From assembly GCA_039621445.1 (NCBI GenBank), contig CP154954.1, forward strand, positions 27,865,735 through 27,929,734: 64,000 nucleotides of DNA. Reading direction: 5' to 3'. The notes beneath the pieces were generated by a model. That model saw only the letters and a list, made by a program, of their open reading frames with translations. It searched no databases and was not told where the DNA came from. The first letter of the stretch is position 1. The number at the start of each line of letters is the position of its first letter. The translations under genes and the position numbers were made by a program. The stretch comes from Euglena gracilis. Lineage: Eukaryota. This document shows, in pieces, positions 1 through 64,000 of this stretch.

Positions 1-1528
1 AGGGAAGGCGTCTCGGAAAGTTTGAAGTTCTGCATTCACCTCTTGAAGGCTCGCCAGCAATCTGTGCCGAACGAAGTTTTCTTGAAGTCCCCTGGAGACA
101 GGGATTGTCGGTCTTTCCATGGTGGCCAGACGGAAGTAGATGGGTCCTGGTTGTGTTTGGACGTCACCATGGGTGGTGATTCGTTCCCCCCTTCAAGTCG
201 GCTGGTGTCCTGCTGAAAACTTTTCCCGGGTTTGTTCTGCCGTGTATCCTCGGCTTGTTACGGAGTGTACTTTTGCTATCTCAGTAGATGGAAATACTGT
301 GGCTGAAAAAAACAGGGCAGGTTTCCCTGTGGTGCAAGCACCAACCTGCCGAGGCAGTGATGGTTTCAATGTCACACAAAGTGCATTTCAGTCAGTATGT
401 AGCTTTGGGAAGAAGTGATTGGGAGGAGCCATCGGGGCCTTTCCGCAACGGTAGTTCGGCCTTGATCCGAAAGAAATCAGTCATGTTCATGGCAACAAGT
501 TGGTCCAATAGATCCATGACTTCACCACAGGGGCCATTAACTGCCGTCAGCGGGCCTGGATTGGTTTCCACATCACCCATTGTTGTCAGGGAATCACCTC
601 GCCCCGTCTTCAGAAATGCGTCTTCCGGATTCTTCCCCCCGTGTGGGCTTGCAGAGCGGGGGTGTATGTTGCCGACTGTTTCTGCCATGTGGAATTTTTT
701 TTGTGCCAGCACAAGAGTAATAGTCCGACAGGGAGTCATTTGAGTCATCAAGATCGCTGGCGGTCCATACAGACGGGGAAAGACGATCAGCCAATCCAAC
801 CTCACACGCAAACTGTAACGGTCTGGGCATGTCTTCCATCTGCCAAATTCTTGGGCAGTATCGCCAGGCAATGGGCAGGGTTGGTTCTCGGGAGGGTGTC
901 AGCCTCTTCTTTGTCCTCGGGGGGCAGACTGCTTCTGCTGCAGGCACTTTTTGTTTGATTTTTTGTGCGATAGCTCGGCGTACTTTATCTATGTGCGACA
1001 TGTCCACTCCTTCCTCACGTTGTTCCTCTGGTCGGTATTGATGAAGAATCTGGGCGATTCTGATCCGTTCCAGGATGAGGTTCTTTTTTGGTGGGGGGGG
1101 GGGGCGATTGCACAACGTTTGGCGCTGCCAGTGGCAACGTGAGTTTCATGTCTGTGTGCACCATTTTTTGTGACTGCCGAATGTCCACTGTTCTGCCGAT
1201 GTCGACCCACTTTTCCTGAATAATGGCCAGTTTTCTGGCAACCATCTCGTGAAATAAAATGCCTCCTGCTTGCTGTCTCATGCGCCTTCTCCAAAAAAAT
1301 TCTTCCCTGAGGGACCGAAACTCTGGTGTTTCCCAAACTGGGACCCCTTCAAGGGGGGTGTTGGGTGGGGAGGCTGGTAAATCTGTTGCCTGGGGGGGGT
1401 CTTGCCATTGAAAGGGGCTGGGTTCCTCCTGCAGGATCACTGTGCCCAGTTTGGCCCACTGTGTGCCATCAAACGTGGTGGGTTTTGTTGGAATTTTAAA
1501 AATGCGAAACGGTGGACCTGGCCCCCAG
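1..1528 (-). pseudogene. Unit D continuation: broken ORF with two 2A-like motifs, runs off the window
   Basis: GRGDSLTTMGDVETNPGP (551-604) and *RGERITTHGDVQTQPGP (142-192). Same motif type as in unit B; no RT within the window. Confidence 0.55.
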
Positions 1529-1957
1529 TGTACGTCCCACCCCGGCTTTTCTACTTAAGGTTTTCCCCTGAAAAGCCCGTGGGGGGAGTAACAATAAAGT
1601 TTGCTTCCCTTTTCACCTTTTGAATGCAAAGCACACAAGCAGAAGAATTGGTGGGACCGCAGTCCCTTATATGATTGTGACTTTTGCTCTTTGGAGCTTT
1701 GTAAAAGAAAGAAAGAAAACTTCTATTCAAATGGGACTTCGCCCTCAGAATTCTAAAACAGAATTGCAAAGCACCAAACCCTGTAACCTTGAATTAGGAA
1801 CCAGTTACTTTCGCTAAGCGTTCGCTAGCTCCGAGATTCTCTCTTTGTCTTATGGTTTTAACCATGCCACTGTGTACGGCCCGGCCGTAGCCAGGTTGTA
1901 GGCCGTAGCCCCTTGTATCTGGTACACAGTGCCATGGCAGTATGGCTGCCTTGTACA
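1529..1957 (-). repeat. 3' LTR
   Basis: Direct repeat of 19008-19436, preceded on the minus strand by the polypurine tract. Confidence 0.93.
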
Positions 1958-1970
1958 CATCCCCCTCCCA
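1958..1970 (-). promoter_or_regulatory. Polypurine tract (TGGGAGGGGGATG)
   Basis: Purine run directly abutting the 3' LTR on the sense strand. Confidence 0.8.
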
Positions 1971-2342
1971 GGGCTCTGCCCGATTTCCCTTCTGGACCAG
2001 GCCAGTCGGGATGCCAGGCACAGTCCCAGGTTCAGGGAGACAGTACCAGGATACCATGGTCCGGTTCCCAATTACGGTTACCTTGTTTGGAGCACAAAGC
2101 GCAAAAGAATTCTGACGCGCATGCTGTGCTTTGTGCGTCTTCTTACTTGACACCGTAGTGTCCTTGTGGTCTTGAATCTTCGCGATCAACATGTTATCCA
2201 CCGAACTTAAGGCGATTCCGCCATTGTGTCTTGGGACGGCGTTGAAGGCGATGATGAAATGCGTATACACGCTCGAGACTTCGCTCATTGTTTGGGACTA
2301 CGCCCATTTCAGCCGAAGCTGATTGTACGAGACAGGAAACCC

Positions 2343-5300
2343 TCAACGTTTGTGGGTTTCCTTGAAGTACTCACCCATGTGTGGGTCTTGTACCAAGGTC
2401 ATTTCGGTTGGACGTAGGTCCAGGGTATCCTTGTCAGGATTATCCATGTCAATCCTGGGGATAACCCAACTTTTGACTTCTTGTATCTCCTTGGGAAGTT
2501 CTGTTCTGAGCGTTTCAGCTCGCTTGTGGAGGTAAATTTGCAAGTTTTCCCAGAAAACTCTCGGAAAAGTTGCAGGCCAAATGTAGTAGTTCCATCTTGG
2601 ATGATTTGCTGGTACCTGTGGTGGCATGCCAGGCATAGCGTTGAAATCAACGTTATGCACGCGGGATGCACAGGCACAACGGGTTATATGGGGTTTCAGA
2701 ATGGAGCCAACCCATTCTGAATAGTGTTCGTATCCATGTCGTTCTGGTGGGTACTCAGGGAGTAACCAACGTTGTGTGGTTTCAGAAACCGTTGAAGGCT
2801 TTGTAAACAGTGGGTAGATGACGTGTTTCCAGTCGTCATCATTGAACAGCAGGGGCAATCGCCCTTTTGTACATTCCACAGCCAGTCTGATTCCGCCGGA
2901 ATCAGTTTGGAAGTCAAAGGCGATTCCGCCGCGCTCAAAAGCATCAGCTTTCTTGAAACTTTTGAATTGGTACATTTGTCGTTTCGATTTGTAGTAGTTC
3001 AGGAAATCTTCAAGAACTTCCTCGTTTCCGGGTACGATCTTGAGATTTCCGCCATCTGCGGGCAACCATATGTCTGCCCGTAGGCAGTTGACACAGAAAA
3101 CTGGTACGTCACGGTCTCTGTCCTCTTCCGACCACCGGAAGTTGTTCAGTTTTCTCCAGGCAAGCATACAATCACCACAAATCAGGGCGGCTGTGTTTGG
3201 CACGAATTCATTGTGGTGAAAGTTCTTCCGTTTGTTGTCTGCATAACAGACATGCACAGCGGGCATGCTGTTACGGATGTTGTGACAGACTGTACAGAGC
3301 CAGGTTGTTTGGCCATTCGGCCGATTGTCAAACAGGAATGTCTCCCCAAGGTATTGGGCAAACACTCTTGGTGATCTGGCATTGTAGAATCGCCAAATAT
3401 GTCGAATATAGTAATTGTACCTCTCTTCGTTGAAGAAAAGCGGTTGAATCCACTTGTTCAACAGTTGTCCGCGTTCGCGGGCTAATTGTATGTTGACAAT
3501 GCGTTCTCCGACGCTCGGCAGGTTGGAGATAATGTCTTCTTGCCAAAGTGTGGCATTATCATCAACCGGCATGTTGTCATCTTGTGAGGTCTCCGACGTT
3601 GTATCTTGTCGCGTTCTACCTCGAATGGTAGAAGTGACCCGGCTTTTCCCGGCCACTTCGGTATATGTCGGGGCTGGTGTGGTAGCGGCTGAGGTTTTCG
3701 CCTTCTTTCCTGATTTGCTACCACTCCCAGGCTGTGCTGGTTTTGGCTCGTTGTGTCGCTCAGCCGGTTTGCATGTTTCTGCAAGCTGAGGTTTGGCTTT
3801 GGACTTACTGCCTTTCTCTTTCCGCTGCGGCGGAAGAGGGCGTTCTGCAGGCGATTTTGGAGCAGGTTTGGCTGTTGGTGTGGTAGTAGTAGTGGTATTA
3901 GATGGTACGTGAGCAGCCGTCGGTACCACCTGTTCAGGTGTGTGTACCACTACGGGTGTTGTGTCATGTGCTGGCGTTTGTTCGACCGTAGTCGATTCGG
4001 TTGTTGTCACCGCTTCGGGTGTTTGGACATCAACCGCGTCTGCGGCCAGTGTTGTTGTCGAAGCCGGAGCTTCTTGTGTGGTTTCTTCGCCAAGTCCCGT
4101 GTCGCGGGGACTTCGCGTCGAAGAAGAAGACCTCGATCGCACCATTGCAACCATCGAGGCTACGCCACTTCGGACGCTACCGAGGACGCGTCCAGCGGCT
4201 CGTCCGACTTCAGGTGGTATAAGTACAAAGTCGTTTGGGTCTGTCCATCTTTCGGCCATTTCTTCGTCAGTGATTTCTCTTACGACTGGAGCATTTGCCC
4301 AGACGGAAGGAACCGTGTCTGACGAAGGTACAGGGGCTATTGTAGATTCCGAAGGCACTTCGGCCGTTGTGGCTATTGTAGGCCCTCCGGCCATTGGAGG
4401 TTCCGTGGGTGCCTCCGGTTCTGTTTCTGGTAATGGTGTTTGTGGTCGTTGCTGAACAGGCGTTGTGGGTGGCACTTCGGCCCTTAGAGCCTGTTGTACG
4501 CTACCTTCTCCGCTTTCAGAATCCGCAGATGCGGAGGAGACGGAGCGTGTGCTGTGTTCATTGTATGTCCCTTCTTCCATTTCCTCATCGTTGGATGACG
4601 CAGAAGAGGAAACGGATGAAGTGTCTGACGAGTGTACGGGAGTATGTTCCACAGGCATTGTAGGAGTAGGTGAAGGTGGGGGCAAACGTTCTGCCGAACG
4701 TTTGTTTGTAGGCTTCGCTGCGGCTTTGGGTGTTGTCGTTGTAGATGACGCAGCCATTATAGGTTGTTCAGCTGCAGACTGCGCTGCTTCGGACTCCGGC
4801 GGCTGGGGTTCAGGTTCAGGTTCAGGAAGTTTTATACGTGGTCGTAGACGGAAGTTTTGCCATCCGACAAATCTGTTTCCTCCCGATCCGCGAGGAAGCC
4901 AGTCCAGTATCGGGATGGCCAACCCATCCTTATTTGTACGTTTGCCCTTAAAAAATGGGGCAAAGTCCTCTCTTCGGAGGGTTTCGCCAAACAGACGTTT
5001 GATGTATTTTCGTTTTCCGTCTTCGTCCCATTGAGGCCGAAGAGGGAGGTATTCTTGTGGAAGTGATTGTTTTGGGTTGAGTAGATTGTAGATTTCCAGA
5101 GCATAGGACACCCATGCTCTCCATTGGAAGGTCTGCATATGCAGAAGCATTTGTCGGTGGTTTCGTCTGGCGTATCCGATTTCCCTGACTTCGAGGGGAT
5201 TGTGGCAGATGTGTCCGAGTAGTCTTCGTTGTTGTTGGGCCTCCGCCCATTCGCGTTGGTGGGGCTGCGCCCTTTGTGCATTTGGGCGGTCGGTTGTCCG

Positions 5301-6005
5301 ACCGCGCACGCCAAAGCCCCAGAAGTCCACGGGGAACTTGTGGTGGCAGTGGGTGCACCAAAGCACGAATTTTTGTGGGTATGTCAGGTCGATTCCGACC
5401 ACTTGGAAGTGTGGGCCGTAGTGTTCGTTGAGGAAAATTTGGTAATTGTAACAGAACATTTCGTGTGTGACCAATTGTATGTCCTTTGGAAGTGGGAATA
5501 CTTCCCATTGTATGCCTTGTGGTCCGATTTCTCGGATATTGTCGAACATTGTCTTCAGTGCGTCAAGGGATGATTCCCATCCGTATTGTAGCTTTGGATG
5601 TGGCAAGTAGTGCGCTTTGCTGGCCGGCATTGCAAATGAACCGAAGTTCAGGCAATGGAATCCAAGCCAGAAAAGTAGTTGCCAGAAACCCGGCAATTTG
5701 TCGATGCCATCCTGGCTTTCGTAACAGGAAATTGTACCGTCGAAGAAAAAGCCACGAGCTTTTTCCTTGTAAAGTCTGACCATATTGTGATGTACTTCGG
5801 GAGCAACAACCCAAGGGTGTTGTTCTTCGTAGTACTCGTGCATAATTGTATCACATCCGTCTGAAATCCAGAACAGATGGTCAATCATAAATTGTACGTC
5901 CAAGTCGTAACCAGGTGAGCCTTCGCTCTTTCCTTTGCCTTTCTGGCCTTTCTGTCCTTTTGCGGCTTCGCGCTCTTGTTCGTTCCAACGGTATGCACCG
6001 TCCTT
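2343..6005 (-). CDS. Extra ORF3, part b (~1220 codons; two aromatic-rich folded-looking regions with CxxC motifs flanking a T/P/S-rich linker)
   Basis: Same frame as part a, separated by one TGA (6006-6008). WCTHCHH, LCTVCHN, ICGDC and FCVNC motifs. Confidence 0.72.
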   Translation of the reverse strand, partial: KDGAYRWNEQEREAAKGQKGQKGKGKSEGSPGYDLDVQFMIDHLFWISDGCDTIMHEYYEEQHPWVVAPEVHHNMVRLYKEKARGFFFDGTISCYESQDGIDKLPGFWQLLFWLGFHCLNFGSFAMPASKAHYLPHPKLQYGWESSLDALKTMFDNIREIGPQGIQWEVFPLPKDIQLVTHEMFCYNYQIFLNEHYGPHFQVVGIDLTYPQKFVLWCTHCHHKFPVDFWGFGVRGRTTDRPNAQRAQPHQREWAEAQQQRRLLGHICHNPLEVREIGYARRNHRQMLLHMQTFQWRAWVSYALEIYNLLNPKQSLPQEYLPLRPQWDEDGKRKYIKRLFGETLRREDFAPFFKGKRTNKDGLAIPILDWLPRGSGGNRFVGWQNFRLRPRIKLPEPEPEPQPPESEAAQSAAEQPIMAASSTTTTPKAAAKPTNKRSAERLPPPSPTPTMPVEHTPVHSSDTSSVSSSASSNDEEMEEGTYNEHSTRSVSSASADSESGEGSVQQALRAEVPPTTPVQQRPQTPLPETEPEAPTEPPMAGGPTIATTAEVPSESTIAPVPSSDTVPSVWANAPVVREITDEEMAERWTDPNDFVLIPPEVGRAAGRVLGSVRSGVASMVAMVRSRSSSSTRSPRDTGLGEETTQEAPASTTTLAADAVDVQTPEAVTTTESTTVEQTPAHDTTPVVVHTPEQVVPTAAHVPSNTTTTTTPTAKPAPKSPAERPLPPQRKEKGSKSKAKPQLAETCKPAERHNEPKPAQPGSGSKSGKKAKTSAATTPAPTYTEVAGKSRVTSTIRGRTRQDTTSETSQDDNMPVDDNATLWQEDIISNLPSVGERIVNIQLARERGQLLNKWIQPLFFNEERYNYYIRHIWRFYNARSPRVFAQYLGETFLFDNRPNGQTTWLCTVCHNIRNSMPAVHVCYADNKRKNFHHNEFVPNTAALICGDCMLAWRKLNNFRWSEEDRDRDVPVFCVNCLRADIWLPADGGNLKIVPGNEEVLEDFLNYYKSKRQMYQFKSFKKADAFERGGIAFDFQTDSGGIRLAVECTKGRLPLLFNDDDWKHVIYPLFTKPSTVSETTQRWLLPEYPPERHGYEHYSEWVGSILKPHITRCACASRVHNVDFNAMPGMPPQVPANHPRWNYYIWPATFPRVFWENLQIYLHKRAETLRTELPKEIQEVKSWVIPRIDMDNPDKDTLDLRPTEMTLVQDPHMGEYFKETHKR

Positions 6006-8276
6006 TCAGTATGCTCGTGTTTTTCTCCACATTGTAACAGTTACACCAGCGGTGTAATGTCCAGCGGTGTCGTCGAAGGGCTTGTCTGGATGCATTAGAT
6101 GATGGATTTCTTGTAAAGATCGTTGTACGTTGGACGGGATCGGCAGGTCATCGTTGTCCTGACGATCTCGTTGCGCGTTCGCGCTTTGTGAGTTGTCGTC
6201 CAAACGACGACGTTGTGTGTCGGGCGTTGGACGTGTTTGTGGAGGTGTCGCAAACACCGGTCCACGCGGACGTTTGCGTGCGTCAACGTTGTAGGGTTTT
6301 GCTGGAGCTGTTAAATGTTGTAGAGCTTCCTTGTAAGTAGCGTGCTGTGCTGGCGACTGAAACCGAGGTTGACCCGAGAAAGGTTGTCCCGGTTCAACGG
6401 GTTGTGTCTGTCCAGCCGAAGCCGGTTGTGAAGGTACAGGTTGTGGAGCGGTCGTAACAGGAGGTACCCGTACAGGAATTGTAGATTGTGCGGGTGGTTT
6501 TGCGCGTGCCGACTGCGCGGCTTGAGCAGGGGGTCCTGTTCTTTGTATAGGTGTAGGTTGGTTTGAACCTGCTGCGGATGCGGCAGGCTGAGTGGCAGTC
6601 GATTGTGCAGTCGAAACTGCTTGTACCGGTGTTGTCTGTGGTGCCGGAGTAGGTTGAGCTACTGGCGGCACAAGGTTCGACGCAGAAGCGAGTTGTTCTG
6701 TTGGACCAGGTGGATGTGGGGGTGCATTCACACGTAAAACTTGGGGTAGTGCCCAGGTGGGAACACCCAAAATTTTGGCGTTTGGTCCCCTTCCATCCAT
6801 TATCACTCCTTGTACGTTGATGGTTCCCAAATAGGATCCCAGTTCGTAAATTTTGTCGAGTGGAAGGTATTGTTCGTTCTGAGTTGTGTAAGCAAAATCT
6901 CCAGATTGTGGCACTCGTTCATAGTGAATGTTGTCCACTACGGGATGCAGAGGGTGTTCTCCGACAACCCGTATCGCTGTCGGTTCCGGCAGCGGTACAG
7001 CGGAGGTTGTCGGCGGCTGTTGTGGCGAAGATTGTACAGGTTGCGGTGATTGTACAGCTTGTGGTGGTTGGGGTTGTACAGATTGTACGGGTTGTGGTGG
7101 TTCGTCTGTTTCCATGGTATACTCCGGCTCAGGTTCTGCCGTTGTATACTCGTCACATTCGGCCATTTCGGCCATTTCGTCGGTATATTGTTCGTCGTAT
7201 GGCTCTTCGGCCTCCATAGCGTATTGTGATTGTGTGTCAGCCTCCCAGTTCCGGGCAGGCGGTATGCGTGGGGGAGAAGAAAAACGTTGTTGCGGTAAAT
7301 ATATTGGTTCTTGCATTTGTACGTCACCCATCTCACTTTCTGTGAGTTCTGGAGTATAGCGGCGCATGTGTTCCGCGTAAGCACCCACTGGGTGCACTCC
7401 GCGGAGCACAGGCGGGACCAGGACTCCCAGGTCCCTGAGGGTTACATTGTCTGGAAATCCGGATTCTCCGGGTTGGAAGAAAATTCTGCCAGCTATCGTA
7501 CTCTGGGACCACATGTCCCAGGTGGCGATAGGTTTGTTGGCGATTGCAAGCAATTGTCGGCAGTAGGAATCCCACATCACTCGGATGAAGGGATCCGGTC
7601 TGTCCTCTGCGCACATGCGCAGAGCGTTCCGAATTGTATCTGTTGAAGCCGTTGTCAGTTCACCCATGTATTTGGGGAACCGAGGCATCACAGGAGCGGC
7701 ATACTGCCTTTGGGGTTCTGGTTGTGTGGCATACTGCCCTTGTGGAGGTTGTGCGGCATACTGCCCTTGCGACGGTTGAGCGGGGTAATAACGACTGCGA
7801 AGTTGTTCAGCCAGTCGTCGTTGTTCTGGCACCGCATACTGTTGTTCTACTGTCGCAAAAGCAGCGCGTTGTGCACTACTACTGGCCATATCGTATCTCC
7901 TGGGGGGCCGCGGTTGTGGCACCGCAAACTGTTCATAGGCAGATTCCGTTTGATGTGGAATCGTGGGTTGAGAGTGTAAGCCACCAAGTGTAGTTTGTTC
8001 TGGGGCAACATGCGGAATCGCATGTTGAGTTACAGGAGGATTGGCCACTACGGGCCTTGCTGCCGAAGGAGCTTGTACATGAAGGGCTGCCACTACGGGC
8101 CTTGCTGCCGAAGCAGCTTGTACATGTCCAACGGGGACTTGCTCTCCCCGAGGGAGTACAAGTCCTCGTCCTCCCGAAGGAGGTTGTGGGTAAGGAGGTC
8201 CTCCCGGAGGAGGTTGTCCAGGGGGAACATACGGTTGGGAGGATGGGGGACCAGGTCCCCTTCCTCCAGCATCCAT
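6006..8276 (-). CDS. Extra ORF3, part a (756 aa, P/Q/A-rich, unknown function)
   Basis: Long open frame inside the LTR element downstream of pol. Likely ATG at 8276 follows a polypyrimidine-CAG acceptor. Confidence 0.7.
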   Translation of the reverse strand: MDAGGRGPGPPSSQPYVPPGQPPPGGPPYPQPPSGGRGLVLPRGEQVPVGHVQAASAARPVVAALHVQAPSAARPVVANPPVTQHAIPHVAPEQTTLGGLHSQPTIPHQTESAYEQFAVPQPRPPRRYDMASSSAQRAAFATVEQQYAVPEQRRLAEQLRSRYYPAQPSQGQYAAQPPQGQYATQPEPQRQYAAPVMPRFPKYMGELTTASTDTIRNALRMCAEDRPDPFIRVMWDSYCRQLLAIANKPIATWDMWSQSTIAGRIFFQPGESGFPDNVTLRDLGVLVPPVLRGVHPVGAYAEHMRRYTPELTESEMGDVQMQEPIYLPQQRFSSPPRIPPARNWEADTQSQYAMEAEEPYDEQYTDEMAEMAECDEYTTAEPEPEYTMETDEPPQPVQSVQPQPPQAVQSPQPVQSSPQQPPTTSAVPLPEPTAIRVVGEHPLHPVVDNIHYERVPQSGDFAYTTQNEQYLPLDKIYELGSYLGTINVQGVIMDGRGPNAKILGVPTWALPQVLRVNAPPHPPGPTEQLASASNLVPPVAQPTPAPQTTPVQAVSTAQSTATQPAASAAGSNQPTPIQRTGPPAQAAQSARAKPPAQSTIPVRVPPVTTAPQPVPSQPASAGQTQPVEPGQPFSGQPRFQSPAQHATYKEALQHLTAPAKPYNVDARKRPRGPVFATPPQTRPTPDTQRRRLDDNSQSANAQRDRQDNDDLPIPSNVQRSLQEIHHLMHPDKPFDDTAGHYTAGVTVTMWRKTRAY

Positions 8277-8596
8277 CTTGAGAAAGAGCAGATAGTAGCG
8301 AGTACTGAGCTGTGGGGAAACAGAGAAGTAAGACATTCTATGGTAACATTGTACGCATGCAATCAAATGTGCACAAACACAAAAATATTTGTATGTTTGT
8401 ATCAATTGTAAAATCAAAATTGTAGCTCCAAGTGTAAAAGTACTTTGTATAGGACCGTAGTGCTTTAGCGAAAAGTCCTTCGCTAGGGACAAAATGGTTC
8501 GGCATCCGCCCATTATACATTTTGGCATCCGCCCATTATACATTTTGTCAAAAGTCCAGGCTATGGACAAAATCTTGGACATTTGTACATTATCCC

Positions 8597-11500
8597 TTAG
8601 AAGATGTTTACAGAAATGTCAATGTTGTTTCTTTTGTTCCATAGTTTCCAGTCTTGTTGGATGTAACCAACAAAACTAGTTGCAGGTTCCCAAGTGTCCT
8701 CTTCGGGACCATACCCTTTCCATCGTACTTTCCAGTAGTGTATACCCCTGTCCACTTTGTGGTCGAGGATTTTGTCGACGACAAAATCATCTGTTTCAGG
8801 CAGTTTTGACCGTGGTTTGAAGTAGAGACAGGGTATTGCTTTACCGTTCGGTGGAGTCAAGTATGGTTTGAAGTCATCCATGTGCACATCCTCAACCCCG
8901 TTGGGTAAAGCGACTTTGTAGCGCCCACTTGTACCCAACCGGTCGAGGATCTCACATGGCCCGATCCAGAGGGGGTCCAACTTCGTGGATTGCATGCGGG
9001 TTCTACTGTTCCGAACCCACACGCGGTCACCTGGGTTGTATATCGGTGATTTGTATTCTTGTAAGAATTGTTTTTGTTTTTGTAAATGTATAGCGACTAC
9101 GCGCTTTTGCACATCCGTGCGCAATGATTCTACTTCAGAGAACCATGTTTCGCAACTCACGCTAGAACGAGCGGGTCGTTCTGACGGGATGTCGCCGATG
9201 GCTGGGGGGTCTCGTCCGAAGACGATCTTGTACGGTGAGTATTGTAGTATTAACCCCGGTAAAGTGTTGATATAAAATAAACACCAGGGTAAGATTTGTA
9301 ACCAGGCATTGTGCGATTCGGCCAGTGAAAGTCGTAGCATATTGACTACAGCTTTCACTGCCGCTTCCGCGCGACCATTACCTTTTGGTCGGTAAATTAT
9401 AGAAAAATGCTGCTCAATTCCGAGTAAACCGCAAAGAGTTGTAAAAAATCGAGAAGAAATCAAATGATCTTGATCACTCACGATTTCATTCGGTAAACCC
9501 ATGAGGCAAATGCATTTTTCTAAAAACATTTGTGCCAAAACTTGTGCTGTCAACCCTGCTTTCTGGCATGGAATGGCTACAATGTACCCACTCAGCCGAC
9601 AGACGACAACTAGAATGTAGTCATAAATTTTGTCATCTGTTCCTTTGCAAGGTTCAAGTTCCAGAAAATCCATGCAGAGGGACGTAAAAATGTCATTTGG
9701 TACGGGGAAGAAATCCATCGTACCAGGGGGGGTACCTCTGCGCGGTTTCACAGCTTGGCAAATTTGGCACCGTTGTGAAATTTGTAAACAGCGCTTGTAC
9801 AATTCTTTTTCGGTGAGGGTTGTACAGTACCTGCGACCCACCAAAGAAAGAAGTTTGGGGGCCCCAGGGTGACCTTGGTTGTGATAACACAAAAGTACGT
9901 CATCAACCAAGTCACAGGGTATGCAGTACTTGTATCCGGTATCATTCCGAAAAATCAAACGTAAAGGCGATAAGGTGTAATTCTCAATCAATTCACCATT
10001 ACGCAATCTTTGTACGATATCATTGTAAAAATAATCTTTGGAATAATCCCATTCTCGAAAAAAGAGAGGGGATGGGGATTCTGATCGCGTGACCCGGCGG
10101 GGGCCCGGCATTCTGCCGCGTTGTCGTTTTCCCCGTACGGGGGCTATCGGCAACCGCCGCCAAATTCGCGAGACAGGAAAATTGTCGAGTAAGTTGTCAG
10201 CGGCGTCTGCGCGCCTTGCGTAATCGTCGGCTTCGCGACTTCCGTGAAACGTGGCATCACCCTCGTCAGGGTTACCAGGGTAATGCCAAGGTGCACGAGA
10301 GAGTGGGTCTGCGACTTTTTGAGTATGACCTGGTGTGTAAACTACCACCAGGTTGAACTGACTCAAAAATTCGTGCCAGCGGCATCTTCGGCCAACTGAG
10401 GACATGGCTTTGTTCAAGTCTTCGGTGTACCAGTGTTGGAGAGACTCATGGTCTGTCAACACTAGTATTTGTACGAGTGAACTGGCGACCCAACTTCGGA
10501 ATTTTTGTAAGATGAGGACAATGGCATACGTTTCCTTTTCTCGTATGCTCCATTTGACTTGTCCTTTACCGTCTTCACCTTGTAGTTTTCTGCTGAAGAA
10601 TGCTACAGGGCGCAATTCATTGGACGAGTTATGTTGACTCAACACACCGCCGACAGCATAGTCACTGCTGTCGACTTGCAGTACGTAAGGTTTGTACGGG
10701 TCAGCAATGTCAAGCACAACATTGTCCAACATCAGTTGTTTGATTGTCGTTAGCGATTCTCGCATCCTATCATCCCATTGTATCTTGGTATTGTCGGGAG
10801 CGCGATTTTTGAGTTGTCGAGTCAGTGGTACCGCGATTTTCGCGAAATCCTTCATGTAAATCGCGTAGTACTGTGCTAAACCCAAAAATCCTTTTAAATG
10901 GGTAATTGTTTTGATGTTTTCAGGTGTCCACTTCTTTATAGCTTCAAGTTTGCTTGGAGATGCTCTCCTTTGTCCGTTGTTAAGAATGTGTCCACAAAAT
11001 TTTATCGTTTCGCGAAACAAATGCATTTTCGCGCCTTTGACGAAAAGCAAGTGTTTTTGAAACGTTGTCAGTACGGATCGTATATCGCGGTAGTGAATAT
11101 TAAGGATATCACTACCTGAATTTGTAAGTGGAGGAGGTGTGCCTATCAGCACATCATCAATGTATACCATTGCGAATGGTAAATCTCGTAAAATCCATTG
11201 TATCATTCTTTGGAACATGGCTGGGCCATTCTTAACACCCATTGGTAACACCGTCCATTGGTAAACTCCATGGGAGGTTACAAATGCGGTGTATGGTTGT
11301 GAGTCAGGATGTAAGTGCATCTGGTGAAAACCATCCTCTAAGTCGAAAATGGACCAGAGGCGGTTTTCCGCTTGTTTTGTAATCAGGTCTTCAATAAGTG
11401 GTAACGGAAATGGATCGTCCTTTGTCTGTGAGTTTAAGTATCGGTAATCCAGTACAAGTCTCCACTTCTTCTGTCCAGAAGCATCGGGAGGCTTGGGTAC

Positions 11501-12150
11501 AACAAAAGCTTGTGAGGTCCACTCGCTTTTGGAGGGTATGATCCATTTTCGTTCAATCAGTTTTTCGATCATTGTATTGAGAGCTTCTTCTCTTTCGCCT
11601 GAACAGCGAAAGAATTTTCGGTGCATGGGCTGTGCACCTTCTTTGAGTTCGATTTTACAGACACCAAAAGGTCCGCGAATTGCAGGATCTATGTCATGGG
11701 CATAGATAGGATGTTCAAGAACATCACTGAATTCGCGATTGATCTTTGTACACAGTTCCTGTGATTTGGGATGTTGACCACCGCTTTCTATCACTGCGGA
11801 TAGTTGGTATGTTTGGTCTTTCTGACCTTTTTCCCGTAGGAATTTGTCATTGTGGTCAACGGTTCCGAATGCATCGAAGAAACAAACACGAAAAATGATT
11901 TCTTTCAATGGTGGTAACATGACACCGCAAAAATCTTCAAACAATGGCGTGTCATTCGGTAAATCCCACCACTGAAAAGTGACATACGTCAATTGTTGGA
12001 ACCATTCCGTTTCGGGATTTATAGGAATGAGCAGCACACCGCGTGCTTGATCCCGAAGGATCTTGTCAACAACAAGAGGGATAAGTTTCAGAGGTGGATG
12101 TAGCCACAAGACCACATCACCCCAAAACTTATCAAACGCATTTTGTATGG
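8597..12150 (-). CDS. pol: Pol: RT, RNase H, integrase, chromodomain
   Basis: [20 protein letters not shown] and YIDD (RT). [12 protein letters not shown] and TDHESL (RNase H). HHCC plus CMDF/SDQD/GRAE (integrase). WIGPCEI (GPY/F). [18 protein letters not shown] (chromodomain). Confidence 0.95.
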
Positions 12151-12275
12151 CTTGACCAGTAATTGGGTAAACGAGAATGTGCCTTGGACGAAAATGCATC
12201 AATCTCCAATTGTAGGTCCATCGACTTCGCGATTCGCGCGATTTTGGAAAACCAAGTTTCCAAAATGCGGTATTG
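11867..12275 (-). CDS. Dam/DIRS-like N6-adenine DNA methyltransferase domain at the N-terminus of Pol (frameshift near 12150)
   Basis: [19 protein letters not shown] (ORF 12132-12956) continues in the pol frame as [48 protein letters not shown]. Confidence 0.72.
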
Positions 12276-13269
12276 TCCAAAATTGAACGCATTCCAAATG
12301 CGGTTCGCGAAAACTGTCGCGGTTTCAGTCCTGTGGAGGGCTGAAACGCAGTTTACCGAGCCACATCGGTAATGCGGTGTGTCCGAAGACACTTCACCAG
12401 GCATTGTACCAAGTGTATCACACGCATCAGGTGTATTGTCAAAAGTGTGATTGTTATTGGCATTCTGCCACTTGTATGCAGGCGTATTGGAGGGATTGGC
12501 ATTCTGCCATTCGGGGTCATAGAGATTGGCTTTCTGCCCTTGTAAGTCCTCCAGCGCGGTTCTCGCGATTCCAAACAGGGACGCGATTCCGCGTTTGTCC
12601 AATTGTCGATGTACTTCAACACACAACGGGTAACAACCCGGTGTGTTGTGTTCTCGTTCAGCGTTCCGGGTAAACTCAGTACCGATTTCGGTACCAAGTG
12701 TACTCTGGTTGTTGAGTAAGGCGATTAGTTTGGAAGGTTCAACAATACATCCACAGTCAAAATCAGGTTGTGTGGAAATTCTCCGGCATTGTGCGCATTG
12801 GAAGGAAGTGTCGGTCTGGTAGTGCATGTCGGTCATGTGTAGTGTGTGCTTGGGGGTGTTGGAAGTTGTAGCTGCTGGGGGGTGTACAGGGGTGTCCGAA
12901 ATCGACACACCTGGTGGAAAACGTAAAAGTTGTGCAGCTGGGCGGCTACTCGACACCGAAATTTCTTCAGGCCTTTGGGCTTTCGCCTTGGAACCCAGTG
13001 AAACGTGGGGGGTTAAGCTACTCGCTTTCCCTACCGCATGGGAAACGTGCGGTAAAAGTGTAGTGGGTAGGGGGGCAGCTTTCTCTTTACCCCTAGGGTA
13101 GGAAACGGTGTTTTCGGTTGTAGAAAACGTTGTGGCAAGGCGGGGACATCTTGGAAGATGTTTTGGGGGGGTAATTGGGTGGCTGGTAGGGTGGTTGGTA
13201 GGTAATTCGGGGTGGTGTGGGTTGTGTGCGTGAGGTTAGTGGGCAAAACGGAGGGGGGGCAACCCACAA

Positions 13270-13409
13270 CTGAGGCGGTTCTGACGCAAGAACGGAAAAC
13301 CCAAATTACGTCAGACGGGGGGGGGGGGGGGGGGGGGGGGGGGTGGGGGGGGGGAAGGTGTTTTTTGTAAAAATATAGTGGCCGGGCTGTGTTTGGTTTT
13401 TGTTTTTTT

Positions 13410-13442
<33 letters not shown>

Positions 13443-14031
13443 TTTTTTTGGGGGGGGTGGGGGGGGGGGGGGGGGTTTTGGGGCTTGACAGTAATTGGGT
13501 AAGTAAACGAGAATGTGCCTTGGACGCAAATGCATCAATCTCCAATTGTAGGTCCATCGACTTCGCGAATTTGCGCGATTTTGGAAAACCAAGGAAGCAT
13601 CCCAAGTCACCACCGCACATGGGGCTGTTGTCAGCAGTCATAATTTTGATGGGGTACTTGGCTTTCACCAAGAGGGAGTTGGGAATTAATCCCGTTCGGA
13701 AGAGAAGGGGAATTCGACACCCTGTGTCGACCAAAATTTTGCACTTGGTGGAAAAATTTTGTGTTCGGATTTCCGCTTGGACCAAAAGTTCCATGGGGGG
13801 TACGCAAAGTGCAGGATCCGGTGTAAAATTGTTGTCTCTCCAACTGTTCCAGGATCCCGTTCCTACTTTGCTCAGCATTCCAGGCAGAAATTTGGAGTGG
13901 GGGGTGGGGGACCCGAAAATTTTCCGGGTACCGACCAAAAAGGCAGATGGGCAGGGAAAGTAAGGTTGATCAAGTCCTACTTCCGGTTGTTCATCAGCCC
14001 AGAGGTCCGTGCCCACAGACCTCGGGCTCCC
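13270..14031 (-). CDS. Aspartic protease region, in frame after the gag UAG, disrupted at ~13306-13590
   Basis: KILVDTGC catalytic motif. C-terminal LGFPFL motif near 13280-13305, beyond a homopolymer-rich patch. Confidence 0.72.
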
Positions 14032-17000
14032 CTACTCCAGATCCGATTCAGCACTTCGGCTGTTTATCGTTTTCTTGTGTGAGTAGATGGCGCGCAATGC
14101 GTGGACCGCATTGCGGTCATCCTCCAACGAGGATTCAGAGTTGTCATCCCCCTCCCTGCCCGAAGCCGGGGTTCCCTCCTCCGGAGAGGAGATTTTGAAC
14201 CCGACTTTGTTATTGTGTTTGTTATTGTGTTTTGTATCATTGTAACGACGTTGGTTCGGGCGGGGAGAGCGAGAACGGTAACATTTGGACGAATGGTGGT
14301 TGTGTGATCCACAAAGGGAACACTTTTGTCGGTTTTGTGACTTTGATGGGCTTTCACCCCTTGGAGTTCTTGGTGAACGGAATCCCGTTCGACCACGGTT
14401 CTTGTTGTAGTCCGGTTTCCCGGAGGACGATCGCGAAGAAGATGATCCACTTCGCGAACGTGATCGCAAAGAGTCGCGATTTGTATCACGCTTGTAAGGG
14501 GGTCGGGGTGATCGACCACGAGGTACGCGATCACGTCTGCGGTCGCGGAACGGTGAGCGGGACCGTTGTCGATAACCCGAGGATTGTGATTGTCCAGATT
14601 TGTGTGAAAACCCAGAGGAGCGTGAGCTCCGCGAGGATTGTGAACCCCTTGGGCTCTGATTCCGCTTTCGCGTATCAGGATGGGGGCAGTCTCGGGACAT
14701 ATGCCCCGATTTGTTGCACAAAAAGCAAGTTTTGTCCGAAGATTGGTCAGATGAGCGCGGATAGCGCGTTTTTGTATCACCCTTTGGAGAGGTTGTGTGT
14801 TTTCCATATCCCCGTGGGGATTTTGGAGAAGGAGTCTTTTGTAGGGCACTTACCGTACCGCTAGGGAGACCAGCGGTAGGGTGGTGGGTATAAGCCGATT
14901 GTATCTGTCCCAAAAGTTGTGAGAGTTTCATTTGTTTGGAAACATAGTTCCACCGTTGTTCAAGTGTGAGTTTGTTGTCCGCGAGTTCCTCGCGGTGAAT
15001 GTCTTTGATAATTGTAGGAATGAAATGGACGAGAACCGCATCGAATTGTTCTTTCATTTGGTTCTCTCCCAGTTCATCAACCTCAGAAGCCAATCCCAAC
15101 CATTTGGAATACCAAAGGTCGATTGACTTCCATTTTCTGTCACTGGGCGCGAATTGCCGCCATTTTTTCTCAAGCGTAATTCGCGAAATTAGGCTTGAAC
15201 AAGTTGACGCATATTGGTCAACCAGTTCATCAAAAGTTATCCGATTCCGGATCACAAGTTGTCGGGCGCGTTCTTTTTCTTCCTTGGGGAGGCAATCAAT
15301 GAATTCCATCTTGATTACCTCAGGGTTCCCGTCTTGGGTTGGACCCTTCAAGTCCCAGTAGTATGTCCAATCGCGCCAAAATTGTTTCCAGGTTGTGGGA
15401 TCTCCGTCCCATTGTGGCTTTACCTTGTTAGCAATTGTAATTGTACCTTTGAAATCCTTTTGTGGACCACGATTTCCATCGTAATTGTTGGAGTAAGGTT
15501 GTTGTGGTGGCATGCGCGAATGCGCATCCAGGATGGTACTCATGGTACCATAGGTACCATGGGGGTTAGGTACATCGCGGTTCCGCGAATTGTATGGATG
15601 TGTGTCGCGATTCCGCGATTCGGATTGTAGGGGGTCGCGATTCCGCGATTCGGGGTGTGGTAACATACTAGGGGGGTAGGAATCCCGTTGTTCACCCGGG
15701 AATCGGGGAACCGCGGTAAATTCCGTGTTTCGCATTCGCGATTCGTGGCCAATACCCGGGGTAGGGGTATGGCTCATACCGCGAATCAGTCCCGATTCGC
15801 GAATTTCTTGTTGTAAAACAAGAGGATTGGCGGTTTTTGCGGGAAAAACCGGTTCCTCATCCGAAGATTCACCCTTGTGCGGGGGAATCTTGATTTGTGG
15901 TATAAACGGGCGATTGTAATCGTGATTGTAGGCATGTGCATGATCATGTGCATCCGTGGATGCTTGTAGGGCATGCGCATCCGAAGATGCTTGTATGGGT
16001 GCGCATACTGCGCTTTTGGAAGTATTGGCATCCAACACATCGCGAATTTGATGCACAAAGTCGCGAGTTGGATGTCGGGCATCCGAAGATGCTTCGGTTG
16101 GTGCGTGAAAAGCGCGTTGTGAGCTGGAAGTTGCAATTTGACCACCGAAAACGGTGTTTTCAAGGCCAAAGTGCGGGGGGTTGCGGGGTTTTGCATGAAT
16201 CTCATCCAGACTCAATGCAAAATCTTGTATGCTTTGTTCCAATGAACCAACCACTTGGAAAAGGTCCGAAATTCGTTCAACATCACACTGCAAACGCTTA
16301 ATACGTTTGCGGTATGAGGGTAGTTCATCCAAAAGTGGTAATTTGTCAGCAATGGATTCAAAATCCGCGGAAAGTTTTGGAAAAGTGGTGTCCAAAAATT
16401 GGACCAGCTTAACCAAAGTTTCCATTGCGGTTGTAAGTGCGTTTAACCGATTCTCGGTTTGTGGGGTTGTGGTACCCAACGTGGGTTGGGGTACCCTTAC
16501 CGCATTTTCAGCGGTTTTATCAACAATCATTGTAGAAAGTCGGTTCTCCAACACCGAAGCTTGTTGTTTTAGTGTGAGATCTTGTTGAGTGACCGAATTT
16601 TCGGTCCTCATCAAGGTTTCACAAAATTCTTGTAAGTTTTCTTGATTTTTCGCAAGCATTTGGTCATAAAATGTGCGAAAATCAACGGGTAGTTCGACTT
16701 CGCGAACCGTTTGTCCATCCGAAGATGGTTGGAGTCCGGAGACCCTTGTAGAAAGTTCTTGTACGCGTTTTTGTGAGCAGGAAGTGGTGGATTGTAAGGT
16801 TTTGTGTTGGGTATTCAAATCCGCAAGCGCGGTTTCGATGCCGGTGATATCCGGAATTGGTGTTTGAATACCGTTGCACCGTTTGTGCAAATCCGCAAAT
16901 GCAGATTCGATTTTGTTCACATCAGATTGTAATTGATTGTGCAAATCGGTAATAGTGGTTCGTAGTGCTCCCATACTGGGATTTTTTGTGGAAGTTTCCG

Positions 17001-18327
17001 CAAAGCGGCGTTGTAAGTCCCCAAATGCAGTTTGTAGTCCCGAAACATGCGCAAAAGCGGTTTTCAGGTCTGCAAACGCAATTTGGAGGTCCGCATTCGC
17101 GGTTTGTATGGTAGTTATGACCGTTTCGCGGTCTTGCAGTTCCGCATTCGCGGTTTGTAGGCTAAGGATCACCGCATCGCGGGATTGGAGTTCCACCGTA
17201 GCGGATTGTAGCGCATTGGAAGCAGTTTCGAGTTTTTGTATGTCATTTTGCCACTTTTCATGGAGGAAATCTTGCCGATACGCGATTTCCGCCATTTGAG
17301 TGTGCAAGGTGGTCAAATTGTTGGAAACTTCACCGCATTTGCAGGAAGTTTGTTCCAAACGAGCAATCCGCTCTTCCAGTTGTTGAGCAAAAGCTCTTTG
17401 TACATAGTTTTCGCGTATTTGTGCAAAATTTTGATGAAAACTCGCGTTTTCATCACCCAAACACAAAATGCGTTCTTGGGATTGTTGTACAACATTGGAC
17501 AAGGTTGAGAAGTGCTCATATGAGACATATGAGCCAAGTTCCGCACCCGTAGGCGCTTGATCCCGTTGTTGTATGCGGGACTGCATTTCTTGCATTGTAT
17601 AAGAAAAGTTTTCCATTTGTGTGAACAGTTGTTGTAGATTTTGTTGTAAATGTGAAAATTTTGTAGTATTCCGCGATTCCGCGGTTTGGAAGGTCTCTTG
17701 TACCTGTTGGAAGTTTTGTACCAAGGTGTCGCGCAAAAATGCGTCAAAACCTTGGTGGAGGTTCTGAAGGTCCATTGTAGTGGAGTTGAAATTCTTTTGG
17801 CAAAATTGTCCAAATTCTTGGATGTATTGCCAAAAGAAGTCCAGTTTGCCGAAAACGGCTTTGTGACTGTCTTCATCAAATTGTAGGACTTGGTTCAGTG
17901 TTTTAGCGCAATTTTGGACACATGCTTCGATGTGTCGAAATTGTTGTTGTAATGGGTGGCTCTCTGGTAAATTTGCGACTACGCGCTCAATGGTGTTACT
18001 GGAGAACGAATCCCGGTCTTCCTCGGGGTCATTGTCCATGGGAACAATGACACCGGCAGTGTCCGGGACCACCAACCGCATTTCAGCGGACCAAGGTAGT
18101 TCTGGGATTTCTCCCAATTGTGGAGGGGGGGGCAAGTCCCTAATGGGGCTTACCGGTGGTAGGGCAGGGGGGGGTTGGAAAAAACAAGGTGTTTCCAACC
18201 CGTCCTCGTAAGAGGGGGGCTCTGTTGGCAATTGGGTGCCAAAAGGCACTAATTGCCAACCCCGTTCGGGCATACTGCCCTCTTGTGAGTCATACTCCGC
18301 AGAAGCGGAGGGGGTCCGTAGACCCAT
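14032..18327 (-). CDS. gag: Gag-like polyprotein, 1431 aa (long coiled-coil region, capsid-like region, two CCHC knuckles, RS-rich tail)
   Basis: CFLCNKSGHMSRDC and CSLCGSHNHHSSKC zinc knuckles. First ORF after the PBS and leader. Confidence 0.85.
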   Translation of the reverse strand: MGLRTPSASAEYDSQEGSMPERGWQLVPFGTQLPTEPPSYEDGLETPCFFQPPPALPPVSPIRDLPPPPQLGEIPELPWSAEMRLVVPDTAGVIVPMDNDPEEDRDSFSSNTIERVVANLPESHPLQQQFRHIEACVQNCAKTLNQVLQFDEDSHKAVFGKLDFFWQYIQEFGQFCQKNFNSTTMDLQNLHQGFDAFLRDTLVQNFQQVQETFQTAESRNTTKFSHLQQNLQQLFTQMENFSYTMQEMQSRIQQRDQAPTGAELGSYVSYEHFSTLSNVVQQSQERILCLGDENASFHQNFAQIRENYVQRAFAQQLEERIARLEQTSCKCGEVSNNLTTLHTQMAEIAYRQDFLHEKWQNDIQKLETASNALQSATVELQSRDAVILSLQTANAELQDRETVITTIQTANADLQIAFADLKTAFAHVSGLQTAFGDLQRRFAETSTKNPSMGALRTTITDLHNQLQSDVNKIESAFADLHKRCNGIQTPIPDITGIETALADLNTQHKTLQSTTSCSQKRVQELSTRVSGLQPSSDGQTVREVELPVDFRTFYDQMLAKNQENLQEFCETLMRTENSVTQQDLTLKQQASVLENRLSTMIVDKTAENAVRVPQPTLGTTTPQTENRLNALTTAMETLVKLVQFLDTTFPKLSADFESIADKLPLLDELPSYRKRIKRLQCDVERISDLFQVVGSLEQSIQDFALSLDEIHAKPRNPPHFGLENTVFGGQIATSSSQRAFHAPTEASSDARHPTRDFVHQIRDVLDANTSKSAVCAPIQASSDAHALQASTDAHDHAHAYNHDYNRPFIPQIKIPPHKGESSDEEPVFPAKTANPLVLQQEIRESGLIRGMSHTPTPGIGHESRMRNTEFTAVPRFPGEQRDSYPPSMLPHPESRNRDPLQSESRNRDTHPYNSRNRDVPNPHGTYGTMSTILDAHSRMPPQQPYSNNYDGNRGPQKDFKGTITIANKVKPQWDGDPTTWKQFWRDWTYYWDLKGPTQDGNPEVIKMEFIDCLPKEEKERARQLVIRNRITFDELVDQYASTCSSLISRITLEKKWRQFAPSDRKWKSIDLWYSKWLGLASEVDELGENQMKEQFDAVLVHFIPTIIKDIHREELADNKLTLEQRWNYVSKQMKLSQLLGQIQSAYTHHPTAGLPSGTVSALQKTPSPKSPRGYGKHTTSPKGDTKTRYPRSSDQSSDKTCFLCNKSGHMSRDCPHPDTRKRNQSPRGSQSSRSSRSSGFSHKSGQSQSSGYRQRSRSPFRDRRRDRVPRGRSPRPPYKRDTNRDSLRSRSRSGSSSSRSSSGKPDYNKNRGRTGFRSPRTPRGESPSKSQNRQKCSLCGSHNHHSSKCYRSRSPRPNQRRYNDTKHNNKHNNKVGFKISSPEEGTPASGREGDDNSESSLEDDRNAVHALRAIYSHKKTINSRSAESDLE

Positions 18328-18995
18328 TGTAGGATGGTGTTTTACCGCAAATGCGGTTGTTGTAAAGTTTGGTCCGCAAATGCGGGTTGGGTCCGTAGAC
18401 CCTTGGAGGGGGGGGGTACCGCCGAAGCGGCTTGGGTCCGAAGACCCTTGGAGGGGGGGGGGGTACCGCCGTAGCGGCTTGTAGGGGGGGGCACCGCCAA
18501 TGCGGTTCGGGTTCGAAAACCCAGTTGTGGGGGGGGTGCCACCGAAGCGGCTTGGGCATCCTCCCCTTGTATAGAAAAATTTTCCACCGCAGAAGCGGCA
18601 TGGGCATTCGCCCCTTGTGAAGGAAAATTTTCTGCCGCAAAAGCGGTTTGGGCCTCCGCCCCTTGTGAAGAAAAATTTTCTGTCGCCGTAGCGACTTCGT
18701 CTGCATTGTATATTCCTCGAAGCGAACCTATTAACAAAACGTAGTTAATAGGTGCGTTTCCATTGTTTGTATTTGCGCTTTGCATATTTGATGAAAAGTT
18801 GGGAAAATTTTTGTGAAAATTGGGAAAATTGTAAAAATTGTAAAAATTTGTGTAAAAATCCCCAAAAAGATAAGCAAAGGTGGGGGCTCAGAGACTTTGT
18901 GATGCAGCCGTAGCCACTTGTGCCCCTGAGACACCTCGCCCGTGCTTAGGCGCCTTTTCTGAGTTTTTGTGTGGTCGTACGACCGTTAAACCTAA

Positions 18996-19005
18996 TCTGC
19001 TACCA
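18996..19005 (-). promoter_or_regulatory. Primer-binding site, tRNA-iMet type (TGGTAGCAGA)
   Basis: Starts 2 nt inside the 5' LTR boundary, begins with TGG, and resembles initiator-Met PBS sequences. Confidence 0.75.
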
Positions 19006-19007
19006 AG

Positions 19008-19436
19008 TGTACGTCCCACCCCGGCTTTTCTACTTAAGGTTTTCCCCTGAAAAGGCCGTGGGGGGAGTAACAATAAAATTTGCTTCCCTTTTCCCCTTTT
19101 GAATGCAAAGCACACAAGCAGAAGAATTGGTGGGACCGCAGTCCCTTATATGATTGTGACTTTTGCTCTTTCGAGCTTTGTAAAAGAAAGAAAGAAAACT
19201 TCTATTCAAATGGGACTTCGCCCTCAGAATTCTAAAACAGAATTGCAAAGCACCAAACCCTGTAACCTTGAATTAGGAACCAGTTACTTTCGCTAAGCTT
19301 TCGCTAGCTCCGAGCTTCTCTCTTTGTCTTATGGTTTTAACCATGCCACTGTGTACGGCCCGGCCGTAGCCAGGTTGTAGGCCGTAGCCCCTTGTATCTG
19401 GTACACAGTGCCATGGCAGTATGGCTGCCTGGTACA
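19008..19436 (-). repeat. 5' LTR
   Basis: Direct repeat of 1529-1957 with about 7 substitutions counted by eye (~98% identity). TGTA...TACA termini. Confidence 0.93.
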
Positions 19437-20560
19437 CCCCCCCCCTCTTGCAGGGGGGGCTGATATTGGGGGGTGGTGCTGAGATTTTTTGGAGTTGCAT
19501 TGGGCTGGGGTTGATGATCCTCCTCTTTTGGGTTGGGGGGGGGTTGTTTTGCCAACTCATTTTGATTTGGAGTTGCCTTGGGATGAAATTCTTGATCCAT
19601 TTGTTTTACTGGGTGAACATATTGTGTTGAGTTGTCCCCTCTTTGGGGGGGACTTTGTGAGACAAAAGGGTAAGCTGCAGGCAGAAAAGCAAAGGCTGAT
19701 GGTGATGCCAGTACCACATCTGGGATTAAGGGTGCTGGCAGGCCAGGGTTGTGTAATGGTGTTGGGAGGAGGGGCACTTGAGTACTCTGGCTGTGCTGAG
19801 AAAGGCTCTGAGGGTTCTGAAGAGTTCAGCCTCTCTCCTTCTCTGCTCTTCTTCTCTGGTCCAATTCTTCCTCTGGTCATCTTCTCTGCTCCAGTTTGAT
19901 TGCAGTGGTTGCTGAGATTGCTGGTGTTCACCCCAAAGGTTGGTCTGTGATGGAATGTACATTTGTATGATTGATGTGACAGATGGACATACTTGACTTC
20001 TACCCACCGGTGGGCATTGGAATGGGCTGTTCATTGGAATGCCCACTGATGGGCCTGACTGTTGAATGCCCACTGCTGGGCTTGCTGTACAGGGGGGCCC
20101 CAGACTCACTTGCTGATGGAGCTGGGGCTGAGGAGAACTCTGTTGAGATATATGATAACTGGGTCAACCTCTCTGCCATGGGGGCTTGTAATCTGTTCCA
20201 AACCTTCTCTGTAGGTACTCTTCGTGCTCTTCCCTCTCTTGCCACGTCCTCTTCCTTCTCTGTGAGCTGCTGTCTTGACTTTCTCTGTCACTATGTACAG
20301 GGCGGTCAGCAGTGAGTCGTTGTGCCACAGCAGTGGTTAGCACAGGCACCAACAGCGGCAACAACATCTTGGCCAGCAGCTCCAACTGTCCAGTGTCCAC
20401 TGCAGAAGTAGGTGTACTTGAAGGGTTGGTTGTGGTAGCAGCTTGATTGACAAGGGGTGTATTGTCTTGAGTCTTGGGGTCTTCTGGAGGGCCATCCGGC
20501 CCCTTTGCAGCCATGGTGGTTATGCAGACGAAAAAACTTCTTTTTTTTTATTTATGCAGA
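19437..20560 (-). pseudogene. Unit D 5' part (SL-headed, ATG at 20514), interrupted by the LTR element
   Basis: Full SL at 20561-20585, then ccaccATGG and a broken low-complexity ORF. Apparently continues at 1528. Confidence 0.55.
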
Positions 20561-20585
20561 CGAAAAAAAATAGACACTAAGAAAG
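20561..20585 (-). other. Euglenid spliced-leader exon copy
   Basis: CTTTCTTAGTGTCTATTTTTTTTCG, one mismatch to the SL. Confidence 0.88.
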
Positions 20586-23500
20586 GCTGGGACGGTGGTG
20601 GGGCGAACCGAATCCACCGACCAGTGGCACAGCCTACTGGATTTGAAGAGTTCAGGGGAGTAAGGCTATGTACAGAGGCAACAGTCTGTGCACGCTGGTG
20701 AAGGGATGGAAGGTAAAAGGGGCAAGCTTAGAGAATAGTATAAGGCGCGAGGTGCGGGGGCAGGTAAGAGGGGTGAGCTTAGCGAAAAGATCTCGTCATG
20801 CTTCGGGTGCACAGGCGATTTGTAATCCTGTTCTCGACCTCCGCAATTCTGGTTGGTCATTGAGATTTGGATTGGGTGGACGGGCCCTTCGTTTCCTACT
20901 GCACCAGGATCGGGTCAGGAGGTGCGCTTGAAGAGGTTGTATGGTGGACCTGGCTGGCACTTGGCTTGAGGTCCCTCACGGGGGTTCAGCTCCCCTTTGA
21001 TTGTGTGCGACTTCTGCACCTCCATGGTGGACGTCCGGATAGAGTTCTCGGCTTTTGTTACTCCATTTCGGGTTTTTGGAGCTCAGCCTCGTGGCTATGA
21101 AGTACAGTAGGGTTTATGAGATTCAGGGAGGCAATGGTCAGCGAGCTCTTCGGGGCATTGTCCCCAAACCAATTGTCGTCCAACCTCCCGGGCCAGAGTC
21201 ATGCTTATTCCTTGCCAGCAGGTCCCCTCGACGCCCCTCCTCTCCCAGGCGTCGTGTTGGCCTGCTAGCAGCTTGATGCAGTTACCAACAAAGGTGAGCG
21301 CACCATCCCCCATGCCACCATAACAGTCCAAGACAAAGGGTATGAATGTCCAGCCTCTGCGTTGGCAAACATCTCCATACTTCTTTATCTTGTCCTGCTC
21401 TTGTTCCTCATGCCACCTGCCAATATCCTCCAAGCCAGCGCGATTTCGCGAAGGCGCAAGTGGGTGACGAATGGTGACGTCGATGGCTGCCGGGCCGTTT
21501 GCATCGTACCTCATGACAAATACGTCGCCTGGTCGTGAGCCATCTGGGGCACTTTCTTCCCTTCTGGCTGGGAAGCCTGCACGCTGCGCGAGCCCGAGGA
21601 TGTGTGATTGCACCGCATTGTGCCGCCGGACAATGTTGTTTTTGTGGCAGCAGACAAGGTGGTGGCCTCTGACATCTGTGGGGTTGTGGCACCTTGGGCA
21701 GGCAGGTGGGCTGTCTGTAGCGCTGACGACCGGGGCAGCCAGAGACCACTGGACGATGGCCTGAAATTCTCTGGTTGGAATCAGTGTTTTGGTTGAGGCA
21801 CACGGTGTCACTGAGGCCCATGCCATGGCGTGTGGCTTCATCTGGAAGGAGAACTTCAACTTTTCCGTCCCTTCCAAGGCGGCGTGCAGCCTCTGCTGTC
21901 GTGCTTCAGCACAAGCATTTCCCCAGAAGCGCTGTGTCAGCATCTCGGGCGTCAACAAATCATGTCGACGCGGGTCATCACAGAAGGATTGAGCGGATGT
22001 TGGCCAAGAGCAGCTTACTTTGATGGCTCCTACTGTCTCCGCGAAGTCGATGGGGAGTAGCGGAACAGAGCAGAAGGCTGGGAGGTCAAGGATCCGATCC
22101 CCTCGAATAACGAAATCCAGAGTTGCTGCCCATCTGGCGTTCACTCTCTCAACAACTGGGTCGCGGATACCCAAACCCCCCAGTCGAACCGGGAGAGTGG
22201 CTTGAACCCATTGTGGTTCCTCCAGTGGTCGTCCGCTGATGATGCTCATTGTATTCCGCACGGTTTTGCTGAGCAAGGCACATTGGTCTTGGGCATAGGA
22301 GGAAGGGGTTGCCCGCAGGAGGTCATTCACCTTGCATGCGTCCAGGCACATCCGAAGGATCGTGAATTGAACGTGTGCGGAAGGCACTCTCTGTAGGAGG
22401 GAACATGCTTTCATCGCAGCCTCGCACCGTCCAAACCAGGTGTGTTCGGCAAAGCTGCCGTCCGCTGGGTGGCACACCGGGACACCCAGGGATTTAATCC
22501 CTGAGCCAGGGATAAAAGGTGTCACCGGGATTTGTTGGAGGATGCTTGTTCCCATTGGAAGGGAGGACCATGCGGTCCTGAAGGCCGGCCCCCACAGCGT
22601 GCACTTGTCCAGGTTGAGTGCCACACCGATCGGAGGGCCCTTTTCCAGGATCATTCGGACCGCAGCCTCGAGTTGGCACATGTTGCCCACGATGTGGGCG
22701 TCGTCCAGGTACCAGGCTTGCCAGCCACATACGGAATGAAGATCTTCCACCAGTCCTTGAATGGCAAGGGCGAAAGCGGCGGGGCCACAAGGATCCCCTT
22801 GCTGGACCCCCGATTTACTTCGGAGGCAAGTATCCCCCAAGAAGAGACTGGAGTGTTCTGCATAACATGTTTCCAGCCACGTGACCATTTCGGGGCATCT
22901 TTCTCTTGCCGCTTCCAATAAGGCGTCACGGCGGACCCGGTTGAACGCGTTGCTGAAGTCTAGCTGTAGCACGCCCCAATCAGCGGCCTGTGTGCTACTT
23001 AGGGTGGTTACGAGGTGTTGCAGCCCCATTCTAATCAACCCACAAGCATCGCGGCAACCCACCCCAAATTGTCCGGGCATTCCTTCTGCAGTGAACTTGC
23101 GAACCGCGGGTTGTCTCATCAGCACCTTTCCGACCAATCTGCGTACACACTCTCCCGACGCGATCGGCCTTGTTCCTTCGTGTTCCGGGTCCAAGGGTGG
23201 AGGCAGCAAGTTACCGGCTTCGTTGACTTGTGCAGGGTGCTTTACCTTTCGCAGGGCTGTCAAGCGTGCGGAGGCCAAGATTTCGGCCGCCCCGACGGGC
23301 CACCCGTCGTTGATGCTTTTGAAGGCAAAGGTTGCCAATCCCTCAAGCAAGGATTCGGCCTGCCCTCCCGCCTCTCGGCTCAGCATGTCCTTGAGGTGGT
23401 CGGGTTTCAATCCCGACGGTCCCGCCGCAGATTCCTTCCCGAAGGAAAATACTGCCTTCCGGACCAAGGAGAGACGGTCACGTCTCTCCTCCTCATCTGC

Positions 23501-24127
23501 CGGTGGAGGCGTTGCGACCCTCTTGTCCATGGGGCCCCGCCCTGGTGGCTCCTCAAATGGGTGCATGTCTTGGAGTCTTTTCCGAACGGTAGGGTGCTTG
23601 TCGTCTTGCACACCGTCGGACAGCAACAATTGGCACGCCTTCCCCACTGCCCCTTTACCGACAAGGCGTTCCAGCCGGCGAACAAAGCCTTCCTCTTGCA
23701 CCTCCTCCTCTCGTCGGACCTGTCCCCGGGTTCGAACCAAGGTGGCCGGTTGCGCGCGGTGCTGAGAATCTTCCCAGCTGTCATTCACGGGGCGTTTGAG
23801 ATACGACTCCGCTCTCGCTCTGATGACTCTTCCGAGCCTCGCCCAGTGACCCCGTCCTCCTTTCCCCAAGGGCGCTAGGACAGATTTTGGGAAGGCCCAG
23901 AGCGCGTGGAGGGTCTCCCATGTTGGTCTTTCGTTGAAACATCTCAGGACAGTTGAGTATGAATCACAGACAGCCGGCAAGGCCCCTTTCGGGATGATTG
24001 ATACCGTCCCCCGGTGGTCCAGGGATATGTCTGTCCACGAGGGTGACAGTGGTGGGCACGGATCAGTCAAAGGAGAGCCCGTTCTCATTCCCGGCAGGAA
24101 CGGAATAGACACTCCCGGCAGGAACGG
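20586..24127 (-). mobile_element. Non-LTR retrotransposon unit C (CRE-type RT + RLE), 5'-truncated
   Basis: Intact RT-RLE ORF, ~500-nt 3' UTR, and SL-derived sequence at both junctions. Confidence 0.88.
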
Positions 24128-24136
24128 AATAGACAC
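21095..24136 (-). CDS. Reverse transcriptase + CCHC finger + restriction-like endonuclease (unit C)
   Basis: AGPSGL, RPIASGE, LDFSNAFN, GVQQGDPCGP, WYLDD, CPRC..HHLVC, RRHN, RPGD..DVT..K..KY. Confidence 0.93.
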   Translation of the reverse strand: MSIPFLPGVSIPFLPGMRTGSPLTDPCPPLSPSWTDISLDHRGTVSIIPKGALPAVCDSYSTVLRCFNERPTWETLHALWAFPKSVLAPLGKGGRGHWARLGRVIRARAESYLKRPVNDSWEDSQHRAQPATLVRTRGQVRREEEVQEEGFVRRLERLVGKGAVGKACQLLLSDGVQDDKHPTVRKRLQDMHPFEEPPGRGPMDKRVATPPPADEEERRDRLSLVRKAVFSFGKESAAGPSGLKPDHLKDMLSREAGGQAESLLEGLATFAFKSINDGWPVGAAEILASARLTALRKVKHPAQVNEAGNLLPPPLDPEHEGTRPIASGECVRRLVGKVLMRQPAVRKFTAEGMPGQFGVGCRDACGLIRMGLQHLVTTLSSTQAADWGVLQLDFSNAFNRVRRDALLEAARERCPEMVTWLETCYAEHSSLFLGDTCLRSKSGVQQGDPCGPAAFALAIQGLVEDLHSVCGWQAWYLDDAHIVGNMCQLEAAVRMILEKGPPIGVALNLDKCTLWGPAFRTAWSSLPMGTSILQQIPVTPFIPGSGIKSLGVPVCHPADGSFAEHTWFGRCEAAMKACSLLQRVPSAHVQFTILRMCLDACKVNDLLRATPSSYAQDQCALLSKTVRNTMSIISGRPLEEPQWVQATLPVRLGGLGIRDPVVERVNARWAATLDFVIRGDRILDLPAFCSVPLLPIDFAETVGAIKVSCSWPTSAQSFCDDPRRHDLLTPEMLTQRFWGNACAEARQQRLHAALEGTEKLKFSFQMKPHAMAWASVTPCASTKTLIPTREFQAIVQWSLAAPVVSATDSPPACPRCHNPTDVRGHHLVCCHKNNIVRRHNAVQSHILGLAQRAGFPARREESAPDGSRPGDVFVMRYDANGPAAIDVTIRHPLAPSRNRAGLEDIGRWHEEQEQDKIKKYGDVCQRRGWTFIPFVLDCYGGMGDGALTFVGNCIKLLAGQHDAWERRGVEGTCWQGISMTLAREVGRQLVWGQCPEELADHCLPESHKPYCTS

Positions 24137-24141
24137 TCAGA
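24090..24141 (-). other. Partial SL (TCTGAGTGTCTATT) with a 24-bp junctional tandem duplication
   Basis: (GTGTCTATTCCGTTCCTGCCGGGA)x2 at the unit B/C junction. Confidence 0.8.
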
Positions 24142-24601
24142 CTACACACGGTGGGTAGCACAGCTTCACCCAAACCGTGCCCCGGGCCCAGGGAAACGTC
24201 TCTTTTGGCCCTCGCCACAAGAGGAACCCCCTTGTGACTCCCTGTGCCGCCACAGGTCGCGGGTAGATTATACTGTGGGTGTAATGTACAAAGGAGCTGA
24301 GTGAACTTGTTGTGAACTTGTTGTGGAGGTCAGTGGTTAGCGGAAGATGAGCAAAGGTCACCTTCAATATATATTGGGCGGGGAGGGGGGCGTGTGTTCC
24401 GCTTTTGCCACCGGATGGCGTGTTTGTGTCGGGTTTTGGCTTTTGTTGTGTTTTGCTTCTCTGCGTGTGTACGTGATCCATGGATTTGTCTTTGGCTCGG
24501 CGTGTGGCTCTGCTCTGCTCAGGGGATAACTACGGGTTAAAAACTTGGCAGGTGAGAGTTCAAGGTTGGTTATTTGGTTCAGAGTTTGTGCTCAAAGGCC
24601 T

Positions 24602-27409
24602 TCAGACAGAATAGGGTGAGTGGGCAGAAGACAGGGTGATCTCATCTTTGGAAGAATACAAGCTCCAAACGAGCTGTCTGCTGATTTCTCTGATAAGTGT
24701 GAAGGACAGGCCTTGCCAAATGTCTGCTTCTGCAGCCCGCCGCTGCCACCCTTCCCGCTGCCCCAGAAGGGCCTTGAGGAGGGTGGCCATCAAGGAGCAC
24801 GCTTCTTGTCCCATGCCCCCATAGCAATCCATGACGAATGGCGTCAACCGCCAGCCCAGTCGTTGGCATGTTGTATCATATTTGGCATGCTTTTCGGCCT
24901 CTTGACGTGTTTGCCATTGTGAAAGGCTCTCTGCACTTCGCAGCGGATGACTTTGCGCAAGGGTGTGGCGGATTGTCACATCCACTGCAACGGGTCCATC
25001 ACTGTCCAAGCGAGGAATGAAGATATCCCCAGGCCGGGAACGGTCATCAGCTCGTTGTTCTTTACGGGCTGTAAATCCTGCCTTCTGTGTTGTGGTTGTC
25101 AGAAAATCTTGTACCGCCCCGTGCCGCCGGGTGATGAAGTTTGATTTGCAGCAAACGAGGTGGTGTCCGAGAAAATCTGATTGTCCAAAGCATTTGGGAC
25201 AGAGGTTGGGATCGGATTCCATTGGTGTGAGAGTCATTCCAAGGGACCAACGAAGTGTGCAGCGGAATTCAGCCGTGGGCAACAGGGTGCGGAGTCCTTG
25301 AGATGGTGTCAAAGCGGCCCATGCCATAGCGTGTGGTTGGCATTGGCTTGCAAAGCGTACAGCATCAGGTCCATTCAATGTGTCCCGAAGTGTTTTCTGG
25401 CGGGCAAGCATGCTCTGCTGATTCCACCAACGTTGTGAATTGTGTGGAGACTGTGCCTGAGGGATCAAATTTTTGTCAGTGGCCCATTGTGGCAGTGGGG
25501 CTATTTGACCAAGTTCATTGAGGGCTGCCCGTAAACAATCATCAGTGTCTTTGGGAAGGATGTCCAAGGCAGCGGGCAGGCCCAAGACAGAGGGAGCTCT
25601 TCGACAGAAGTCCACCACTTGAGACAATCTGGCTGGCACACGTTGAAATAGTGGATCCGAGATCCCCAGTCCACCGCATCTGATGGCCAGGGAAACTTGC
25701 AACCATTCTTCTGGAGTGCAAGGGGAGCCGACCATGCCACTGAATGTTTCCCGAATAATTCCCGACAATGTCTTGCATGCCGCTGTTGCAGAGGTGATTT
25801 TGCAGGCGCGCAAGAGGTCATTCACTTTGCAAGCAGATAAACAAAAACGAAGCAAGGTGAATTGCACATGCGATTGAGGTAGGTGCTGAAGTACTGTGCA
25901 AGAACGTCGGATGTCTGCAATGCGCTTATTCCAAACTTCGTCACAGAAGCGGTCATCTTGGGGGTGGTGGACAGGGACCCCCAAAACTTTCAAACCAGAA
26001 CCAGCAACAAAGGCGGTCAGTGGTATTTGATGTAAGGGGCTGTCGTGTGGCGTGCCAGGGGGAATGCAAGGGACGCCTTCTGTTGATGTGAACGCTGGTC
26101 CCCACAATCGACATTTTGCAGGGTTTACGGCCAACCCAAGCGCGGCTGCCTCGCGAATCAGGAAGGCAAGGGCATTGTGCAGTTGGGCTGGGGATCCCAG
26201 CAGATGGGCGTCATCCAAGTACCATCCCTGCCATTCAACCAACGGTGAGAGGCCCTCACAAAGGTCTTGCACTCCCCAGGCGAAAGCTGCTGGTCCACAT
26301 GGGTCGCCTTGCTGAGCCCCCCTCTGGGAAGGCAGACAATGGTTTCCACAATACAGCTTGCTGTGTTGGGCGTAGCACGAATCCAGCCAAGGGCACACTT
26401 CTGGGCATCGTCTACTGATAGATTGCAGGATTTTTTCCCGTGACAAAGAGTTGAAGGCATTCCTGAAATCCACTTGAAGCAGCCCCCAGCGATTGTCTCT
26501 GTCTGCGTGCAAAGTGTCCACCATTTGTTGGATTCCCATTGCGATCAGTGGACAAGCATTCGGCACACCAACGCCACATTGTGGAGGACTCAGTTCTTTC
26601 AAAGCATTTACTACTGTGGGATGACGCATGAGGCATTTGCCAACCAATCGGCGAAGGGTTTCACCTGCTGCGATTGGGCGAGTGTCTTCATCACACACCG
26701 TGTTCTCCACAAGGTTTCCAAAAGCATCCTCTTCCATTGCTGTTTGTTTGTTCTGTTTTCGCAGAGGTGTCAACCTGGCTGAGGAAAGAATTGGGGCCAT
26801 GCCGGGGTGAACACCGTTTGTAATTGCCCGACAGATGAAGGTATCAAGCCCTTCGAGGAGGTCATCTCCACAAGCCCCTGGGTAGTCTCCAACCATGGCC
26901 TTGAGGTGGTCAGGTCTCAGGCCAGAAGGACCCGGTGCGGATTCCTTTGGGAACCCGAATATGGCTTTGCGCAAATTTTGCAACCGTTCTTTTGTGCTTT
27001 CTGGGTCCGAAGGAAAGGTGATCGTTTGGGAAGGGTCGGACACCGGGATGCGCGGTGGAGGCTCTGGTGGGTGCAGGTCACGCAGCCTTTGAATCACTTT
27101 TGGGTCATTGCTGTTCTGAACCCCCTCAGAGGTGAGCTCTCGGCAGGCTTTTGAAATAGCCCCGTGGCCAACAAGGCTTTCAATGCGGGAAAGAAACCGT
27201 TCTTCGGTGGCCTTGGCAGCGAGTGCTGTTTTTTGCCTTGTCTGTCTGCCTTGTGGCTTTTGTGGGAGACTGGAGTCCAACCAAGAATCAAACACAGGAC
27301 GGGTGAGATACAGGCGAGCTCGTTCTGCAATTTTTCTCCCCACCATCGCCCAGTTCGATCGCCCGCCACGCTGCAAAGGGCAGAGCACCGCTTTGGGGAA
27401 GGCCCACAA
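24602..27409 (-). CDS. Reverse transcriptase + CCHC finger + restriction-like endonuclease (unit B)
   Basis: APGPSGLRP, VDFRNAFN, GAQQGDPCGP, WYLDD, CPKC..HHLVC, RPGDIF..DVT. Confidence 0.93.
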   Translation of the reverse strand: MWAFPKAVLCPLQRGGRSNWAMVGRKIAERARLYLTRPVFDSWLDSSLPQKPQGRQTRQKTALAAKATEERFLSRIESLVGHGAISKACRELTSEGVQNSNDPKVIQRLRDLHPPEPPPRIPVSDPSQTITFPSDPESTKERLQNLRKAIFGFPKESAPGPSGLRPDHLKAMVGDYPGACGDDLLEGLDTFICRAITNGVHPGMAPILSSARLTPLRKQNKQTAMEEDAFGNLVENTVCDEDTRPIAAGETLRRLVGKCLMRHPTVVNALKELSPPQCGVGVPNACPLIAMGIQQMVDTLHADRDNRWGLLQVDFRNAFNSLSREKILQSISRRCPEVCPWLDSCYAQHSKLYCGNHCLPSQRGAQQGDPCGPAAFAWGVQDLCEGLSPLVEWQGWYLDDAHLLGSPAQLHNALAFLIREAAALGLAVNPAKCRLWGPAFTSTEGVPCIPPGTPHDSPLHQIPLTAFVAGSGLKVLGVPVHHPQDDRFCDEVWNKRIADIRRSCTVLQHLPQSHVQFTLLRFCLSACKVNDLLRACKITSATAACKTLSGIIRETFSGMVGSPCTPEEWLQVSLAIRCGGLGISDPLFQRVPARLSQVVDFCRRAPSVLGLPAALDILPKDTDDCLRAALNELGQIAPLPQWATDKNLIPQAQSPHNSQRWWNQQSMLARQKTLRDTLNGPDAVRFASQCQPHAMAWAALTPSQGLRTLLPTAEFRCTLRWSLGMTLTPMESDPNLCPKCFGQSDFLGHHLVCCKSNFITRRHGAVQDFLTTTTQKAGFTARKEQRADDRSRPGDIFIPRLDSDGPVAVDVTIRHTLAQSHPLRSAESLSQWQTRQEAEKHAKYDTTCQRLGWRLTPFVMDCYGGMGQEACSLMATLLKALLGQREGWQRRAAEADIWQGLSFTLIREISRQLVWSLYSSKDEITLSSAHSPYSV

Positions 27410-29033
27410 GGCTGCGGCTGGCTGGGGCTGGTGACGATGCTACTGCGGTTGTTGCCACCGAGGTTGGTGGGGGTCCCGCGAGGGCTCGTGACGATGCTGC
27501 TGCGGTCGTTGCCACTGAGGATGAAGAGCTGGCACCCAAAGGGAGGTTGGAGAAGTTCAGGAAGGGCGTCGCCTGATTTGCTTGCATCCAAATGGCCCCA
27601 ACATCTGACGGGGGGAAGGGTCCTGGTCCTTGTGTGCCAATTGGGTTCTCCATGATGACCGTGGAGCACATTGAGGGGAGGCCTTGTTGGCCAAAGAACA
27701 ATGGACCCGGCAGATTTGGGAACCAAGATCCCCTTTCCAATGGTGGCACTGCGGGTGGTGGTGCGGATGGGGGGATGGAAATTTGTGAAGCTGGCGCCAT
27801 GTCAACGTCCTCACCCGACACCGAAGGGTGCTCTGCGGGCGGCGGTGCAGCAGGAGTTATTGAGGTTTGTGATGCTGGCGCCATGTCAATATCTTCACCC
27901 GGAACAGATGGTGGGGTTGTAGGAGGCCCGGGGTTACTCTCAATGTCCCCGCAGGTCAGTAAAGACCGACCTCGGCCTGCCCCTCCCGATGCTGGTAGGG
28001 TAGGCTGTGTGCTGTCTTTCGCAGAAACGTAAGGCACCAGCACTTTTATTTGTTTGGCCAACGTTGGGTGGTTTCTTCTGGTCAGCGGAGGCGGAACCTG
28101 GGGGTTGTCCGGTTTATTTTGCTGAGGTGGGAAGGTTGCAGGCCAGTAGAATCCTGCAGAACTGGCTGGCTGGGGGGCCAGTGTTGCAGACCAAAAAGTG
28201 GATGTGCTGTCTGGCTGGGGGGCCACTGTTGCAGTCCAAAATGTCCAAAATGTGGAGGAACATGGTTTGCCAGTTTGTCGGGGGCTTTTCAGGCTGAGAG
28301 CAAAAATGGTGTCAGGGGGGGGCCTCTGCAGGCCCATGGCCTTTGCAGGCCACTGGGACAAAATGCTGCAACAGGACAAAAAGGTGTCACAGGGGGGCCT
28401 TTGCAGGCCCAGGGCCTTTGCAGGCCACTGGGGCAAAATGGTGCAACAGACCGAAATGGTGTCACAGGGGGGCCTTTGCAGGCCCAGTGACTTTGCAGGA
28501 CACTGTTGGGGTGGCAAAATGTTTTTCAATGTCAAGTCAAAACTGCTGCAAAAAGTGTCACTGAGGGGTTGGGGTGGCAAAATGTTTCTCAATGTCAAGT
28601 CAAAACTGCAGCAAAATGTGTCAGAGCTTTTGGTGTAACATGTGCTGTGAAAACTGGGGGTTTGCCACTTCAATTGATCAGAAGTTTGGGATGCAATGCA
28701 GAACACCGAAAAGAAGACACTGGAGCTGAAAGTTCCACTTAATGGTTGGCAGATGGGGGGCCTTTGCAGGCCCAAAGGGGGGGGCCTTTGCAGGCCCAAA
28801 AACTGGGGGGGCCTTTGCAGGCCCAAAAACTGGGGGGGCCTTTGCAGGCCCAAAAACTGGGGGGGCCTTTGCAGGCCCAAAAACTGGGGGGGCCTTTGCA
28901 GGCCCAAAAACTGGGGGGGCCTTTTCAGGCCCAGTGGCTGAAGGGGCCTTTTCAGGCCCTGTAGCAGGGGGGGCCTTTTCAGGCCCAATACAGCCAACAG
29001 CAGCATGGTGAAGTTCTGCAGCAGCAAGACCAA
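27288..29033 (-). CDS. Unit B N-terminal region: LGLQRPPQF repeats plus 2A-like peptide, out of frame with RT near 27410
   Basis: 27-nt tandem repeats at ~28755-28990. GRGRSLLTCGDIESNPGP at 27924-27977. Confidence 0.6.
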   Translation of the reverse strand: MVLLLQNFTMLLLAVLGLKRPPLLQGLKRPLQPLGLKRPPQFLGLQRPPQFLGLQRPPQFLGLQRPPQFLGLQRPPQFLGLQRPPPLGLQRPPICQPLSGTFSSSVFFSVFCIASQTSDQLKWQTPSFHSTCYTKSSDTFCCSFDLTLRNILPPQPLSDTFCSSFDLTLKNILPPQQCPAKSLGLQRPPCDTISVCCTILPQWPAKALGLQRPPCDTFLSCCSILSQWPAKAMGLQRPPPDTIFALSLKSPRQTGKPCSSTFWTFWTATVAPQPDSTSTFWSATLAPQPASSAGFYWPATFPPQQNKPDNPQVPPPLTRRNHPTLAKQIKVLVPYVSAKDSTQPTLPASGGAGRGRSLLTCGDIESNPGPPTTPPSVPGEDIDMAPASQTSITPAAPPPAEHPSVSGEDVDMAPASQISIPPSAPPPAVPPLERGSWFPNLPGPLFFGQQGLPSMCSTVIMENPIGTQGPGPFPPSDVGAIWMQANQATPFLNFSNLPLGASSSSSVATTAAASSRALAGPPPTSVATTAVASSPAPASRSLVGLPQSGALPFAAWRAIELGDGGEKNCRTSSPVSHPSCV

Positions 29034-29260
29034 TAAGGGCTGAGAAGCCCAAGGACTTGGGTTCTTGAATGTCTTGTCTTGAGCTTGTACCTTTGACTTC
29101 TGGTATTGTACTTGTACTTGACTTCTGCCTGCACCAGCAGGACTTCAACTTCTGCCTGCACCAGCAGGACTTCTTCTGCCTGCACCACTTGCGATGATAG
29201 TTGAACTCTTGGCTTAGTTTGTCCCCACCAGGGGCTTTCAATTGTCCGCCATGTATTATG

Positions 29261-29311
29261 CGAAAAAAAAATAGACACTCAGAAACTCAGAAACTCAGAC
29301 ACTCAGAAAGC
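29261..29311 (-). other. Euglenid spliced-leader exon copy plus stuttered partial copies
   Basis: TTTCTGAGTGTCTATTTTTTTTTCG at 29285-29261 matches the Euglena SL as I recall it (ACTTTCTGAGTGTCTATTTTTTTTCG) with one extra T. It is preceded by GCTTTCTGAGTGTCTGAGTTTCTGAG. Confidence 0.9.
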
Positions 29312-30482
29312 CAACAACACGGCGGGTAGCACAGCTTCACCCAGACCGTGCCCCGGGCCCAGGGAGATGTCTCTTTTGGCCCTCGCCACAAGGAGAAACT
29401 CCTCATGGCTCCCTGTGCGGCCACAGGTCGCCGGTAGATACTATGGGTGTAAAGTACATAAAGGTTGTACGGAGTGCCGTGCCCGTCCTGCGGTCCATGG
29501 TTAGAGGAAAATGGGAAAGTCCCATCTTCAATATATACGGCGGCGGGGGGGGGGGGGAGTGTGTGCTTTGCCTGCCACTGTTGGCGTGTTTGTGTCATTG
29601 GCTGGTTGGCTGATTTGTGCCTGGGGTGGTTTCACAGCCGTCCGAGAGTGGCTGATTTGTGCCTGGGGTTGTTTCAGAGCCGTCCGAGAGTGGAGGTGAG
29701 AAAGCTGGCCTCATGGCCATTGCTCTGTGTGGGCCACCGAAGGTGGTAGAGGTGGTCGGTGCACTGGATGAAGTCACACTCAAAAGTATGGGGAATGCGT
29801 ACCACCGCTATTGCAATCAAGTAGTTGCTCAGGGCACTGTCCCCATGCCAGTTGTCTTGCCAACTCGCGCATCAAAGCCATTCCAAGTCCCTGCCATGCA
29901 CTGGCCTCCACACCCCGCCTCTCCCAGCCGTTATGTTGGCTTGTTTGGAGGCGGATGCATGTGGAGACGAATCCTTGGCCTGCTTCACTCATGCCACCGT
30001 AGCAGTCCATCACCAGTGGGATAAATGTCCAGCCTCGTCGCTTGCAAGGGTCCCCATACTTGGCAATTTTGTCTTCTTCCTGTCGAGTGTGCCAATTGTC
30101 CACCTGAGCTGGAGGTGACCTGGAGGGTGCTAGTGGGTGTCTGACTGTGACATCAATGGCTGCGGGTCCATTTGCGTCAAATCGAGTGATGAAAACATCG
30201 CCCGGTCGAGTTCCGTCCTCAGCTTTTTCTTCTCGACGTGCAGGAAAGCCAGCTCGCTGTGCCAGGTTCAGGACAAAGCTTTGCACTGCCCCGTGCCGCC
30301 GAACGAGGTTGTTACGGTGGCAGCAGACGAGGTGGTGGCCGGCTGTGTCAAGTGGGCTCATGCATCGTGGACATGCGGGAGAGTGGCTCTCTTCTGTTTT
30401 TACCACAGGAGCGCCAAGCGTCCATTGGAGGAGGGCAACAAATTCTTTCGTGGGAACAAGGGTTTTTGTGCCAGCAGAGGGG
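29312..30482 (-). mobile_element. Non-LTR retrotransposon unit A, heavily 5'-truncated (zinc finger + RLE + 3' UTR)
   Basis: ORF 29780-30406 with CPRC..HHLVC and RPGDVF..DVT. Flanked by an identical GCTTTCTGAGT at 30483-30493 and 29301-29311. Confidence 0.88.
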
Positions 30483-30990
30483 ACTCAGAAAGCGCGCGTT
30501 ATGCTTTTGAATTCCGTTCGCGGAAGCAAACGTGGGGAGAGAAGGGAACGTGGGAAGAGAAAAAAAGGGGGAGAGAAGCCAGAGCGCCTCACGGAATGCG
30601 CCCAAAAGAGGACTTCAGGGCATTGATTCCTTTGCAGGGTGCTCACTATTCTGATTTCTTTCCATCTCTTCCTTCTCTCATGTTTTCCAGCGCGCTTTGT
30701 GGCCCAAAACTGCCCGGTTTGGGGTGTGGTTGGGTTGATTTTTCCATAATATCTCGACAATGAAGCAAAATAAGCCCTTGGAATGCCCTATCCAACCACG
30801 ACTTATTTTCCCCTAACTCTTTGTGTCACCATCCGAGTTACCATCCGGGTGAAATTTTGCTCCTTTTGTGAGGCTTTCTTCCTCTCACAGAAACTACCTC
30901 CAAACATGGTGAAAATTTGAGGGCTTTATCCAGAAAGCTTTAAACCTAATGTCTTCGATTTCCTAAACCCCTTGGTTTAAAACCCCAAGT

Positions 30991-31007
30991 GATTCCTTCT
31001 GTTTTAG
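30991..31007 (+). promoter_or_regulatory. Probable SL trans-splice acceptor of PHB2
   Basis: gattccttctgttttAG ends 19 nt upstream of the ATG, the expected position for an outron acceptor. Confidence 0.55.
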
Positions 31008-31026
31008 TTCTCCACCCATCCGCACA

Positions 31027-31221
31027 ATGGACCCTCAGAAGAAGTTGAAAGATTTGCAGAAGTGGGCCACCGAGTCCTTCTCCAAGAAGCCTCCTGCCGG
31101 AGGTGGTGCCATTGCGAAGGCTGTAGCAGGAATTGGCGTTGCAGCTTGCCTTGCAAATTCCTTCTTCTTCGTGGAAGGAGGACACAAGGCAATCGTCTTC
31201 AATGCCTTCTCTGGCCTTGGG
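31027..31221 (+). CDS. PHB2: Prohibitin-2 exon 1 (MDPQ...FFVEGGHKAIVFNAFSGLG)
   Basis: N-terminal hydrophobic segment, then the prohibitin motif VEGGHKAIVFN. GTATGC donor at 31222. Seven exons join into an 876-nt open frame (291 aa + TAG). Confidence 0.9.
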
Positions 31222-34200
31222 GTATGCCAAAGGTTAAGAATGTTTGTTTACTTTGATGAAGATAAAGTTACTTGTAATTGTGAGACCCTCACCCCCCCGC
31301 AAAGTGGACAAAGTTTTCTGTCAAATTTTGGTTCACCTCCCTGAAGGCCAAAATTTCACCCCCCAAAGTGTCCGGCCCCCTGGAGTGGCCGTTTCGGGTT
31401 CCGACGGTTTGGAGGTATGCCTTTGGGGGGGGGGGCGAGGGGTGTCCGGGCATTTTCTTTGGGCAAAAACAGACGTTCTCCACCCCCACAAAAAATTTTT
31501 GTAGGCGCCCTACCCCCCCCCCCAATAAAGCCCCCCCCTCGGTTTTCGACCAACGTTCCGAATAGTGCCCCCCCCCCCCCCGAATGGAATCCTCTCCCAT
31601 GGATTGTGTGTCATTTGGGACGGCGAGGTAGGGGTTGAAGGCTGAATAGATTGCCTGAATGCTAGGAACTGGGGGGGGGGGCAGGATTGACGGTTTTTTT
31701 TAAAAAAAAACAACAAAAAAAACTTTTTTTTTAAAAAAGCGCCAAAAAAAAACATGTTTTTTTGAAAAGCAAAAATTTGACCTTTTTCCTTGCGAAACCG
31801 CCATTTTTGAGGAAAATTTTTCGGGAGTGGTTCGGGTCACCGGGGGGGGGGGGGGTCACGGGGAAACACCACATTTTCGGTGGCTAAAAAATAGGAATCA
31901 CCGAAAATGATTTTTCGGGGAGAAATCCTTTTTAGGCTCCAAATTAGGAATCCCCCAACTTAAAATTGGTATTTTGACACCAAATTAGGCATCGGAGACA
32001 AGGCACAGGGGGGGGAGGGGGGGTCCGAGGGGGGGGGTTGGAAGCTGTACAGGGGGGGGGGTCCCCAGAAAATCACAACTGTACTGCCTACCCCCGAGAC
32101 AGTTGCGACATTTTTCGTCCAATTGAGGTTGGCAATGGTGGATTTTGCGAAATTCAGATGCATTTTGCAAAATATTTGTGTTTTGTAAAAAGAGTGGTAG
32201 CCAGTATTTTCACTTTAACACTTAGCAGAAAGGCAGGAAGCAGCTTCAATCACTCCCCCTTGGCACACCATGCGGAATTGAGCCAGGGTTGATGTTTTTT
32301 TTTGTTCTTCAACAAAGAACAAAAAATATGTTTTTTTCCGAAAAAACCACACAAAAACATGTTTTCTTTTTTAAAAAAAAAAACAAAAAACCAACAGAAA
32401 CAAAAAAAAAGAAAACCCCCCCCCCCCATTACCCCCTCCCCCCCCCCCCCCCCCTCCCCCCCCCGATCCCTTCCCCCGCCCCCTGGGCCCCCAATCGCCC
32501 CCCCCCCCCCCCCGCCCAACCCCCCCGCGACCCCCCCTCTCCCCCCCCCGTCCACTCCGCCCCGCCCCATACCCAAAGCCCCCCCCCCTCCCCCCCCCAC
32601 TCCCCCCCACGGGTCCCCCACTCCCCCATACCACCCCTACCCCCCCCCCAACTCCCCCCCGCGCCCATAATAACCTAAACAAGCCCCCGGTGACCGCCCC
32701 CCCCCTGCCCCCCGCCCACGCCCCAGCCCCGAGTTACACCTGTATGACCCCCCCGCGACCCGAAAATCAATCTTATGCCATTCTTTTTTAAAAGAATTTT
32801 TTTTAAGACAAAACATGATTTCTTGTAAGTAAACTTTCTTGTATCCTTGTCCGCCCAATGCACTTTCACACCCAAAAGTGGCCAAAAATCTTTTCCCCTG
32901 AAAGAAGTGCCCAAAACTGGTGCATTTCCCCACCCAAAACGGAATTTTGACCCCCCCCTTAATTGAGCATTTGGGTCCGGGAAAATTTTTTTTCATGCGC
33001 CGAAGGCGCCGAAATTTTTTTTTGCCCTATTTCTAAAGGAATTTTGACCCCCCCTTATTTGACCCCCCCCTTATTTGACCCCGCGACCCCCCCTTCGTGA
33101 CCCCCCCATGACCCCCCCCCCGCGACCCGCACCACCCCTTTAAAAAAGTATGTTTTTTTTGTTTAAAAAAAAACAAGCCGTTTTTAAAATATTTTCATCT
33201 GTCTCGGGGGGGTTGGAAGTGGGGGGGGAGGGGGGGGGTCCCGGGAGGGGGGGTTGGAACTGTACGGGGGGGGGGTCCCAAGGTTTGACCAACTGTACTG
33301 CCTTGTCCCCATCACCATTCCAAATTTTGCAAAGTTTATGCCTCAAAATTCTGAATCTACCTGAATATTTTGTCAAATTAGGCATCAACGGCCAAGTTAT
33401 TTTTCAGAAAAAAAATTGGCCGAAAAGGGTCTTAGGCCGGGTCGGGGGGGGGGGGTCACGGGGGGAATATCCCCTCTAAAGTTTTTTTCATGACATGATT
33501 TTTGGGGCCAGATTGCCTCAATGCCAGGGGCCCCGAGCGAGAAATTGGTGATGGACTTTTTGGTGGTCGGTAGCGACTACCATCACCCCCCCTGGAGGTT
33601 AGGCAGGGGTGGGGGGGGGGTTGGGGGCTTCGCCCCTAAAGGAATTTCAATGGAGAAACTTCACCGGTGAAGTTCACCGGTGAAGGTCACCGCCATGTAT
33701 TTCCAATGAAGAGGGGGGGGAGGGGGGGGTCCCGCCCGAAAAACCCAAAGTCACCGCCTGATCTCCCCTAAATGACCCCCCTCTTGTCCCGGCCCAGACC
33801 CCGGAGGGTAACTTAGGCGGGGGGGGGGTCACTTAGGGGGGGTCGGAAAAAAAGGGTGTCGGACACCCCCCACCCCTTTTTTCGGAATTTTTTTTGTGAA
33901 ATTTGTGTTCTCTGGCATCATTTCCACTAGAAGGAAAACTCACGACTCTGAAAATCTCAAAAAAATCGGTCGTTTTTGAAGACTTTTTTCTTGAAAAAAT
34001 TTCCATTGTCTGGGCCGGGACCCCGGAGGGTCATTTAGGGGGGGGGGGTCGTTTAGGGGGGGGGGTAATGGTAGTCGCCACCGACCATGGTCGCTAGCGA
34101 CCATTTTCTAGCGAATAATCACTAGCGACCATTGGTCGGGCCGACTAGTCGGCCCGACCACCATTTTTAGTCCACCCCCCCCTCTAAAAAAGTTTTTAAC

Positions 34201-34754
34201 CCCCCCCCCCTCCAAAAAAATTTCATTCAAATGACTCGAAACCCACCCAAATGCCCCAGAAACTCCCATTCGGGGTCCATTTGCAAAAAATTTTGGGTAA
34301 TATCTTCTTTTTGATCCAGTTCTGTGAAACTTGGGAGTGAAGGGGCTCCGTGCGGAAAATCGTGGGTTACCAAATTGCGGGTCGGGCCGACCTGACCGGC
34401 CCGACCTGTGGGTGCTTATCGACCTGTGTTGGTCGGGCCGACCAGGTCGGGCCGACCCACAATATTCCGCACTACCCCCCCCCTTCTGGAGATTTAAGCC
34501 CCCCCTGAAAAAAAACGTTTATCCAAATCACCCCAAAACCAGTAAAAACCCACTTAAATGGCTTGAGAACACCCCAATCGGGGGTGAATATGCAAAAACT
34601 TGGGGGGGGGGGGAATGCCCAAAAAGGGGTCGCACCGTCAAATAGGGGGTGCTTCAGCACAGAATCCCCCCGGGCAGTCAATTAGGGGGTTGAAAAAATT
34701 TTCCTGGGGCGTTTGGTCAATTATTAGAGGGGGGTTTGAATTAGGGGGGGAGGT

Positions 34755-35345
34755 GGTAACAAAATCCCTTTGCTGCCGGACCGTTTTGTGAGCATGCGCA
34801 ATCAGACACCCATTGTCGGAGTGCGCCTTCAGCGCCCTTGGTCGTCTAGCGGGGGGGGGACGGGGCTGCCACCCCCCGCCCCCCCCGCCCCCCCAATAAC
34901 AAAATCCCTTTGGTCGTCTAGGGGGGGGGGGGGGGCTGCCGCCCCCCCCCCCGCACCCCCCCGCCCCCCAATAACAAAATCCCTTTGGTGCCGGACCGTT
35001 TTGTGTGCATGCGCAATCAGACACGCATTGTCAGAGGGCGCCTTCGGCGCCCTTGGTCGTCTAGCGGGGGGGGGGGGTTGCCGCCCCCCCCCCCCGCACC
35101 CCCCCCCCGCCCCCAATGACAAAATCCCTTTTCTGCCGGACCGTTTTGTGTGCATGCGCAATCAGACACCCATTGTCGCAGGCGCCTTCAGCGCCCTTGG
35201 TCGTCTAGCCGGGGGGGGGGGCTGCGGCCCCCCCCCCCGCACCCCCCCCCCGCACCTCCCCCCGCCCCCCAATAACAAAATCCCTTCGCTGCCGGACCGT
35301 TTTGTGAGCATCCGCAATCAGACACCGATTGTCGGATGGCGCCTT
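34755..35345. repeat. Tandem ~165-bp repeat (taacaaaatccctt...ccggaccgttttgtg...aatcagacac)
   Basis: About four diverged copies visible. Confidence 0.75.
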
Positions 35346-35360
35346 CGCCCTTGGTCGTCT

Positions 35361-35531
35361 AACCCGGAGCCCAACCCCAACCCTAACCCGAAACCCTAAA
35401 CCAAACCCTAACCTTGAACGTAACCCGAACCCTAACCCTAAACCAAACCCTAAACCTTAAACGTAACCTGAACCCTAACCCCAACCCTAACCCGAAACCC
35501 TAACCCTGTACCAAACCCTAATCCAAACCCT
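35361..35531 (+). repeat. Degenerate interstitial telomere-like (CCCTAA)n tract
   Basis: Repeated aaccctaa/aacccgaa units that resume after 37382. A short reverse tract lies at ~39720-39752. Confidence 0.7.
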
Positions 35532-35536
35532 GGCCC

Positions 35537-37373
35537 GGTCCTAGGCGGTAGACTGGGGGGGGGGGTCCTGGGTGGTCGGCCGACTAGTCGGCCGACCACC
35601 CAATTGGTCGGCCGACTAGGCCTGGTCGGCAGCTAGTCGGCGAGACAGGGGGGGGGGGGTCCTGGGTGGTCGGCGGACTAGTCGGCCGACCACCCACTCT
35701 AATGTAGTTACGGGCCAGTCTCGCCGACTTTTTATGAAGAAAATTGTATGCAAACTAGTCGGTGGCTAGTCGGTGGGCATAAAAATGGTCTGTGGCGGGT
35801 CCAAACCACCCGGAAATGGTCCGGATGGGGCCAAATAAGTGCCTTACACCAACAGGAACACCCTCAGATGGAAATTTTTGGTCGGTGGGGGGTCGGTGGG
35901 CCCTTGATGGGGTCCGGAGGGGTAAAAAACCAATGACGAAACAGGGATTACATGAAAATCCTTTAGAAATGCAAGCATTCTGCATCAGGACAGGCTGAAA
36001 ACTCCCCCCTCCACCCCCACCCGAGCCCAGATAACAAAATCCCTTCTATGTTGGCAACATACTCAGGGGCTAAGTCGTTTTTGTGGCTCACTTTGGCATA
36101 GGCGGGGGGGGCTCCGCCCCCCCCCGCACCAACCCCCTCAAATAACAAAACCCCTACCATGTTGGCAACAGACTCCCGCGCTAAGTCGGTATTCTGCCTC
36201 ACTTTGGCATAGGCGGGGGGGCTCCGCCCCCCCCGCACCCCCCCCCTCAAATAACAAAATCCCTTCTATGTTGGCAACATACTCCGGGGTTAAGTCGTTT
36301 TTGTGGCTCACTTTGGCATAGGCGGGGGGGGGCTCCGCCCCCCCCGCACCCCCCCCCCTCAAATAACAAAATCCCTTCTATGTTGGCAACATACTCAGGG
36401 CGTTTTTGTGGCTCCCCCCATAAGGGGGGGGGAAAAACCAAAATCCCCTTCGGTCAAATCACTGGCAAATGGAACACCCAAAATTACAAAATCGTCCCCT
36501 TGTTGGGCCATGGGGGAGGTAAGTCCTGCAATTCCCCCACCCTCCTACCAATTCTTTTTGCACTTGCATTTTTCTCAGAAGCACATCCCCCTATTATTCA
36601 CATTGGGTGACTATGGGCCGACAAGGGGGCAAAAATGGGGTCATTTAGGAAATTTTTCATAGAAAAATCAAATTAAAAAATACTTTCTCACAAAAAATGA
36701 AAGTCAAAGCATTGCAAATTTCCTCCCAAATAACAGAAATAAAACAAACAATTTTTGACATACTCGGGGGCAAAGTCTTGTGGCTCCCTTTGGCATAGGC
36801 GGGGGGGCTCCCCCCCCCCGCACCCCCCCCTCAAATAACAATCCCTTCTATGTTGGCAACATACTCCTTAATCGTTTTTGTGGCTAAATTTGACATAGGC
36901 GGGGGGGCACCCCCCCCGAACCCCCCCCCCTCAAATAACAAATCCCTTCTATGTTGGCAAATACTACTTGGAGGGCTAAGTCCTTTTGTGCAAATTTGAC
37001 TTATATTTCTTATACAACGGATAGAGGTGTTCTTTTGCCAAAAGTGGCCCAAAATGGACATTTCCCCCCAATTTTTTTGCATATTGACCCCCGATTGGGG
37101 GGTTCTGGAGCCATTTGGGTGGGTTTTGACTGGTTTTGGGGTGATTTGGACAAAAATTTTTCTCAGGGGGGGGGGCTTAAAAGTCGGGGAAACTGGCCCG
37201 TAACTACATTAGGGTGGGTGGTCGGCCGACTAGTCGGCCGACCACCCAGGACCCCCCCCCCCTGTCTCGCCGACTAGCTGCCGACCAGGCCTAGTCGGCC
37301 GACCAATTGGGTGGTCGGCCGACTAGTCGGCCGACCACCCAGGACCCCCCCCCCCAGTCCACCGTTTCCCACT
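35537..37373. mobile_element. Non-autonomous long-TIR (Mutator-like) element, ~200-bp TIRs, 9-bp TSD CCCTGGCCC
   Basis: 35546-35734 is the reverse complement of ~37178-37364. Candidate TSD at 35528-35536 and 37374-37382. Interior contains ~120-bp tandem repeats. Confidence 0.68.
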
Positions 37374-38687
37374 CCCTGGCCCAAACCCTAACCCCAACCC
37401 CAACCCTGACCCAGTTTGCATCATACATTTCTATCACATCAGCAAAGCTTTTCCAACAGCTCCATTCTATAAAAAAAAGAAGCTCTGTCAAAAAATAAAC
37501 AGCTCCATTCTGAAAAAAAGAAGCTCTGACAAAAAAGACCATCCAAAAAAACCCGGAGAACTGGAGTGGCCGGGGACCCGCCTGAAAAGAAAACCCCGTG
37601 CCAGAAAAAAAAGGAGTTTACAAAGGTCAAAGGCGGGTCAGCACCACAGTTTGTGGGGCTGGGCAGCCGTGGGCCAAAGGCCCTAAGAAAGGAGCTTTGG
37701 CGGGGGGGGGGGGGGGGGGGGGGGCCCGAGGTCAGTTTTTTTTGCATTTTTTGACACTTTTTGCTGTACTGTCTCAAACACAGGGGGGGGGGGTCCTGGG
37801 GTCCCAACTGTACTGCCAACCCCCCCAAAAATTGGCCAAAAACCGGCGCCGAAGGCGCCAGAAAAAAATTTTAGGGCCTTTTTTTGGTCCAAAAAGGCCA
37901 TTTTTGGTGTCAAAATTTTCACATGTCTCGGACCGTTCGGCACTGGGGGGGGGGGTCCCAAAAATCCCAACTGTACAGGGGGGGGAGGGGGGGTCCCCAA
38001 AAAACCCCAACTGTACTGCCGTCGCCCCAAAGCCCGGGAGGGCGCCTTTTTCTTAATTAATCGAATAATAATCGAATAATAATCGATTAATCGTTCGCCC
38101 CGATTAATTGTTCGGTCGTGTAATTGAGCAACCCCGCCGAGCCCCCCCCCCCAATTGCAATTGTACCCCCCGGCCGGAGCCCACAAGGGTGCCGTTGGGG
38201 GAGGGTAGTTTCATGCTGGCGATTTTGGGGCAGTTTTGGTTGTTGTCCAATTTTTTCCCGCCAAAGACTCGGTGCGCCGTTTGCCGAAACTCCTCCCTCC
38301 CCCGACTCCCCTCCCCCCTTTGCCTAACGGGCCACAAAAAATTCTGACCACCAAAAGAATGACCCGAAAACATTGGTTTTCCAACAGTTTTTCATTGCTT
38401 TGTGGAGATAAGGTATGGGTGAGGTAAGGGAAGAAGGCCATCGACCTCGATGCAGCCTAGAATAATCTAAACACTGGAAATTCGGAATTTGCCCATCAAG
38501 TGTCAAATGCTGAATTCGGAATTTGCCACCCAAAATTTGGAACTGGCACACCAAATTTGGCTGCCGCTCAAAATTGGTTTAACAACATGACCCGGTTTTC
38601 GTCACGCTTTCGTCATTGTTGGTGGAGGCTACATTTTTTTGCCCATTTGAAGTCATCCTTTACCAATTTTTGTCCATTTTTCTACAC

Positions 38688-38801
38688 ACAAATTGTGGCT
38701 GAGCCCAGATTTCAGCCTGAAAACGTGTTCAGGGGCCCCCTTCGGGGGCCCTCCTGCTGAACACGTTTTCAGGCTGAAATCTGGGCTCAGCCACAATTTG
38801 T
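38688..38801. repeat. ~114-bp palindrome, copy 1 (others at 39934-40046 and within 40765-40985)
   Basis: acaaattgtggctgagcccagatttcagcctgaaaacgtgttcag arm and its exact reverse complement. Confidence 0.9.
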
Positions 38802-40097
38802 TTAAAAACGTTTTCAGAGCCCGCCAAATGCCTGCCCTGATTGTGGTCATGATTCACGCCAAGGGAGAAAAACGCGAAAACGTGAAATTCGGTCCGAAAA
38901 AAAAGCGCTCTAATGGAAAACGTGCCTTGCCACAGATGCCCTAATGGAAAACGTGTCATTGCACAGATGCCCTCATGGAAAACGTGTTACCCCTCCCCCA
39001 TGACTAAACCCACCGCAAACTTTGTGAGCACCGTGAAGCGTGGAAAAAATTGATGACCACCACTGGCCATCTGTTGAAAAGAGCTTTCAATCGATGGGTA
39101 ACTTGGTACCCAAACGTTGCAAGCAGCCCGAGATCGTCAGATCGGCCAGAATCTGAGTCGAAATTTGTGGTGGTTTTGGGTGCTGCTTGGTTTAAAATGC
39201 TTAACGAACCATACAGAAACGATTTTTCTATTCGAATTGAGGAAATCTGGGGTCCACGGAGGTACAAGATTTGTGAAATTAGGATTTCCCAGTGACAGGA
39301 AACAACAGTACCAGGCGGCGTGGCTGAATTTGGTGGTTGTCACTAGTTGTTTGATGAGCAGAGCTTTCGGATGAGGGGTGAGTTTGTACCTGAACAATTT
39401 TCACAGTAAGAGATATGATCGTCGAAATTTGTCCGAATGCATTTTCGGACGATTTTCCGTCTTACACGTGATTTCCACAAATGCCCTAATGGAAAACGTG
39501 CCATTGCCACAGATGCCATAATGGAAAACGCGTCACTGCCACAGATGCCCTAATGGAAAACGTGTTCATGACCATAAATTTCAGGGCAGGCATTTGGCAG
39601 GCTGAACACATTTTTAAATTTCAGCTTATCTTTTTTGACAACACCCCGGCTTCACGCTCAACCTGGGGTTCTGAACCCCGATTCGGTCGTGAAGCCGGGG
39701 CCCCCTGTACAGTTTGAGGATTGGGGTTTGGGTCAGGGTCAGGGTTAGGGTTACGTTTGTTGCTTGCCCACCCAAACAAAACACTGGTGACCCAAAGAGG
39801 GGGGTCCGACTTTCCCCCTGGGTGATTTTCACTCTTCATGTAAAGGAGACTAGGCAGAGGGGGGGTGAGGGGCGCCAATTTTTGTGGCTGGGGTGCCCGG
39901 CGCAGGCCACATTTTGGCCTTTTTTTTCTATACACAAATTGTGGCTGAGCCCAGATTTCAGCCTGAAAACGTGTTCAGCCAGGGGCCCCCGAAGGGGGCC
40001 CCTGAACACGTTTTCAGGCTGAAATCTGGGCTCAGCCACAATTTGTTTAAAAACGTTTTCAGAGCCCGCCAAATGCCTGCCCTGAAATTCAAAAATC

Positions 40098-42308
40098 CAA
40101 AAATCCAAATTGTGTGGAGCTGAACAAAGTTGTCTGTGACGCCAAACAAACAAAGTTGTCTGTGAACAAAGTTGTCTGTGATTGGCATATCATTTTCATT
40201 GCCAAGATTTGGCAAAGGAGCCAAAGTATGGCTCTTTTGTGTCAAGAAACTGTGTTCGGGCCAAGACTTAGGGGGAGCCCAGGGGCGGGGACCGCGACGC
40301 CGAAGGCGCCGCGGTCGCCCCTGGGCCCCCCTAAAACCTTGGCCCAAAACACTGTTCTTGTTTGAAACCGTGTTTTGGGCGAAGATTTAAGACTTTTAAA
40401 GTCTCGAAATCGGCCCAAACACAGTTTCTTTGTGTAAAGCGTGTCGTGTGCCGTGATGTCCGCCACTCTGTTTCGTTGTGCTCCAAGGCAACCTAGCCTT
40501 CTGTTGTGTTGTAGAGTGCCCCCGACCCGCCTCACTCGTTGAGGACCACCCGGCCTCGCAACCACACGCCGATTTTTCATGATAGTGTTTTTTGCTTTTT
40601 ACTCAGGGTTGCCACAGATGCCCTCACTGAAAACGTGCCTGAACCCGGATGCCTTCACTGAAAACGTGTCATTGACACAAATGCCCTCATTGAAAACGTG
40701 CCTGAACCCGGATGCCTTCACTGAAAACGTGTCATTGCCACAAATGCCCTCATTGAAAACATGTTCATGACCACGAATTTCAGGGCAGGCATTTGGCGGG
40801 CTCTGAAAACGTTTTTAAACAAATTGTGGCTGAGCCCAGATTTCAGCCTGAAAACGTGTTCAGCCAGGGGCCCCCGAAGGGGGCCCCTGAACACGTTTTC
40901 AGGCTGAAATCTGGGCTCAGCCACAATTTGTTTAAAAACGTTTTCAGAGCCCGCCAAATGCCTGCCCTGAAATTCGTGGTCATGATTCACGCAAGGGGTC
41001 AAAAACGCCAATTTGTGAAATTCGGACCCAAAAAACGGCGCCCTCACTGAAAACGTGCCTGAACCCGGATGCCTTCACTGAAAACGTGTCATTGACACAA
41101 ATGCCCTCACTGAAAACGTGCCTGAACCCGGATGCCTTCACTGAAAACGTGTCATTGCCACAAATGCCCTCACTGAAAACGTGTCACCCCCCCCCTTTTT
41201 TTTCTTTTTTTCTTTTTTCCCGCAGCCCTGCCAATATGGCCAAACGCACGGCAAACTTTGTGAATGGTCTTTTGCCACCTCCCCCTAGGACGGACCCCCT
41301 TCATGGCACCTTGCTGGCACAGGGCAACACAAAGAAAAAGTCCGGCTCCGTAGGTGCAAAGCTTGCTGCTGTTGCCAACTGTTTGGAGTTCGCCAAACTG
41401 TGTCAACATCGGCAAGCCTGTTATCCTGAGCTGGATGCTTTCTTTGTTGCCTGGACGGGATGGGAGCTGGAACCCAGCCTGTTGTTCGATGAGGCGAGCG
41501 TCATCGAACAGTGTGTGGTCCCCTGACCAACCCCCTGTGCCTCGTGCTGTGTCCCGACTGCCAATAAAACACGAGAAATGTGGTTTTTGTGGTGTTGCCA
41601 TTCCCAAAAATCCAAATTGTGTGGAGCTGAACAAAGTTGTCTGTGACGCCAAACAAACAAAGTTGTCTGTGAACAAAGTTGTCTGTGATTGGCATATCAT
41701 TTTCATTGCCAAGATTTGGCAAAGGAGCCAAAGTATGGTTCTTTTGTGTCAAGAAACTGTGTTCGGGCCAAGACTTAGGGGGAGCCCAGGGGCGGGGACC
41801 GCGACGCCGAAGGCGCCGCGGTCGCCCCTGGGCCCCCCTAAAACCTTGGCCCAAAACACTGTTCTTGTTTGAAACCGTGTTTTGGGCGAAGATTTAAGAC
41901 TTTTAAAGTCTCGAAATCGGCCCAAACACGGTTTCTTTGTGTAAAGCGTGTCGTGTGCCGTGATGTCCGCCACTCTGTTTCGTTGTGCTCCAAGGCAACC
42001 TAGCCTTCTGTTGTGTTGTAGAGTGCCCCCGACCCGCCTCACTCGTTGAGGACCACCCGGCCTCGCAACCACACGCCGATTTTTCATGATAGTGTTTTTT
42101 GCTTTTTACTCAGGGTTGCCACAGATGCCCTCACTGAAAACGTGCCTGAACCCGGATGCCTTCACTGAAAACGTGTCATTGACACAAATGCCCTCATTGA
42201 AAACGTGCCTGAACCCGGATGCCTTCACTGAAAACGTGTCATTGCCACAAATGCCCTCATTGAAAACGTGTTCATGACCACGAATTTCAGGGCAGGCATT
42301 TGGCGGGC
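40098..42308. repeat. ~700-bp direct repeat pair (40098-40801 and 41605-42308, offset 1507)
   Basis: Near-identical sequence; duplicated spurious ORFs at 40579 and 42086. Confidence 0.85.
40765..40985. repeat. ~220-bp near-perfect palindrome (extended copy 3)
   Basis: Arms run from tcatgaccacgaattt to aaattcgtggtcatga. Confidence 0.9.
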
Positions 42309-44102
42309 TGAACACGTTTTTAAAGAAATGTGATTTCACATGTTAAATGATTCAAAAAAATGCGTCACTTTTCTGGTCATTTTTGGGTCGGGACGGCAAT
42401 TTTTCAAGGGAAAAAAATGTTCAAAAACTTTCTTTTGGTTCCCCGTCATTTTTAAGAAATTTTGGTGAAATTGATTTTTTTCGGCAAAATGGGTGAAAAC
42501 GACATTGCGGGAAGCCTACATTGTTGTTTTGGGAGTACCCTCACCCCCCCCAAAAGTCCCCCCAAGTGACGAAAAATTTTGGCAAGTTTTTGTTTACCCC
42601 CCCCCCCTCAACTGGCCATTTTCCTTCGGCACCAAAAGCGCCGAAGGACCCCCCCTCCAAAAGTGTCCCCCCCTCAAGAGTGGCCATTTGGGGTGTCACG
42701 TCACTGGGAAAGCTGGGTGCTGTTAGACAGGCTGTTGGACGGGTTTCTCTTATTTGGCCCGTTTGATGCTTTGGCAGCCTTGGGGAGTTATTTCCAAAAT
42801 ACAGATTTTCTTGCTTGCAGATGGACCCTGTTTTATCATGCGCGTTTTTGGGGGGGCATTCTAAGGGCGTAACTCGAGCTACACACAAAATTAGCATTAA
42901 AATGGAGTATTTTTTTTAGCGCAAGCCCAATGGGATATTTGTCTATTTGGCGGGAGTTGGCAAAACAAATGTCAACTCTGCTTCACAGTGAATAAAAGTT
43001 TGATTATCATTTTTTTCCAGATCATTATGAAAATTCGGTTTTCCAAATTCTTGTTCCTGGTCGCGGTCTGGGGGGGGGGGGGGGCGTCCCCCTCCCCCCC
43101 ATTAACCCTCACTCTCCCCTTCCCATTTTTTGTGGACATTTCATTTTTCGATTTTGAAAAATGTTCTAAAACTTTTTGCTGTCCCCGGGGGGTGGCTTGA
43201 CCTCCCTCCCCCCGGACCCCAATAACAGTCAAAGCCTTTTTCGGATTTTTTTTTGCAAATTTTTTGAGTGACCTCAATACAGAAAGCACATAAGAAAGGG
43301 TTCCACCCCCCCACACCCCCACAAAGGCTTTGGGAGCACCAATATTTGAAATGTATGCGACTTTGGGTCCCGTGTCTGACCCAGTCAATATTCCCTTGAA
43401 AATGGCCATTTCAGGTTCCGGCACCTTCAGTGCTGTGCGATGTGTATAGCAGTGCCCATTGGGCAGTGCTATACCACATCGCACGGCGTCGAAGTTGCCG
43501 GCCCGAAAATGGCTTCTGATACGAAAACTGTGTTCAGAACGCCGGTTCGGGCGTGAAGCCGTGTTTCAGAACGCCGGTTTGGGCGGCAGAAACACGGCTT
43601 CACGCCCGAACCGGCGTTCAAGGAATCACGGCCAATTTCGCCCTAAATACCCATTTTTTGAACCTTTTTGAGCATTTTTGACCTCCTTTGGGGGAATGGC
43701 GATGTCGATCAGCCGATTGAAGTTTTCACAAATGTGATGCCATGTTACCCATCAATCGAAAGCCCTTCTCAAGGGCTTTTGACAGATGGCCACAGGATTC
43801 AGCAATAATGCACACAGCGCTTATTTTCAGCGATCGTGTATTCCAAAATTTGACATCTTAATTTGTGAAATCCCACACCTCAGGTGCCATACAGCATATC
43901 AATCGAAAGCTCTCCCCATGAGCTTTCATTTGGTACCCTCAGAACTCAGCCACACTGCACAGCGCCCTGAAAATCGCCGATCGCATGTTCCGACCTTTTT
44001 GGCAAATTCCAAATCCACTGTTCACCTGCCATGTTGCCCCTTGATCAATAGCCCTTCTCAAGGGCTTTCAGCATATGGCCTTAGATTTCAGCCGTGCTGC
44101 AC

Positions 44103-44103
44103 G

Positions 44104-44146
<43 letters not shown>

Positions 44147-44205
44147 CCATACAGCACATATAGCGCGTATACCACACATACCATGGTATATATATATATA
44201 TATAT
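44103..44205. repeat. (GT)n/(AT)n microsatellites
   Basis: Directly visible. Confidence 0.9.
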
Positions 44206-45047
44206 TCTATTTCAGAAATCCCCCAAATTTGACCAAATGAAATTGTTGCACAAAATACCCCAATTTCTGGCCAAATACCCCCCCAAAAACTGCTCAGATA
44301 TGATTGCCACGTGTCTAAAAACCATTTTGGACACTTTTTGGCACTTTTTATTTTGGGTCCCCTGGACACTGTCTTTCCGCCCGAACCGGCGTTCTGGACA
44401 CCAGTTCGGGCGTGAAGCCAGAGCTTCAATACATGGTTTCAAGAAAAAATGCCCACCCCAAACCCAACCCCCCCTCCCCCCCGGGTCGAGAGTGCCCAAC
44501 CCCCCTGCCTGCTCATAGCACCTTGGGGGCGGGGGGACTTGCTCATGAAAGAAGCTGGAGAAATCCATCCTCGTAAAGGCACTCATAAACCAAAACTTTT
44601 GTCCTGTTCGGACAAAACTCAGCATTCAAAGAAAACATTCAAGCAATGAAGAAGAGAAGGAGGAGAACAGAATCCACGCAAATAAACGGACAGCGTTTTG
44701 GGCTCTCGGGCCTACACTGCAAATGTTTTTGTTGGGGCCAAGACTTTGGGAGCAAGGAGCCTTAGAAAAATATGGACCTCGGTTCTGGATTCGGGAGGAA
44801 TCTACAACGTCAGCGGGGGGGGGGGTTTAAGACCGTCAGCGGGGCCACACTTACTGTCCATATTTGGTCGAGGTTTCCATTTTCCCTTGCGCACCTGTGT
44901 GATATTTGATCCATTTTTAGCATATTTTTTTTCATAAAAAATCAAGAGGGTATTTTTTTCCTGAGAGTTGACTCTGGGGCTTTACTTTATTGGAGGAATT
45001 TTTTGAGGAACATCATTATATGCAAATTTTCATTGGTTGTTCCACAG

Positions 45048-45173
45048 AACCGTGTGTATTCACCTGGGATGAATTTCAAGCTCCCATTTGTGGAGTGGCC
45101 GATAATTTATGACTGCCGGACACGACCTTCCGAAATATCATCTGCCTCTGGAAGTCGTGACTTGCAAATGGTC
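45048..45173 (+). CDS. PHB2: Prohibitin-2 exon 2 (NRVYSPGMNFKLPFVEWPIIYDCRTRP...GSRDLQMV)
   Basis: Follows a ttccacAG acceptor in phase 0 with exon 1. Contains PHB motifs WPIIYD and GSRDLQMV. Confidence 0.9.
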
Positions 45174-47367
45174 ACAAAAGGTGCTCTTTGCTGGGAATCG
45201 CGAATGTGGTAACACCACTGATATCTTTTCCCAATTTGGCTGCGTTAAATTTTTTTCCAGCAAGGGAGTGAACTTTTTGCAGGCTGCCCCAAAAACCCCT
45301 GCGGTTTTTTTGTTGTTTTATTCTCCCTCTGGCAACGTTTAAATTAACCCTTTTGCGTTCAATTTCACCCCCCTGAAAAGTTGATGTGGAACCAATTCCT
45401 TGCAGCCGGCGCCCTCTATCCTTGGAATGAATTGACTAATTCTCGCAAAGAAATGACAGAACTGATGAAAAAAATTTAACAGAATTCCTGAGCGTTTTCA
45501 CAGGGTTTTTTTGAAAGTTTTTGACATGTTTTTTTGCATGGTTTTGAAACAAATGGCATTTTATTTGAATTTTTTTTAGTCCCTGAAACTGCCCTATTGC
45601 ACAAAACGCCACACCAACGTTTCAATTTCTGTGTCAATTTTTTGCAGAAGTTTGTCAAAGTGTCTCGCAAGTGCTGTCAAAGTTTTCGAATAAATTTTGA
45701 ACATTTTTTCAAAAATTCTGTCAAAAAGTTCCAAAAACTTGTCAGCAGCTCCTAGCCGGGCTGTGGAATCCTGGGGGCCACTGAAAGTTGGGAGGAGGCT
45801 TGTGCTTAGTCGGGTGCCCACCCCACGGTGGGTGGGTGGGTGCTAGGGGCAGGCACCCCATAGCACCCACCCACAGGCAGGGCAGGGTGGGGTTTTGGGG
45901 GGGTGCCTGCCCACAGCAGGCACCCCCCTCCGACCCCGACGCCAAAGGCGCCGGGGGCCCAGAAAAGGCCATTTTTAATGAAAATTTTCTGGGTCCCCCC
46001 GGACCCCCCCCCCCGGGAGGGGTGTGCCCACTAGGGGCAGGCACCAGGGTTCGATATAAGGAGGGCGTACATGGTTTAGGTGGGGGGGGTGTCCCCCCCC
46101 CCCACCCCCCCCCCCTCCTGGCCCGCAGGGGGGGGTCCGGACCACCCCCCCCCCCACCTGCAAGGGGGGTCCGGACCGACCCTCGGGGGCAAAAATTGAC
46201 CCCCCCCAAAAAGGGTCATTTTTTTCCTCCGGCGCTTCGCGCCGAAAATTTTTTGCATTTTTGGCACATTTTTGCCCAAAAAGTGCCCAAAATGGCACTT
46301 TTGGTCGTTTTGGGGGGTCAAAAATTTTCGGCCCGGCGCTTCGCGCCGGGCCGAAAATTCGACCACCCTGACCGCGCACCTGTTTAGGTGGGGGGGGGGG
46401 TCCCTCCCCCACCCCCCTCCCCTCCTGGCCCGCGGGGTGGTCCGCCCCACCCCCCCCCTCCTGTCCTTATATCGAACCCTGGCAGGCACCCTATAGCACC
46501 CACCCTCCCCCCCCGGTCGGTAAGCACAAGCATGGTTGGGACCAGCTTAGTGAAGCTGGGCTGGAACAAAAATATTTTTGGCGCAACGCGCCAAAATTTT
46601 TGCAAGAATGGTTCAAAACAGTAACAGGGTGTCATTTGCCGAAACGAAGTGGACCCATCCCCCTGGGGGGGGGGAGTCCAGCCAGCCAGCAGCTTTTTTC
46701 CAGCCAGCAGTCGTTTTCGCCCCGTCGACGAGTTTTGATTTTTTTCCAGCCGCCCTTTGTGCGGCTGGACAGTAACAGTTTTTTGACTTTCGAGGGAAAT
46801 TGGGCAGAAACGGGTCGGATTTGGGCTAGCTAGTGCATATTTGGGGTCAAAAAAAAATCCATTTTTTGCATAATTGGCAGTTTTTTGGGCATTTTTTTGG
46901 CTTTTCGATTTTTTTTGGAACCCAATTTGACCCCGGGTCGGGCCCACTTCTAGCTGGGGGACCCCTATGGGGGGGGCAAGGGGGGATTGCCTTTTTCCAG
47001 CCAGCCCAATTTTTTTCAGCCAGCCCATTTTTTTTTCCAGCCTCTGAGGTGGACCCAGGGAGGTCACTGCGCGATGTCTTGTTCAAAATGGCCATGGTTT
47101 TCTCCAATCTTTGGCTGAAATATCCCAACCCATTTTTTTGCTACCCGCCAGGTCCAGCCACCCGCCCCCCCCCCCCCCCGGAACCCCCACTTAACCAACA
47201 CCTTTTTTCCAGCCAGCACCTTTTTCCAGCTAGCCCACGGGACCCCCCATCCTCATACCTCAATGGGAACTGTGCTCATGTCTGAGATCGTTCCATTCTT
47301 GTTGACATCGATGATAGGTCTGGAGAATATTTCTGCTTTTGGGTTGGCCGAACAGCATCTTTGACCT
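45174..47367 (+). other. Nonconventional (non GT-AG) euglenid-type intron 2 of PHB2, 2194 nt
   Basis: C|ACAAAAGGTGCT...AGCATCTTTGACCT|G. Positions +4..+12 pair with -6..-14 (one G-U), both junctions are Y|R, and removal restores MV-DLTLRVL. Confidence 0.82.
46045..46481. mobile_element. hAT-like MITE, TIR CAGGGTTCGATATAAGG, 8-bp TSD GCAGGCAC
   Basis: Perfect TIR, TSD at 46037-46044 and 46482-46489. A second family member lies at 54132. Confidence 0.88.
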
Positions 47368-47467
47368 GATCTCACACTCCGAGTTTTGTACCGCCCTGGC
47401 AATGACCTTACACAGCTCTATCGCACACTTGGGACAAATTACGCCCAGCGCCTCTTGCCGTCCGTGG
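47368..47467 (+). CDS. PHB2: Prohibitin-2 exon 3 (DLTLRVLYRP...LYRTLGTNYAQRLLPSV-G)
   Basis: PHB motifs LTLRVLxRP and YRTLGxNY. The 5' boundary is non-AG (nonconventional intron). GTGTGC donor at 47468. Confidence 0.88.
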
Positions 47468-48324
47468 GTGTGCTATTGCGAAGTAGCTCAAAAAAACTGA
47501 CCTGCTTTGCATCATGCTGGCGCTTGGAACACATTGCCACATCATCTGTTTACCACAAAGTGTCAAAGTGTCAAGCAAGAAAGGTCAAATAGTGTTTTCT
47601 TTCAACTGAAGCAAACACGCCAAATACAAAAGCCCCCCCGGTGTGAATTTCGGTGTGAAGACCCTTGGGGCCATGTGAGGGGAAAAACTTTTCTGGGTGG
47701 CCTACAACATTTTGGCGGTCTTCAAATGCGGTAAAATGCCAATATGTCAGAATTTTGGGTTGCATATCTCTTATCGCGTACCGAAATGTGCATTTTTTGT
47801 GCAGCATGGAGTTCTGCTGGAATACTGTTTTATCCACCCAAAAATTTCTGTTTTTTCCCCTGAATGGCATCATCCCGCGGGCTTCACATTTGGGGTGGGG
47901 GCTATGTAGCTTGAGGTTTTATTTCTTCAGAGTTAGCGAAGCTCACCACCAGGGAAAGGGGGGGGGTGAAGAACCCCCACCCCTGGGCAGGTAATGAAAA
48001 CAGCGGATTATCACCATGACCTTGGACCCATTCCCTGAATTTTTTGCGGGCGCCTGGATCCTGGCTTTCTGAATCACCTCTGTTTGACCCCCCAACTCCC
48101 TGCCAGGCCCGGGTTATTCAGCCGACAAGGGGTCCAAACTGGGTAGGATTAACCCCCCCCCCAATTTTGACTCTGCCATTTGGCTGGGGTGTTATTTTCG
48201 GTCAAAAGCTTTTTTTTCGGAAATAATTCAAGAAAATTCACATTGCATTTCGGAAAGTGTCTGCCAAAACAAATGTGCCCCAGAGACCCTTTATCGCCCC
48301 TGGATGCTGTTTTAGCTGCCGAGT

Positions 48325-48475
48325 GTTGTGACCAATGACGTGGCAAACGGGCATGTGCATTGGATGAAAAGGCATCTATTTCCAATGCCAAATCAAAAGA
48401 ATCAGCCAATGTCGCGATTTTGGAAAACCATCGTTCCAAAATGGATATTGACCAAAATTGAAAGCATTCCATACG
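48325..48475 (-). pseudogene. Isolated fragment of a related methyltransferase domain in PHB2 intron 3
   Basis: [38 protein letters not shown] aligns with [38 protein letters not shown] at 12155-12270. Confidence 0.8.
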
Positions 48476-49827
48476 GACATGCCTGGTTTGTGTTCTGGCC
48501 CGCTTTTTTTTTTGCCCAAAACAGCCATTTGGGGGAGTTTTTAGGCCTTTTTTGGGTCTAAAATCAATTTTTCAAACTATTTTGAAGGAAAGGAAGATGA
48601 AGGAAACGTCCGACGACCAAAAGATGAAGCCCTCGGAATGCCCTATCCAACCATCTTTTATTTTTTTCCCAACTCTTGATGTAGCCCGAGTTACGGCCAT
48701 TCTTCGGCCAACTTTGGCCCATTTTCGAGTCCATTTTGGGCTGGTTTGGGGTGTCGAAAATCGATGTTTCAAAGATATCTCGAAAATGGAAATTTCAAAA
48801 TATCTACAGGATGGGCAAATCAAAGGAAATAACTGTGGACCTAAAAATGAAGCGTTAGGACCTCTGACACCCCGTACAGTACCAGGGGGGGGGATAAGCA
48901 AGCATTTCTTGAAAAAATTGCATGGTTGGAAAATTTGTGAAAAGTCGCATTTTTTACAATTTTTTGCACATTTACCTTTACGATGGTTTTTTTTTGTACA
49001 GGCAAACTGCTCTATTACAAGGAACTGGAAGTTGCATATTACATAATTTCTGGACCGATTTCACGTCAACAGCAGTGAACCACTGGGTAAACCACCGTGC
49101 GATTTTGCACCTTTGCACCATATTTGCTTTTGGTGCGGCACTTTGCAGTGTTTTTTTGGCATTTTTGAAAAAATTTGCAAGACATTGTTTTGCTGATGTT
49201 TTTATGGGTTAGAAAAGCGCAAATAATTGTCCAGAATATGCACTGTGTTGCATAGGAAAATGCTGTTGCAAAGTGACAAATTTTCCCCCGAGGAGGTGAA
49301 AAGTGAGATGGAAAAAAGTCCTCTAGCAGAAAAGTGTACAACCCCGCCGAGCTCCTGAAGGAATTTACATGCAAATTGAATTTTTTGCATTGCTTTGCAC
49401 TTTTTTCTACGCTTTTTTTGCATTTTTGCATTGAATATTTTGGTCCTGGAGCCTGTACAGGGTGATGGAAGGCCCCAGTTATTTCTTTGGGTCTCCACCA
49501 TTTTAGGATATTTTGAAATGTTCGATTTTTTGACCCCAAAATGGCATATGTTTGTGGCCAGACGCCTAGCTGGTCCAGGCGGCCTATATGCAGGGGGTGG
49601 GGATCGCACCTTGCCCCGTTTTGATCTTTTTTTGGGTTACAAAATTGGAAACCTTCAAAATATCTGGCCAATTCTTTAAAAAGCCATTTGTAATGTTATT
49701 TTGATTCCCCTGCAACTGAACGCTGCGCCAGGCCGCCGGGCCGCCGGGCAACCATGTCTCCCAAGCATCTGCTGCTCCATGCCACCATTAGGCAAGTAAA
49801 GAGCTCTACACAAAACCTGGTATTTAG

Positions 49828-50215
49828 CAGGCTTTTGCTTAAGGGATTGCAGTACCCCCCCTGGGGGGGGGCTGGACTGCAGCTAGTCCAAATTTGGCTA
49901 GTGGGTTTTCTAGCAGACCCCCCCCCGGGGGGTCTGCTAGCAGGGCTAGCTAGTGGAAATTTTTTTTCCAGTGACCGGCGCGAAGCGCCAAAAATTTTTT
50001 TGGGACCCCCAAAAATGGCCAAAAATGCCCGTTTTTGGCCATTTTTGGGAATTTTTGGAGCAAAATCAGCCAAAAACCTGTTAAAAACCTCATTTTCAAG
50101 TCCAGGGGAGCCCGGACCCCCCGGGGGGAGGGGGGTCTAGCTAGTCCACTTTTTCCAGTGTCTAGCCGATTGGCTAGCCAGTACCCCCCCTGGGGGGTCC
50201 TTAAGCAAAAGCCTG
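49828..50215. mobile_element. hAT-like MITE, TIR CAGGCTTTTGCTTAAGG, 8-bp TSD GTATTTAG
   Basis: Perfect TIR and TSD. Confidence 0.88.
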
Positions 50216-51184
50216 GTATTTAGGCGTCGAACCAAACCCCTTAAACCCCCTGGGGGGCTTTACATTTGAGGATGGTAAGCTTTTTGAGAGAGGATTTATA
50301 ATAATTCTTTCTTGCTTCACCAGGTGATTCAATGTGTGTTTTTTTGTTGTTGATTCCTTTGCCCAGTTCTTCTGTTTACAGGGTGGACAAATATTCAGGT
50401 TGTTTTTATTGTGCTTTTTGATCGGTGTCAGCTCTCACACCCCTCTTCCACGAAGCCCCAGACAAAGTGATTAACAGTAACTGGAAAATGGTCTAAAAAT
50501 TGCCCCAAAACGACAGAAAATGCATGCATGGCAACAAATATTGACTTCTCAGGCATTTTTTTAGGCAAAGTTGCCTAATTTGACTCTTCAATGAAAAGAA
50601 AGGACAAAACATCTTGACACATAGCAGAACAGAGCTAAAACTGGTTGGATATTGAATTTTACCATTCTATTTTTCAAAAAAACACCGTTTCACCAAAACG
50701 AATGAAATTGTTTTTTTTTAACCATAATGCCTTTTATCATATGTTTTGTCACTGTAATTTTTGTCTACGCTTTAACCTCACTGCAAAAGTTCCTAGAACT
50801 CGTTTGGTAATACCTTTTTAGACTCTGGACAAGGGTGGCCAAAATGGACTCAACCCCAATCCACCACTGATCTCCAACCAGTCTCACTCAACTCCCAGTC
50901 GCAATTTGGGTCCAGCTCACTGCAGCCAGATGTCACCAAAAATTCCCAAAATTCTCTGGGTTTACCTTGAGGTGTGCCCAAACATAGCTATGGCTGCTGG
51001 ATTGTTTCACAACTGAATTTGTGGTTTTTGGGGAGTTTCAGCTAGCCTGATCCAGCTTGGCAGCCAGCTTCCCCCCCCCCCCCCACCAGGGCATTAAGTG
51101 AGCGTTGGCTTTGTATATGGAGGGGGGGCCAACCCCCTCCCTAGAGGGGGTGGGGTCTGGGGACCCCCCATACAACCAAATTTT

Positions 51185-51570
51185 TTTCTTCCCCGGAGAA
51201 AAAATTAACCCCCCCCCAAATATAAAGCCCCCGGTTTTATATTTGGGCGGAAATTTCAAGACCCCACAGGGGGTTTTATATTTGGGGGGGTTTATATTCA
51301 ATCGGATAAATCAACTTTTTGGCGGGACACAATAGTCACTTTTTCGGTCCAAAATCACAAATATGTCCACCTGGGGGGTCAAAAAATTTCCCTTTTTTGG
51401 TCGAAGGAGCAATTTTCAAACGTTTTTGGTAAAAATTGCACCCAAATCTGCCAAAAATCGCAATTTCAGGAGAGATTTTGTCGACTTTCCGGTCGCGCCA
51501 GAGGGGGGGTTTTACATTCGGGCGGGGTTTCAAGGTCCTCAGGGGGGTTTTATCTTTGGGGGGGGGACGG
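51185..51570. repeat. Dispersed repeat with an inverted copy at ~57200-57605
   Basis: aaatataaa(a/g)ccccc motifs and the ggtccaaaatcacaaatatgtccac core are reverse-complemented in intron 6. Confidence 0.75.
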
Positions 51571-51977
51571 GGGTGCTGGACCACCCCGCTGCCCGGGGAG
51601 GGGGGTCCGGGACCCCCCCTTCCCCCTTCTCTCACTTAATACCCTGCCCCCAGCCCAGGGTTGTACAAGAATCCCCAAAATTCTATGGGCGGGCTGCCCC
51701 CCCAGCAGGCCTTCCCGTATTTCGAGGGGTGCCGGTGTTTAATTCAAAGTTTTCCTTGGGCAGTGCGTGGTGGGGGGGGGTTGACCCACTCCTTCCCACC
51801 TCCTGGGTGGGGGGTCAGACCCCCCCCACACCAGGCTTTCGAGCACAGCCGCGCCCCACTGCAACCATCCAGCACCTTCCATGATATGTTTCAATTCAGT
51901 TTCACCAGTGGTTTGTCTCTGAGAGTTTCCCACAGGCTATATGATGATGTTTCGGATTGCGTGTTATGGCTTCACAG

Positions 51978-52108
51978 GAAACGAGGTCATGAAGTCTGTC
52001 CTGGCACAGTACAATGTTTCGGAGTTGCTGACGCGCCGGCAGGATGTCAGTGCTGAGATCAGTACGCATCTCGTGAACCGCTGCAAGCAGTTCAACGTGA
52101 TGGTGGAG
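51978..52108 (+). CDS. PHB2: Prohibitin-2 exon 4 (GNEVMKSVLAQYNVSELLTRRQDVS...FNVMVE)
   Basis: ttcacAG acceptor, phase 1 matches exon 3. NEVxKSVxAQYN motif. GTGTGT donor at 52109. Confidence 0.92.
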
Positions 52109-52758
52109 GTGTGTGCTTTACCTTTTGGCCAATTGTTTGTTAGAAATCAACAGGAAATAGCTGCAGGCATTTAAAGTAGTGCCATGTCGAATTGGTTTAA
52201 TCCCAGCTAATAAGACAGGGCCTCTACAGGAGCAGTGTTCAAACAGGAGCACCCCATCTTGAACAAAAAGCATTCACCACACAAGCACTCCTCCCCAGTC
52301 CACCCAAACAGAAGGATGGGAAGCCTTTCAACGGAGTTGCGGCAAGCTATTGCATAATTTTCCCAAAGGAAGGAAGTATTTTTGGCTAAGAAGGCATTTT
52401 TTTGATTTTCCCCCTCCCCACAAATGCCTGATTCATGTGGGATTTAAGAGGTGAGGGATGAAGAACAAGATGCAATGACGTCTATGACATAAGCCGGAAC
52501 CAAAATTATAGAGCCCCCCTTGCTGGAAGCTGCGTGACGTCCAATAAATGTGCAAAGCCCTCATACAGCCTGCATTTATTTTTCATAGTTCGCACATCTG
52601 TTCAGTTTTTGTAAGAGGTTTGGAAGTATTGCTTTTTTTATTTCCAAGCAGGTTTTTCAGGTGCTTCTTTGAGTCCCGGGTAGTGCCAGGAGCAAGTGTG
52701 GAGTAGGTTGGGCTCTTCGCAGGCACATCATGTCCCCTTTTTCCGCCCCCTCCTGCAG

Positions 52759-52889
52759 GACGTGGCCATCGTGCACCTCACCTTTGGGCGCGAGTACTCC
52801 TCCGCTGTGGAGGCCAAGCAGGTGGCGCAGCAGCAGGCGGAGCGGGCTCGCTTCCAGGTGGAGCAGGCAGTGCAGGAGAAGCGCAGCAA
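52759..52889 (+). CDS. PHB2: Prohibitin-2 exon 5 ([44 protein letters not shown])
   Basis: cctgcAG acceptor and the [15 protein letters not shown] signature. The 3' boundary is non-GT and can slide by 1 nt because of a repeated A. Confidence 0.9.
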
Positions 52890-53407
52890 AGGCAGGGTCC
52901 GGTCGGGTCGGGGCAGTTTGGCGGGAAGGGGGGGGGTGGGCTGCTCTGGGGGATGACTGAGAGTTCGATATGAGATGAAGGCTACTTCCGGGTTTCGTTG
53001 ATTTCTTTTGGGTCTTTGGGCGAAGAAAGTTTGCAGGTTCAGGTGGTCTTTGGGGGGACAGGCACCTTGTGTTACGTTGACGACCTTCAGGACCACCCTC
53101 AGGTGTAAGGGGCAAAAAAAACAGCCGATTTGGGGATTGAACGGGGTCAAAATTAGAAAAAGTATAAGGCCAAAAAACCCCCATTTTTGACATTTTGGGT
53201 GGATGGGATATGGTCCAATATTGCCAGAAATCATCCCCCCCCCCCCCGAAGTCGATCTGTTTTTACCAAAATGTGGATATTCTCGGTCATTGTTCCTGTG
53301 GGGTTTTGACTGAATGTGTGGGGCGGGTATTTTTTTTTGCCTGAGGAAGTCCTTTGAGAAATGCACCTGTATTTGTCATGCTGTATCAGTGACAGCACCC
53401 TGCATCC
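52890..53407 (+). other. Nonconventional euglenid-type intron 5 of PHB2, 518 nt
   Basis: AGGCAGGGT...ACCCTGCATCC|A. CAG at +4..+6 pairs with CTG at -8..-6, and removal restores EKRSK-IVLAEGEA. Confidence 0.85.
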
Positions 53408-53476
53408 AATTGTCCTTGCAGAGGGTGAGGCAGAATCAGCTAGGCTGATCGGAGATGCCGTCAAGAAGAACCCGGG
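53408..53476 (+). CDS. PHB2: Prohibitin-2 exon 6 (IVLAEGEAESARLIGDAVKKNP-G)
   Basis: IVxAEGEAxSAxLIG motif. GTGTGT donor at 53477 (phase 2). Confidence 0.88.
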
Positions 53477-54131
53477 GTGTGTAGTGTGTGGCGCGCCTCG
53501 TCCACTCAATGGATGCCTCACTTCCAACAGGCATATGTTTTAACTCTTCCTTTTGATTGCTGAGGTTCCCCCATAGGCATGTTTCTCATTCACTTGCAAT
53601 TGAGCATTCCCAGTGTCAGCTGCAAAGGTACAATTTTCCTCACCCCACACCGAGACCTGACATCTACTACGAGTGGTAAATATGAAAGGCAGCTTTTTTT
53701 TTGATTTCTGGCGGGGTCCCACTGTAAAGCGATCCAGGGACTGAAGGCACTTCTGCTTTGGGCCTGGAAACTTTATATGTGATGGGTGGGGGGGTGGACG
53801 ACCACCCCCACCTCCATCATCCCAACCCACTTTTTTCCGTTTTTTTTCATATGTGTCAGTATTTTTAAATAATTTTGCTTCGGTGCTGAAGGAATTTTTC
53901 TTAATGCAACCACTCCTCCCATGCCCTCCTGTGCCTTCTTGTGTCATCCCTGTCTGCTCCGAAGGTGAACATGGCGAAACGCATTTTTGGGCATTTTCAG
54001 GGGGAAGACAAGAAACCCACGCTTCCTTTTGTTAAAAATGGGACCCTTTTGCAAATAAAGGCTGTCATAAGTCATTGTAAAATCTTGTTAAACTTGGAGG
54101 AGGTGTTTAGATCTGGGGTCTCCCAACAGAT

Positions 54132-54526
54132 CAGGGTTCGATATAAGGAGGGCGTACATGGTTTAGGTGGGGGGTGTCCCCCCACCCCCCCCCCCCCCTG
54201 GCCCGCAGGGGGGTCCGGACCCCCCCCCCACCTGCAAGGGGGGCCCGGACCGACCCTGGGGGGGGGGGTACCCGCGACCCCCCCAAAAGGGTCAATTTTT
54301 TCCTCTGGCGCTTTGCGCCGAATTTTTTTTTGCATTTTTGGCCATTTTTTTGCCCAAAAAGTGCCCAAAATGGCACTTTTGGTCGTTTTGGGGGGTCAAA
54401 AATTTTCGGTCACCCTGACCGCGCCACTGTTTAGGTGGGGGGGATGTCCCCCCCCCCCCCCCCGCCCCCCAGGGGGGGGGGGGCGGACCCCCCCCCCCCC
54501 CCCCTCCTCTCCTATATCGAACCCCG
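54132..54526. mobile_element. hAT-like MITE (same family as 46045), 8-bp TSD CAACAGAT
   Basis: Near-perfect TIR, TSD at 54124-54131 and 54527-54534, and internal similarity to 46045-46481. Confidence 0.88.
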
Positions 54527-55736
54527 CAACAGATGTGCATGCAAAAGGACACGAAAGGTATTGCTTTTTTGCCATCTAAATCTCCAGATTGACACTCACA
54601 GTTGAATGTTTCCAGGTTTGCATTTTTGGGTGGGGCTTCAATTTCGCCCCTGCATCGAAACAGCCACCTCAAAGAAAGTTTCCACCTCAAAAATAATAAT
54701 TTTAGAACAATCAAAATTGGCAATCAATTGCCAGCTTTTTGATGTGTTTTAAAATTTTTATGCTCTGGTTTAATTTGCACAAAAATGCATAATTTTTTTT
54801 TTGCCAAAATAGAATTGGTTGACGTAAAATTAATTAGCTGTCCCAATTTGTTTGATCTAAAGGCAAGCCCTTTCCTGGAAGGGAATTAAAAGGATTTCCA
54901 TTTGTGGAGGGTTTGCCATTCAGAATACTGTGAAATGGTCGGTGTTTTTTTAAATTTAAGCCGATAGTTCTACTGGGGAGGGGAGAACCTCCCCCAGAAA
55001 ATTTGGAATCCTGACTTTTGGTTTCCTGAGCCTCCGCGGAGCTTGGTACCTGAGCCTCTCCGGAGGCTTGGTTTCCTGACCCTCCGCGGATCCTCCTCGT
55101 AGGTGACCAATTTTGTACGCAGGCTATGTCTATGAAACAAAAAGAAAATGTTTTGAACGGTTGACCCTCACCCCCCCCACTCCCCCCACTCTCCCACATT
55201 AATGCCCAAAATGGAGGAATTTATTTTCATATTTCACCCCCACACCCCGCAAAAAAAAGAAAATGAACAAAGCTTTTGTTTTTTCGCACCCACCCCCCAG
55301 CGCACCCCCACCCCACAAAAAAAGGAAGTTAAATTTTTGGTTCTTTCCCTCCAACCCCCCAAACCCCGCCTTTTAGCAGAGCCCAAGAGCTTTGCGTGCC
55401 CAAATCAATTTGCCGAGGGGAATGCCAAAAAAAGATTTGTCCAAATAATTTTGCCCTCATCTTTCACTAGAAACAAAAGTGAAAAGCGATACATCTTTCT
55501 GGAACAGAAGGAGGCAAAAAGAGCAAAGAAACGCCACAATATTTTGCTCTCCAGTGAAGAGGAGTATTAAATTAATTAAATTCATCACAGCACTGTTTGA
55601 TGTCAAATTGCTTGAAGAAAAAGTGACAAATCAATAATAATTTTGCAGGGTTCCAGAAAAGGTGGTCCACTAATTTTGCAGGGACAAAGCCATTCATGGA
55701 CCCCTAGTGTTCCTTCCCCCCCCCTGTCGCTGTTAT

Positions 55737-56010
55737 CAGGCTTCTTTTTAAGTCAGCAGACCCCCCCCCCGGGGGGGGGGGGGGGGGGGGGGTCCGGGCC
55801 CGGCCCCCTCCCGGGGGGGGGGGGGGGTCCCGCGCCGGAGGCGCTGGGTATACCTTTTCGGCGAAGCGCCGAAGATTTTTGGAAATTGCCTTTAACGGGC
55901 CCGTTTTTGGGGGGGGGTCCCTGCCCCCCCCCCCGGGGGGGTCCCGCGCCACCCTGGGTGGGTGGGGGGGACCCCCCCTCCCCCCCCCGGGGGTCTTAAA
56001 AAGAAGCCTG
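55737..56010. mobile_element. hAT-like MITE, TIR CAGGCTTCTTTTTAAG, 8-bp TSD GCTGTTAT
   Basis: Perfect TIR and TSD. Confidence 0.88.
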
Positions 56011-56037
56011 GCTGTTATCATCAGACAGCCACCGGAC

Positions 56038-56145
56038 CCCCCCACCGGACCCCACCGGATCCCACCGGATCCCACCGGATCCCACCGGGGGTCTTTTAAC
56101 CATTTAACTAGTGGGTTCCCACCGGATCCCACCAGATCCCACCAG
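56038..56145. repeat. 10-mer tandem repeat (cccaccggat)n
   Basis: Directly visible. Confidence 0.85.
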
Positions 56146-59071
56146 AGTTTTTTTTTCCATGCACAGATTTTTCTTCTGGATTTATGGCCCATGTGAGAAG
56201 AATCATTTCCGAATGTGCAATTTGCACAAATTTCCACCAGTACCCCATCTGTAGTTGATTTACATTCTTTTTTTGTCTGGTTTCCTGCACACCAGCAACA
56301 ATCTTTTCCTTTTTGGCCATTTTTTTGGCTATTTTTGGACCACTTTTGGCCACTTTTGTCCACTTTGGGCAGTATTTGGCAATTTAGACCATTTTTGGCT
56401 GTTTGAATGCATTTTTGCTTAATTTTCACCAATTTTTGGCTGCTTCTGGCTATTTTTGCATATTTTTGTCCAATTTTAGGCCACTTCTGACTGCTTTTAT
56501 CCACTTTTTGCCCCTTTTGGCCATTTTGTGGCCATTTGCACAGATTTGGTGACCATTGGTACAGCTTTGGTATGATCTGGCGGCAAAACCAGGTGATTTG
56601 GGCCAAATTTGTGGATGAAACTGACGACCCCAGGGTGAGCAATGAGTACATGACATCATGTGGCGATCCCATGTGACGATGGGGCAAAGGATCCTGAGCA
56701 CCTGGCTGGGCCATTGCTGTTGATTGCCTCTTGATGCCTTGTTGATGGCCTCTTGGTGTTCTCTGCTTTGCGGTTTTCCATCAAAAAATCATGTATTTTG
56801 GGTTCATTTTTCAAAAGCAGGGTCGACCCCCCCACCTCCCGGTTGGGGGGTCCACCCCTCCACCAGGACTTCCCATTCTGCCGTGGCCTGCCCCGAAAAG
56901 ACCATTACATACCTCTCCCCTCTTCCCCTGGAAGTTGGCAACCAGCCCAAACAATCACTTAGTCATTGACCAACCCCCTCCCTTGCACATTGTGTAAATC
57001 GCCCAAAAATTCTGACGCTCTGTAAACGGAAGAGGAAGAATATACAGACCTTTTTGGTCCTCTGTCTGCGATTGAAGTACTGGGTCATTTGGAGATGATG
57101 GGGGAAACCGCGTGAAAAAAAAAAACAGGAGAATGCAAAGAAGCGGTTTTCCGCTTCCTCAACCCCAACGAAATAATTTTTGGACAGATCACTAACCCCC
57201 CCCAAATATGACCCCCCCAAATGCAAAACCCCGCCCAAATATAAAAACCCCCTGAGGACCTTGAAACCCCGCCCGAATATAAAACCCCACCTCAGGCGCA
57301 AAGCGCCGGAAGGAAAAAAAAGACAAAATCTCTCTGAAATTGTGATTTTTGGCAGATTTGGGAGCAGTTTTTACCCAAAAGTGTGAAAATTGCTCCTTCG
57401 CCCGAAAATTGAAAATTTTGGACCCTCAGGGGTGGACATATTTGTGATTTTGGACCGAAAAAGTGACTGCTGGTCCCGCCAAAAAGTTGATTTTTCCGAC
57501 CGAAAAAAAAATATACCCCCCCCCCCCAAATATAAAACCCCCGCGGGGGTCGTGAAATTTCCGCCTAAATACAAAACCGGGGGGTTTTGTATTTGGGGGG
57601 GGTTATATCAGAAGAAGAATACCACTGAACAATCTGAATAGGAAATTACACTGCATTCATTGAAAACATCAAACTGTCAAGAGAAGTAAATGTTATATGT
57701 TGGTGAGTTGCACACATTGCATATACGGTTAAAACTGGCCAACACTTACTCTCGTTATAGCATGTGGGTAGCAATAAATTCAATTCAAGGAAGTTCAACT
57801 TAAAATTTTTGACTTTGAAACTTTGAAATTTTGAGAACAATTTTACGGGGTTCAAATTTGACTCCAAAAAAATTACCAAAAATGTTGTGCAAGGTTGCAA
57901 CAAAACTTTGACCTACTTTGGGACCCGTATAGGGGGTCCCCCAAAACCCCCCCAAACCCCATTTTTTTCACATCTTCTAAAATTTCAACATTTCTCATAT
58001 TTTGATTTTCAGAGATTTTTGAAGCAAAAAAAAATGCCATTGAAAATCCAAAAAGTTTCCAAAGAGAAAAACTCTCAGTAAAATTCGAATGCTCCAAAAT
58101 TTGGTCCCATTTTTTTGACCTGCATTTTTTGATCCCTCCTGATAACTAACAATTTTCAACCCGAAAATTTTGGAGATTTTTTTGGGGGAAATGTTGTTTT
58201 CCATCAAAAAATGATGTATTTTCTTAGGTGGCCTATCTCGCACTTAGCTTTGAAAGTGACTGTAAATTTGCGCCGACGCGCAAATCTAAAAAAAGTCTGT
58301 TTTCGAACACCGTGGCCTGAGACTCAGGACAGTCTGAAGATAGTGTCTCCCTGCCCCAGGGCCTTGGGGACGAAAGCAACGACTTGGAACTCCACGGTCT
58401 ACTGTCACAGCGTTCCCGGGGCCCAGTGTGCATGAACACAAAGCGCCGGGTGATGAAACAAGGGGACTCCATTGTGCATTTGCGCTTTGGCGCAATTTTT
58501 TTTCATTACAAAAAATAAAACCATTTGCGCTTTGGCGCAATTTTTTACTTTTTGTATTTCAACATGTGGGTGACCATTGCCACACTTGCACAATGATAAC
58601 AACATATGTGTAAACGTGTGCTTCCATTGCGCCAAAGCGAAATGGGTAGGCTCATGAAGAATGGAAATTTAAGAGTTATATTGCGCCAAAGCGCAAGCAG
58701 AAATACAATTTTTAAAATTGCAAAAACAACATGGCCGAAGCGCAATATAACTGGTTAAAACTTATCTCACAACGCAGGGAGAAAACGGCCCTGGTGGAGT
58801 AAGAACACCAGAGGGGATAGAGCAGAAAAATGTAGTACAGGTGGATGGCAGCCTACTCTCAGTCACGTTGCCTTAAAATTGGTCAACATTGCGCGTCGGC
58901 GCAAGAGCCACGTTGCTTTTACAATTTTAAAAATATATTTCTATTGCGCTTTGGCGCCATATAACTCTTAAATTTTCATTTTGCAAAAGCCATCAATTTT
59001 TATTTTCTATTTTTATCATTGCCAGTGGAGAGAGCAGTCCTGGGAGCATCTCATCACCAAGCACCTATAGT

Positions 59072-59204
59072 AAAAATGGCCGAAAATGGCCGAAAATGGC
59101 CGAAAATGGCCGAAAATGAAATTTTGGGCTCTATAGGTGGGGGTTCCGAAAATGGCCGAAAATGGCCGAAAATGGCCGAAAATGGCCGAAAATGGCCGAA
59201 AATG
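59072..59204. repeat. 10-mer tandem repeat (aaaatggccg)n, related tract at ~60915-60998
   Basis: Directly visible. Confidence 0.9.
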
Positions 59205-59647
59205 AGAAAAAATTTGTTGCAAAAATTTTCGAGTTTTTTTTTTTGCCTGACAGTTTCTTTTTCCCTGAGGGGCAGTGCGACTGATTCTTGTCTCTGTGCA
59301 GCCTCTCTTCTTTTGTTATTATGCCTGGCCCTGCAACCCATTCTGCGCAAAGAACCACCTGCGAAAGGGTTATTTGGGCCAAAGCTGATATTTTGATGGC
59401 ATTTCAGAAAAAAATTGGTGACAAGGGCGATGCTGGCAATGTTCTTGTACATTTTGAAGATTTAAACCCATTTTTGGAATAATTTCTCCACAAATTTCCA
59501 ATATTACTCCCATGTTGGCCATTTTGGATCAATTTTTGCTAATTTGGGGATATTTTGCACTGATTTGGCAAATATTGGGCTAATTTGGGTTTTTTGTGGT
59601 CATTTTGGGGGGTTTCTGTGGTCATTTTGCTAGGTTGGGAGCCAGTG

Positions 59648-60215
59648 GATGCAGTGGCTACAGATACTGGACAAGATGCAATGGATGCAGATGCTGAACA
59701 AGATGCAGACTGAACAAAATGTCGACATTGGACAAGATGCAGATGCTGTATGAGATGCAAATGCTGGACAAGATGCAGATGCTGAACAAGATGCAGACGC
59801 TGGACAAGATGCAGATGCTGTATGAGATGCAGATGCTGGACAAGATGCAGATGCAGAACAAGATGCAGACACTGGACAAGATGTAGACACTGGACAAGAT
59901 GCAGAGATGCTGTTCAAGATGCAGATGCTGGACAATATGCAGATATTGGACAAGATGCAGACGTTGATGCAGACACTGGACAAGATGTCGACACTGGAGA
60001 AGATGCAGATGCTGTACAAGACGCAGATGCTGGACAAGATGCAGATGCTGGAGAAGATGCAGTGGATGCAGATACTGGACAAGATGAAGATTTTGACAAG
60101 ATGCAGGTATTGGATAAGATGCACACACCAGACAAGATGCAGGGATTGCTGATGCAACGGATGTAGATATTGGACAAGATGTAGATGCTGGGCGAGATAA
60201 CAAGATGCAGGTATT
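59648..60215. repeat. 18-mer minisatellite (gatgcagatgctggacaa)n
   Basis: About 30 degenerate copies; explains the repetitive ORFs on both strands. Confidence 0.9.
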
Positions 60216-61860
60216 GGGTGAGCACATCTGATGTCAATATTTCAACATTATGGACCAATCACATGTTTGCTTGTTTTTGTTTGCTTTTCTTTGCTTGCAC
60301 ATGCTGCTCAACGAACCACCTCCAAATGGGCAAAGCCGATTGTTTTGATGACATTTCAGAAAATTGTGGTGACAAGGTGCAACTAGGCAAAGTATGTGAA
60401 GTGTTTTTTTTCCTCTGTTAAAGGTGTGATTCCTGCATTAGGTTTATTGCACACAAGTGGATGGGATATAACAGTGCCACCATCAAACAATGTTGCTTGG
60501 GGTATCAAGTTGGAATGGGTGAGGGGAAGTTGTTTGTGAAAAGTATCCACGACAAGAGGTTTGAAGAGAAAAGCATCAGTTGTGGTGTTGCCATCCACCA
60601 TTGTGGTTAATATGTCATGTGCCAACCACTCTCATGAGGCGTCCCAAAAACCCCCAACAAAAAAAGACCAAACTGGACAAGAGCCTCCCTGGCAGAAAAA
60701 AAGAAGCTTATTCCCAAAACCTTGCATTTACATATTGCAACAAAAAACTCTTTGACCTCTTTAATCCCTGAGCGCCCATTCCAAGCGAACCTCTTTGGAT
60801 GCGTTAGCTTGTCACGATTGCTTTCATGTTGACTGAATGATCAAAATGTATTGTTGGTATTAAAGTATTTTAAGGCAGCTTTACCCCCCACCTATTAACC
60901 CCCTCCCTATGGAAAAAATGGGCGAAAATGCGCCGAAAATGGCCGAAAATGCCTCGAAAAAGGCCGAAAATGGCCCGAAATGGCCGAAATGGCGAAAAAT
61001 CTGCCCTCAATACTATAGGTGCTTGCTCATCACCAGAGCGGACAGAGCTCAGGTGGAGGGAAACCTTGCCTGGGACAGGAAGCCAACCCCCTGGTGTGTG
61101 AAAGCAACCACCAACTACTTGATATCCAGACGTGTCTTGTCCTGTGCGTTGTGAGCCCAACTTCCAGTGCCAGAGATTCCTCCCACTTACCTCGTAGTTA
61201 AGCATGCCTGAGGGGCCCTTCTTTTTCGCCGACTTTTGAAAGTCGGAAAATACCTGTTTGGAAAATAACAGGCACCAGATGAACCCTGGGAGTCACAGCC
61301 GAGGAAACGTTTTTTTTTCCCGCCGAAAAGGTGTTTTAAAGAAGCTCGTCACCCCCTTTTCCTCACCCAGGATTTGAAGCACACAACTTTGGGGATGGGA
61401 GAATGGAATTGAGAAATCGAAATGGTCCATTAACAACGGCGGAGAAGGGAAGACATGTTGACACACTTTTTTTTTCGGTAATTGCAACCCACCAGACAGC
61501 CACATCACACCGGGCAGATGGAGGACATGGTTCAGCCAAAACATGTCTTTCTGTCAACATCCCAAAACCCCTATTTTGTGCACCGAGTGCAAGGTCACTA
61601 AGGCTCCACAGCCCACCGCCCACGATTTGTCTTATTGGAACAGCCACTCCCTCCCCTGTGCCTGAATAGTTGAAAAGCACCAACCGAGCTTCTGGCACAG
61701 CAGCGTTCAAACCCCCCTCATCATTCTCCTCTATCGCCCACCTTCTCACACAGCACGAACACATTCAAATGCATCTGCTTTTTGAAAGGACACTGCGCTT
61801 AAGCGCAAATTTTTAATTTGCGCTTAAGCGCAAGTTAAAAATCTGCGCTTAAGCGCAAGG

Positions 61861-62186
61861 TAAAACAGAAGCCCCCTGAGCTTATGGGAGTCCCTCTGAT
61901 GTGTTACGGTGTGTTGGGGGCCCCTCTCTGAACGGCCAGTGTGCGGACTTGGTGAGGAAATACATTGCGCCAAAGCGCAATGGACATGCCTACGTAATGC
62001 ATTATTTGATCATTCAGATTACACGTCAACCGTGTGTTTGCATTTCTCGTTTTTTTGCATGATGCTTTGCGCTTCGGCGCAAGGTATTTCCTCACCAAGT
62101 CCGCGCGCTGGCCGTTCAGAGAGGGGCCCCAACACACCGTACCACATCAGAGGGACTCCCATAAGCTCAGGGGGCTTCTGTTTTAA
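61861..62186. repeat. Foldback element with ~120-bp inverted arms, flanked by GCGCTTAAGCGC palindromes
   Basis: 61861-61980 is the near reverse complement of 62067-62186. Confidence 0.8.
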
Positions 62187-62994
62187 ATTGCGCTTAAGCG
62201 CAAATTTTTACCTTGCCTTCTGTGCCCGGCAGTGTGGGGCCTGGAGTTGCTCACCAGACGTTGGGACAGGTCCATGGGCTTGCCCTCAATCCCCCCAACA
62301 CCGCCCGCCTGGGTGGTTCCCACTGTACCGCTCCTCGCACTTCAAGCACCCAGGGATCAGAACTCTGTGATGCCATTTTTTCCCAACTTTTCACAACGTG
62401 CATGCAGAGTCCACCCTCTGGACGCCTCAGCAGGCAACCCTTAACGGACGCATCGCAGATCCCAAAAAAAACAACAAAAAGGGCCAAATTACACCCGGAT
62501 TGTGTAGCACCATCAGGGGAGCACAGTAGAGGCTTCAAAAACGAGGGACTCGCAATGGGGGTTTTGGCACTTTTTGGGTGAAATTCACGTGTCCCGGCGG
62601 TCAAACCCAGGGTTTTGAACCTTTTTAAAATGCTGCACAGGCTGAAAAACACCAAAATTGGGCCTGTTCCCCAGGTCCCAACATCGGAAAATGATGCACA
62701 CGCCACCGTAGAGGGTCTCCGCGGAACTAGAGGGTCCAAAGGGTGGGTTCTACCGCCGGGTCTCAAAAAGTTTGAAAATTTGCGCCAAAGCGCAAGCTAA
62801 AAATCAAAACCTTAAGTGCAAGTTAGGCCGCCTAAGATTTTGGGTTCATTTTTCAAAGCAACTTTCAAAAAATTTCCCAGCCAAAATCCTTATTTTTCAG
62901 CTGAAGTGTATTAGGACAGATTTTTTTTTTGCTCAAGGACCGCCCTGACAGAAGAGCATCAAATCGCTTCATTATTCATTTTTTATTTTTCCAG

Positions 62995-63118
62995 GTTCAT
63001 GCAGCTGCGACAAATCGAAGCAGCCCGAGACATCGCTATCCTTCTGAGCAATGGCAAGAACCGCGTGATGCTGGATGCGGATACCCTGTTGCTTGACCTC
63101 AAGCCTCGGTCGTCGTAG
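62995..63118 (+). CDS. PHB2: Prohibitin-2 exon 7 (FMQLRQIEAARDIAILLSNGKNRVMLDADTLLLDLKPRSS*)
   Basis: Polypyrimidine tract plus ccAG acceptor, phase 2 matches exon 6. PHB2-type C-terminus NRVxLDADxLLL. TAG at 63116-63118. Confidence 0.9.
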
Positions 63119-64000
63119 GTCACAAAGCATCTCCTCCTTTCTGTTATTTTTGCATTTTTTTCTCTGGCGGCAGACAGCACCACGAGTGCCTTCAGGGCTG
63201 CTTTGTACCTACCAATACCAGAGGGGGGGGTCAGACACCTCTTTCCCTCTCATTATTTGATGCGCATTTCACGTTTCCTCACCATTATGGCAGAAGCTGG
63301 CAAAGAGCCAAGCCATTTCCCTACTCCACATTTTCCCGCAGAACATCTTGCATGTTGGGGATGGTTCGCTCATTTTGGTGGGGAATGGCCCCGCTCAATA
63401 TTGCGGACAACCATCTGCACACCGTTGCGTTGTTGATGCACATCTCGTGTAAATGGCACGTTTCCGGGACATTGTCTGCCATTTTCAATTGCAGCGCTCT
63501 GAGGTTGCCACACCGTGTCGTTGACTCACACCTGCGTCAACGGCACATTCCTGGAACACTGCCGTGCCTTACCGGTGACCCTCAGCCGATGCAAAGGAGC
63601 AGATGCCCCCACCTTTCCCTCTCGGATGACTCGCACAGGGCGGCGACGGTTGTTTCTTGGCCGCTCCGGGCAGTGTCCGGCTGGGCAGGACTGTACCTAC
63701 CGCAGACCAGGAGCCTTTGGCCCCTCCTTTTCGCATGCTTCCAAATCGTCGTCGCCTCTGGTTGTTCCAAGCATGTCGCCATGCACCCGAGGGTTTTCAT
63801 GAGCGATGCCACACAGCGCATGTGATGTTGACCGCAATAGAAACGCGAGGTGTGCGTTCCCCACTGGCATTTGAAAGCTTTGATGATTTGGCCTGGAAAG
63901 CGGAGGCATCCCATGCTTCCTTAATGATAGCATACAATGCAGTCACTTTCATATGGAGTGCCACAGGTGACTCGCTACTCCTTCACGACTGTGCGCCGCT

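Follow-up and report, generated by a model that had tools for sequence, protein, structure and literature searches.

Retrotransposons equipped with their own DNA-mark enzymes are relevant to the ways in which mobile elements manipulate the chromatin of their hosts. In the stretch of Euglena gracilis DNA analysed here (64,000 nucleotides, hereafter the window), an initial annotation made from the letters alone had proposed that a Ty3/gypsy chromovirus holds a phage/DIRS Dam-type methyltransferase domain between its protease and its reverse transcriptase (RT). The locus raised the question of whether this domain is a genuine part of the element and, if so, whether it can be expected to write a DNA mark.

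Comparison of the window with itself revealed that 1524-1965 and 19003-19444 are direct repeats of 442 bp, 97.7% identical (9 mismatches over 439 bp) and, as read from the sequence, with TG...CA-type ends. This LTR pair defines an element of ~17.9 kb, for which the following features were assigned, listed in the direction of reading together with a related fragment elsewhere in the window:

19003-19444, minus strand: 5′ LTR, beginning with TG at ~19436 and ending at ~19008; direct repeat with 1524-1965
18991-19005, minus strand: putative primer-binding site, a TGG... stretch adjoining the 5′ LTR, proposed from sequence
14032-18744, minus strand: gag-like ORF (1570 aa), in which 14686-14727 encode a CCHC zinc knuckle (zf-CCHC, E 4.1e-5)
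13591-14031, minus strand: protease-like region with DTG at 13720-13728, only the first half being present in the window copy
13150-13590, minus strand: copy-specific rearranged stretch, consisting of a duplicated fragment of the Dam N-terminus followed by low-complexity G/C runs with stops in all frames
12336-13235, minus strand: spacer linking protease to Dam; a conserved CxxC...CxC motif lies at 12747-12803
11840-12335, minus strand: Dam-like (PF05869-type) methyltransferase-fold domain, with a motif I-like IDAFSS in the upstream frame and HPPL at 12089-12100
10982-11500, minus strand: reverse transcriptase RVT_1 (P0001 residues 285-457, E 9e-27)
10355-10777, minus strand: RNase H (P0001 residues 526-666; RT_RNaseH E 1.9e-23, RT_RNaseH_2 E 3.3e-23)
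8876-9922, minus strand: integrase with H2C2 zinc domain (P0001 residues 811-871, E 1.4e-5), rve core (892-989, E 1.9e-8) and SH3-like C-terminus (1108-1159, E 1.7e-6)
8678-8785, minus strand: chromodomain PF00385 at the Pol C-terminus (P0001 residues 1190-1225, E 1.9e-9)
2343-8618, minus strand: two long ORFs of 870 aa and 1220 aa past the chromodomain, with one in-frame TGA between them
1524-1965, minus strand: 3′ LTR; a PPT-like, purine-rich run lies ahead of it at 1960-1969
48314-48511, minus strand: lone fragment of the N-terminal half of Dam from a related copy, with 77% nucleotide identity to 12166-12296 (profile E 2.6e-10)

Pfam searches placed RVT_1, RNase H, the rve and H2C2 domains of the integrase and the Chromo domain in one protein of 1251 aa, P0001, which is encoded by the minus-strand ORF 8597-12352. 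The order protease, RT, RNase H, integrase, the chromodomain at the C-terminus of the integrase and the LTR flanks are those of a chromovirus, and the best solved relatives of the clade profile (alignment A2, compared with the PDB by sequence) were the Ty3 RT structures 4ol8 and 7q5b. The window element is a Ty3/gypsy chromovirus with LTRs. Both this assignment and the placement of the domain, with a DTG protease-like region upstream and RT downstream, agree with what the initial annotation had stated. A Pfam scan of the element's ORFs detected no tyrosine recombinase, and the element is therefore not a DIRS. The methyltransferase domain of DIRS1-like elements, which was reportedly described by Goodwin and Poulter, belongs to the same domain family and shares the motif string D-x-F-[AS]-S, A-F...W, x-P-P-x, K-I, P-x-W...W. 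DIRS1-like elements, however, possess a tyrosine recombinase and carry the domain after RNase H, whereas the window element has a DDE integrase of the rve type and a chromodomain, and its Dam-like domain precedes RT.

The gag-like ORF ends in a TAG codon that is in frame with the next ORF. The protease-like ORF of the window gave no Pfam match, and the corresponding region of its relatives yielded weak protease matches only; likewise, a PDB comparison by sequence with the A2 profile matched RT chains alone and no protease. An alignment of the region with P0004, P0007-P0010 and P0153 has 23 invariant columns, D-T-G among them; beyond the point at which the window copy stops, the relatives read on. 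In the 870-aa and 1220-aa ORFs, neither a DNMT nor any other known domain was detected (Pfam, E<=0.1). Rfam and a tRNA scan yielded no match.

The Dam-like domain is encoded by two overlapping minus-strand frames, ORF 12132-13235 followed by ORF 8597-12352 (P0001), with the change of frame at the A-run 12141-12144. A profile composed of 93 homologous domains and the P0002 domain matched the six-frame translation of the window at 12144-12335 (profile positions 7-67, E 2.3e-12) and at 11840-12148 (66-167, E 2.3e-38); the further matches were fragments at 48314-48511 (E 2.6e-10) and 13504-13572 (E 0.021). Judged by these profile scores, the signal at 11840-12335 is far above chance. The peptides quoted in the initial annotation were recovered on the minus strand in two frames, with HPPL exactly where it had been placed (12089-12100). 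The extent of 11867-12275 given there does lie on the domain but was drawn slightly too narrow, as the profile reaches from ~11840 to ~12335.

The two Dam pieces of the window gave no Pfam Dam match at E<=1. An intact paralog, P0002, which is 97% identical and was the sole k-mer protein match among 169 candidates, reads through spacer, Dam and RT in a single frame. The spacer region of the window, located in ORF 12132-13235, is 91% identical to the N-terminus of P0002, and the CxxC...CxC motif is kept in 6/6 relatives of alignment A2, of which this window ORF is not a part, as well as in P0002 and in the window copy. The 197-residue domain of P0002 matched PF05869 Dam with E 5.4e-5 and 23.4 bits at profile positions 28-105 of 169, which is below the curated Pfam cut-off of 28.1 bits. 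A phmmer search of 1.84 billion representatives returned 476 proteins at E<=1e-3, 91 at <=1e-10 and 10 at <=1e-30, the lowest E being 2.5e-46. Dam was detected at E<=0.01 in all ten of the 10 long homologs scanned, four of them above the Pfam cut-off, and at E<=1e-3 in 59 of the 74 members of alignment A1. Homologs that scored above 28.1 bits were P0016 (37.9), P0018 (31.6), P0023 (39.7), P0033 (29.5), P0150 (49.2) and P0066 (31.7).

By sequence, neither the single domain nor the A1 profile matched any PDB entry. An AlphaFold2 model was built on A1, with the domain of the intact paralog P0002 as the query in place of the frameshifted reading of the window; it reached a pLDDT of 87.2 and a pTM of 0.79 and showed a predicted class-I SAM-methyltransferase (Rossmann-like) fold. 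The best BFVD matches of the model were phage DNA N-6-adenine methyltransferases (E 2.2e-9 to 1e-6), accompanied by PCIF1-like giant-virus proteins. VIA-align against solved chains gave Z 10.9 for CAPAM, 8.5 for T4 Dam, 8.4 for M.TaqI and 8.3 for E. coli Dam, while the top PDB matches in Foldseek were CAPAM (rank 1) and KsgA/DIMT1. A match to a Rossmann-fold methyltransferase had been set beforehand as the test of the assignment, and it was found for the P0002 model by Foldseek, by VIA-align and in BFVD. With the Pfam matches of P0002 and its homologs and the predicted fold in agreement, the Dam-type assignment of the initial annotation is borne out: the domain is genuinely homologous to the phage-type N6-adenine methyltransferases of PF05869, a family also carried by DIRS. 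The model preserves the compact class-I fold of methyltransferases, and the residues most conserved in the family are likewise present. Phage Dam proteins are thus related to it by significant sequence similarity (profile 28-105/169 for P0002) and as the best structural matches in BFVD; they differ in that the similarity covers only the central part of the profile, below the curated cut-off, and in that the window has other residues in place of the catalytic Asn and the aromatic of motif IV.

The copy present in the window is damaged at two places. The Dam frame is interrupted at the A-run 12141-12144, whose length is off by one base. One letter at 12141 is missing in 32 contigs of X1, 35 of X2 and 1 of X16, indicating that the frameshift is a lesion of the window copy and that many other copies are in frame. 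Further upstream in Pol, the protease stops after its first half at ~13590, and a duplicate and G/C-run filler continue to ~13150; in the self-comparison, 13482-13593 duplicates 12149-12256 at 93%, and the profile fragment at 13504-13572 falls within this duplicate. Across 13150-13300 the summed contig depth is ~50-fold lower, and at 13145 as many as 34 contigs of X1 and 45 of X2 run out in loose letters, so the rearrangement is confined to the window copy or to a few copies. The window copy is unable to make an intact Pol and is a dead insertion with no consequence of its own. The family is extremely abundant: from two DNA runs, 25,034 and 24,787 contigs aligned to 8597-13300, an interval with 375 variant places. 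All four runs consist of contigs, so they are uninformative on transcript level or strand. Near-identical pieces, one of them spanning the frame-break site, were also present in X16, an RNA library; as these are contigs only and DNA carry-over is possible, they do not prove transcription.

The catalytic tetrad of the family lies in motif IV. In N6-adenine methyltransferases, the first residue of this motif hydrogen-bonds the target amino group and its aromatic residue stacks on the flipped base. Among the matches listed, 93 of 150 homologs cover the domain core, and motif IV of these 93 begins with Asn in 68 cases and with His in 13, contains Pro-Pro in 74 and has an aromatic fourth residue in 67. 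The window reads HPPL in place of the canonical (D/N/S)-P-P-(Y/F/W) tetrad; the N-terminal D-x-F motif is present in the window copy. In a maximum-likelihood tree of 93 sequences (the P0002 domain and 92 of the 93 core-covering hits, one being below the 110-residue length filter), the window domain, represented by P0002, fell into a clade of 12 with an SH-aLRT of 98. Within this clade, motif IV is NPP followed by I, V or L in seven members, HPPL, HPMF or HPPF in three, YPPI in one and NPHY in one, and the canonical NPP-plus-aromatic (F/Y/W) tetrad occurs in none of the twelve. The caution over HPPL expressed in the initial annotation was thus well placed. As counterpoints to a loss of catalysis, His could in principle replace Asn as the hydrogen-bond partner, and HPPF and NPHY retain an aromatic residue.

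It appears, from the alignment, that the catalytic tetrad of motif IV was lost in the window element and its 11 closest relatives. The clade seems, nonetheless, not to be decaying freely: 28 columns are invariant among seven clade members at 37-45% identity to the query, and seven family residues that are at least 90% conserved in A1 (D56, F58, W81, W87, P91, K101 and P114) are all present in the window translation. The Dam-like domain would accordingly be read as an open, well-conserved module that was probably kept despite the loss of the tetrad. On motif IV alone, its catalytic activity is doubtful. A parallel is offered by METTL14, the non-catalytic partner of METTL3, which has the adenine-N6 fold with a degenerate x-P-P-L tetrad and acts as a binding scaffold. 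METTL14 may serve as an analogy for how an HPPL domain might work, although it belongs to the MT-A70 family, is likened by analogy alone, and no partner enzyme is known for the window element. Given the roles of the motif IV residues and this x-P-P-L parallel, standard Dam-type activity seems unlikely for the clade.

Identity to the closest full-length relative, P0154, and to a more distant one, P0019, was determined along Pol:

Protease: 43% to P0154
Spacer: 27% to P0154
Dam: 47% to P0154, 44% to P0019
Dam-RT linker: 72% to P0154, 39% to P0019
RT: 82% to P0154, 46% to P0019
RNase H: 85% to P0154, 49% to P0019
Integrase: 70% to P0154, 37% to P0019
SH3 and chromodomain: 82% to P0154, 32% to P0019

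Against P0154, identity is far lower for Dam (47%) and protease (43%) than the 82-85% seen for RT, RNase H and chromodomain. Much faster evolution of the 5′ half of Pol (comprising protease, spacer and Dam) in this lineage would fit these values, as would different histories of the two halves through recombination.

The initial annotation knew of no description of this architecture, a statement that is now out of date. A preprint of 22 May 2026 (bioRxiv 10.64898/2026.05.21.726589) names DAM-LTRs, including chromodomain-bearing ones. According to its accessible text, it covers 10,030 eukaryotic DAM proteins, assigns 30.9% of DAM-TEs to LTR elements with a chromodomain and 21.3% to LTR elements without one, and claims to be the first to identify Dam domains in LTR elements other than DIRS. 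Five DAM-LTR lineages are distinguished there, namely Chlorophyta chromovirus-like, Chloro-Ochrophyta, Ichthyosporea, Pyropia and Euglena. The same text describes a five-strand DAM fold in which Asn-Pro-Pro is kept almost universally, reports that representative proteins in E. coli led to no gain of 6mA, finds 6mA-methylated copies to be more numerous among DAM-LTRs in three hosts, and has as its working model the same writer-plus-reader idea that the initial annotation proposed. Our literature search found no other paper on Dam-bearing LTR elements, and the accessible portions of the Chlamydomonas v6 paper and of the Ectocarpus TE paper report no Dam domain in a gypsy element.

Like the DAM-chromovirus-like elements of the preprint, as far as these are described in the text available, the window element is of the Ty3/gypsy LTR type, and its Pol contains a PF05869-type Dam and ends in a chromodomain. 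In P0002, Dam and RT are joined in one frame as expected of a DAM-LTR, an arrangement that the window shares apart from the one-base break of the frame. The compact five-strand sheet with flanking helices is shared as well, and the three settings in which the preprint text places related domains (DIRS, gypsy and the copia-order IN-Dam-RT) all occur among the homologs found here. In contrast to the DAMs of the accessible preprint text, which are almost all Asn-Pro-Pro, the window clade has HPPL, NPP plus I/V/L, HPMF, YPPI and NPHY. The Pfam E of P0002 (5.4e-5) is weaker than the threshold of 1e-5 given in the preprint, the two E-values coming from different searches. Compared with the elements described there, the window element is also unusually large (17.9 kb); its additional ORFs past the chromodomain amount to ~2,090 codons, and no DNMT was detected in them. 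What is new here is a DAM-LTR-type member of a clade with a non-canonical motif IV; the architecture itself is already in print.

The explanation that we regard, as a whole, as probable is that the window element belongs to a DAM-LTR-type Ty3/gypsy chromovirus with a very high copy number and is itself defective; Pol of this chromovirus runs from protease through Cys-motif spacer, Dam-like domain, RT, RNase H and integrase to chromodomain. As suggested by the loss of the tetrad together with the retention of the domain, the Dam-like domain would most likely serve the replication/integration complex as a module that binds SAM or nucleic acid, with catalysis weakened or lost, and would not act as a standard Dam-type 6mA writer. 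In intact relatives, Dam is an integral component of Pol and in frame with it: the single protein P0154 (1677 aa) comprises Dam, RVT_1, RNase H, integrase and Chromo, Dam lies upstream of RVT_1 in one ORF in P0007, P0019, P0023, P0033, P0066 and P0095, and six relatives align from the DTG protease via the spacer to Dam. These proteins make it very unlikely that the domain is accidental, i.e., a DIRS fragment nested or mis-assembled in a gypsy element and lying outside Pol. Such an origin would agree with the rearrangement near the domain in the window copy (13150-13600), with the frameshift inside it and with the isolated pieces of the Dam N-terminus at 13482-13593 and 48314-48511. It is at odds, however, with the single frame of spacer, Dam and RT in P0002 and with the seven further proteins just named, which stem from independent contigs and of which P0154 continues through IN and Chromo. 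The missing tyrosine recombinase and the position of Dam, ahead of RT here and behind RNase H in DIRS, argue against it as well.

If the domain were an active N6-adenine (or N4-cytosine) DNA methyltransferase, it could mark cDNA or insertion sites and form a writer-reader pair with the chromodomain. We consider this unlikely. In favour of it, a high-confidence model keeps the fold and has adenine-N6 enzymes as its nearest structures, D-x-F and the Pro-Pro core of motif IV are retained, and the enrichment of 6mA on DAM-LTR copies in three hosts, as given in the accessible text of bioRxiv 10.64898/2026.05.21.726589, keeps the class-wide model alive. Against activity in this clade stand HPPL in the window and the absence of the canonical tetrad from all 12 clade members, the much lower identity of Dam (47%) than of RT, RNase H and chromodomain (82-85%) to the nearest relative, and the lack of a 6mA increase that the same text records for other DAM-TE proteins in E. 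coli. To account for that negative assay, the preprint text raises a hybrid substrate, and the domain might indeed methylate RNA or an RNA:DNA replication intermediate, e.g., adenines of the element's own transcript, instead of double-stranded DNA. The best solved neighbour is in fact the cap-specific mRNA adenosine methyltransferase CAPAM/PCIF1 (Z 10.9; Foldseek rank 1), the next ones are rRNA adenine methyltransferases (KsgA/DIMT1, METTL5, Erm), and PCIF1-like giant-virus proteins occur among the BFVD matches. Yet neighbours at Z 8-11 share a common fold that does not fix the substrate, the sequence homology is to the phage DNA Dam family, and the degeneration of motif IV counts against any adenine-N6 catalysis, which renders a substrate of this kind distinctly improbable. 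Somewhat conceivable, if only tentatively, is a distinct DAM-chromovirus lineage whose captured methyltransferase is now a pseudo-enzyme that binds SAM, DNA or a hybrid, perhaps with the upstream CxxC...CxC motif; the weak Pfam score is the ground on which the published screen may have missed or under-sampled it. Were this so, the module could recruit host 6mA machinery or steer integration alongside the chromodomain.

DAM-LTRs have been in print as a class only since 2026, and the E. coli assays of other members were negative in the text of the preprint that is accessible. A clade in which the domain is kept and the canonical catalytic residues are lost constitutes a natural test case. If the clade still methylates, the motif rules for the family need revising; if it does not, the selective value would lie in binding and not in writing, and the model for the whole class would change.

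More distant carriers of the domain were also recorded. A scan of metagenome contigs yielded four DIRS-type loci (L001-L004) at 31-33% identity, three of them near-identical to one another, which show the motif string typical of DIRS with FPPF at motif IV; another such scan gave 23 pattern matches, with no relative among them. The position of the domain varied among the homologs, with Dam located between RNase H and integrase in P0150 and between integrase and RVT_2 in P0108 and P0131.

Aligned over positions 8597-14031 with P0154, the closest full-length relative, the element showed only 27-47% identity in the protease, the spacer and the Dam domain, compared with 70-85% from the linker through the chromodomain. 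The change coincided with the C-terminal boundary of Dam. Either a recombinant Pol or a 5′ half of Pol that has been evolving much faster would fit this pattern. Within the poorly conserved spacer, a cysteine motif was retained in six of six aligned relatives, and it was found in the window copy and its intact paralog P0002 as well. The motif could represent a small zinc-binding module working with the Dam domain.

Features of the window discussed here
12747-12803, minus strand: cysteine motif CxxC...(11 residues)...CxC of the protease-Dam spacer
48314-48511, minus strand: stand-alone piece of the N-terminal half of Dam, derived from a related copy (identity 77% at the nucleotide level)
2343-8618, minus strand: two long ORFs (870 aa and 1220 aa) between chromodomain and 3′ LTR
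21095-24136 and 24602-27439, minus strand, together with 29780-30484: two more ORFs, each matching part of RVT_1 (E 3.5e-14 and 1.5e-11)

The protease of the window copy broke off after its first half, within a rearrangement specific to this copy (13150-13600). Next came a duplicate of part of the Dam N-terminus, along with long G/C homopolymer runs. In the DNA runs X1 and X2, the majority of other copies parted from the window sequence at about 13145. The fragments at 48314-48511 and 13504-13572 both stopped near the same point of the Dam domain as the frame break at 12141-12144.

Among the homologs from the phmmer scan, P0108 and P0131 carried the Dam domain between integrase and RVT_2 (copia-order elements), and P0150 (49.2 bits) between RNase H and integrase of a gypsy Pol. 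These differing positions show that LTR-element polyproteins have received Dam at several distinct places. The DIRS-type methyltransferase motif string was located in three loci from metagenomes that are almost the same as one another (97-99% identical nucleotides):

L002, 2604-2837
L003, 920-1153
L004, 2510-2743

Motif IV read FPPF, not NPPF, in all three, in an otherwise classical DIRS-type string, so the loss of Asn extends beyond the window's clade.

Gag and the protease/Pol ORF lay in the same frame, divided by a single TAG (14032-14034, minus strand) followed by G, and the predicted proteins of four relatives (P0004, P0007, P0009, P0153) started just past the equivalent point. This arrangement suggests that Gag-Pol would be expressed by stop-codon read-through rather than by frameshifting.

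The unusual size of the element (17.9 kb) was due to the two long ORFs after the chromodomain, the P/Q-rich 870 aa ORF and the 1220 aa ORF (P0155), which were divided by one in-frame TGA. A Pfam search of both gave no match at E<=0.1, and the element contained no DNMT of the "EpiLTR" kind. The two further ORFs of the 21095-27439 region showed no domain besides partial RVT_1. The window held no evident host gene, no tRNA and no Rfam match; tandem repeats (28300-29000) adjoined the further RVT_1 ORFs, and the window as a whole, rich in G-runs, appears to consist of repeats nested in one another.

Follow-up and report, generated by a model that had tools for sequence, protein, structure and literature searches.

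Diverged non-LTR retroelements with predicted R2-like proteins are joined head to tail at spliced-leader sequence in Euglena gracilis

Trypanosomatids and nematodes have retrotransposons specific for the spliced leader (SL), and in both groups these elements stay within arrays of SL-RNA genes. According to the available parts of two reports, elements of the trypanosomatid CRE clade combine a reverse transcriptase (RT) with a restriction-like endonuclease (RLE) and insert into spliced-leader sequence (PMC12278014, PMC4640811), where they occupy one fixed SL-RNA gene position and generally end in poly-A (PMC12278014). In nematodes, NeSL-1 is described in the available part of PMC4640811 as an RLE-type non-LTR element specific for SL1. 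A search of the literature, with Repbase, subscription journals, and supplementary files outside its scope, returned no description of SL-targeting retroelements in euglenids. The genome paper for E. gracilis reports 58.84% repeats, with unclassified repeats making up 32.7% of the genome and LINEs 1.49%, and leaves the spliced leader unmentioned (PMC11252322).

In the window analyzed here, a 64-kb stretch of E. gracilis DNA, the minus strand from 30493 to 20561 carries three non-LTR retroelement units (A, B, and C) and the start of a fourth (D), arranged head to tail with SL sequence of this species at each of the four junctions in the chain. An earlier note on this DNA had described a head-to-tail chain joined at the SL, and this description holds for all four junction strings on the minus strand; the membership of A, B, and C is retained, and D, starting at 20560, is added as a fourth member. 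The same note had treated the units as independent insertions, and with unit proteins that are 46-64% identical we agree (45.5% for B and C across 947 aa, 64% for A and C across 235 aa, and 47% for A and B across 236 aa), because this divergence shows that the chain is no tandem duplication.

The junction upstream of unit A (30493-30483) reads GCTTTCTGAGT; it consists of SL positions 1-11 with G at position 1 and forms the upstream copy of A's target-site duplication. Between A and B (29311-29261), the same 11 nt are found again, followed by short TCTGAGTK repeats and then the remaining SL, so that the SL at this junction is complete but has three TCTGAGTK units in excess and 9 instead of 8 T in its T run; it comprises both A's downstream duplication copy and the 5' end of B. 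The junction between B and C (24141-24128) reads TCTGAGTGTCTATT, which corresponds to SL positions 6-19 and is the apparent remnant of the SL copy upstream of C that served as B's insertion site. Between C and D (20586-20561) lies another complete SL, with C at position 1 and T at position 8; it flanks C on the 3' side and opens D at the 5' end. Within it, 20585-20561 represent 25 nt of the SL with one mismatch (T for G), and base 20586 is C in place of the A of the published SL. Position 1 of the SL in this chain is G or C, not the published A. The reading of the junction motif as the real SL of this species agrees with the E. gracilis SL given in the available part of PMC6242988, ACTTTCTGAGTGTCTATTTTTTTTCG; the SL is also given as a primer in PMC5654406.

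A 24-nt SL pattern allowing up to 3 mismatches has two matches in the 64 kb and none in each of 100 shuffles, and a 13-nt SL core allowing up to 1 mismatch has three matches compared with a mean of 0.02 expected. Every SL-pattern match falls exactly on an element boundary, and the presence of the SL at all four junctions is far beyond chance. The 3' junction is found at SL position 1 for A and C and at position 6 for B, and in another genomic copy, present in contigs from public runs, it is found at the T run, near SL position 17; 5-7 variable nt separate the conserved element end (CCRCCGT) from the SL. Because the 3' junction positions vary in this tally of three 3' junctions plus one external joint (SL 1, 6, 1, and about 17), the site lacks the fixed position of CRE and R2 sites, and the defined target of ~25 nt proposed in the earlier note is not supported.

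Unit A (29312-30482, minus strand) is a 5'-truncated element that consists of the C-terminal CCHC and RLE part of its ORF followed by the 3' UTR. Its open frame (30484-29783) has 234 codons, and other A-type copies run on upstream as coding sequence (loose end 30485, at least 2 contigs in run X1). The 3' UTRs of A and B are 79% identical over about 295 nt. An exact 11-nt repeat flanks A (30493-30483 and 29311-29301). Because its last 3 nt (AGT) are also present in other A-type copies at the loose end 30485, the duplicated target is 8-11 nt long; of the exact 11-bp duplication previously claimed, the exactness of the repeat stands and the length becomes a range. A run contig over the flank at 30494-30759 stops exactly at 30494. 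Farther out, a small plus-strand ORF (31027-31227) looks by eye like the beginning of a gene of the prohibitin type but was left unnamed, as Pfam had no match for it.

Unit B (24142-29260, minus strand) is a full-length element with a short leader directly after the SL. It contains tandem repeats of 27-nt units (28751-29015) and of 75-nt units (28303-28527), a 2A motif upstream of the RT frame (27947-27924), an open RT-CCHC-RLE frame of 945 codons (27439-24605; Pfam RVT_1, E 1.5e-11), and a 3' UTR (24604-24142). The frame with the 2A motif and the RT frame are one frameshift apart, near 27400, and B has no counterpart of the first 61 residues of C. The SL upstream of B includes positions 20-26, joined straight to the B leader, whereas these positions were missing from B's target, of which SL 6-19, fused to C, is still preserved downstream of B. 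Because B's SL exceeds what its target could supply, the SL before B, like that before D, is best read as the element's own 5' end, a possibility that the earlier note had not considered and that would explain the stacking. If B had instead inserted ahead of C in time, 12 untemplated nt would have to have been added after C and to match SL 2-7 by chance.

Unit C (20587-24127, minus strand) is truncated at the 5' end inside its ORF and is without poly(A); at its 5' junction there is a 24-nt tandem duplication that takes in SL 11-19. Its open frame (24088-21098) encodes a 997-aa protein, P0001 (Pfam RVT_1, E 3.5e-14), and other C-type copies go on upstream in frame (loose end 24101, at least 2 and at least 3 contigs). 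P0001 contains the RT motif YLDD at residues 460-463 (22711-22700), a predicted CCHC motif (C797, C800, H810, and C814; 21700-21647), and predicted RLE residues R822, H823, P853, D855, D870, and K900 (21625-21389), with motif names that follow the usage of the R2 literature. In a set of 36 sequences, C797, C800, H810, C814, H823, and D870 are invariant, and at least 90% of the sequences share R822, P853, D855, and K900. When a model of the C protein (pLDDT 88) was compared with known structures, R2 proteins made up the best 7 Foldseek and the best 5 VIA matches. The R2 chains aligned with Z of 21.9-24.8 over 712-768 residues, reaching model residue 981-987; matches to LINE-1 ended at residue 730-787. 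The R2 side of the fold alignment begins at R2 residue 243-305, and one PDB sequence matches by sequence, in the RT only (E 1.4e-5). Based on the model, this protein is predicted to be R2-like, with RT, CCHC, and restriction-like endonuclease.

Neither a zinc-finger nor a Myb DNA-binding domain was recognized by Pfam in B, C, or P0202, and no protease was recognized in B or C, in both of which the N-terminal part is missing or degenerate. B and C have the RT domain and the C-terminal CCHC followed by a PD-(D/E)XK restriction-like endonuclease that mark RLE-type non-LTR elements, and the units show the 5' truncation (A and C), 11-nt flanking repeat (A), and lack of LTRs that mark target-primed reverse transcription. 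No A run was found at any of the three complete 3' ends (A, B, and C), and no terminal repeats of units A-D were found within the 64-kb window. The last ~125 nt of A and B are predicted to adopt the same multi-stem fold (z -3.6 and -3.1), in which, among 41 predicted pairs, 7 are kept through a one-sided change and 1 through changes on both sides. Such a shared fold would be in line with a 3' end that binds the RT, like that of R2.

Unit D is interrupted by another element. Its first part (19445-20560, minus strand) has a leader in which a 17-nt piece (the SL end plus the leader start) is duplicated, an ATG at 20513, and decayed reading frames. The second part (1-1523, minus strand), beyond the interruption, has decayed frames with homology to the N-terminal polyprotein that relatives encode (P0002 and P0191; tblastn E 2e-10), a 2A motif (574-551), and a degenerate 2A motif (165-142); its RT and 3' end lie beyond the window start. 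The interrupting element is a Ty3/gypsy-type LTR retrotransposon (1524-19444, minus strand) outside the SL system, with LTRs (1524-1965 and 19003-19444) that are 97.7% identical and a pol with RT, RNase H, integrase, and chromodomain in Pfam. Because it inserted into D, D is the oldest member of the chain. The non-degenerate 2A motifs of B and D, D(V/I)ExNPGP, each lie within a continuous frame and are putative sites of recoding; among 201 relatives, 16 have one to three 2A motifs.

D is decayed and carries the LTR insertion, whereas A, B, and C retain open frames, and the order of insertion is best explained as D first, then C, then B, and then A. SL DNA is the apparent insertion target: although A and C have lost their 5' parts, partial SL borders each of them upstream and SL follows each at the 3' side, and A is enclosed by the exact 11-nt repeat. 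The broader proposals of the earlier note, that several diverged families with RT and restriction-like endonuclease inserted successively into the SL and that each insertion leaves SL available for the next, are supported.

We consider it likely that at least four diverged R2-like families integrate by target-primed reverse transcription into 26-nt SL copies and so stack stepwise. Each element would encode a single RT-CCHC-RLE protein, preceded in full-length copies by N-terminal proteins separated at 2A peptides. Full-length copies would begin with the SL as their own 5' end, most probably because a trans-spliced mRNA serves as the transposition template; alternatively, a DNA-encoded SL may be transcribed along with the element. 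The succession of SL, short leader, and ATG in B and D has the form of a trans-spliced mRNA. Cleavage by the RLE may occur within the first half of the SL, and the cDNA end may be joined to the upstream half of the target through SL homology. A full-length insertion would plant a new target, and the staggered cut would duplicate part of the old one, so that newcomers would land at the 5' end of older elements and produce a head-to-tail chain.

RNA-borne SL alone is no explanation for this locus because the SL is joined to internal element points in A and C. Counting against the preferred reading are the loose 3' junctions, the G or C at SL position 1, the lack of a recognized DNA-binding domain in the proteins searched with Pfam, and the absence of an AG acceptor at the SL/leader boundary of B or D, so that the retro-copy would not be re-spliceable at the same point. 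For the repeats before B, we considered a relic-SL model of the dinoflagellate type, in which re-splicing occurs at an AG inside a genomic SL. That model was rejected, as it predicts repeated SL 3' halves after a full SL, and the sequence has repeated 5' pieces before one 3' half.

A more tentative proposal, which we regard as rather doubtful, is that the SL on the element RNA is acquired by trans-splicing, guides or fixes integration by homology, and becomes the next target once it is DNA; the lack of a recognizable zinc-finger or Myb domain points in this direction. If this were true, the families would be freed from the limited number of SL-RNA genes, could form self-extending head-to-tail arrays at very high copy number in the 2.37-Gb E. 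gracilis genome, and would take their choice of target at least partly from an RNA-borne address.

Contigs from public runs were matched to the region (19808 in X1 and 16774 in X2). Their summed depth per bin relative to the flank contig, 204-3424x (X1) and 294-4935x (X2), is not a copy number and suggests that these families are very abundant, at very high copy number. In at least 1 contig of X1 and at least 2 of X2, the SL T run plus CG directly follows a C-type 3' end and leads on into a leader of the B type (joint 29270 to 20592), so that the genome has another such junction at a different place. From the C-type 3' end, at least 77 (X1) and at least 80 (X2) contigs continue into other sequence, with a consensus that starts with a T run and an agreement of only 0.35-0.37. 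Run contigs contain 58-65% of the sampled words in 14 runs, and none of them spans a whole junction of this locus. All runs consist of contigs, without transcript starts or strands, and uncovered parts were left uninterpreted; X15 is presumably RNA, and X16 is a metatranscriptome with contigs that are 93-99% alike. In a metagenome scan, relatives were encoded in 511 of 599 stretches, and 80 loci (24-31% identical) were kept. Neither the Euglena SL core nor a dinoflagellate SL motif was present in any of these 80 loci, which are uninformative on Euglena flanks.

The chain could also be one chimeric multi-element cDNA that integrated in a single event, made without target specificity by an RT that jumps from the SL of one trans-spliced RNA to the 3' end of another. 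The R2 enzyme is known for end-to-end template jumping, the element protein is R2-like, and B and D start with a complete SL followed by a leader. We nevertheless find this quite improbable: the partial SLs (1-11 and 6-19) are fused to internal points of the 5'-truncated A and C and are neither an RNA 5' end nor a splice product, which would carry positions 20-26. Moreover, A's exact flanking repeat is as expected from a staggered cut, and a decayed, LTR-interrupted D next to open A, B, and C argues for different ages.

An arrangement of the classical CRE/SLACS kind, with the chain in a genuine SL-RNA gene that provided the SL pieces and the promoter, is also unlikely. The upstream break of A, after SL nt 11, resembles the trypanosomatid site. 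Insertion into SL RNA genes is what the available part of PMC12278014 describes for the trypanosomatid CRE clade. Here, however, no SL-RNA intron follows any SL copy; the SL of B and D leads into a short leader and ATG. Rfam had 0 matches at gathering scores in the whole window, so no 5S rRNA or SL RNA gene, and the 4 matches that it gave for 29200-32000 were weak (E up to 1) and unrelated. Also against a genuine gene, SL positions 20-26 of B are not derivable from its target, and the summed depth suggests a copy number well above what SL genes could accommodate. By these sequence features, the locus appears not to be an SL-RNA gene. The chain could also stem from mis-assembled repeats, from ectopic recombination, or from microhomology-mediated end joining of copies that bear the SL. 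Such an origin would draw on very abundant families that share SL homology, and B, C, and D do have short repeats at their 5' junctions that indicate local rearrangements; it is very improbable. Recombination would yield neither A's exact flanking repeat with a 3-nt microhomology at the 5' truncation point nor SL remnants consistent with a single ordered succession of staggered insertions, and the sampled words present independently in run contigs, together with the other such junction among them, weigh against mis-assembly.

Stepwise insertion into SL copies would mean that a euglenid has several diverged families that use the SL as a landing site, with a target that multiplies with the element. 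It offers a concrete explanation for head-to-tail retroelement arrays and may account for some of the many repeats in the Euglena genome. In addition, the elements would supply a compact R2-like RT-endonuclease whose target is short and known, with which protein-read and RNA-assisted target choice become testable against each other.

In similarity searches, relatives among the matches listed were unnamed proteins or proteins from sponge, tardigrade, coral, and dinoflagellate. No trypanosomatid protein was among the matches listed (40 and 53) in word-index searches, which is weak evidence, and no CRE, SLACS, NeSL, or R2 name was among the 53 proteins listed in a profile search. Cluster members of 10 proteins had no informative names, and the ESM Atlas gave "hypothetical protein" clusters only.

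The Euglena units resemble the CRE clade (CRE1, CRE2, SLACS, and CZAR), which belongs to the same phylum, Euglenozoa, in being RLE-type non-LTR elements at the SL. Unlike the CRE clade, they have varying junctions, no poly-A, and SL copies outside SL-RNA genes; a complete SL forms the beginning of the element, and 2A peptides precede the RT. They do not lie at the same relative position of SL-RNA genes, as CRE-clade elements do. When the units are set against descriptions of that clade, the name CRE-type used in the earlier note is at most a candidate label, which fits their RT, RLE, and insertion into the SL and fails for poly-A and a fixed site. NeSL-1 is likewise RLE-type and spliced-leader-specific, in a different phylum, and a protease domain is mentioned for NeSL in the available part of PMC4640811, one that Pfam did not find in the N-terminally incomplete B and C. 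The 2A motif D(V/I)ExNPGP stands in front of the RT protein also in Ingi, L1Tc, and animal elements of the APE type; 2A-like sequences are reported in such non-LTR retrotransposons in the available part of PMC3708506. Those earlier reports concern APE-type elements, whereas the Euglena host element is RLE-type and has close relatives with up to three motifs, so that RLE-type elements would join the hosts of 2A peptides. R2 (9nl2, 9nl3, 8gh6, 8ibw, and 9dou) has the same architecture, from RT through a linker and CCHC to a C-terminal RLE, and the Euglena units are like R2 in having no poly-A, a predicted structured 3' UTR, variable 5' junctions, and 5' truncation. Unlike R2, they show marginal sequence similarity, with an alignment that starts past the N-terminal zinc-finger/Myb part of R2, and they show neither this part, by Pfam in B, C, and P0202, nor the 28S rDNA target that characterize the R2 clade. 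R2 inserts into 28S rDNA and the Euglena units into the SL, with 3' junctions that are looser than those of R2 or CRE.

The chain of R2-like non-LTR retroelements lies on the minus strand, with flanking DNA beyond position 30493, and each of its junctions contains sequence of the 26-nt euglenid spliced leader (SL, numbered from its 5' end). Read along that strand, SL positions 1-11 (30493-30483) are followed by unit A (30482-29312), a complete SL that includes three additional TCTGAGTK units and a run of nine T residues (29311-29261) by unit B (29260-24142), SL positions 6-19 (24141-24128) by unit C (24127-20587), and a complete SL (20586-20561) by unit D (20560 onward). The junction sequence matches the Euglena gracilis SL printed in PMC6242988, and a primer given in PMC5654406 contains the same SL; position 1 in the window is G or C versus the published A, and the copy at 20586-20561 has T instead of G at position 8. 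A 24-nt SL pattern allowing up to three mismatches had 2 matches in the window compared with none in 100 shuffles, and a 13-nt core allowing up to one mismatch had 3 matches compared with a shuffle mean of 0.02. These matches all lie at element boundaries and are far above the numbers in shuffles. The chain with SL at its junctions that the earlier note had described is real. The flank (30494-30759) is a single 266-nt contig in two sequencing runs (depth 190.6 and 103.4) that ends at exactly the first SL base of the chain; other alleles or copies may diverge at this boundary, a chain-free allele being one example.

Units B and C each contain one long frame with a Pfam reverse transcriptase (RT) domain (945 codons in B; 997 codons with an ATG start in C), and unit A retains only the last 234 codons and the 3' UTR. 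Protein identity is 45.5% between B and C (over 947 amino acids), 64% between A and C (235 amino acids), and 47% between A and B (236 amino acids), and the distance of each unit to the other two is about that to the closest database proteins listed (48-54%). The 3' UTRs of A and B are alike (79% over ∼295 nt), although the protein of A is nearer to that of C. Units A, B, and C are separate families and did not arise by tandem duplication. Upstream of its RT, and in a different frame, unit B has a 618-codon frame with a 2A (StopGo) motif (27947-27924, minus strand). Between the leader and this motif, the 5' region of B (28303-29015, minus strand) contains 27-nt tandem repeats (at least seven units) and 75-nt repeats (three units), and an 84-nt duplication directly follows the motif (27737-27904); many length variants of the repeat region are present among the run-contig joints listed.

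Unit D represents a fourth family. Its SL is followed by a leader, then by an ATG (20513) and decayed frames; an LTR retrotransposon splits the unit at 19444, and D resumes at 1523. The resumed part has 2A motifs at 574-551 and 165-142 (the latter degenerate; both minus strand, upstream of RT) and is homologous to the N-terminal polyprotein of relatives (E = 2e-10); the RT of unit D lies outside the window. The inserted element (1524-19444, minus strand) is a very large (∼17.9 kb) Ty3/gypsy-type retrotransposon with 442-nt LTRs that are 97.7% identical, an upstream ORF of 1431 aa that contains a zinc knuckle, and a pol region encoding RT, RNase H, integrase, and a chromodomain; two ORFs downstream of pol (858 and 1186 aa) had no Pfam match. 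A preprint (10.64898/2026.05.21.726589) describes additional methyltransferase domains in LTR elements of Euglena, and a methyltransferase domain was not detected in the Ty3/gypsy-type element of the window. A degenerate telomere-like repeat of CCCTAA-type units on the plus strand with ∼12-nt spacing (35360-35530) is internal to the window and is flanked by 137-nt repeats (34757-35409) and long G/C homopolymer-rich stretches (32417-32728).

Other A-type copies run on upstream of 30485 with coding sequence (at least two contigs from public runs), and other C-type copies run on in frame upstream of 24101 (at least two to three run contigs), so the A and C units in the window are 5'-truncated. 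This truncation indicates that SL positions 1-11 on the 5' side of A and the SL up to position 19 on the 5' side of C are target DNA and not RNA 5' ends. An exact 11-nt repeat is present on both sides of unit A, and its last three nucleotides double as element sequence; such microhomology is typical where non-LTR elements insert in truncated form. Unit C has SL on both sides, and the 3' ends of A, B, and C (3 of 3) adjoin SL. Based on the SL at the truncated 5' ends, the repeat flanking A, and the SL at all 3' ends, SL DNA served as the target. The proposal that several families home to the SL and stack up there is well supported for the window locus.

The SL before unit B differs from this target. 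The target of B survives downstream of B, where SL positions 6-19 are fused to C, and it is without positions 20-26, yet the SL before B continues through position 26 directly into the B leader; the T run and CG before B came with B. The junctions are consistent with insertion of D, then C, then B, then A, since placing B before C would demand 12 untemplated nucleotides in the 3' flank of C that match SL positions 2-7 by chance. At least one contig of run X1 and at least two of run X2 place a C-type 3' end immediately before the T run and CG, which are followed by a B-type leader; this joint is a second junction of the kind, at another site in the genome.

The SL of both B and D continues into a short leader and an ATG and not into an intron; Rfam detected no 5S or SL RNA gene in the window at gathering scores or in 29200-32000 in a second, weaker-match search. 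On sequence, the order SL, leader, ATG is the form of a trans-spliced mRNA. Re-splicing of retro-copies is disfavored, as the SL/leader boundaries of B and D have no AG and the repeats before B are 5' pieces, not the expected 3' relics. The repeats before B, a 24-nt duplication at the 5' junction of C, and a 17-nt duplication in the D leader would instead be by-products of joining of a cDNA end to the upstream target half.

The mechanism that we propose goes beyond these sequence outcomes, which alone are observed; its nicks, RNA template, and annealing steps are inferred from them. The restriction-like endonuclease (RLE) would nick the bottom strand at the SL 5' end or slightly within it (positions 0/1 or 5/6 in this chain, and near 17 in a copy elsewhere), the structured 3' UTR would be the starting point of reverse transcription, and a top-strand cut 8-19 nt downstream would duplicate part of the SL. 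A full-length cDNA would end in the SL complement and anneal to the SL piece upstream, so that a complete SL is regenerated, and a truncated cDNA would be joined by microhomology. Each insertion would leave an SL piece upstream and each full-length insertion would add a whole SL, so that the next element would land on the 5' side. As the 3' junctions fall at differing SL positions, the defined target of ∼25 nt suggested in the earlier note is not supported.

The RT aspartates, C797, C800, H810, C814, H823, and D870 are among the columns that do not vary in an alignment of 36 relatives, and R822, P853, D855, and K900 are shared by at least 90% of them; we take the conserved C-terminal columns of unit C to be the CCHC and RH-PD-D-K pattern of an R2-type endonuclease. 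With an AlphaFold model of unit C built on this alignment (pLDDT 88, pTM 0.89), the first seven Foldseek rows were R2 proteins in target-primed reverse transcription complexes. The first five rows of a second structure comparison were also R2 proteins (Z 21.9-24.8, 712-768 aligned residues), with matches that reach model residue 981-987, and the alignment of LINE-1 ORF2p ends at residue 730-787. By sequence, R2 was barely detectable (one PDB sequence, E = 1.4e-5). The R2 fold alignment begins behind the N-terminal DNA-binding part of R2, and neither a zinc finger nor a Myb domain was found by Pfam in B, C, or the relative P0202. All three complete 3' ends (A, B, and C) are without an A run and have a common CCRCCGT near the terminus, after which come 5-7 variable nucleotides. 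The terminal ∼125 nt are predicted to fold alike in A and B (z = -3.6 and -3.1), and in these folds 7 of 41 predicted pairs are kept through a one-sided change and 1 through two-sided changes.

Contigs aligned to the 10.3-kb stretch at ≥90% likeness numbered 19808 in X1 and 16774 in X2, and summed depth per bin was 204-3424 and 294-4935 times, respectively, that of the flank contig, a sign, though not a copy number, that copies of these families are very numerous. One metatranscriptome (X16) and X15, a run guessed to be RNA, contain contigs 93-99% alike, a hint that the elements are transcribed. An exhaustive protein search returned 10807 proteins at E ≤ 0.001 and 698 at E ≤ 1e-30; among the matches listed, the closest are environmental sequences that share 39-48% identity with C and as much as 54% with B, and the named relatives are from sponge, tardigrade, coral, and dinoflagellate. 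One to three 2A motifs occur in 16 of 201 collected proteins (relatives with such motifs include P0002, P0005, P0008, and P0202); in close relatives, which have up to three, the motifs are predicted to divide the N-terminal part among several products. P0002, P0008, and P0202 also show an NPPF motif. In P0202, which is 47% identical to C, Pfam found an SLBP-type RNA-binding domain (E = 2e-13) within the N-terminal polyprotein and, below its cut-off of 28.1 bits, a weak match to a Dam-like adenine methyltransferase (26.4 bits).

The published E. gracilis assembly spans 2.37 Gb. The accessible part of the E. gracilis genome paper (PMC11252322) puts repeats at 58.84% and LINEs at 1.49%, with no mention of the spliced leader, and that of the Diplonema genome paper mentions gene models annotated as SLACS reverse transcriptases, without target analysis. 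No account of euglenid elements that target the SL turned up in the main text of the openly accessible papers searched. According to PMC4640811, the targets of RLE-type elements include spliced-leader exons, and the clades are CRE, R2, R4, NeSL, and Hero. The Euglena elements are like known SL-targeting RLE elements in their choice of the SL but lack two stated CRE features, a constant insertion position in SL-RNA genes and a poly-A tail; in this comparison, made by stated features and not by phylogeny, we therefore do not file them under CRE, and the label "CRE-type" in the earlier note is not supported. The feature that sets the Euglena system apart is the SL borne by the element itself.

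Follow-up and report, generated by a model that had tools for sequence, protein, structure and literature searches.

The introns of a prohibitin gene of Euglena gracilis harbour MITEs that end in CAGG...CCTG and are flanked by 8-bp TSDs, a combination that agrees with the cis-code by which euglenid nonconventional introns are removed. Since these elements share that code, and since the 3- and 5-nt offsets at which the introns are cut add up to the length of the TSD, such MITEs are the likeliest origin of nonconventional introns of the CAG/CTG type, and we consider it reasonably probable that the introns arose from them and that their removal is scarless.

Nonconventional introns form the majority class in E. 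agilis, where they account for 71.8% of 649,158 high-confidence introns. Their splicing code has been defined experimentally as 5'-N3CDG-/-CH'GN5-6|R (Nomura et al. 2025, PMC12501133; see also Milanowski et al. 2014 and 2016). In that work, splicing required a 5' spacer of exactly 3 nt and tolerated 6 nt in place of 5 nt in the 3' spacer. Five fully artificial 50-bp introns were also spliced out of an exon; their design combined CAG/CTG, 3- and 5-nt spacers, 12-bp complementarity and a purine directly after N5. Among the 55 nonconventional introns described in PMC4770533, positions +7/-9 are G/C (that is, CAGG/CCTG) in 31, 51 open with a purine, and the exon downstream does so in all 55 cases; for both junctions a 2024 review gives the consensus pyrimidine|purine and mentions TSD-like repeats (PMC11282704). 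Two copies of a single TSD position would produce just such a purine bias at the first base of the intron and of the exon behind it. A 3' spacer of the tolerated 6 nt would leave a scar with an 8-bp TSD, which counts against the MITE-origin model.

That model has a history. A MITE origin of nonconventional introns was proposed in 2014 by authors who noted that no transposable elements were then known in euglenid genomes (Milanowski et al., PMC3935182), and the 2024 review already names CAG/CTG the TIR and the junction repeats TSD-like (PMC11282704). [quoted passage not shown] The terms '8 bp' and 'hAT' were not found in the available text of the review (PMC11282704), nor did we find in the published literature an explicit argument that 3 + 5 equals an 8-bp TSD, a link to hAT, or any Euglena MITE families named as having such ends. 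What is new is the 8-bp arithmetic and these particular families; the MITE origin, with its TIR and TSD-like repeats, was in print before.

The window analysed is a stretch of 64,000 nucleotides of E. gracilis nuclear DNA, to which all positions refer, and its sole host gene is a prohibitin gene, named PHB2 in the initial annotation, with seven exons at 31027-63118. In a tblastn search against the window, the transcript-derived protein P0001 (291 aa plus stop) had 100% identity to the PHB2 exons, and the translation of the seven-exon splice model matched it exactly. Every exon listed here was placed by tblastn and by the spliced translation.
31027-31221, + strand: exon 1, aa 1-65 (tblastn with P0001, exact spliced translation)
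31222-45047, + strand: intron 1, GT-AG, 13.8 kb
45048-45173, + strand: exon 2
45174-47367, + strand: intron 2, nonconventional, not slidable, with the MITE at 46045 nested inside it
47368-47467, + strand: exon 3
47468-51977, + strand: intron 3, GT-AG
51978-52108, + strand: exon 4
52109-52758, + strand: intron 4, GT-AG
52759-52889, + strand: exon 5
52890-53407, + strand: intron 5, nonconventional, 518 nt, boundary slidable by +1
53408-53476, + strand: exon 6
53477-62994, + strand: intron 6, conventional GT-AG, 9.5 kb, holding the MITEs at 54132 and 55737 and the element at 59058
62995-63118, + strand: exon 7, including the stop codon

While introns 1, 3, 4 and 6 are all GT-AG, intron 5, whose position at 52890-53407 follows from the exact match of the spliced model to P0001, lacks GT/GC-AG borders: it has AG at its 5' end (GG if slid by 1) and CC at its 3' end (CA if slid). 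The exact model also bears out the description of this intron in the initial annotation as 3 nt, CAGGGT...ACCCTG and 5 nt; it reads AGG|CAGGGT...ACCCTG|CATCC, the next exon base being a purine (A at 53408), and the proposed cuts 3 nt before and 5 nt after the paired ends coincide with the published code (PMC12501133). CAG at +4 to +6 pairs with CTG at -8 to -6 within an end helix of six contiguous pairs, in which 10 of the first 12 positions are paired, and the duplex of the terminal arms comes to -23.6 kcal/mol. The fold of the whole intron had no extra stability over shuffles (z = 0.79), so that the terminal helix alone is informative. Set beside the euglenid nonconventional introns of the literature (PMC12501133 among others), there is nothing unusual in its non-GT/AG ends, its CAG/CTG pairing, the G/C at +7/-9 or the purine that follows, and in E. 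agilis 69.1% of nonconventional introns are slidable owing to short direct junction repeats (PMC12501133). PHB2 intron 5 is a true euglenid nonconventional intron, and the machinery that removes it is probably non-spliceosomal.

The resemblance of intron 5 to the MITEs is confined to its ends. CAGGGT and ACCCTG are, as had been pointed out, also the terminal hexamers of the MITE at 46045, though this identity is weak evidence, because GGT follows 3% of the CAG trinucleotides in the window (33 of 1083), because three different MITE hexamers were on offer for matching, and because G/C at +7/-9 already belongs to the published intron consensus (PMC4770533); the expected chance rate is a few percent or more. 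The best local alignment of intron 5 to each of the five MITEs was equalled by 5-38 of 100 dinucleotide shuffles, and blastn within the window (word size 7) returned the self hit alone, the sequence being unique there. Its depth in the DNA run X2 is single-copy (contigs at 70-73, like the exons). This depth, together with the lack of a TSD or a MITE-like body, counts against the MITE-origin model.

Intron 2 has ACA|AAAGGTGCT at its 5' end and AGCATCTTT|GACCT at its 3' end. It does, as previously suggested, use the same +4/-6 pairing register, with a 9-bp helix (eight Watson-Crick pairs and one G-U) that begins there and has AAA/TTT in place of CAG/CTG. The register is common to intron 2 and to euglenid nonconventional introns at large, whereas AAA/TTT is not covered by the published CDG/CH'G code, and this counts against the MITE-origin model; in E. 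agilis, 38.8% of nonconventional introns lie outside the genetically defined code (PMC12501133). Neither of the two PHB2 introns keeps a TSD, in agreement with the caveat first attached to them, as the octamers on either side of the helix agree at 1/8 positions in intron 5 and at 0/8 in intron 2.

A window-wide scan for exact 8-bp direct repeats flanking a 12-bp TIR listed 54 pairs, 49 of them within palindromes or homopolymer runs and five of them real elements, with TSDs that are neither palindromic nor low-complexity. Under stricter filters the window gave six matches (four beginning with CAG) against none in each of 20 mononucleotide shuffles, the sixth match being a palindromic module within the MITE at 46045. 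A scan anchored on TIRs found flanks identical at 8/8 positions in 3 of 54 CAG...CTG pairs, all three of which are MITEs of this set. The elements are as follows, with no strand assigned.
46045-46481: MITE of family A, 437 bp, with an 18-bp perfect TIR CAGGGTTCGATA...TATCGAACCCTG and the TSD GCAGGCAC at 46037-46044 and 46482-46489
49828-50215: MITE of family B, 388 bp, with a 17-bp TIR CAGGCTTTTGCT...AGCAAAAGCCTG and the TSD GTATTTAG
51087-51646: MITE of family C, 560 bp, with ends CAGGGCATTAAGTG...CACTTAATACCCTG (13/14) and flanks CCCCCCAC and CCCCCAGC
54132-54526: second copy of family A, 395 bp, with ends CAGGGTTCGATA...TATCGAACCCCG and the TSD CAACAGAT
55737-56010: MITE of family D, 274 bp, with a 16-bp TIR CAGGCTTCTTTT...AAAAGAAGCCTG and the TSD GCTGTTAT at 55729-55736 and 56011-56018
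59058-61025: non-autonomous element, 1968 bp, with a 15-bp TIR CAAGCACCTATA...TATAGGTGCTTG, the TSD CTCATCAC and internal tandem repeats

The MITEs are 274-560 bp long, non-coding and multi-copy, and possess TIRs and a TSD, as is characteristic of this class; they are non-autonomous cut-and-paste MITEs of four families (A-D), located in PHB2 introns near intron 5. Four of them (46045, 49828, 54132 and 55737) begin with CAGG and have perfect 8-bp TSDs and TIRs of 12-18 bp, and the repeat and TIR scan upheld the original observation that three of these end in CCTG and one in CCCG. Over 12 bp, the TIRs are identical at 12/12 positions in 46045, 49828 and 55737 and at 11/12 in 54132, which is the copy ending in CCCG and has 12 contiguous pairs after one mismatch. 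The TSD of the MITE at 51087 has decayed (flanks 6/8 identical), and its core recurs at 57229-57605. The longer element at 59058 has CAAG...CTTG termini, again with an 8-bp TSD.

The two family-A copies, at 46045 and 54132, are 87% identical over 292 nt, yet their TSDs differ. In addition, the reconstructed empty site of the MITE at 46045 aligns, with no gap over the junction, to a paralogous copy of the target at 45822-45872 that has no insertion, and an empty site for the element at 59058 is seen as a loose end in two contigs of run X2. Summed word depth in X2 was about 1.8e5-8.8e5 in MITE bins as against about 90-230 in unique bins, a rough measure that is inflated by poly-G/C. The CAGG...CCTG MITEs with 8-bp TSDs look recently mobile here. 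Two further candidates were rejected. A CAGGCT...AGCCTG pair at 51933-52572 that encloses exon 4 (12/14) is attributable to chance, having flanks identical at 2/8 positions where some six such pairs are expected on a rough estimate. Metagenome matches to the 18-nt family-A TIR, at eight loci, are all chance as well: agreement beyond the 18-mer extends to 7-15 of 42 positions, and roughly as many chance matches were estimated from the length of the 18-mer and the approximate size of the collection.

When the five CAG-type elements are read on the gene strand against the splicing code, four have CAG...CTG ends with complementary middle bases and helices of 15-18 bp, and one has a CAG/CCG mismatch. 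A purine follows N5 in one of the five, the MITE at 51087, which is the only one to conform to the full code. That just one in five has this purine on the gene strand counts against the MITE-origin model.

hAT MITEs have an 8-bp TSD and short TIRs that begin with CAG or TAG, while hAT elements share the terminal motif YARNG and the target preference nTnnnnAn. In comparison, all five elements with a TSD have one of 8 bp, four have TIRs of 15-18 bp, and the start is CAG in four and CAA in one. CAGGG (families A and C) fits YARNG, while the fifth base of CAGGC, seen in families B and D, and of CAAGC does not; within the TSD, A stands at position 7 in 5/5 elements and T at position 2 in 2/5. No transposase was seen in the window, where each of the seven largest ORFs either belongs to a retroelement or lacks a Pfam match. 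We call the elements "hAT-like", an as yet unproven label taken from TSD length and the terminal CAG alone. Merlin elements with 8-bp TSDs exist in E. gracilis and have TIRs beginning with GG (PMC8101967); we rejected this assignment, as the inverted repeat takes in the outer CA/TG and, were GG the first base, the flanks would not be direct repeats.

Since the MITE ends are the splicing cis-code letter for letter, and the TSD is 3 + 5 nt long, an exonic MITE would be transcribed as N3-CAG-stem...stem-CTG-N5. The nonconventional machinery would then read the terminal CAG/CTG helix and cut 3 nt ahead of it and 5 nt beyond it, before a purine, such that the MITE, in either orientation, would on excision take along 3 nt from the left TSD copy and 5 nt from the right one. 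The leftover 5 + 3 nt would restore the original exon scarlessly at any element length, the sole extra condition being a purine at TSD position 6. Over time, the intronic parts of the TSD and the body of the element would decay, while the helix in the +4/-6 register would stay, and the prohibitin introns 5 and 2 may represent this decayed state. We infer both that a MITE in an exon undergoes splicing and that introns 5 and 2 arose as MITEs.

Such elements would have much in common with the introners of Micromonas, dinoflagellates and Amoebophrya, which are likewise non-autonomous TIR/TSD transposons, turn into introns once inserted, and draw their splice signals from element and TSD (PMC11282704, PMC7789003). 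According to these sources, the known introners have TSDs of 3-5 nt, occur as multi-copy intron families and depend for removal on the spliceosome or a modified form of it, whereas here removal by the nonconventional system is proposed, no copy was caught as an intron, and the window holds one host gene. The suggestion of the initial annotation that hAT-like MITEs act as introners stands in part: the geometry and the ends and TSDs of the MITEs speak for it, but every MITE copy in the window sits within an intron, none is itself an intron, and intron 5 is unlike the MITEs. Reads from three raw RNA runs and the DNA contig run X2 were aligned over 44700-64000; among 15 of the more than 1000 read joints, most were poly-C false joints, family-A chimeras and repeat-copy variants restricted to X2, and there was no PHB2 exon joint and no MITE joint at -3/+5. 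The false joints in the RNA were traced to reads with long poly-C loose ends.

A finding that no young nonconventional intron carries an 8-bp TSD was held from the outset to speak against the proposal, and here the literature provides a partial answer. In PMC4770533, a 2016 paper, the sole recent gain described, intron 4 of gapC in E. agilis ACOI 323, has eight-nucleotide direct repeats at its junctions, which its authors attribute to double-strand-break repair and not to transposition. How far these repeats support the proposal depends on their register relative to CAG/CTG.

The foremost alternative is that the agreement is one of coincidence or convergence, the helix and the 3- and 5-nt offsets being set by the splicing machinery, the CAG ends and 8-bp TSD by a transposase, with the introns derived from break repair or from converted conventional introns and the MITEs mere passengers. 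CAG-ended transposons with 8-bp TSDs are, after all, common across eukaryotes, all of the MITEs here are intronic, and introns 5 and 2 lack both a TSD and a MITE-like body. Break repair is also what the authors of PMC4770533 preferred for the intron with 8-nt repeats, and in E. agilis 84.4% of introns, counting conventional and nonconventional ones together, have short junction repeats (PMC12501133), so that such repeats alone are not specific. Set against this, three independent features agree (CAGG/CCTG termini, a long helix formed by the ends and a TSD length of 3 + 5), one base class occupies the first position of both intron and next exon (PMC4770533), and the repeats of the sole described recent gain are exactly eight nucleotides long (PMC4770533). 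We regard coincidence as unlikely, if still a serious contender.

The relationship could also run in the reverse direction, with MITE-like families derived from nonconventional introns, either as circles copied into DNA or through capture of intron ends by a transposase. Nonconventional introns do leave as full-length circles (PMC11282704, PMC12621601), and a circle made of the element plus 8 nt would hold one full TSD equivalent. Perfect 8-bp TSDs and long TIRs, together with an empty site in DNA and an unfilled paralogous target, are however the signature of cut-and-paste transposition and not of reverse splicing or retro-insertion, and the MITEs have no poly-A tail or other marks of retro-elements, which makes this derivation very improbable. 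Finally, that the TSD/TIR structures reflect chance or misassembly in repeat- and homopolymer-rich sequence, as might be feared from the poly-G/C runs (a source of false read joints) and from the palindrome and homopolymer noise that made up 49 of the 54 scan pairs, is scarcely credible given the six matches against none in every shuffle, the different TSDs of two family-A copies with 87% identity over 292 nt, and the empty-site evidence for the elements at 46045 and 59058.

Where euglenid nonconventional introns come from, and why they are cut with the odd 3/5-nt geometry, has been a standing question since the 1990s. The MITE hypothesis has so far lacked a named source element, and the PHB2 locus supplies candidate families that already bear the defined splicing code. 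Taken to its full extent, the MITE-origin reading would make nonconventional splicing an RNA-level 'undo' of one class of DNA transposon, its 3- and 5-nt offsets matched to the 8-bp TSD of CAG...CTG (hAT-like) MITEs. Wherever TSD position 6 is a purine, an insertion into an exon would be a scarless intron from birth, the abundant MITE families of this locus would be the living source of the majority intron class, and mRNA and circle would each carry one TSD copy; to this broader proposition we give even chances. The model makes a simple quantitative prediction, namely 8-nt flank identity in one fixed register. If it is true, Euglena would illustrate how a transposon family may be neutralised at the RNA level by its host, allowing genome-scale intron gain without the spliceosome.

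The exon directly 5′ of the region under study gave a 43-aa translation with 100% identity to two transcript-derived proteins, among them P0001 (eukprot:EG_transcript_16185, 291 aa, Pfam Band_7/prohibitin); EG_transcript names denote the Euglena gracilis transcriptome. A tblastn search of P0001 against the window placed seven exons between 31027 and 63118, and the spliced model encodes exactly P0001, followed by a stop. This prohibitin gene (PHB2) is the sole host gene of the window, its 876-nt CDS being stretched across 32 kb (31027-63118), with introns 1 (13.8 kb) and 6 (9.5 kb) filled with repeats. Introns 1, 3, 4 and 6 have GT-AG ends.

Exons and unusual introns of the prohibitin gene
31027-31221, 45048-45173, 47368-47467, 51978-52108, 52759-52889, 53408-53476, 62995-63118: exons of the spliced model
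45174-47367: intron 2, boundary not slidable
52890-53407: intron 5, 518 nt, boundary slidable by +1

The large minus-strand ORFs at 2343-29144 are retroelement genes and others without a Pfam match. Very large ORFs at 2343-18744 (-) form a Ty3/gypsy-type, chromovirus-like retroelement, with reverse transcriptase, RNase H, integrase zinc-binding and core, SH3 and chromodomains all within 8600-12352 (-) and a zinc knuckle within 14035-18744 (-); its adjoining ORFs are separated by just one in-frame stop each (6005/6006 and 14031/14032). The stretch 21098-29144 (-) holds two more long ORFs, 21098-24136 and 24605-27439, that carry reverse-transcriptase domains, as well as a 618-aa ORF without a Pfam match.

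A scan of the whole window for exact 8-bp direct repeats around 12-bp inverted repeats yielded 54 pairs, of which 49 lay in palindromes or homopolymers and five were clean elements. Stricter filters left six matches, the sixth being an internal palindromic module, against none in each of 20 shuffles. Many spurious TIR/TSD matches arise from near-perfect, nested, foldback-like long palindromes inside intron 1 (35576-37335 and 38706-40970). A second scan, anchored on CAG...CTG inverted repeats, also gave 54 pairs; the flanks were identical at 8/8 positions in three, all catalogued MITEs. The four CAGG-starting MITEs with 8-bp TSDs described in the initial annotation were recovered.

Elements in the window
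46045-46481: MITE, TSD GCAGGCAC
49828-50215: MITE, TSD GTATTTAG
51087-51646: further CAG-type element, flanks 6/8, beside a C run
54132-54526: MITE ending in CCCG, TSD CAACAGAT
55737-56010: MITE, TSD GCTGTTAT
59058-61025: non-autonomous element, 1968 bp, CAAG...CTTG termini, 15-bp TIRs, TSD CTCATCAC

The terminal helices comprise 15-18 contiguous pairs in four elements, 5+10 pairs either side of one mismatch in 51087, and a mismatch at the second position followed by 12 contiguous pairs in 54132. Family A is present twice, as 46045 and 54132 (87% identity over 292 nt, differing TSDs), and the remainder are distinct families. Every MITE copy in the window sits in an intron. A hairpin module, GGCGC-N4-GCGCC with A/T-run flanks, is repeated inside otherwise unrelated MITE families (46231, 46335, 49977, 54307, 57295, also 46580), and related TGCGC-N4-6-GCGCA hairpins cluster at 58269-62781. 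Element 59058 contains short subterminal repeats and an internal tandem array. Since a second copy of the 51087 inner core (57229-57605 (-), 83% over 382 nt) lacks the CAGGGC termini, 51087 may be composite.

Three lines of evidence point to the elements being real insertions. The flanks of 46045, joined with one TSD copy, give a gap-free alignment with a paralogous target, 45822-45872, that lacks the insertion; this MITE is nested in another repeat (46010-46530), whose uninterrupted sister copy lies 200 bp upstream. In DNA run X2, two contigs represent the empty site of 59058, passing from its left flank directly to sequence beyond its right TSD, so that this insertion is polymorphic or allele-specific. 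Finally, summed X2 depth in MITE-bearing bins exceeds that in unique bins by three to four orders of magnitude, although G/C runs inflate this rough estimate. The joints listed from read alignment were mostly homopolymer artefacts and repeat-copy variants, with neither exon nor MITE-excision joints among those listed. At C/G runs (46093-47179 and 54448-54504), RNA reads with long unaligned poly-C ends stack up in their hundreds and give false joints; this probably reflects a sequencing artefact or the misalignment of low-complexity sequence. A metagenome scan with the 18-nt family-A TIR returned chance matches only.

Cuts 3 nt to the left and 5 nt to the right of an element would remove the element plus 8 nt, leaving TSD positions 1-5 of the left copy joined to positions 6-8 of the right copy, that is, one intact target. 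Because the ends are inverted repeats, this arithmetic, which is that of the scarless removal initially proposed, is independent of orientation. According to PMC12501133, the 5′ spacer of nonconventional introns is strictly 3 nt and the 3′ spacer 5 nt, with 6 tolerated at a reduced level; five wholly artificial 50-bp sequences, each combining CAG/CTG and 3- and 5-nt spacers with complementary stretches of 12 bp and a purine following N5, were removed by splicing from an exon of E. gracilis, and loss of pairing impaired function. Of the five CAG-type elements, read on the gene's strand, four carry CAG...CTG whose middle bases are complementary, and the fifth carries CAG/CCG; a purine after N5 is additionally present in 51087 alone, and the spliceability of an insertion would thus depend on TSD position 6.

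Published junctions bear on the same model. PMC4770533 reports a purine at intron base 1 in 51/55 introns and at the next exon's base 1 in 55/55, positions that in a TSD model would be two copies of target position 6, as well as G/C at +7/-9 in 31/55. The same study describes a gapC position 4 intron, present in strain ACOI 323 only and regarded as recently gained, with 'eight nucleotide direct repeats' at its junctions, the longest in that study, which its authors explained in 2016 by break repair. Direct repeats at junctions render 69.1% of E. agilis nonconventional introns 'slidable' (PMC12501133), and the review PMC11282704 gives a pyrimidine-purine consensus at both junctions, as well as TSD-like repeats.

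Intron 5 reads AGG-CAGGGT...ACCCTG-CATCC, with A opening the next exon, in agreement with the 3-nt and 5-nt geometry first annotated. Its CAG (+4..+6) and CTG (-8..-6) are base-paired, giving six contiguous pairs and 10/12 outermost positions paired; this matches the published code 5′-N3CDG-/-CH′GN5-6 followed across the junction by R (PMC12501133), including G/C at +7/-9. The X2 contigs that cover intron 5 have depths of 70-73, like the exons. Intron 2 does share the +4/-6 register, through a 9-bp helix; its AAA/TTT in the place of CAG/CTG falls outside the defined code. As had been cautioned, neither intron keeps a TSD (1/8 positions in intron 5, 0/8 in intron 2). The hexamer CAGGGT/ACCCTG is common to intron 5 and MITE 46045, and is weak evidence because GGT follows 3% of the window's CAGs and three MITE hexamers were on offer. 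The intron 5 body has no match elsewhere within the window, and its alignment similarity to the five MITEs was reached by 5-38 of 100 shuffles. If once a MITE, intron 5 would retain only the helix.

TSD position 7 is A in 5/5 elements (TSDs at 46037, 49820, 54124, 55729 and 59050; background A 0.23), which suggests a target-site preference. Together with the 8-bp TSD and CAG start, this fits hAT elements; in contrast to hAT, two families here begin CAGGC, and Pfam searches of the window's large ORFs revealed no transposase. The label 'hAT-like' gives a lead rather than a placement. Merlin elements, which occur in E. gracilis with 8-bp TSDs, have TIRs beginning GG (PMC8101967), a start that the ends found here do not match.

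A MITE origin of nonconventional introns has been in print since 2014, when transposable elements were stated to be unknown in euglenids (PMC3935182), and was restated in 2025 (discussion of PMC12501133; PMC12621601). In a 2024 review, CAG/CTG is equated with the TIR and the junction repeats are described as TSD-like (PMC11282704). For the chromosome-level assembly of E. gracilis, the available text lists bulk repeat classes only (DNA elements 4.60% of the genome; unclassified repeats 32.73% 'within the repeat elements'), with no mention of MITEs, hAT or introns (PMC11252322). In the main text of the full-text literature searched, 3+5 was nowhere equated with an 8-bp TSD, a geometry that may be implicit in the review's Fig. 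3D; a hAT link was likewise absent, including in a term search of the review, and none of the Euglena MITE families with CAG...CTG-type ends was named.

The sequence observation is thus confirmed. The proposal that such MITEs act as introners for nonconventional splicing is partly supported, by the geometry and the real MITEs, and partly anticipated in print; against it stand the missing TSDs of introns 5 and 2 and the wholly intronic location of the MITE copies. What appears new here is a set of concrete candidate source families together with a quantitative 8-nt prediction, which would open the long-standing question of intron origin to direct test.
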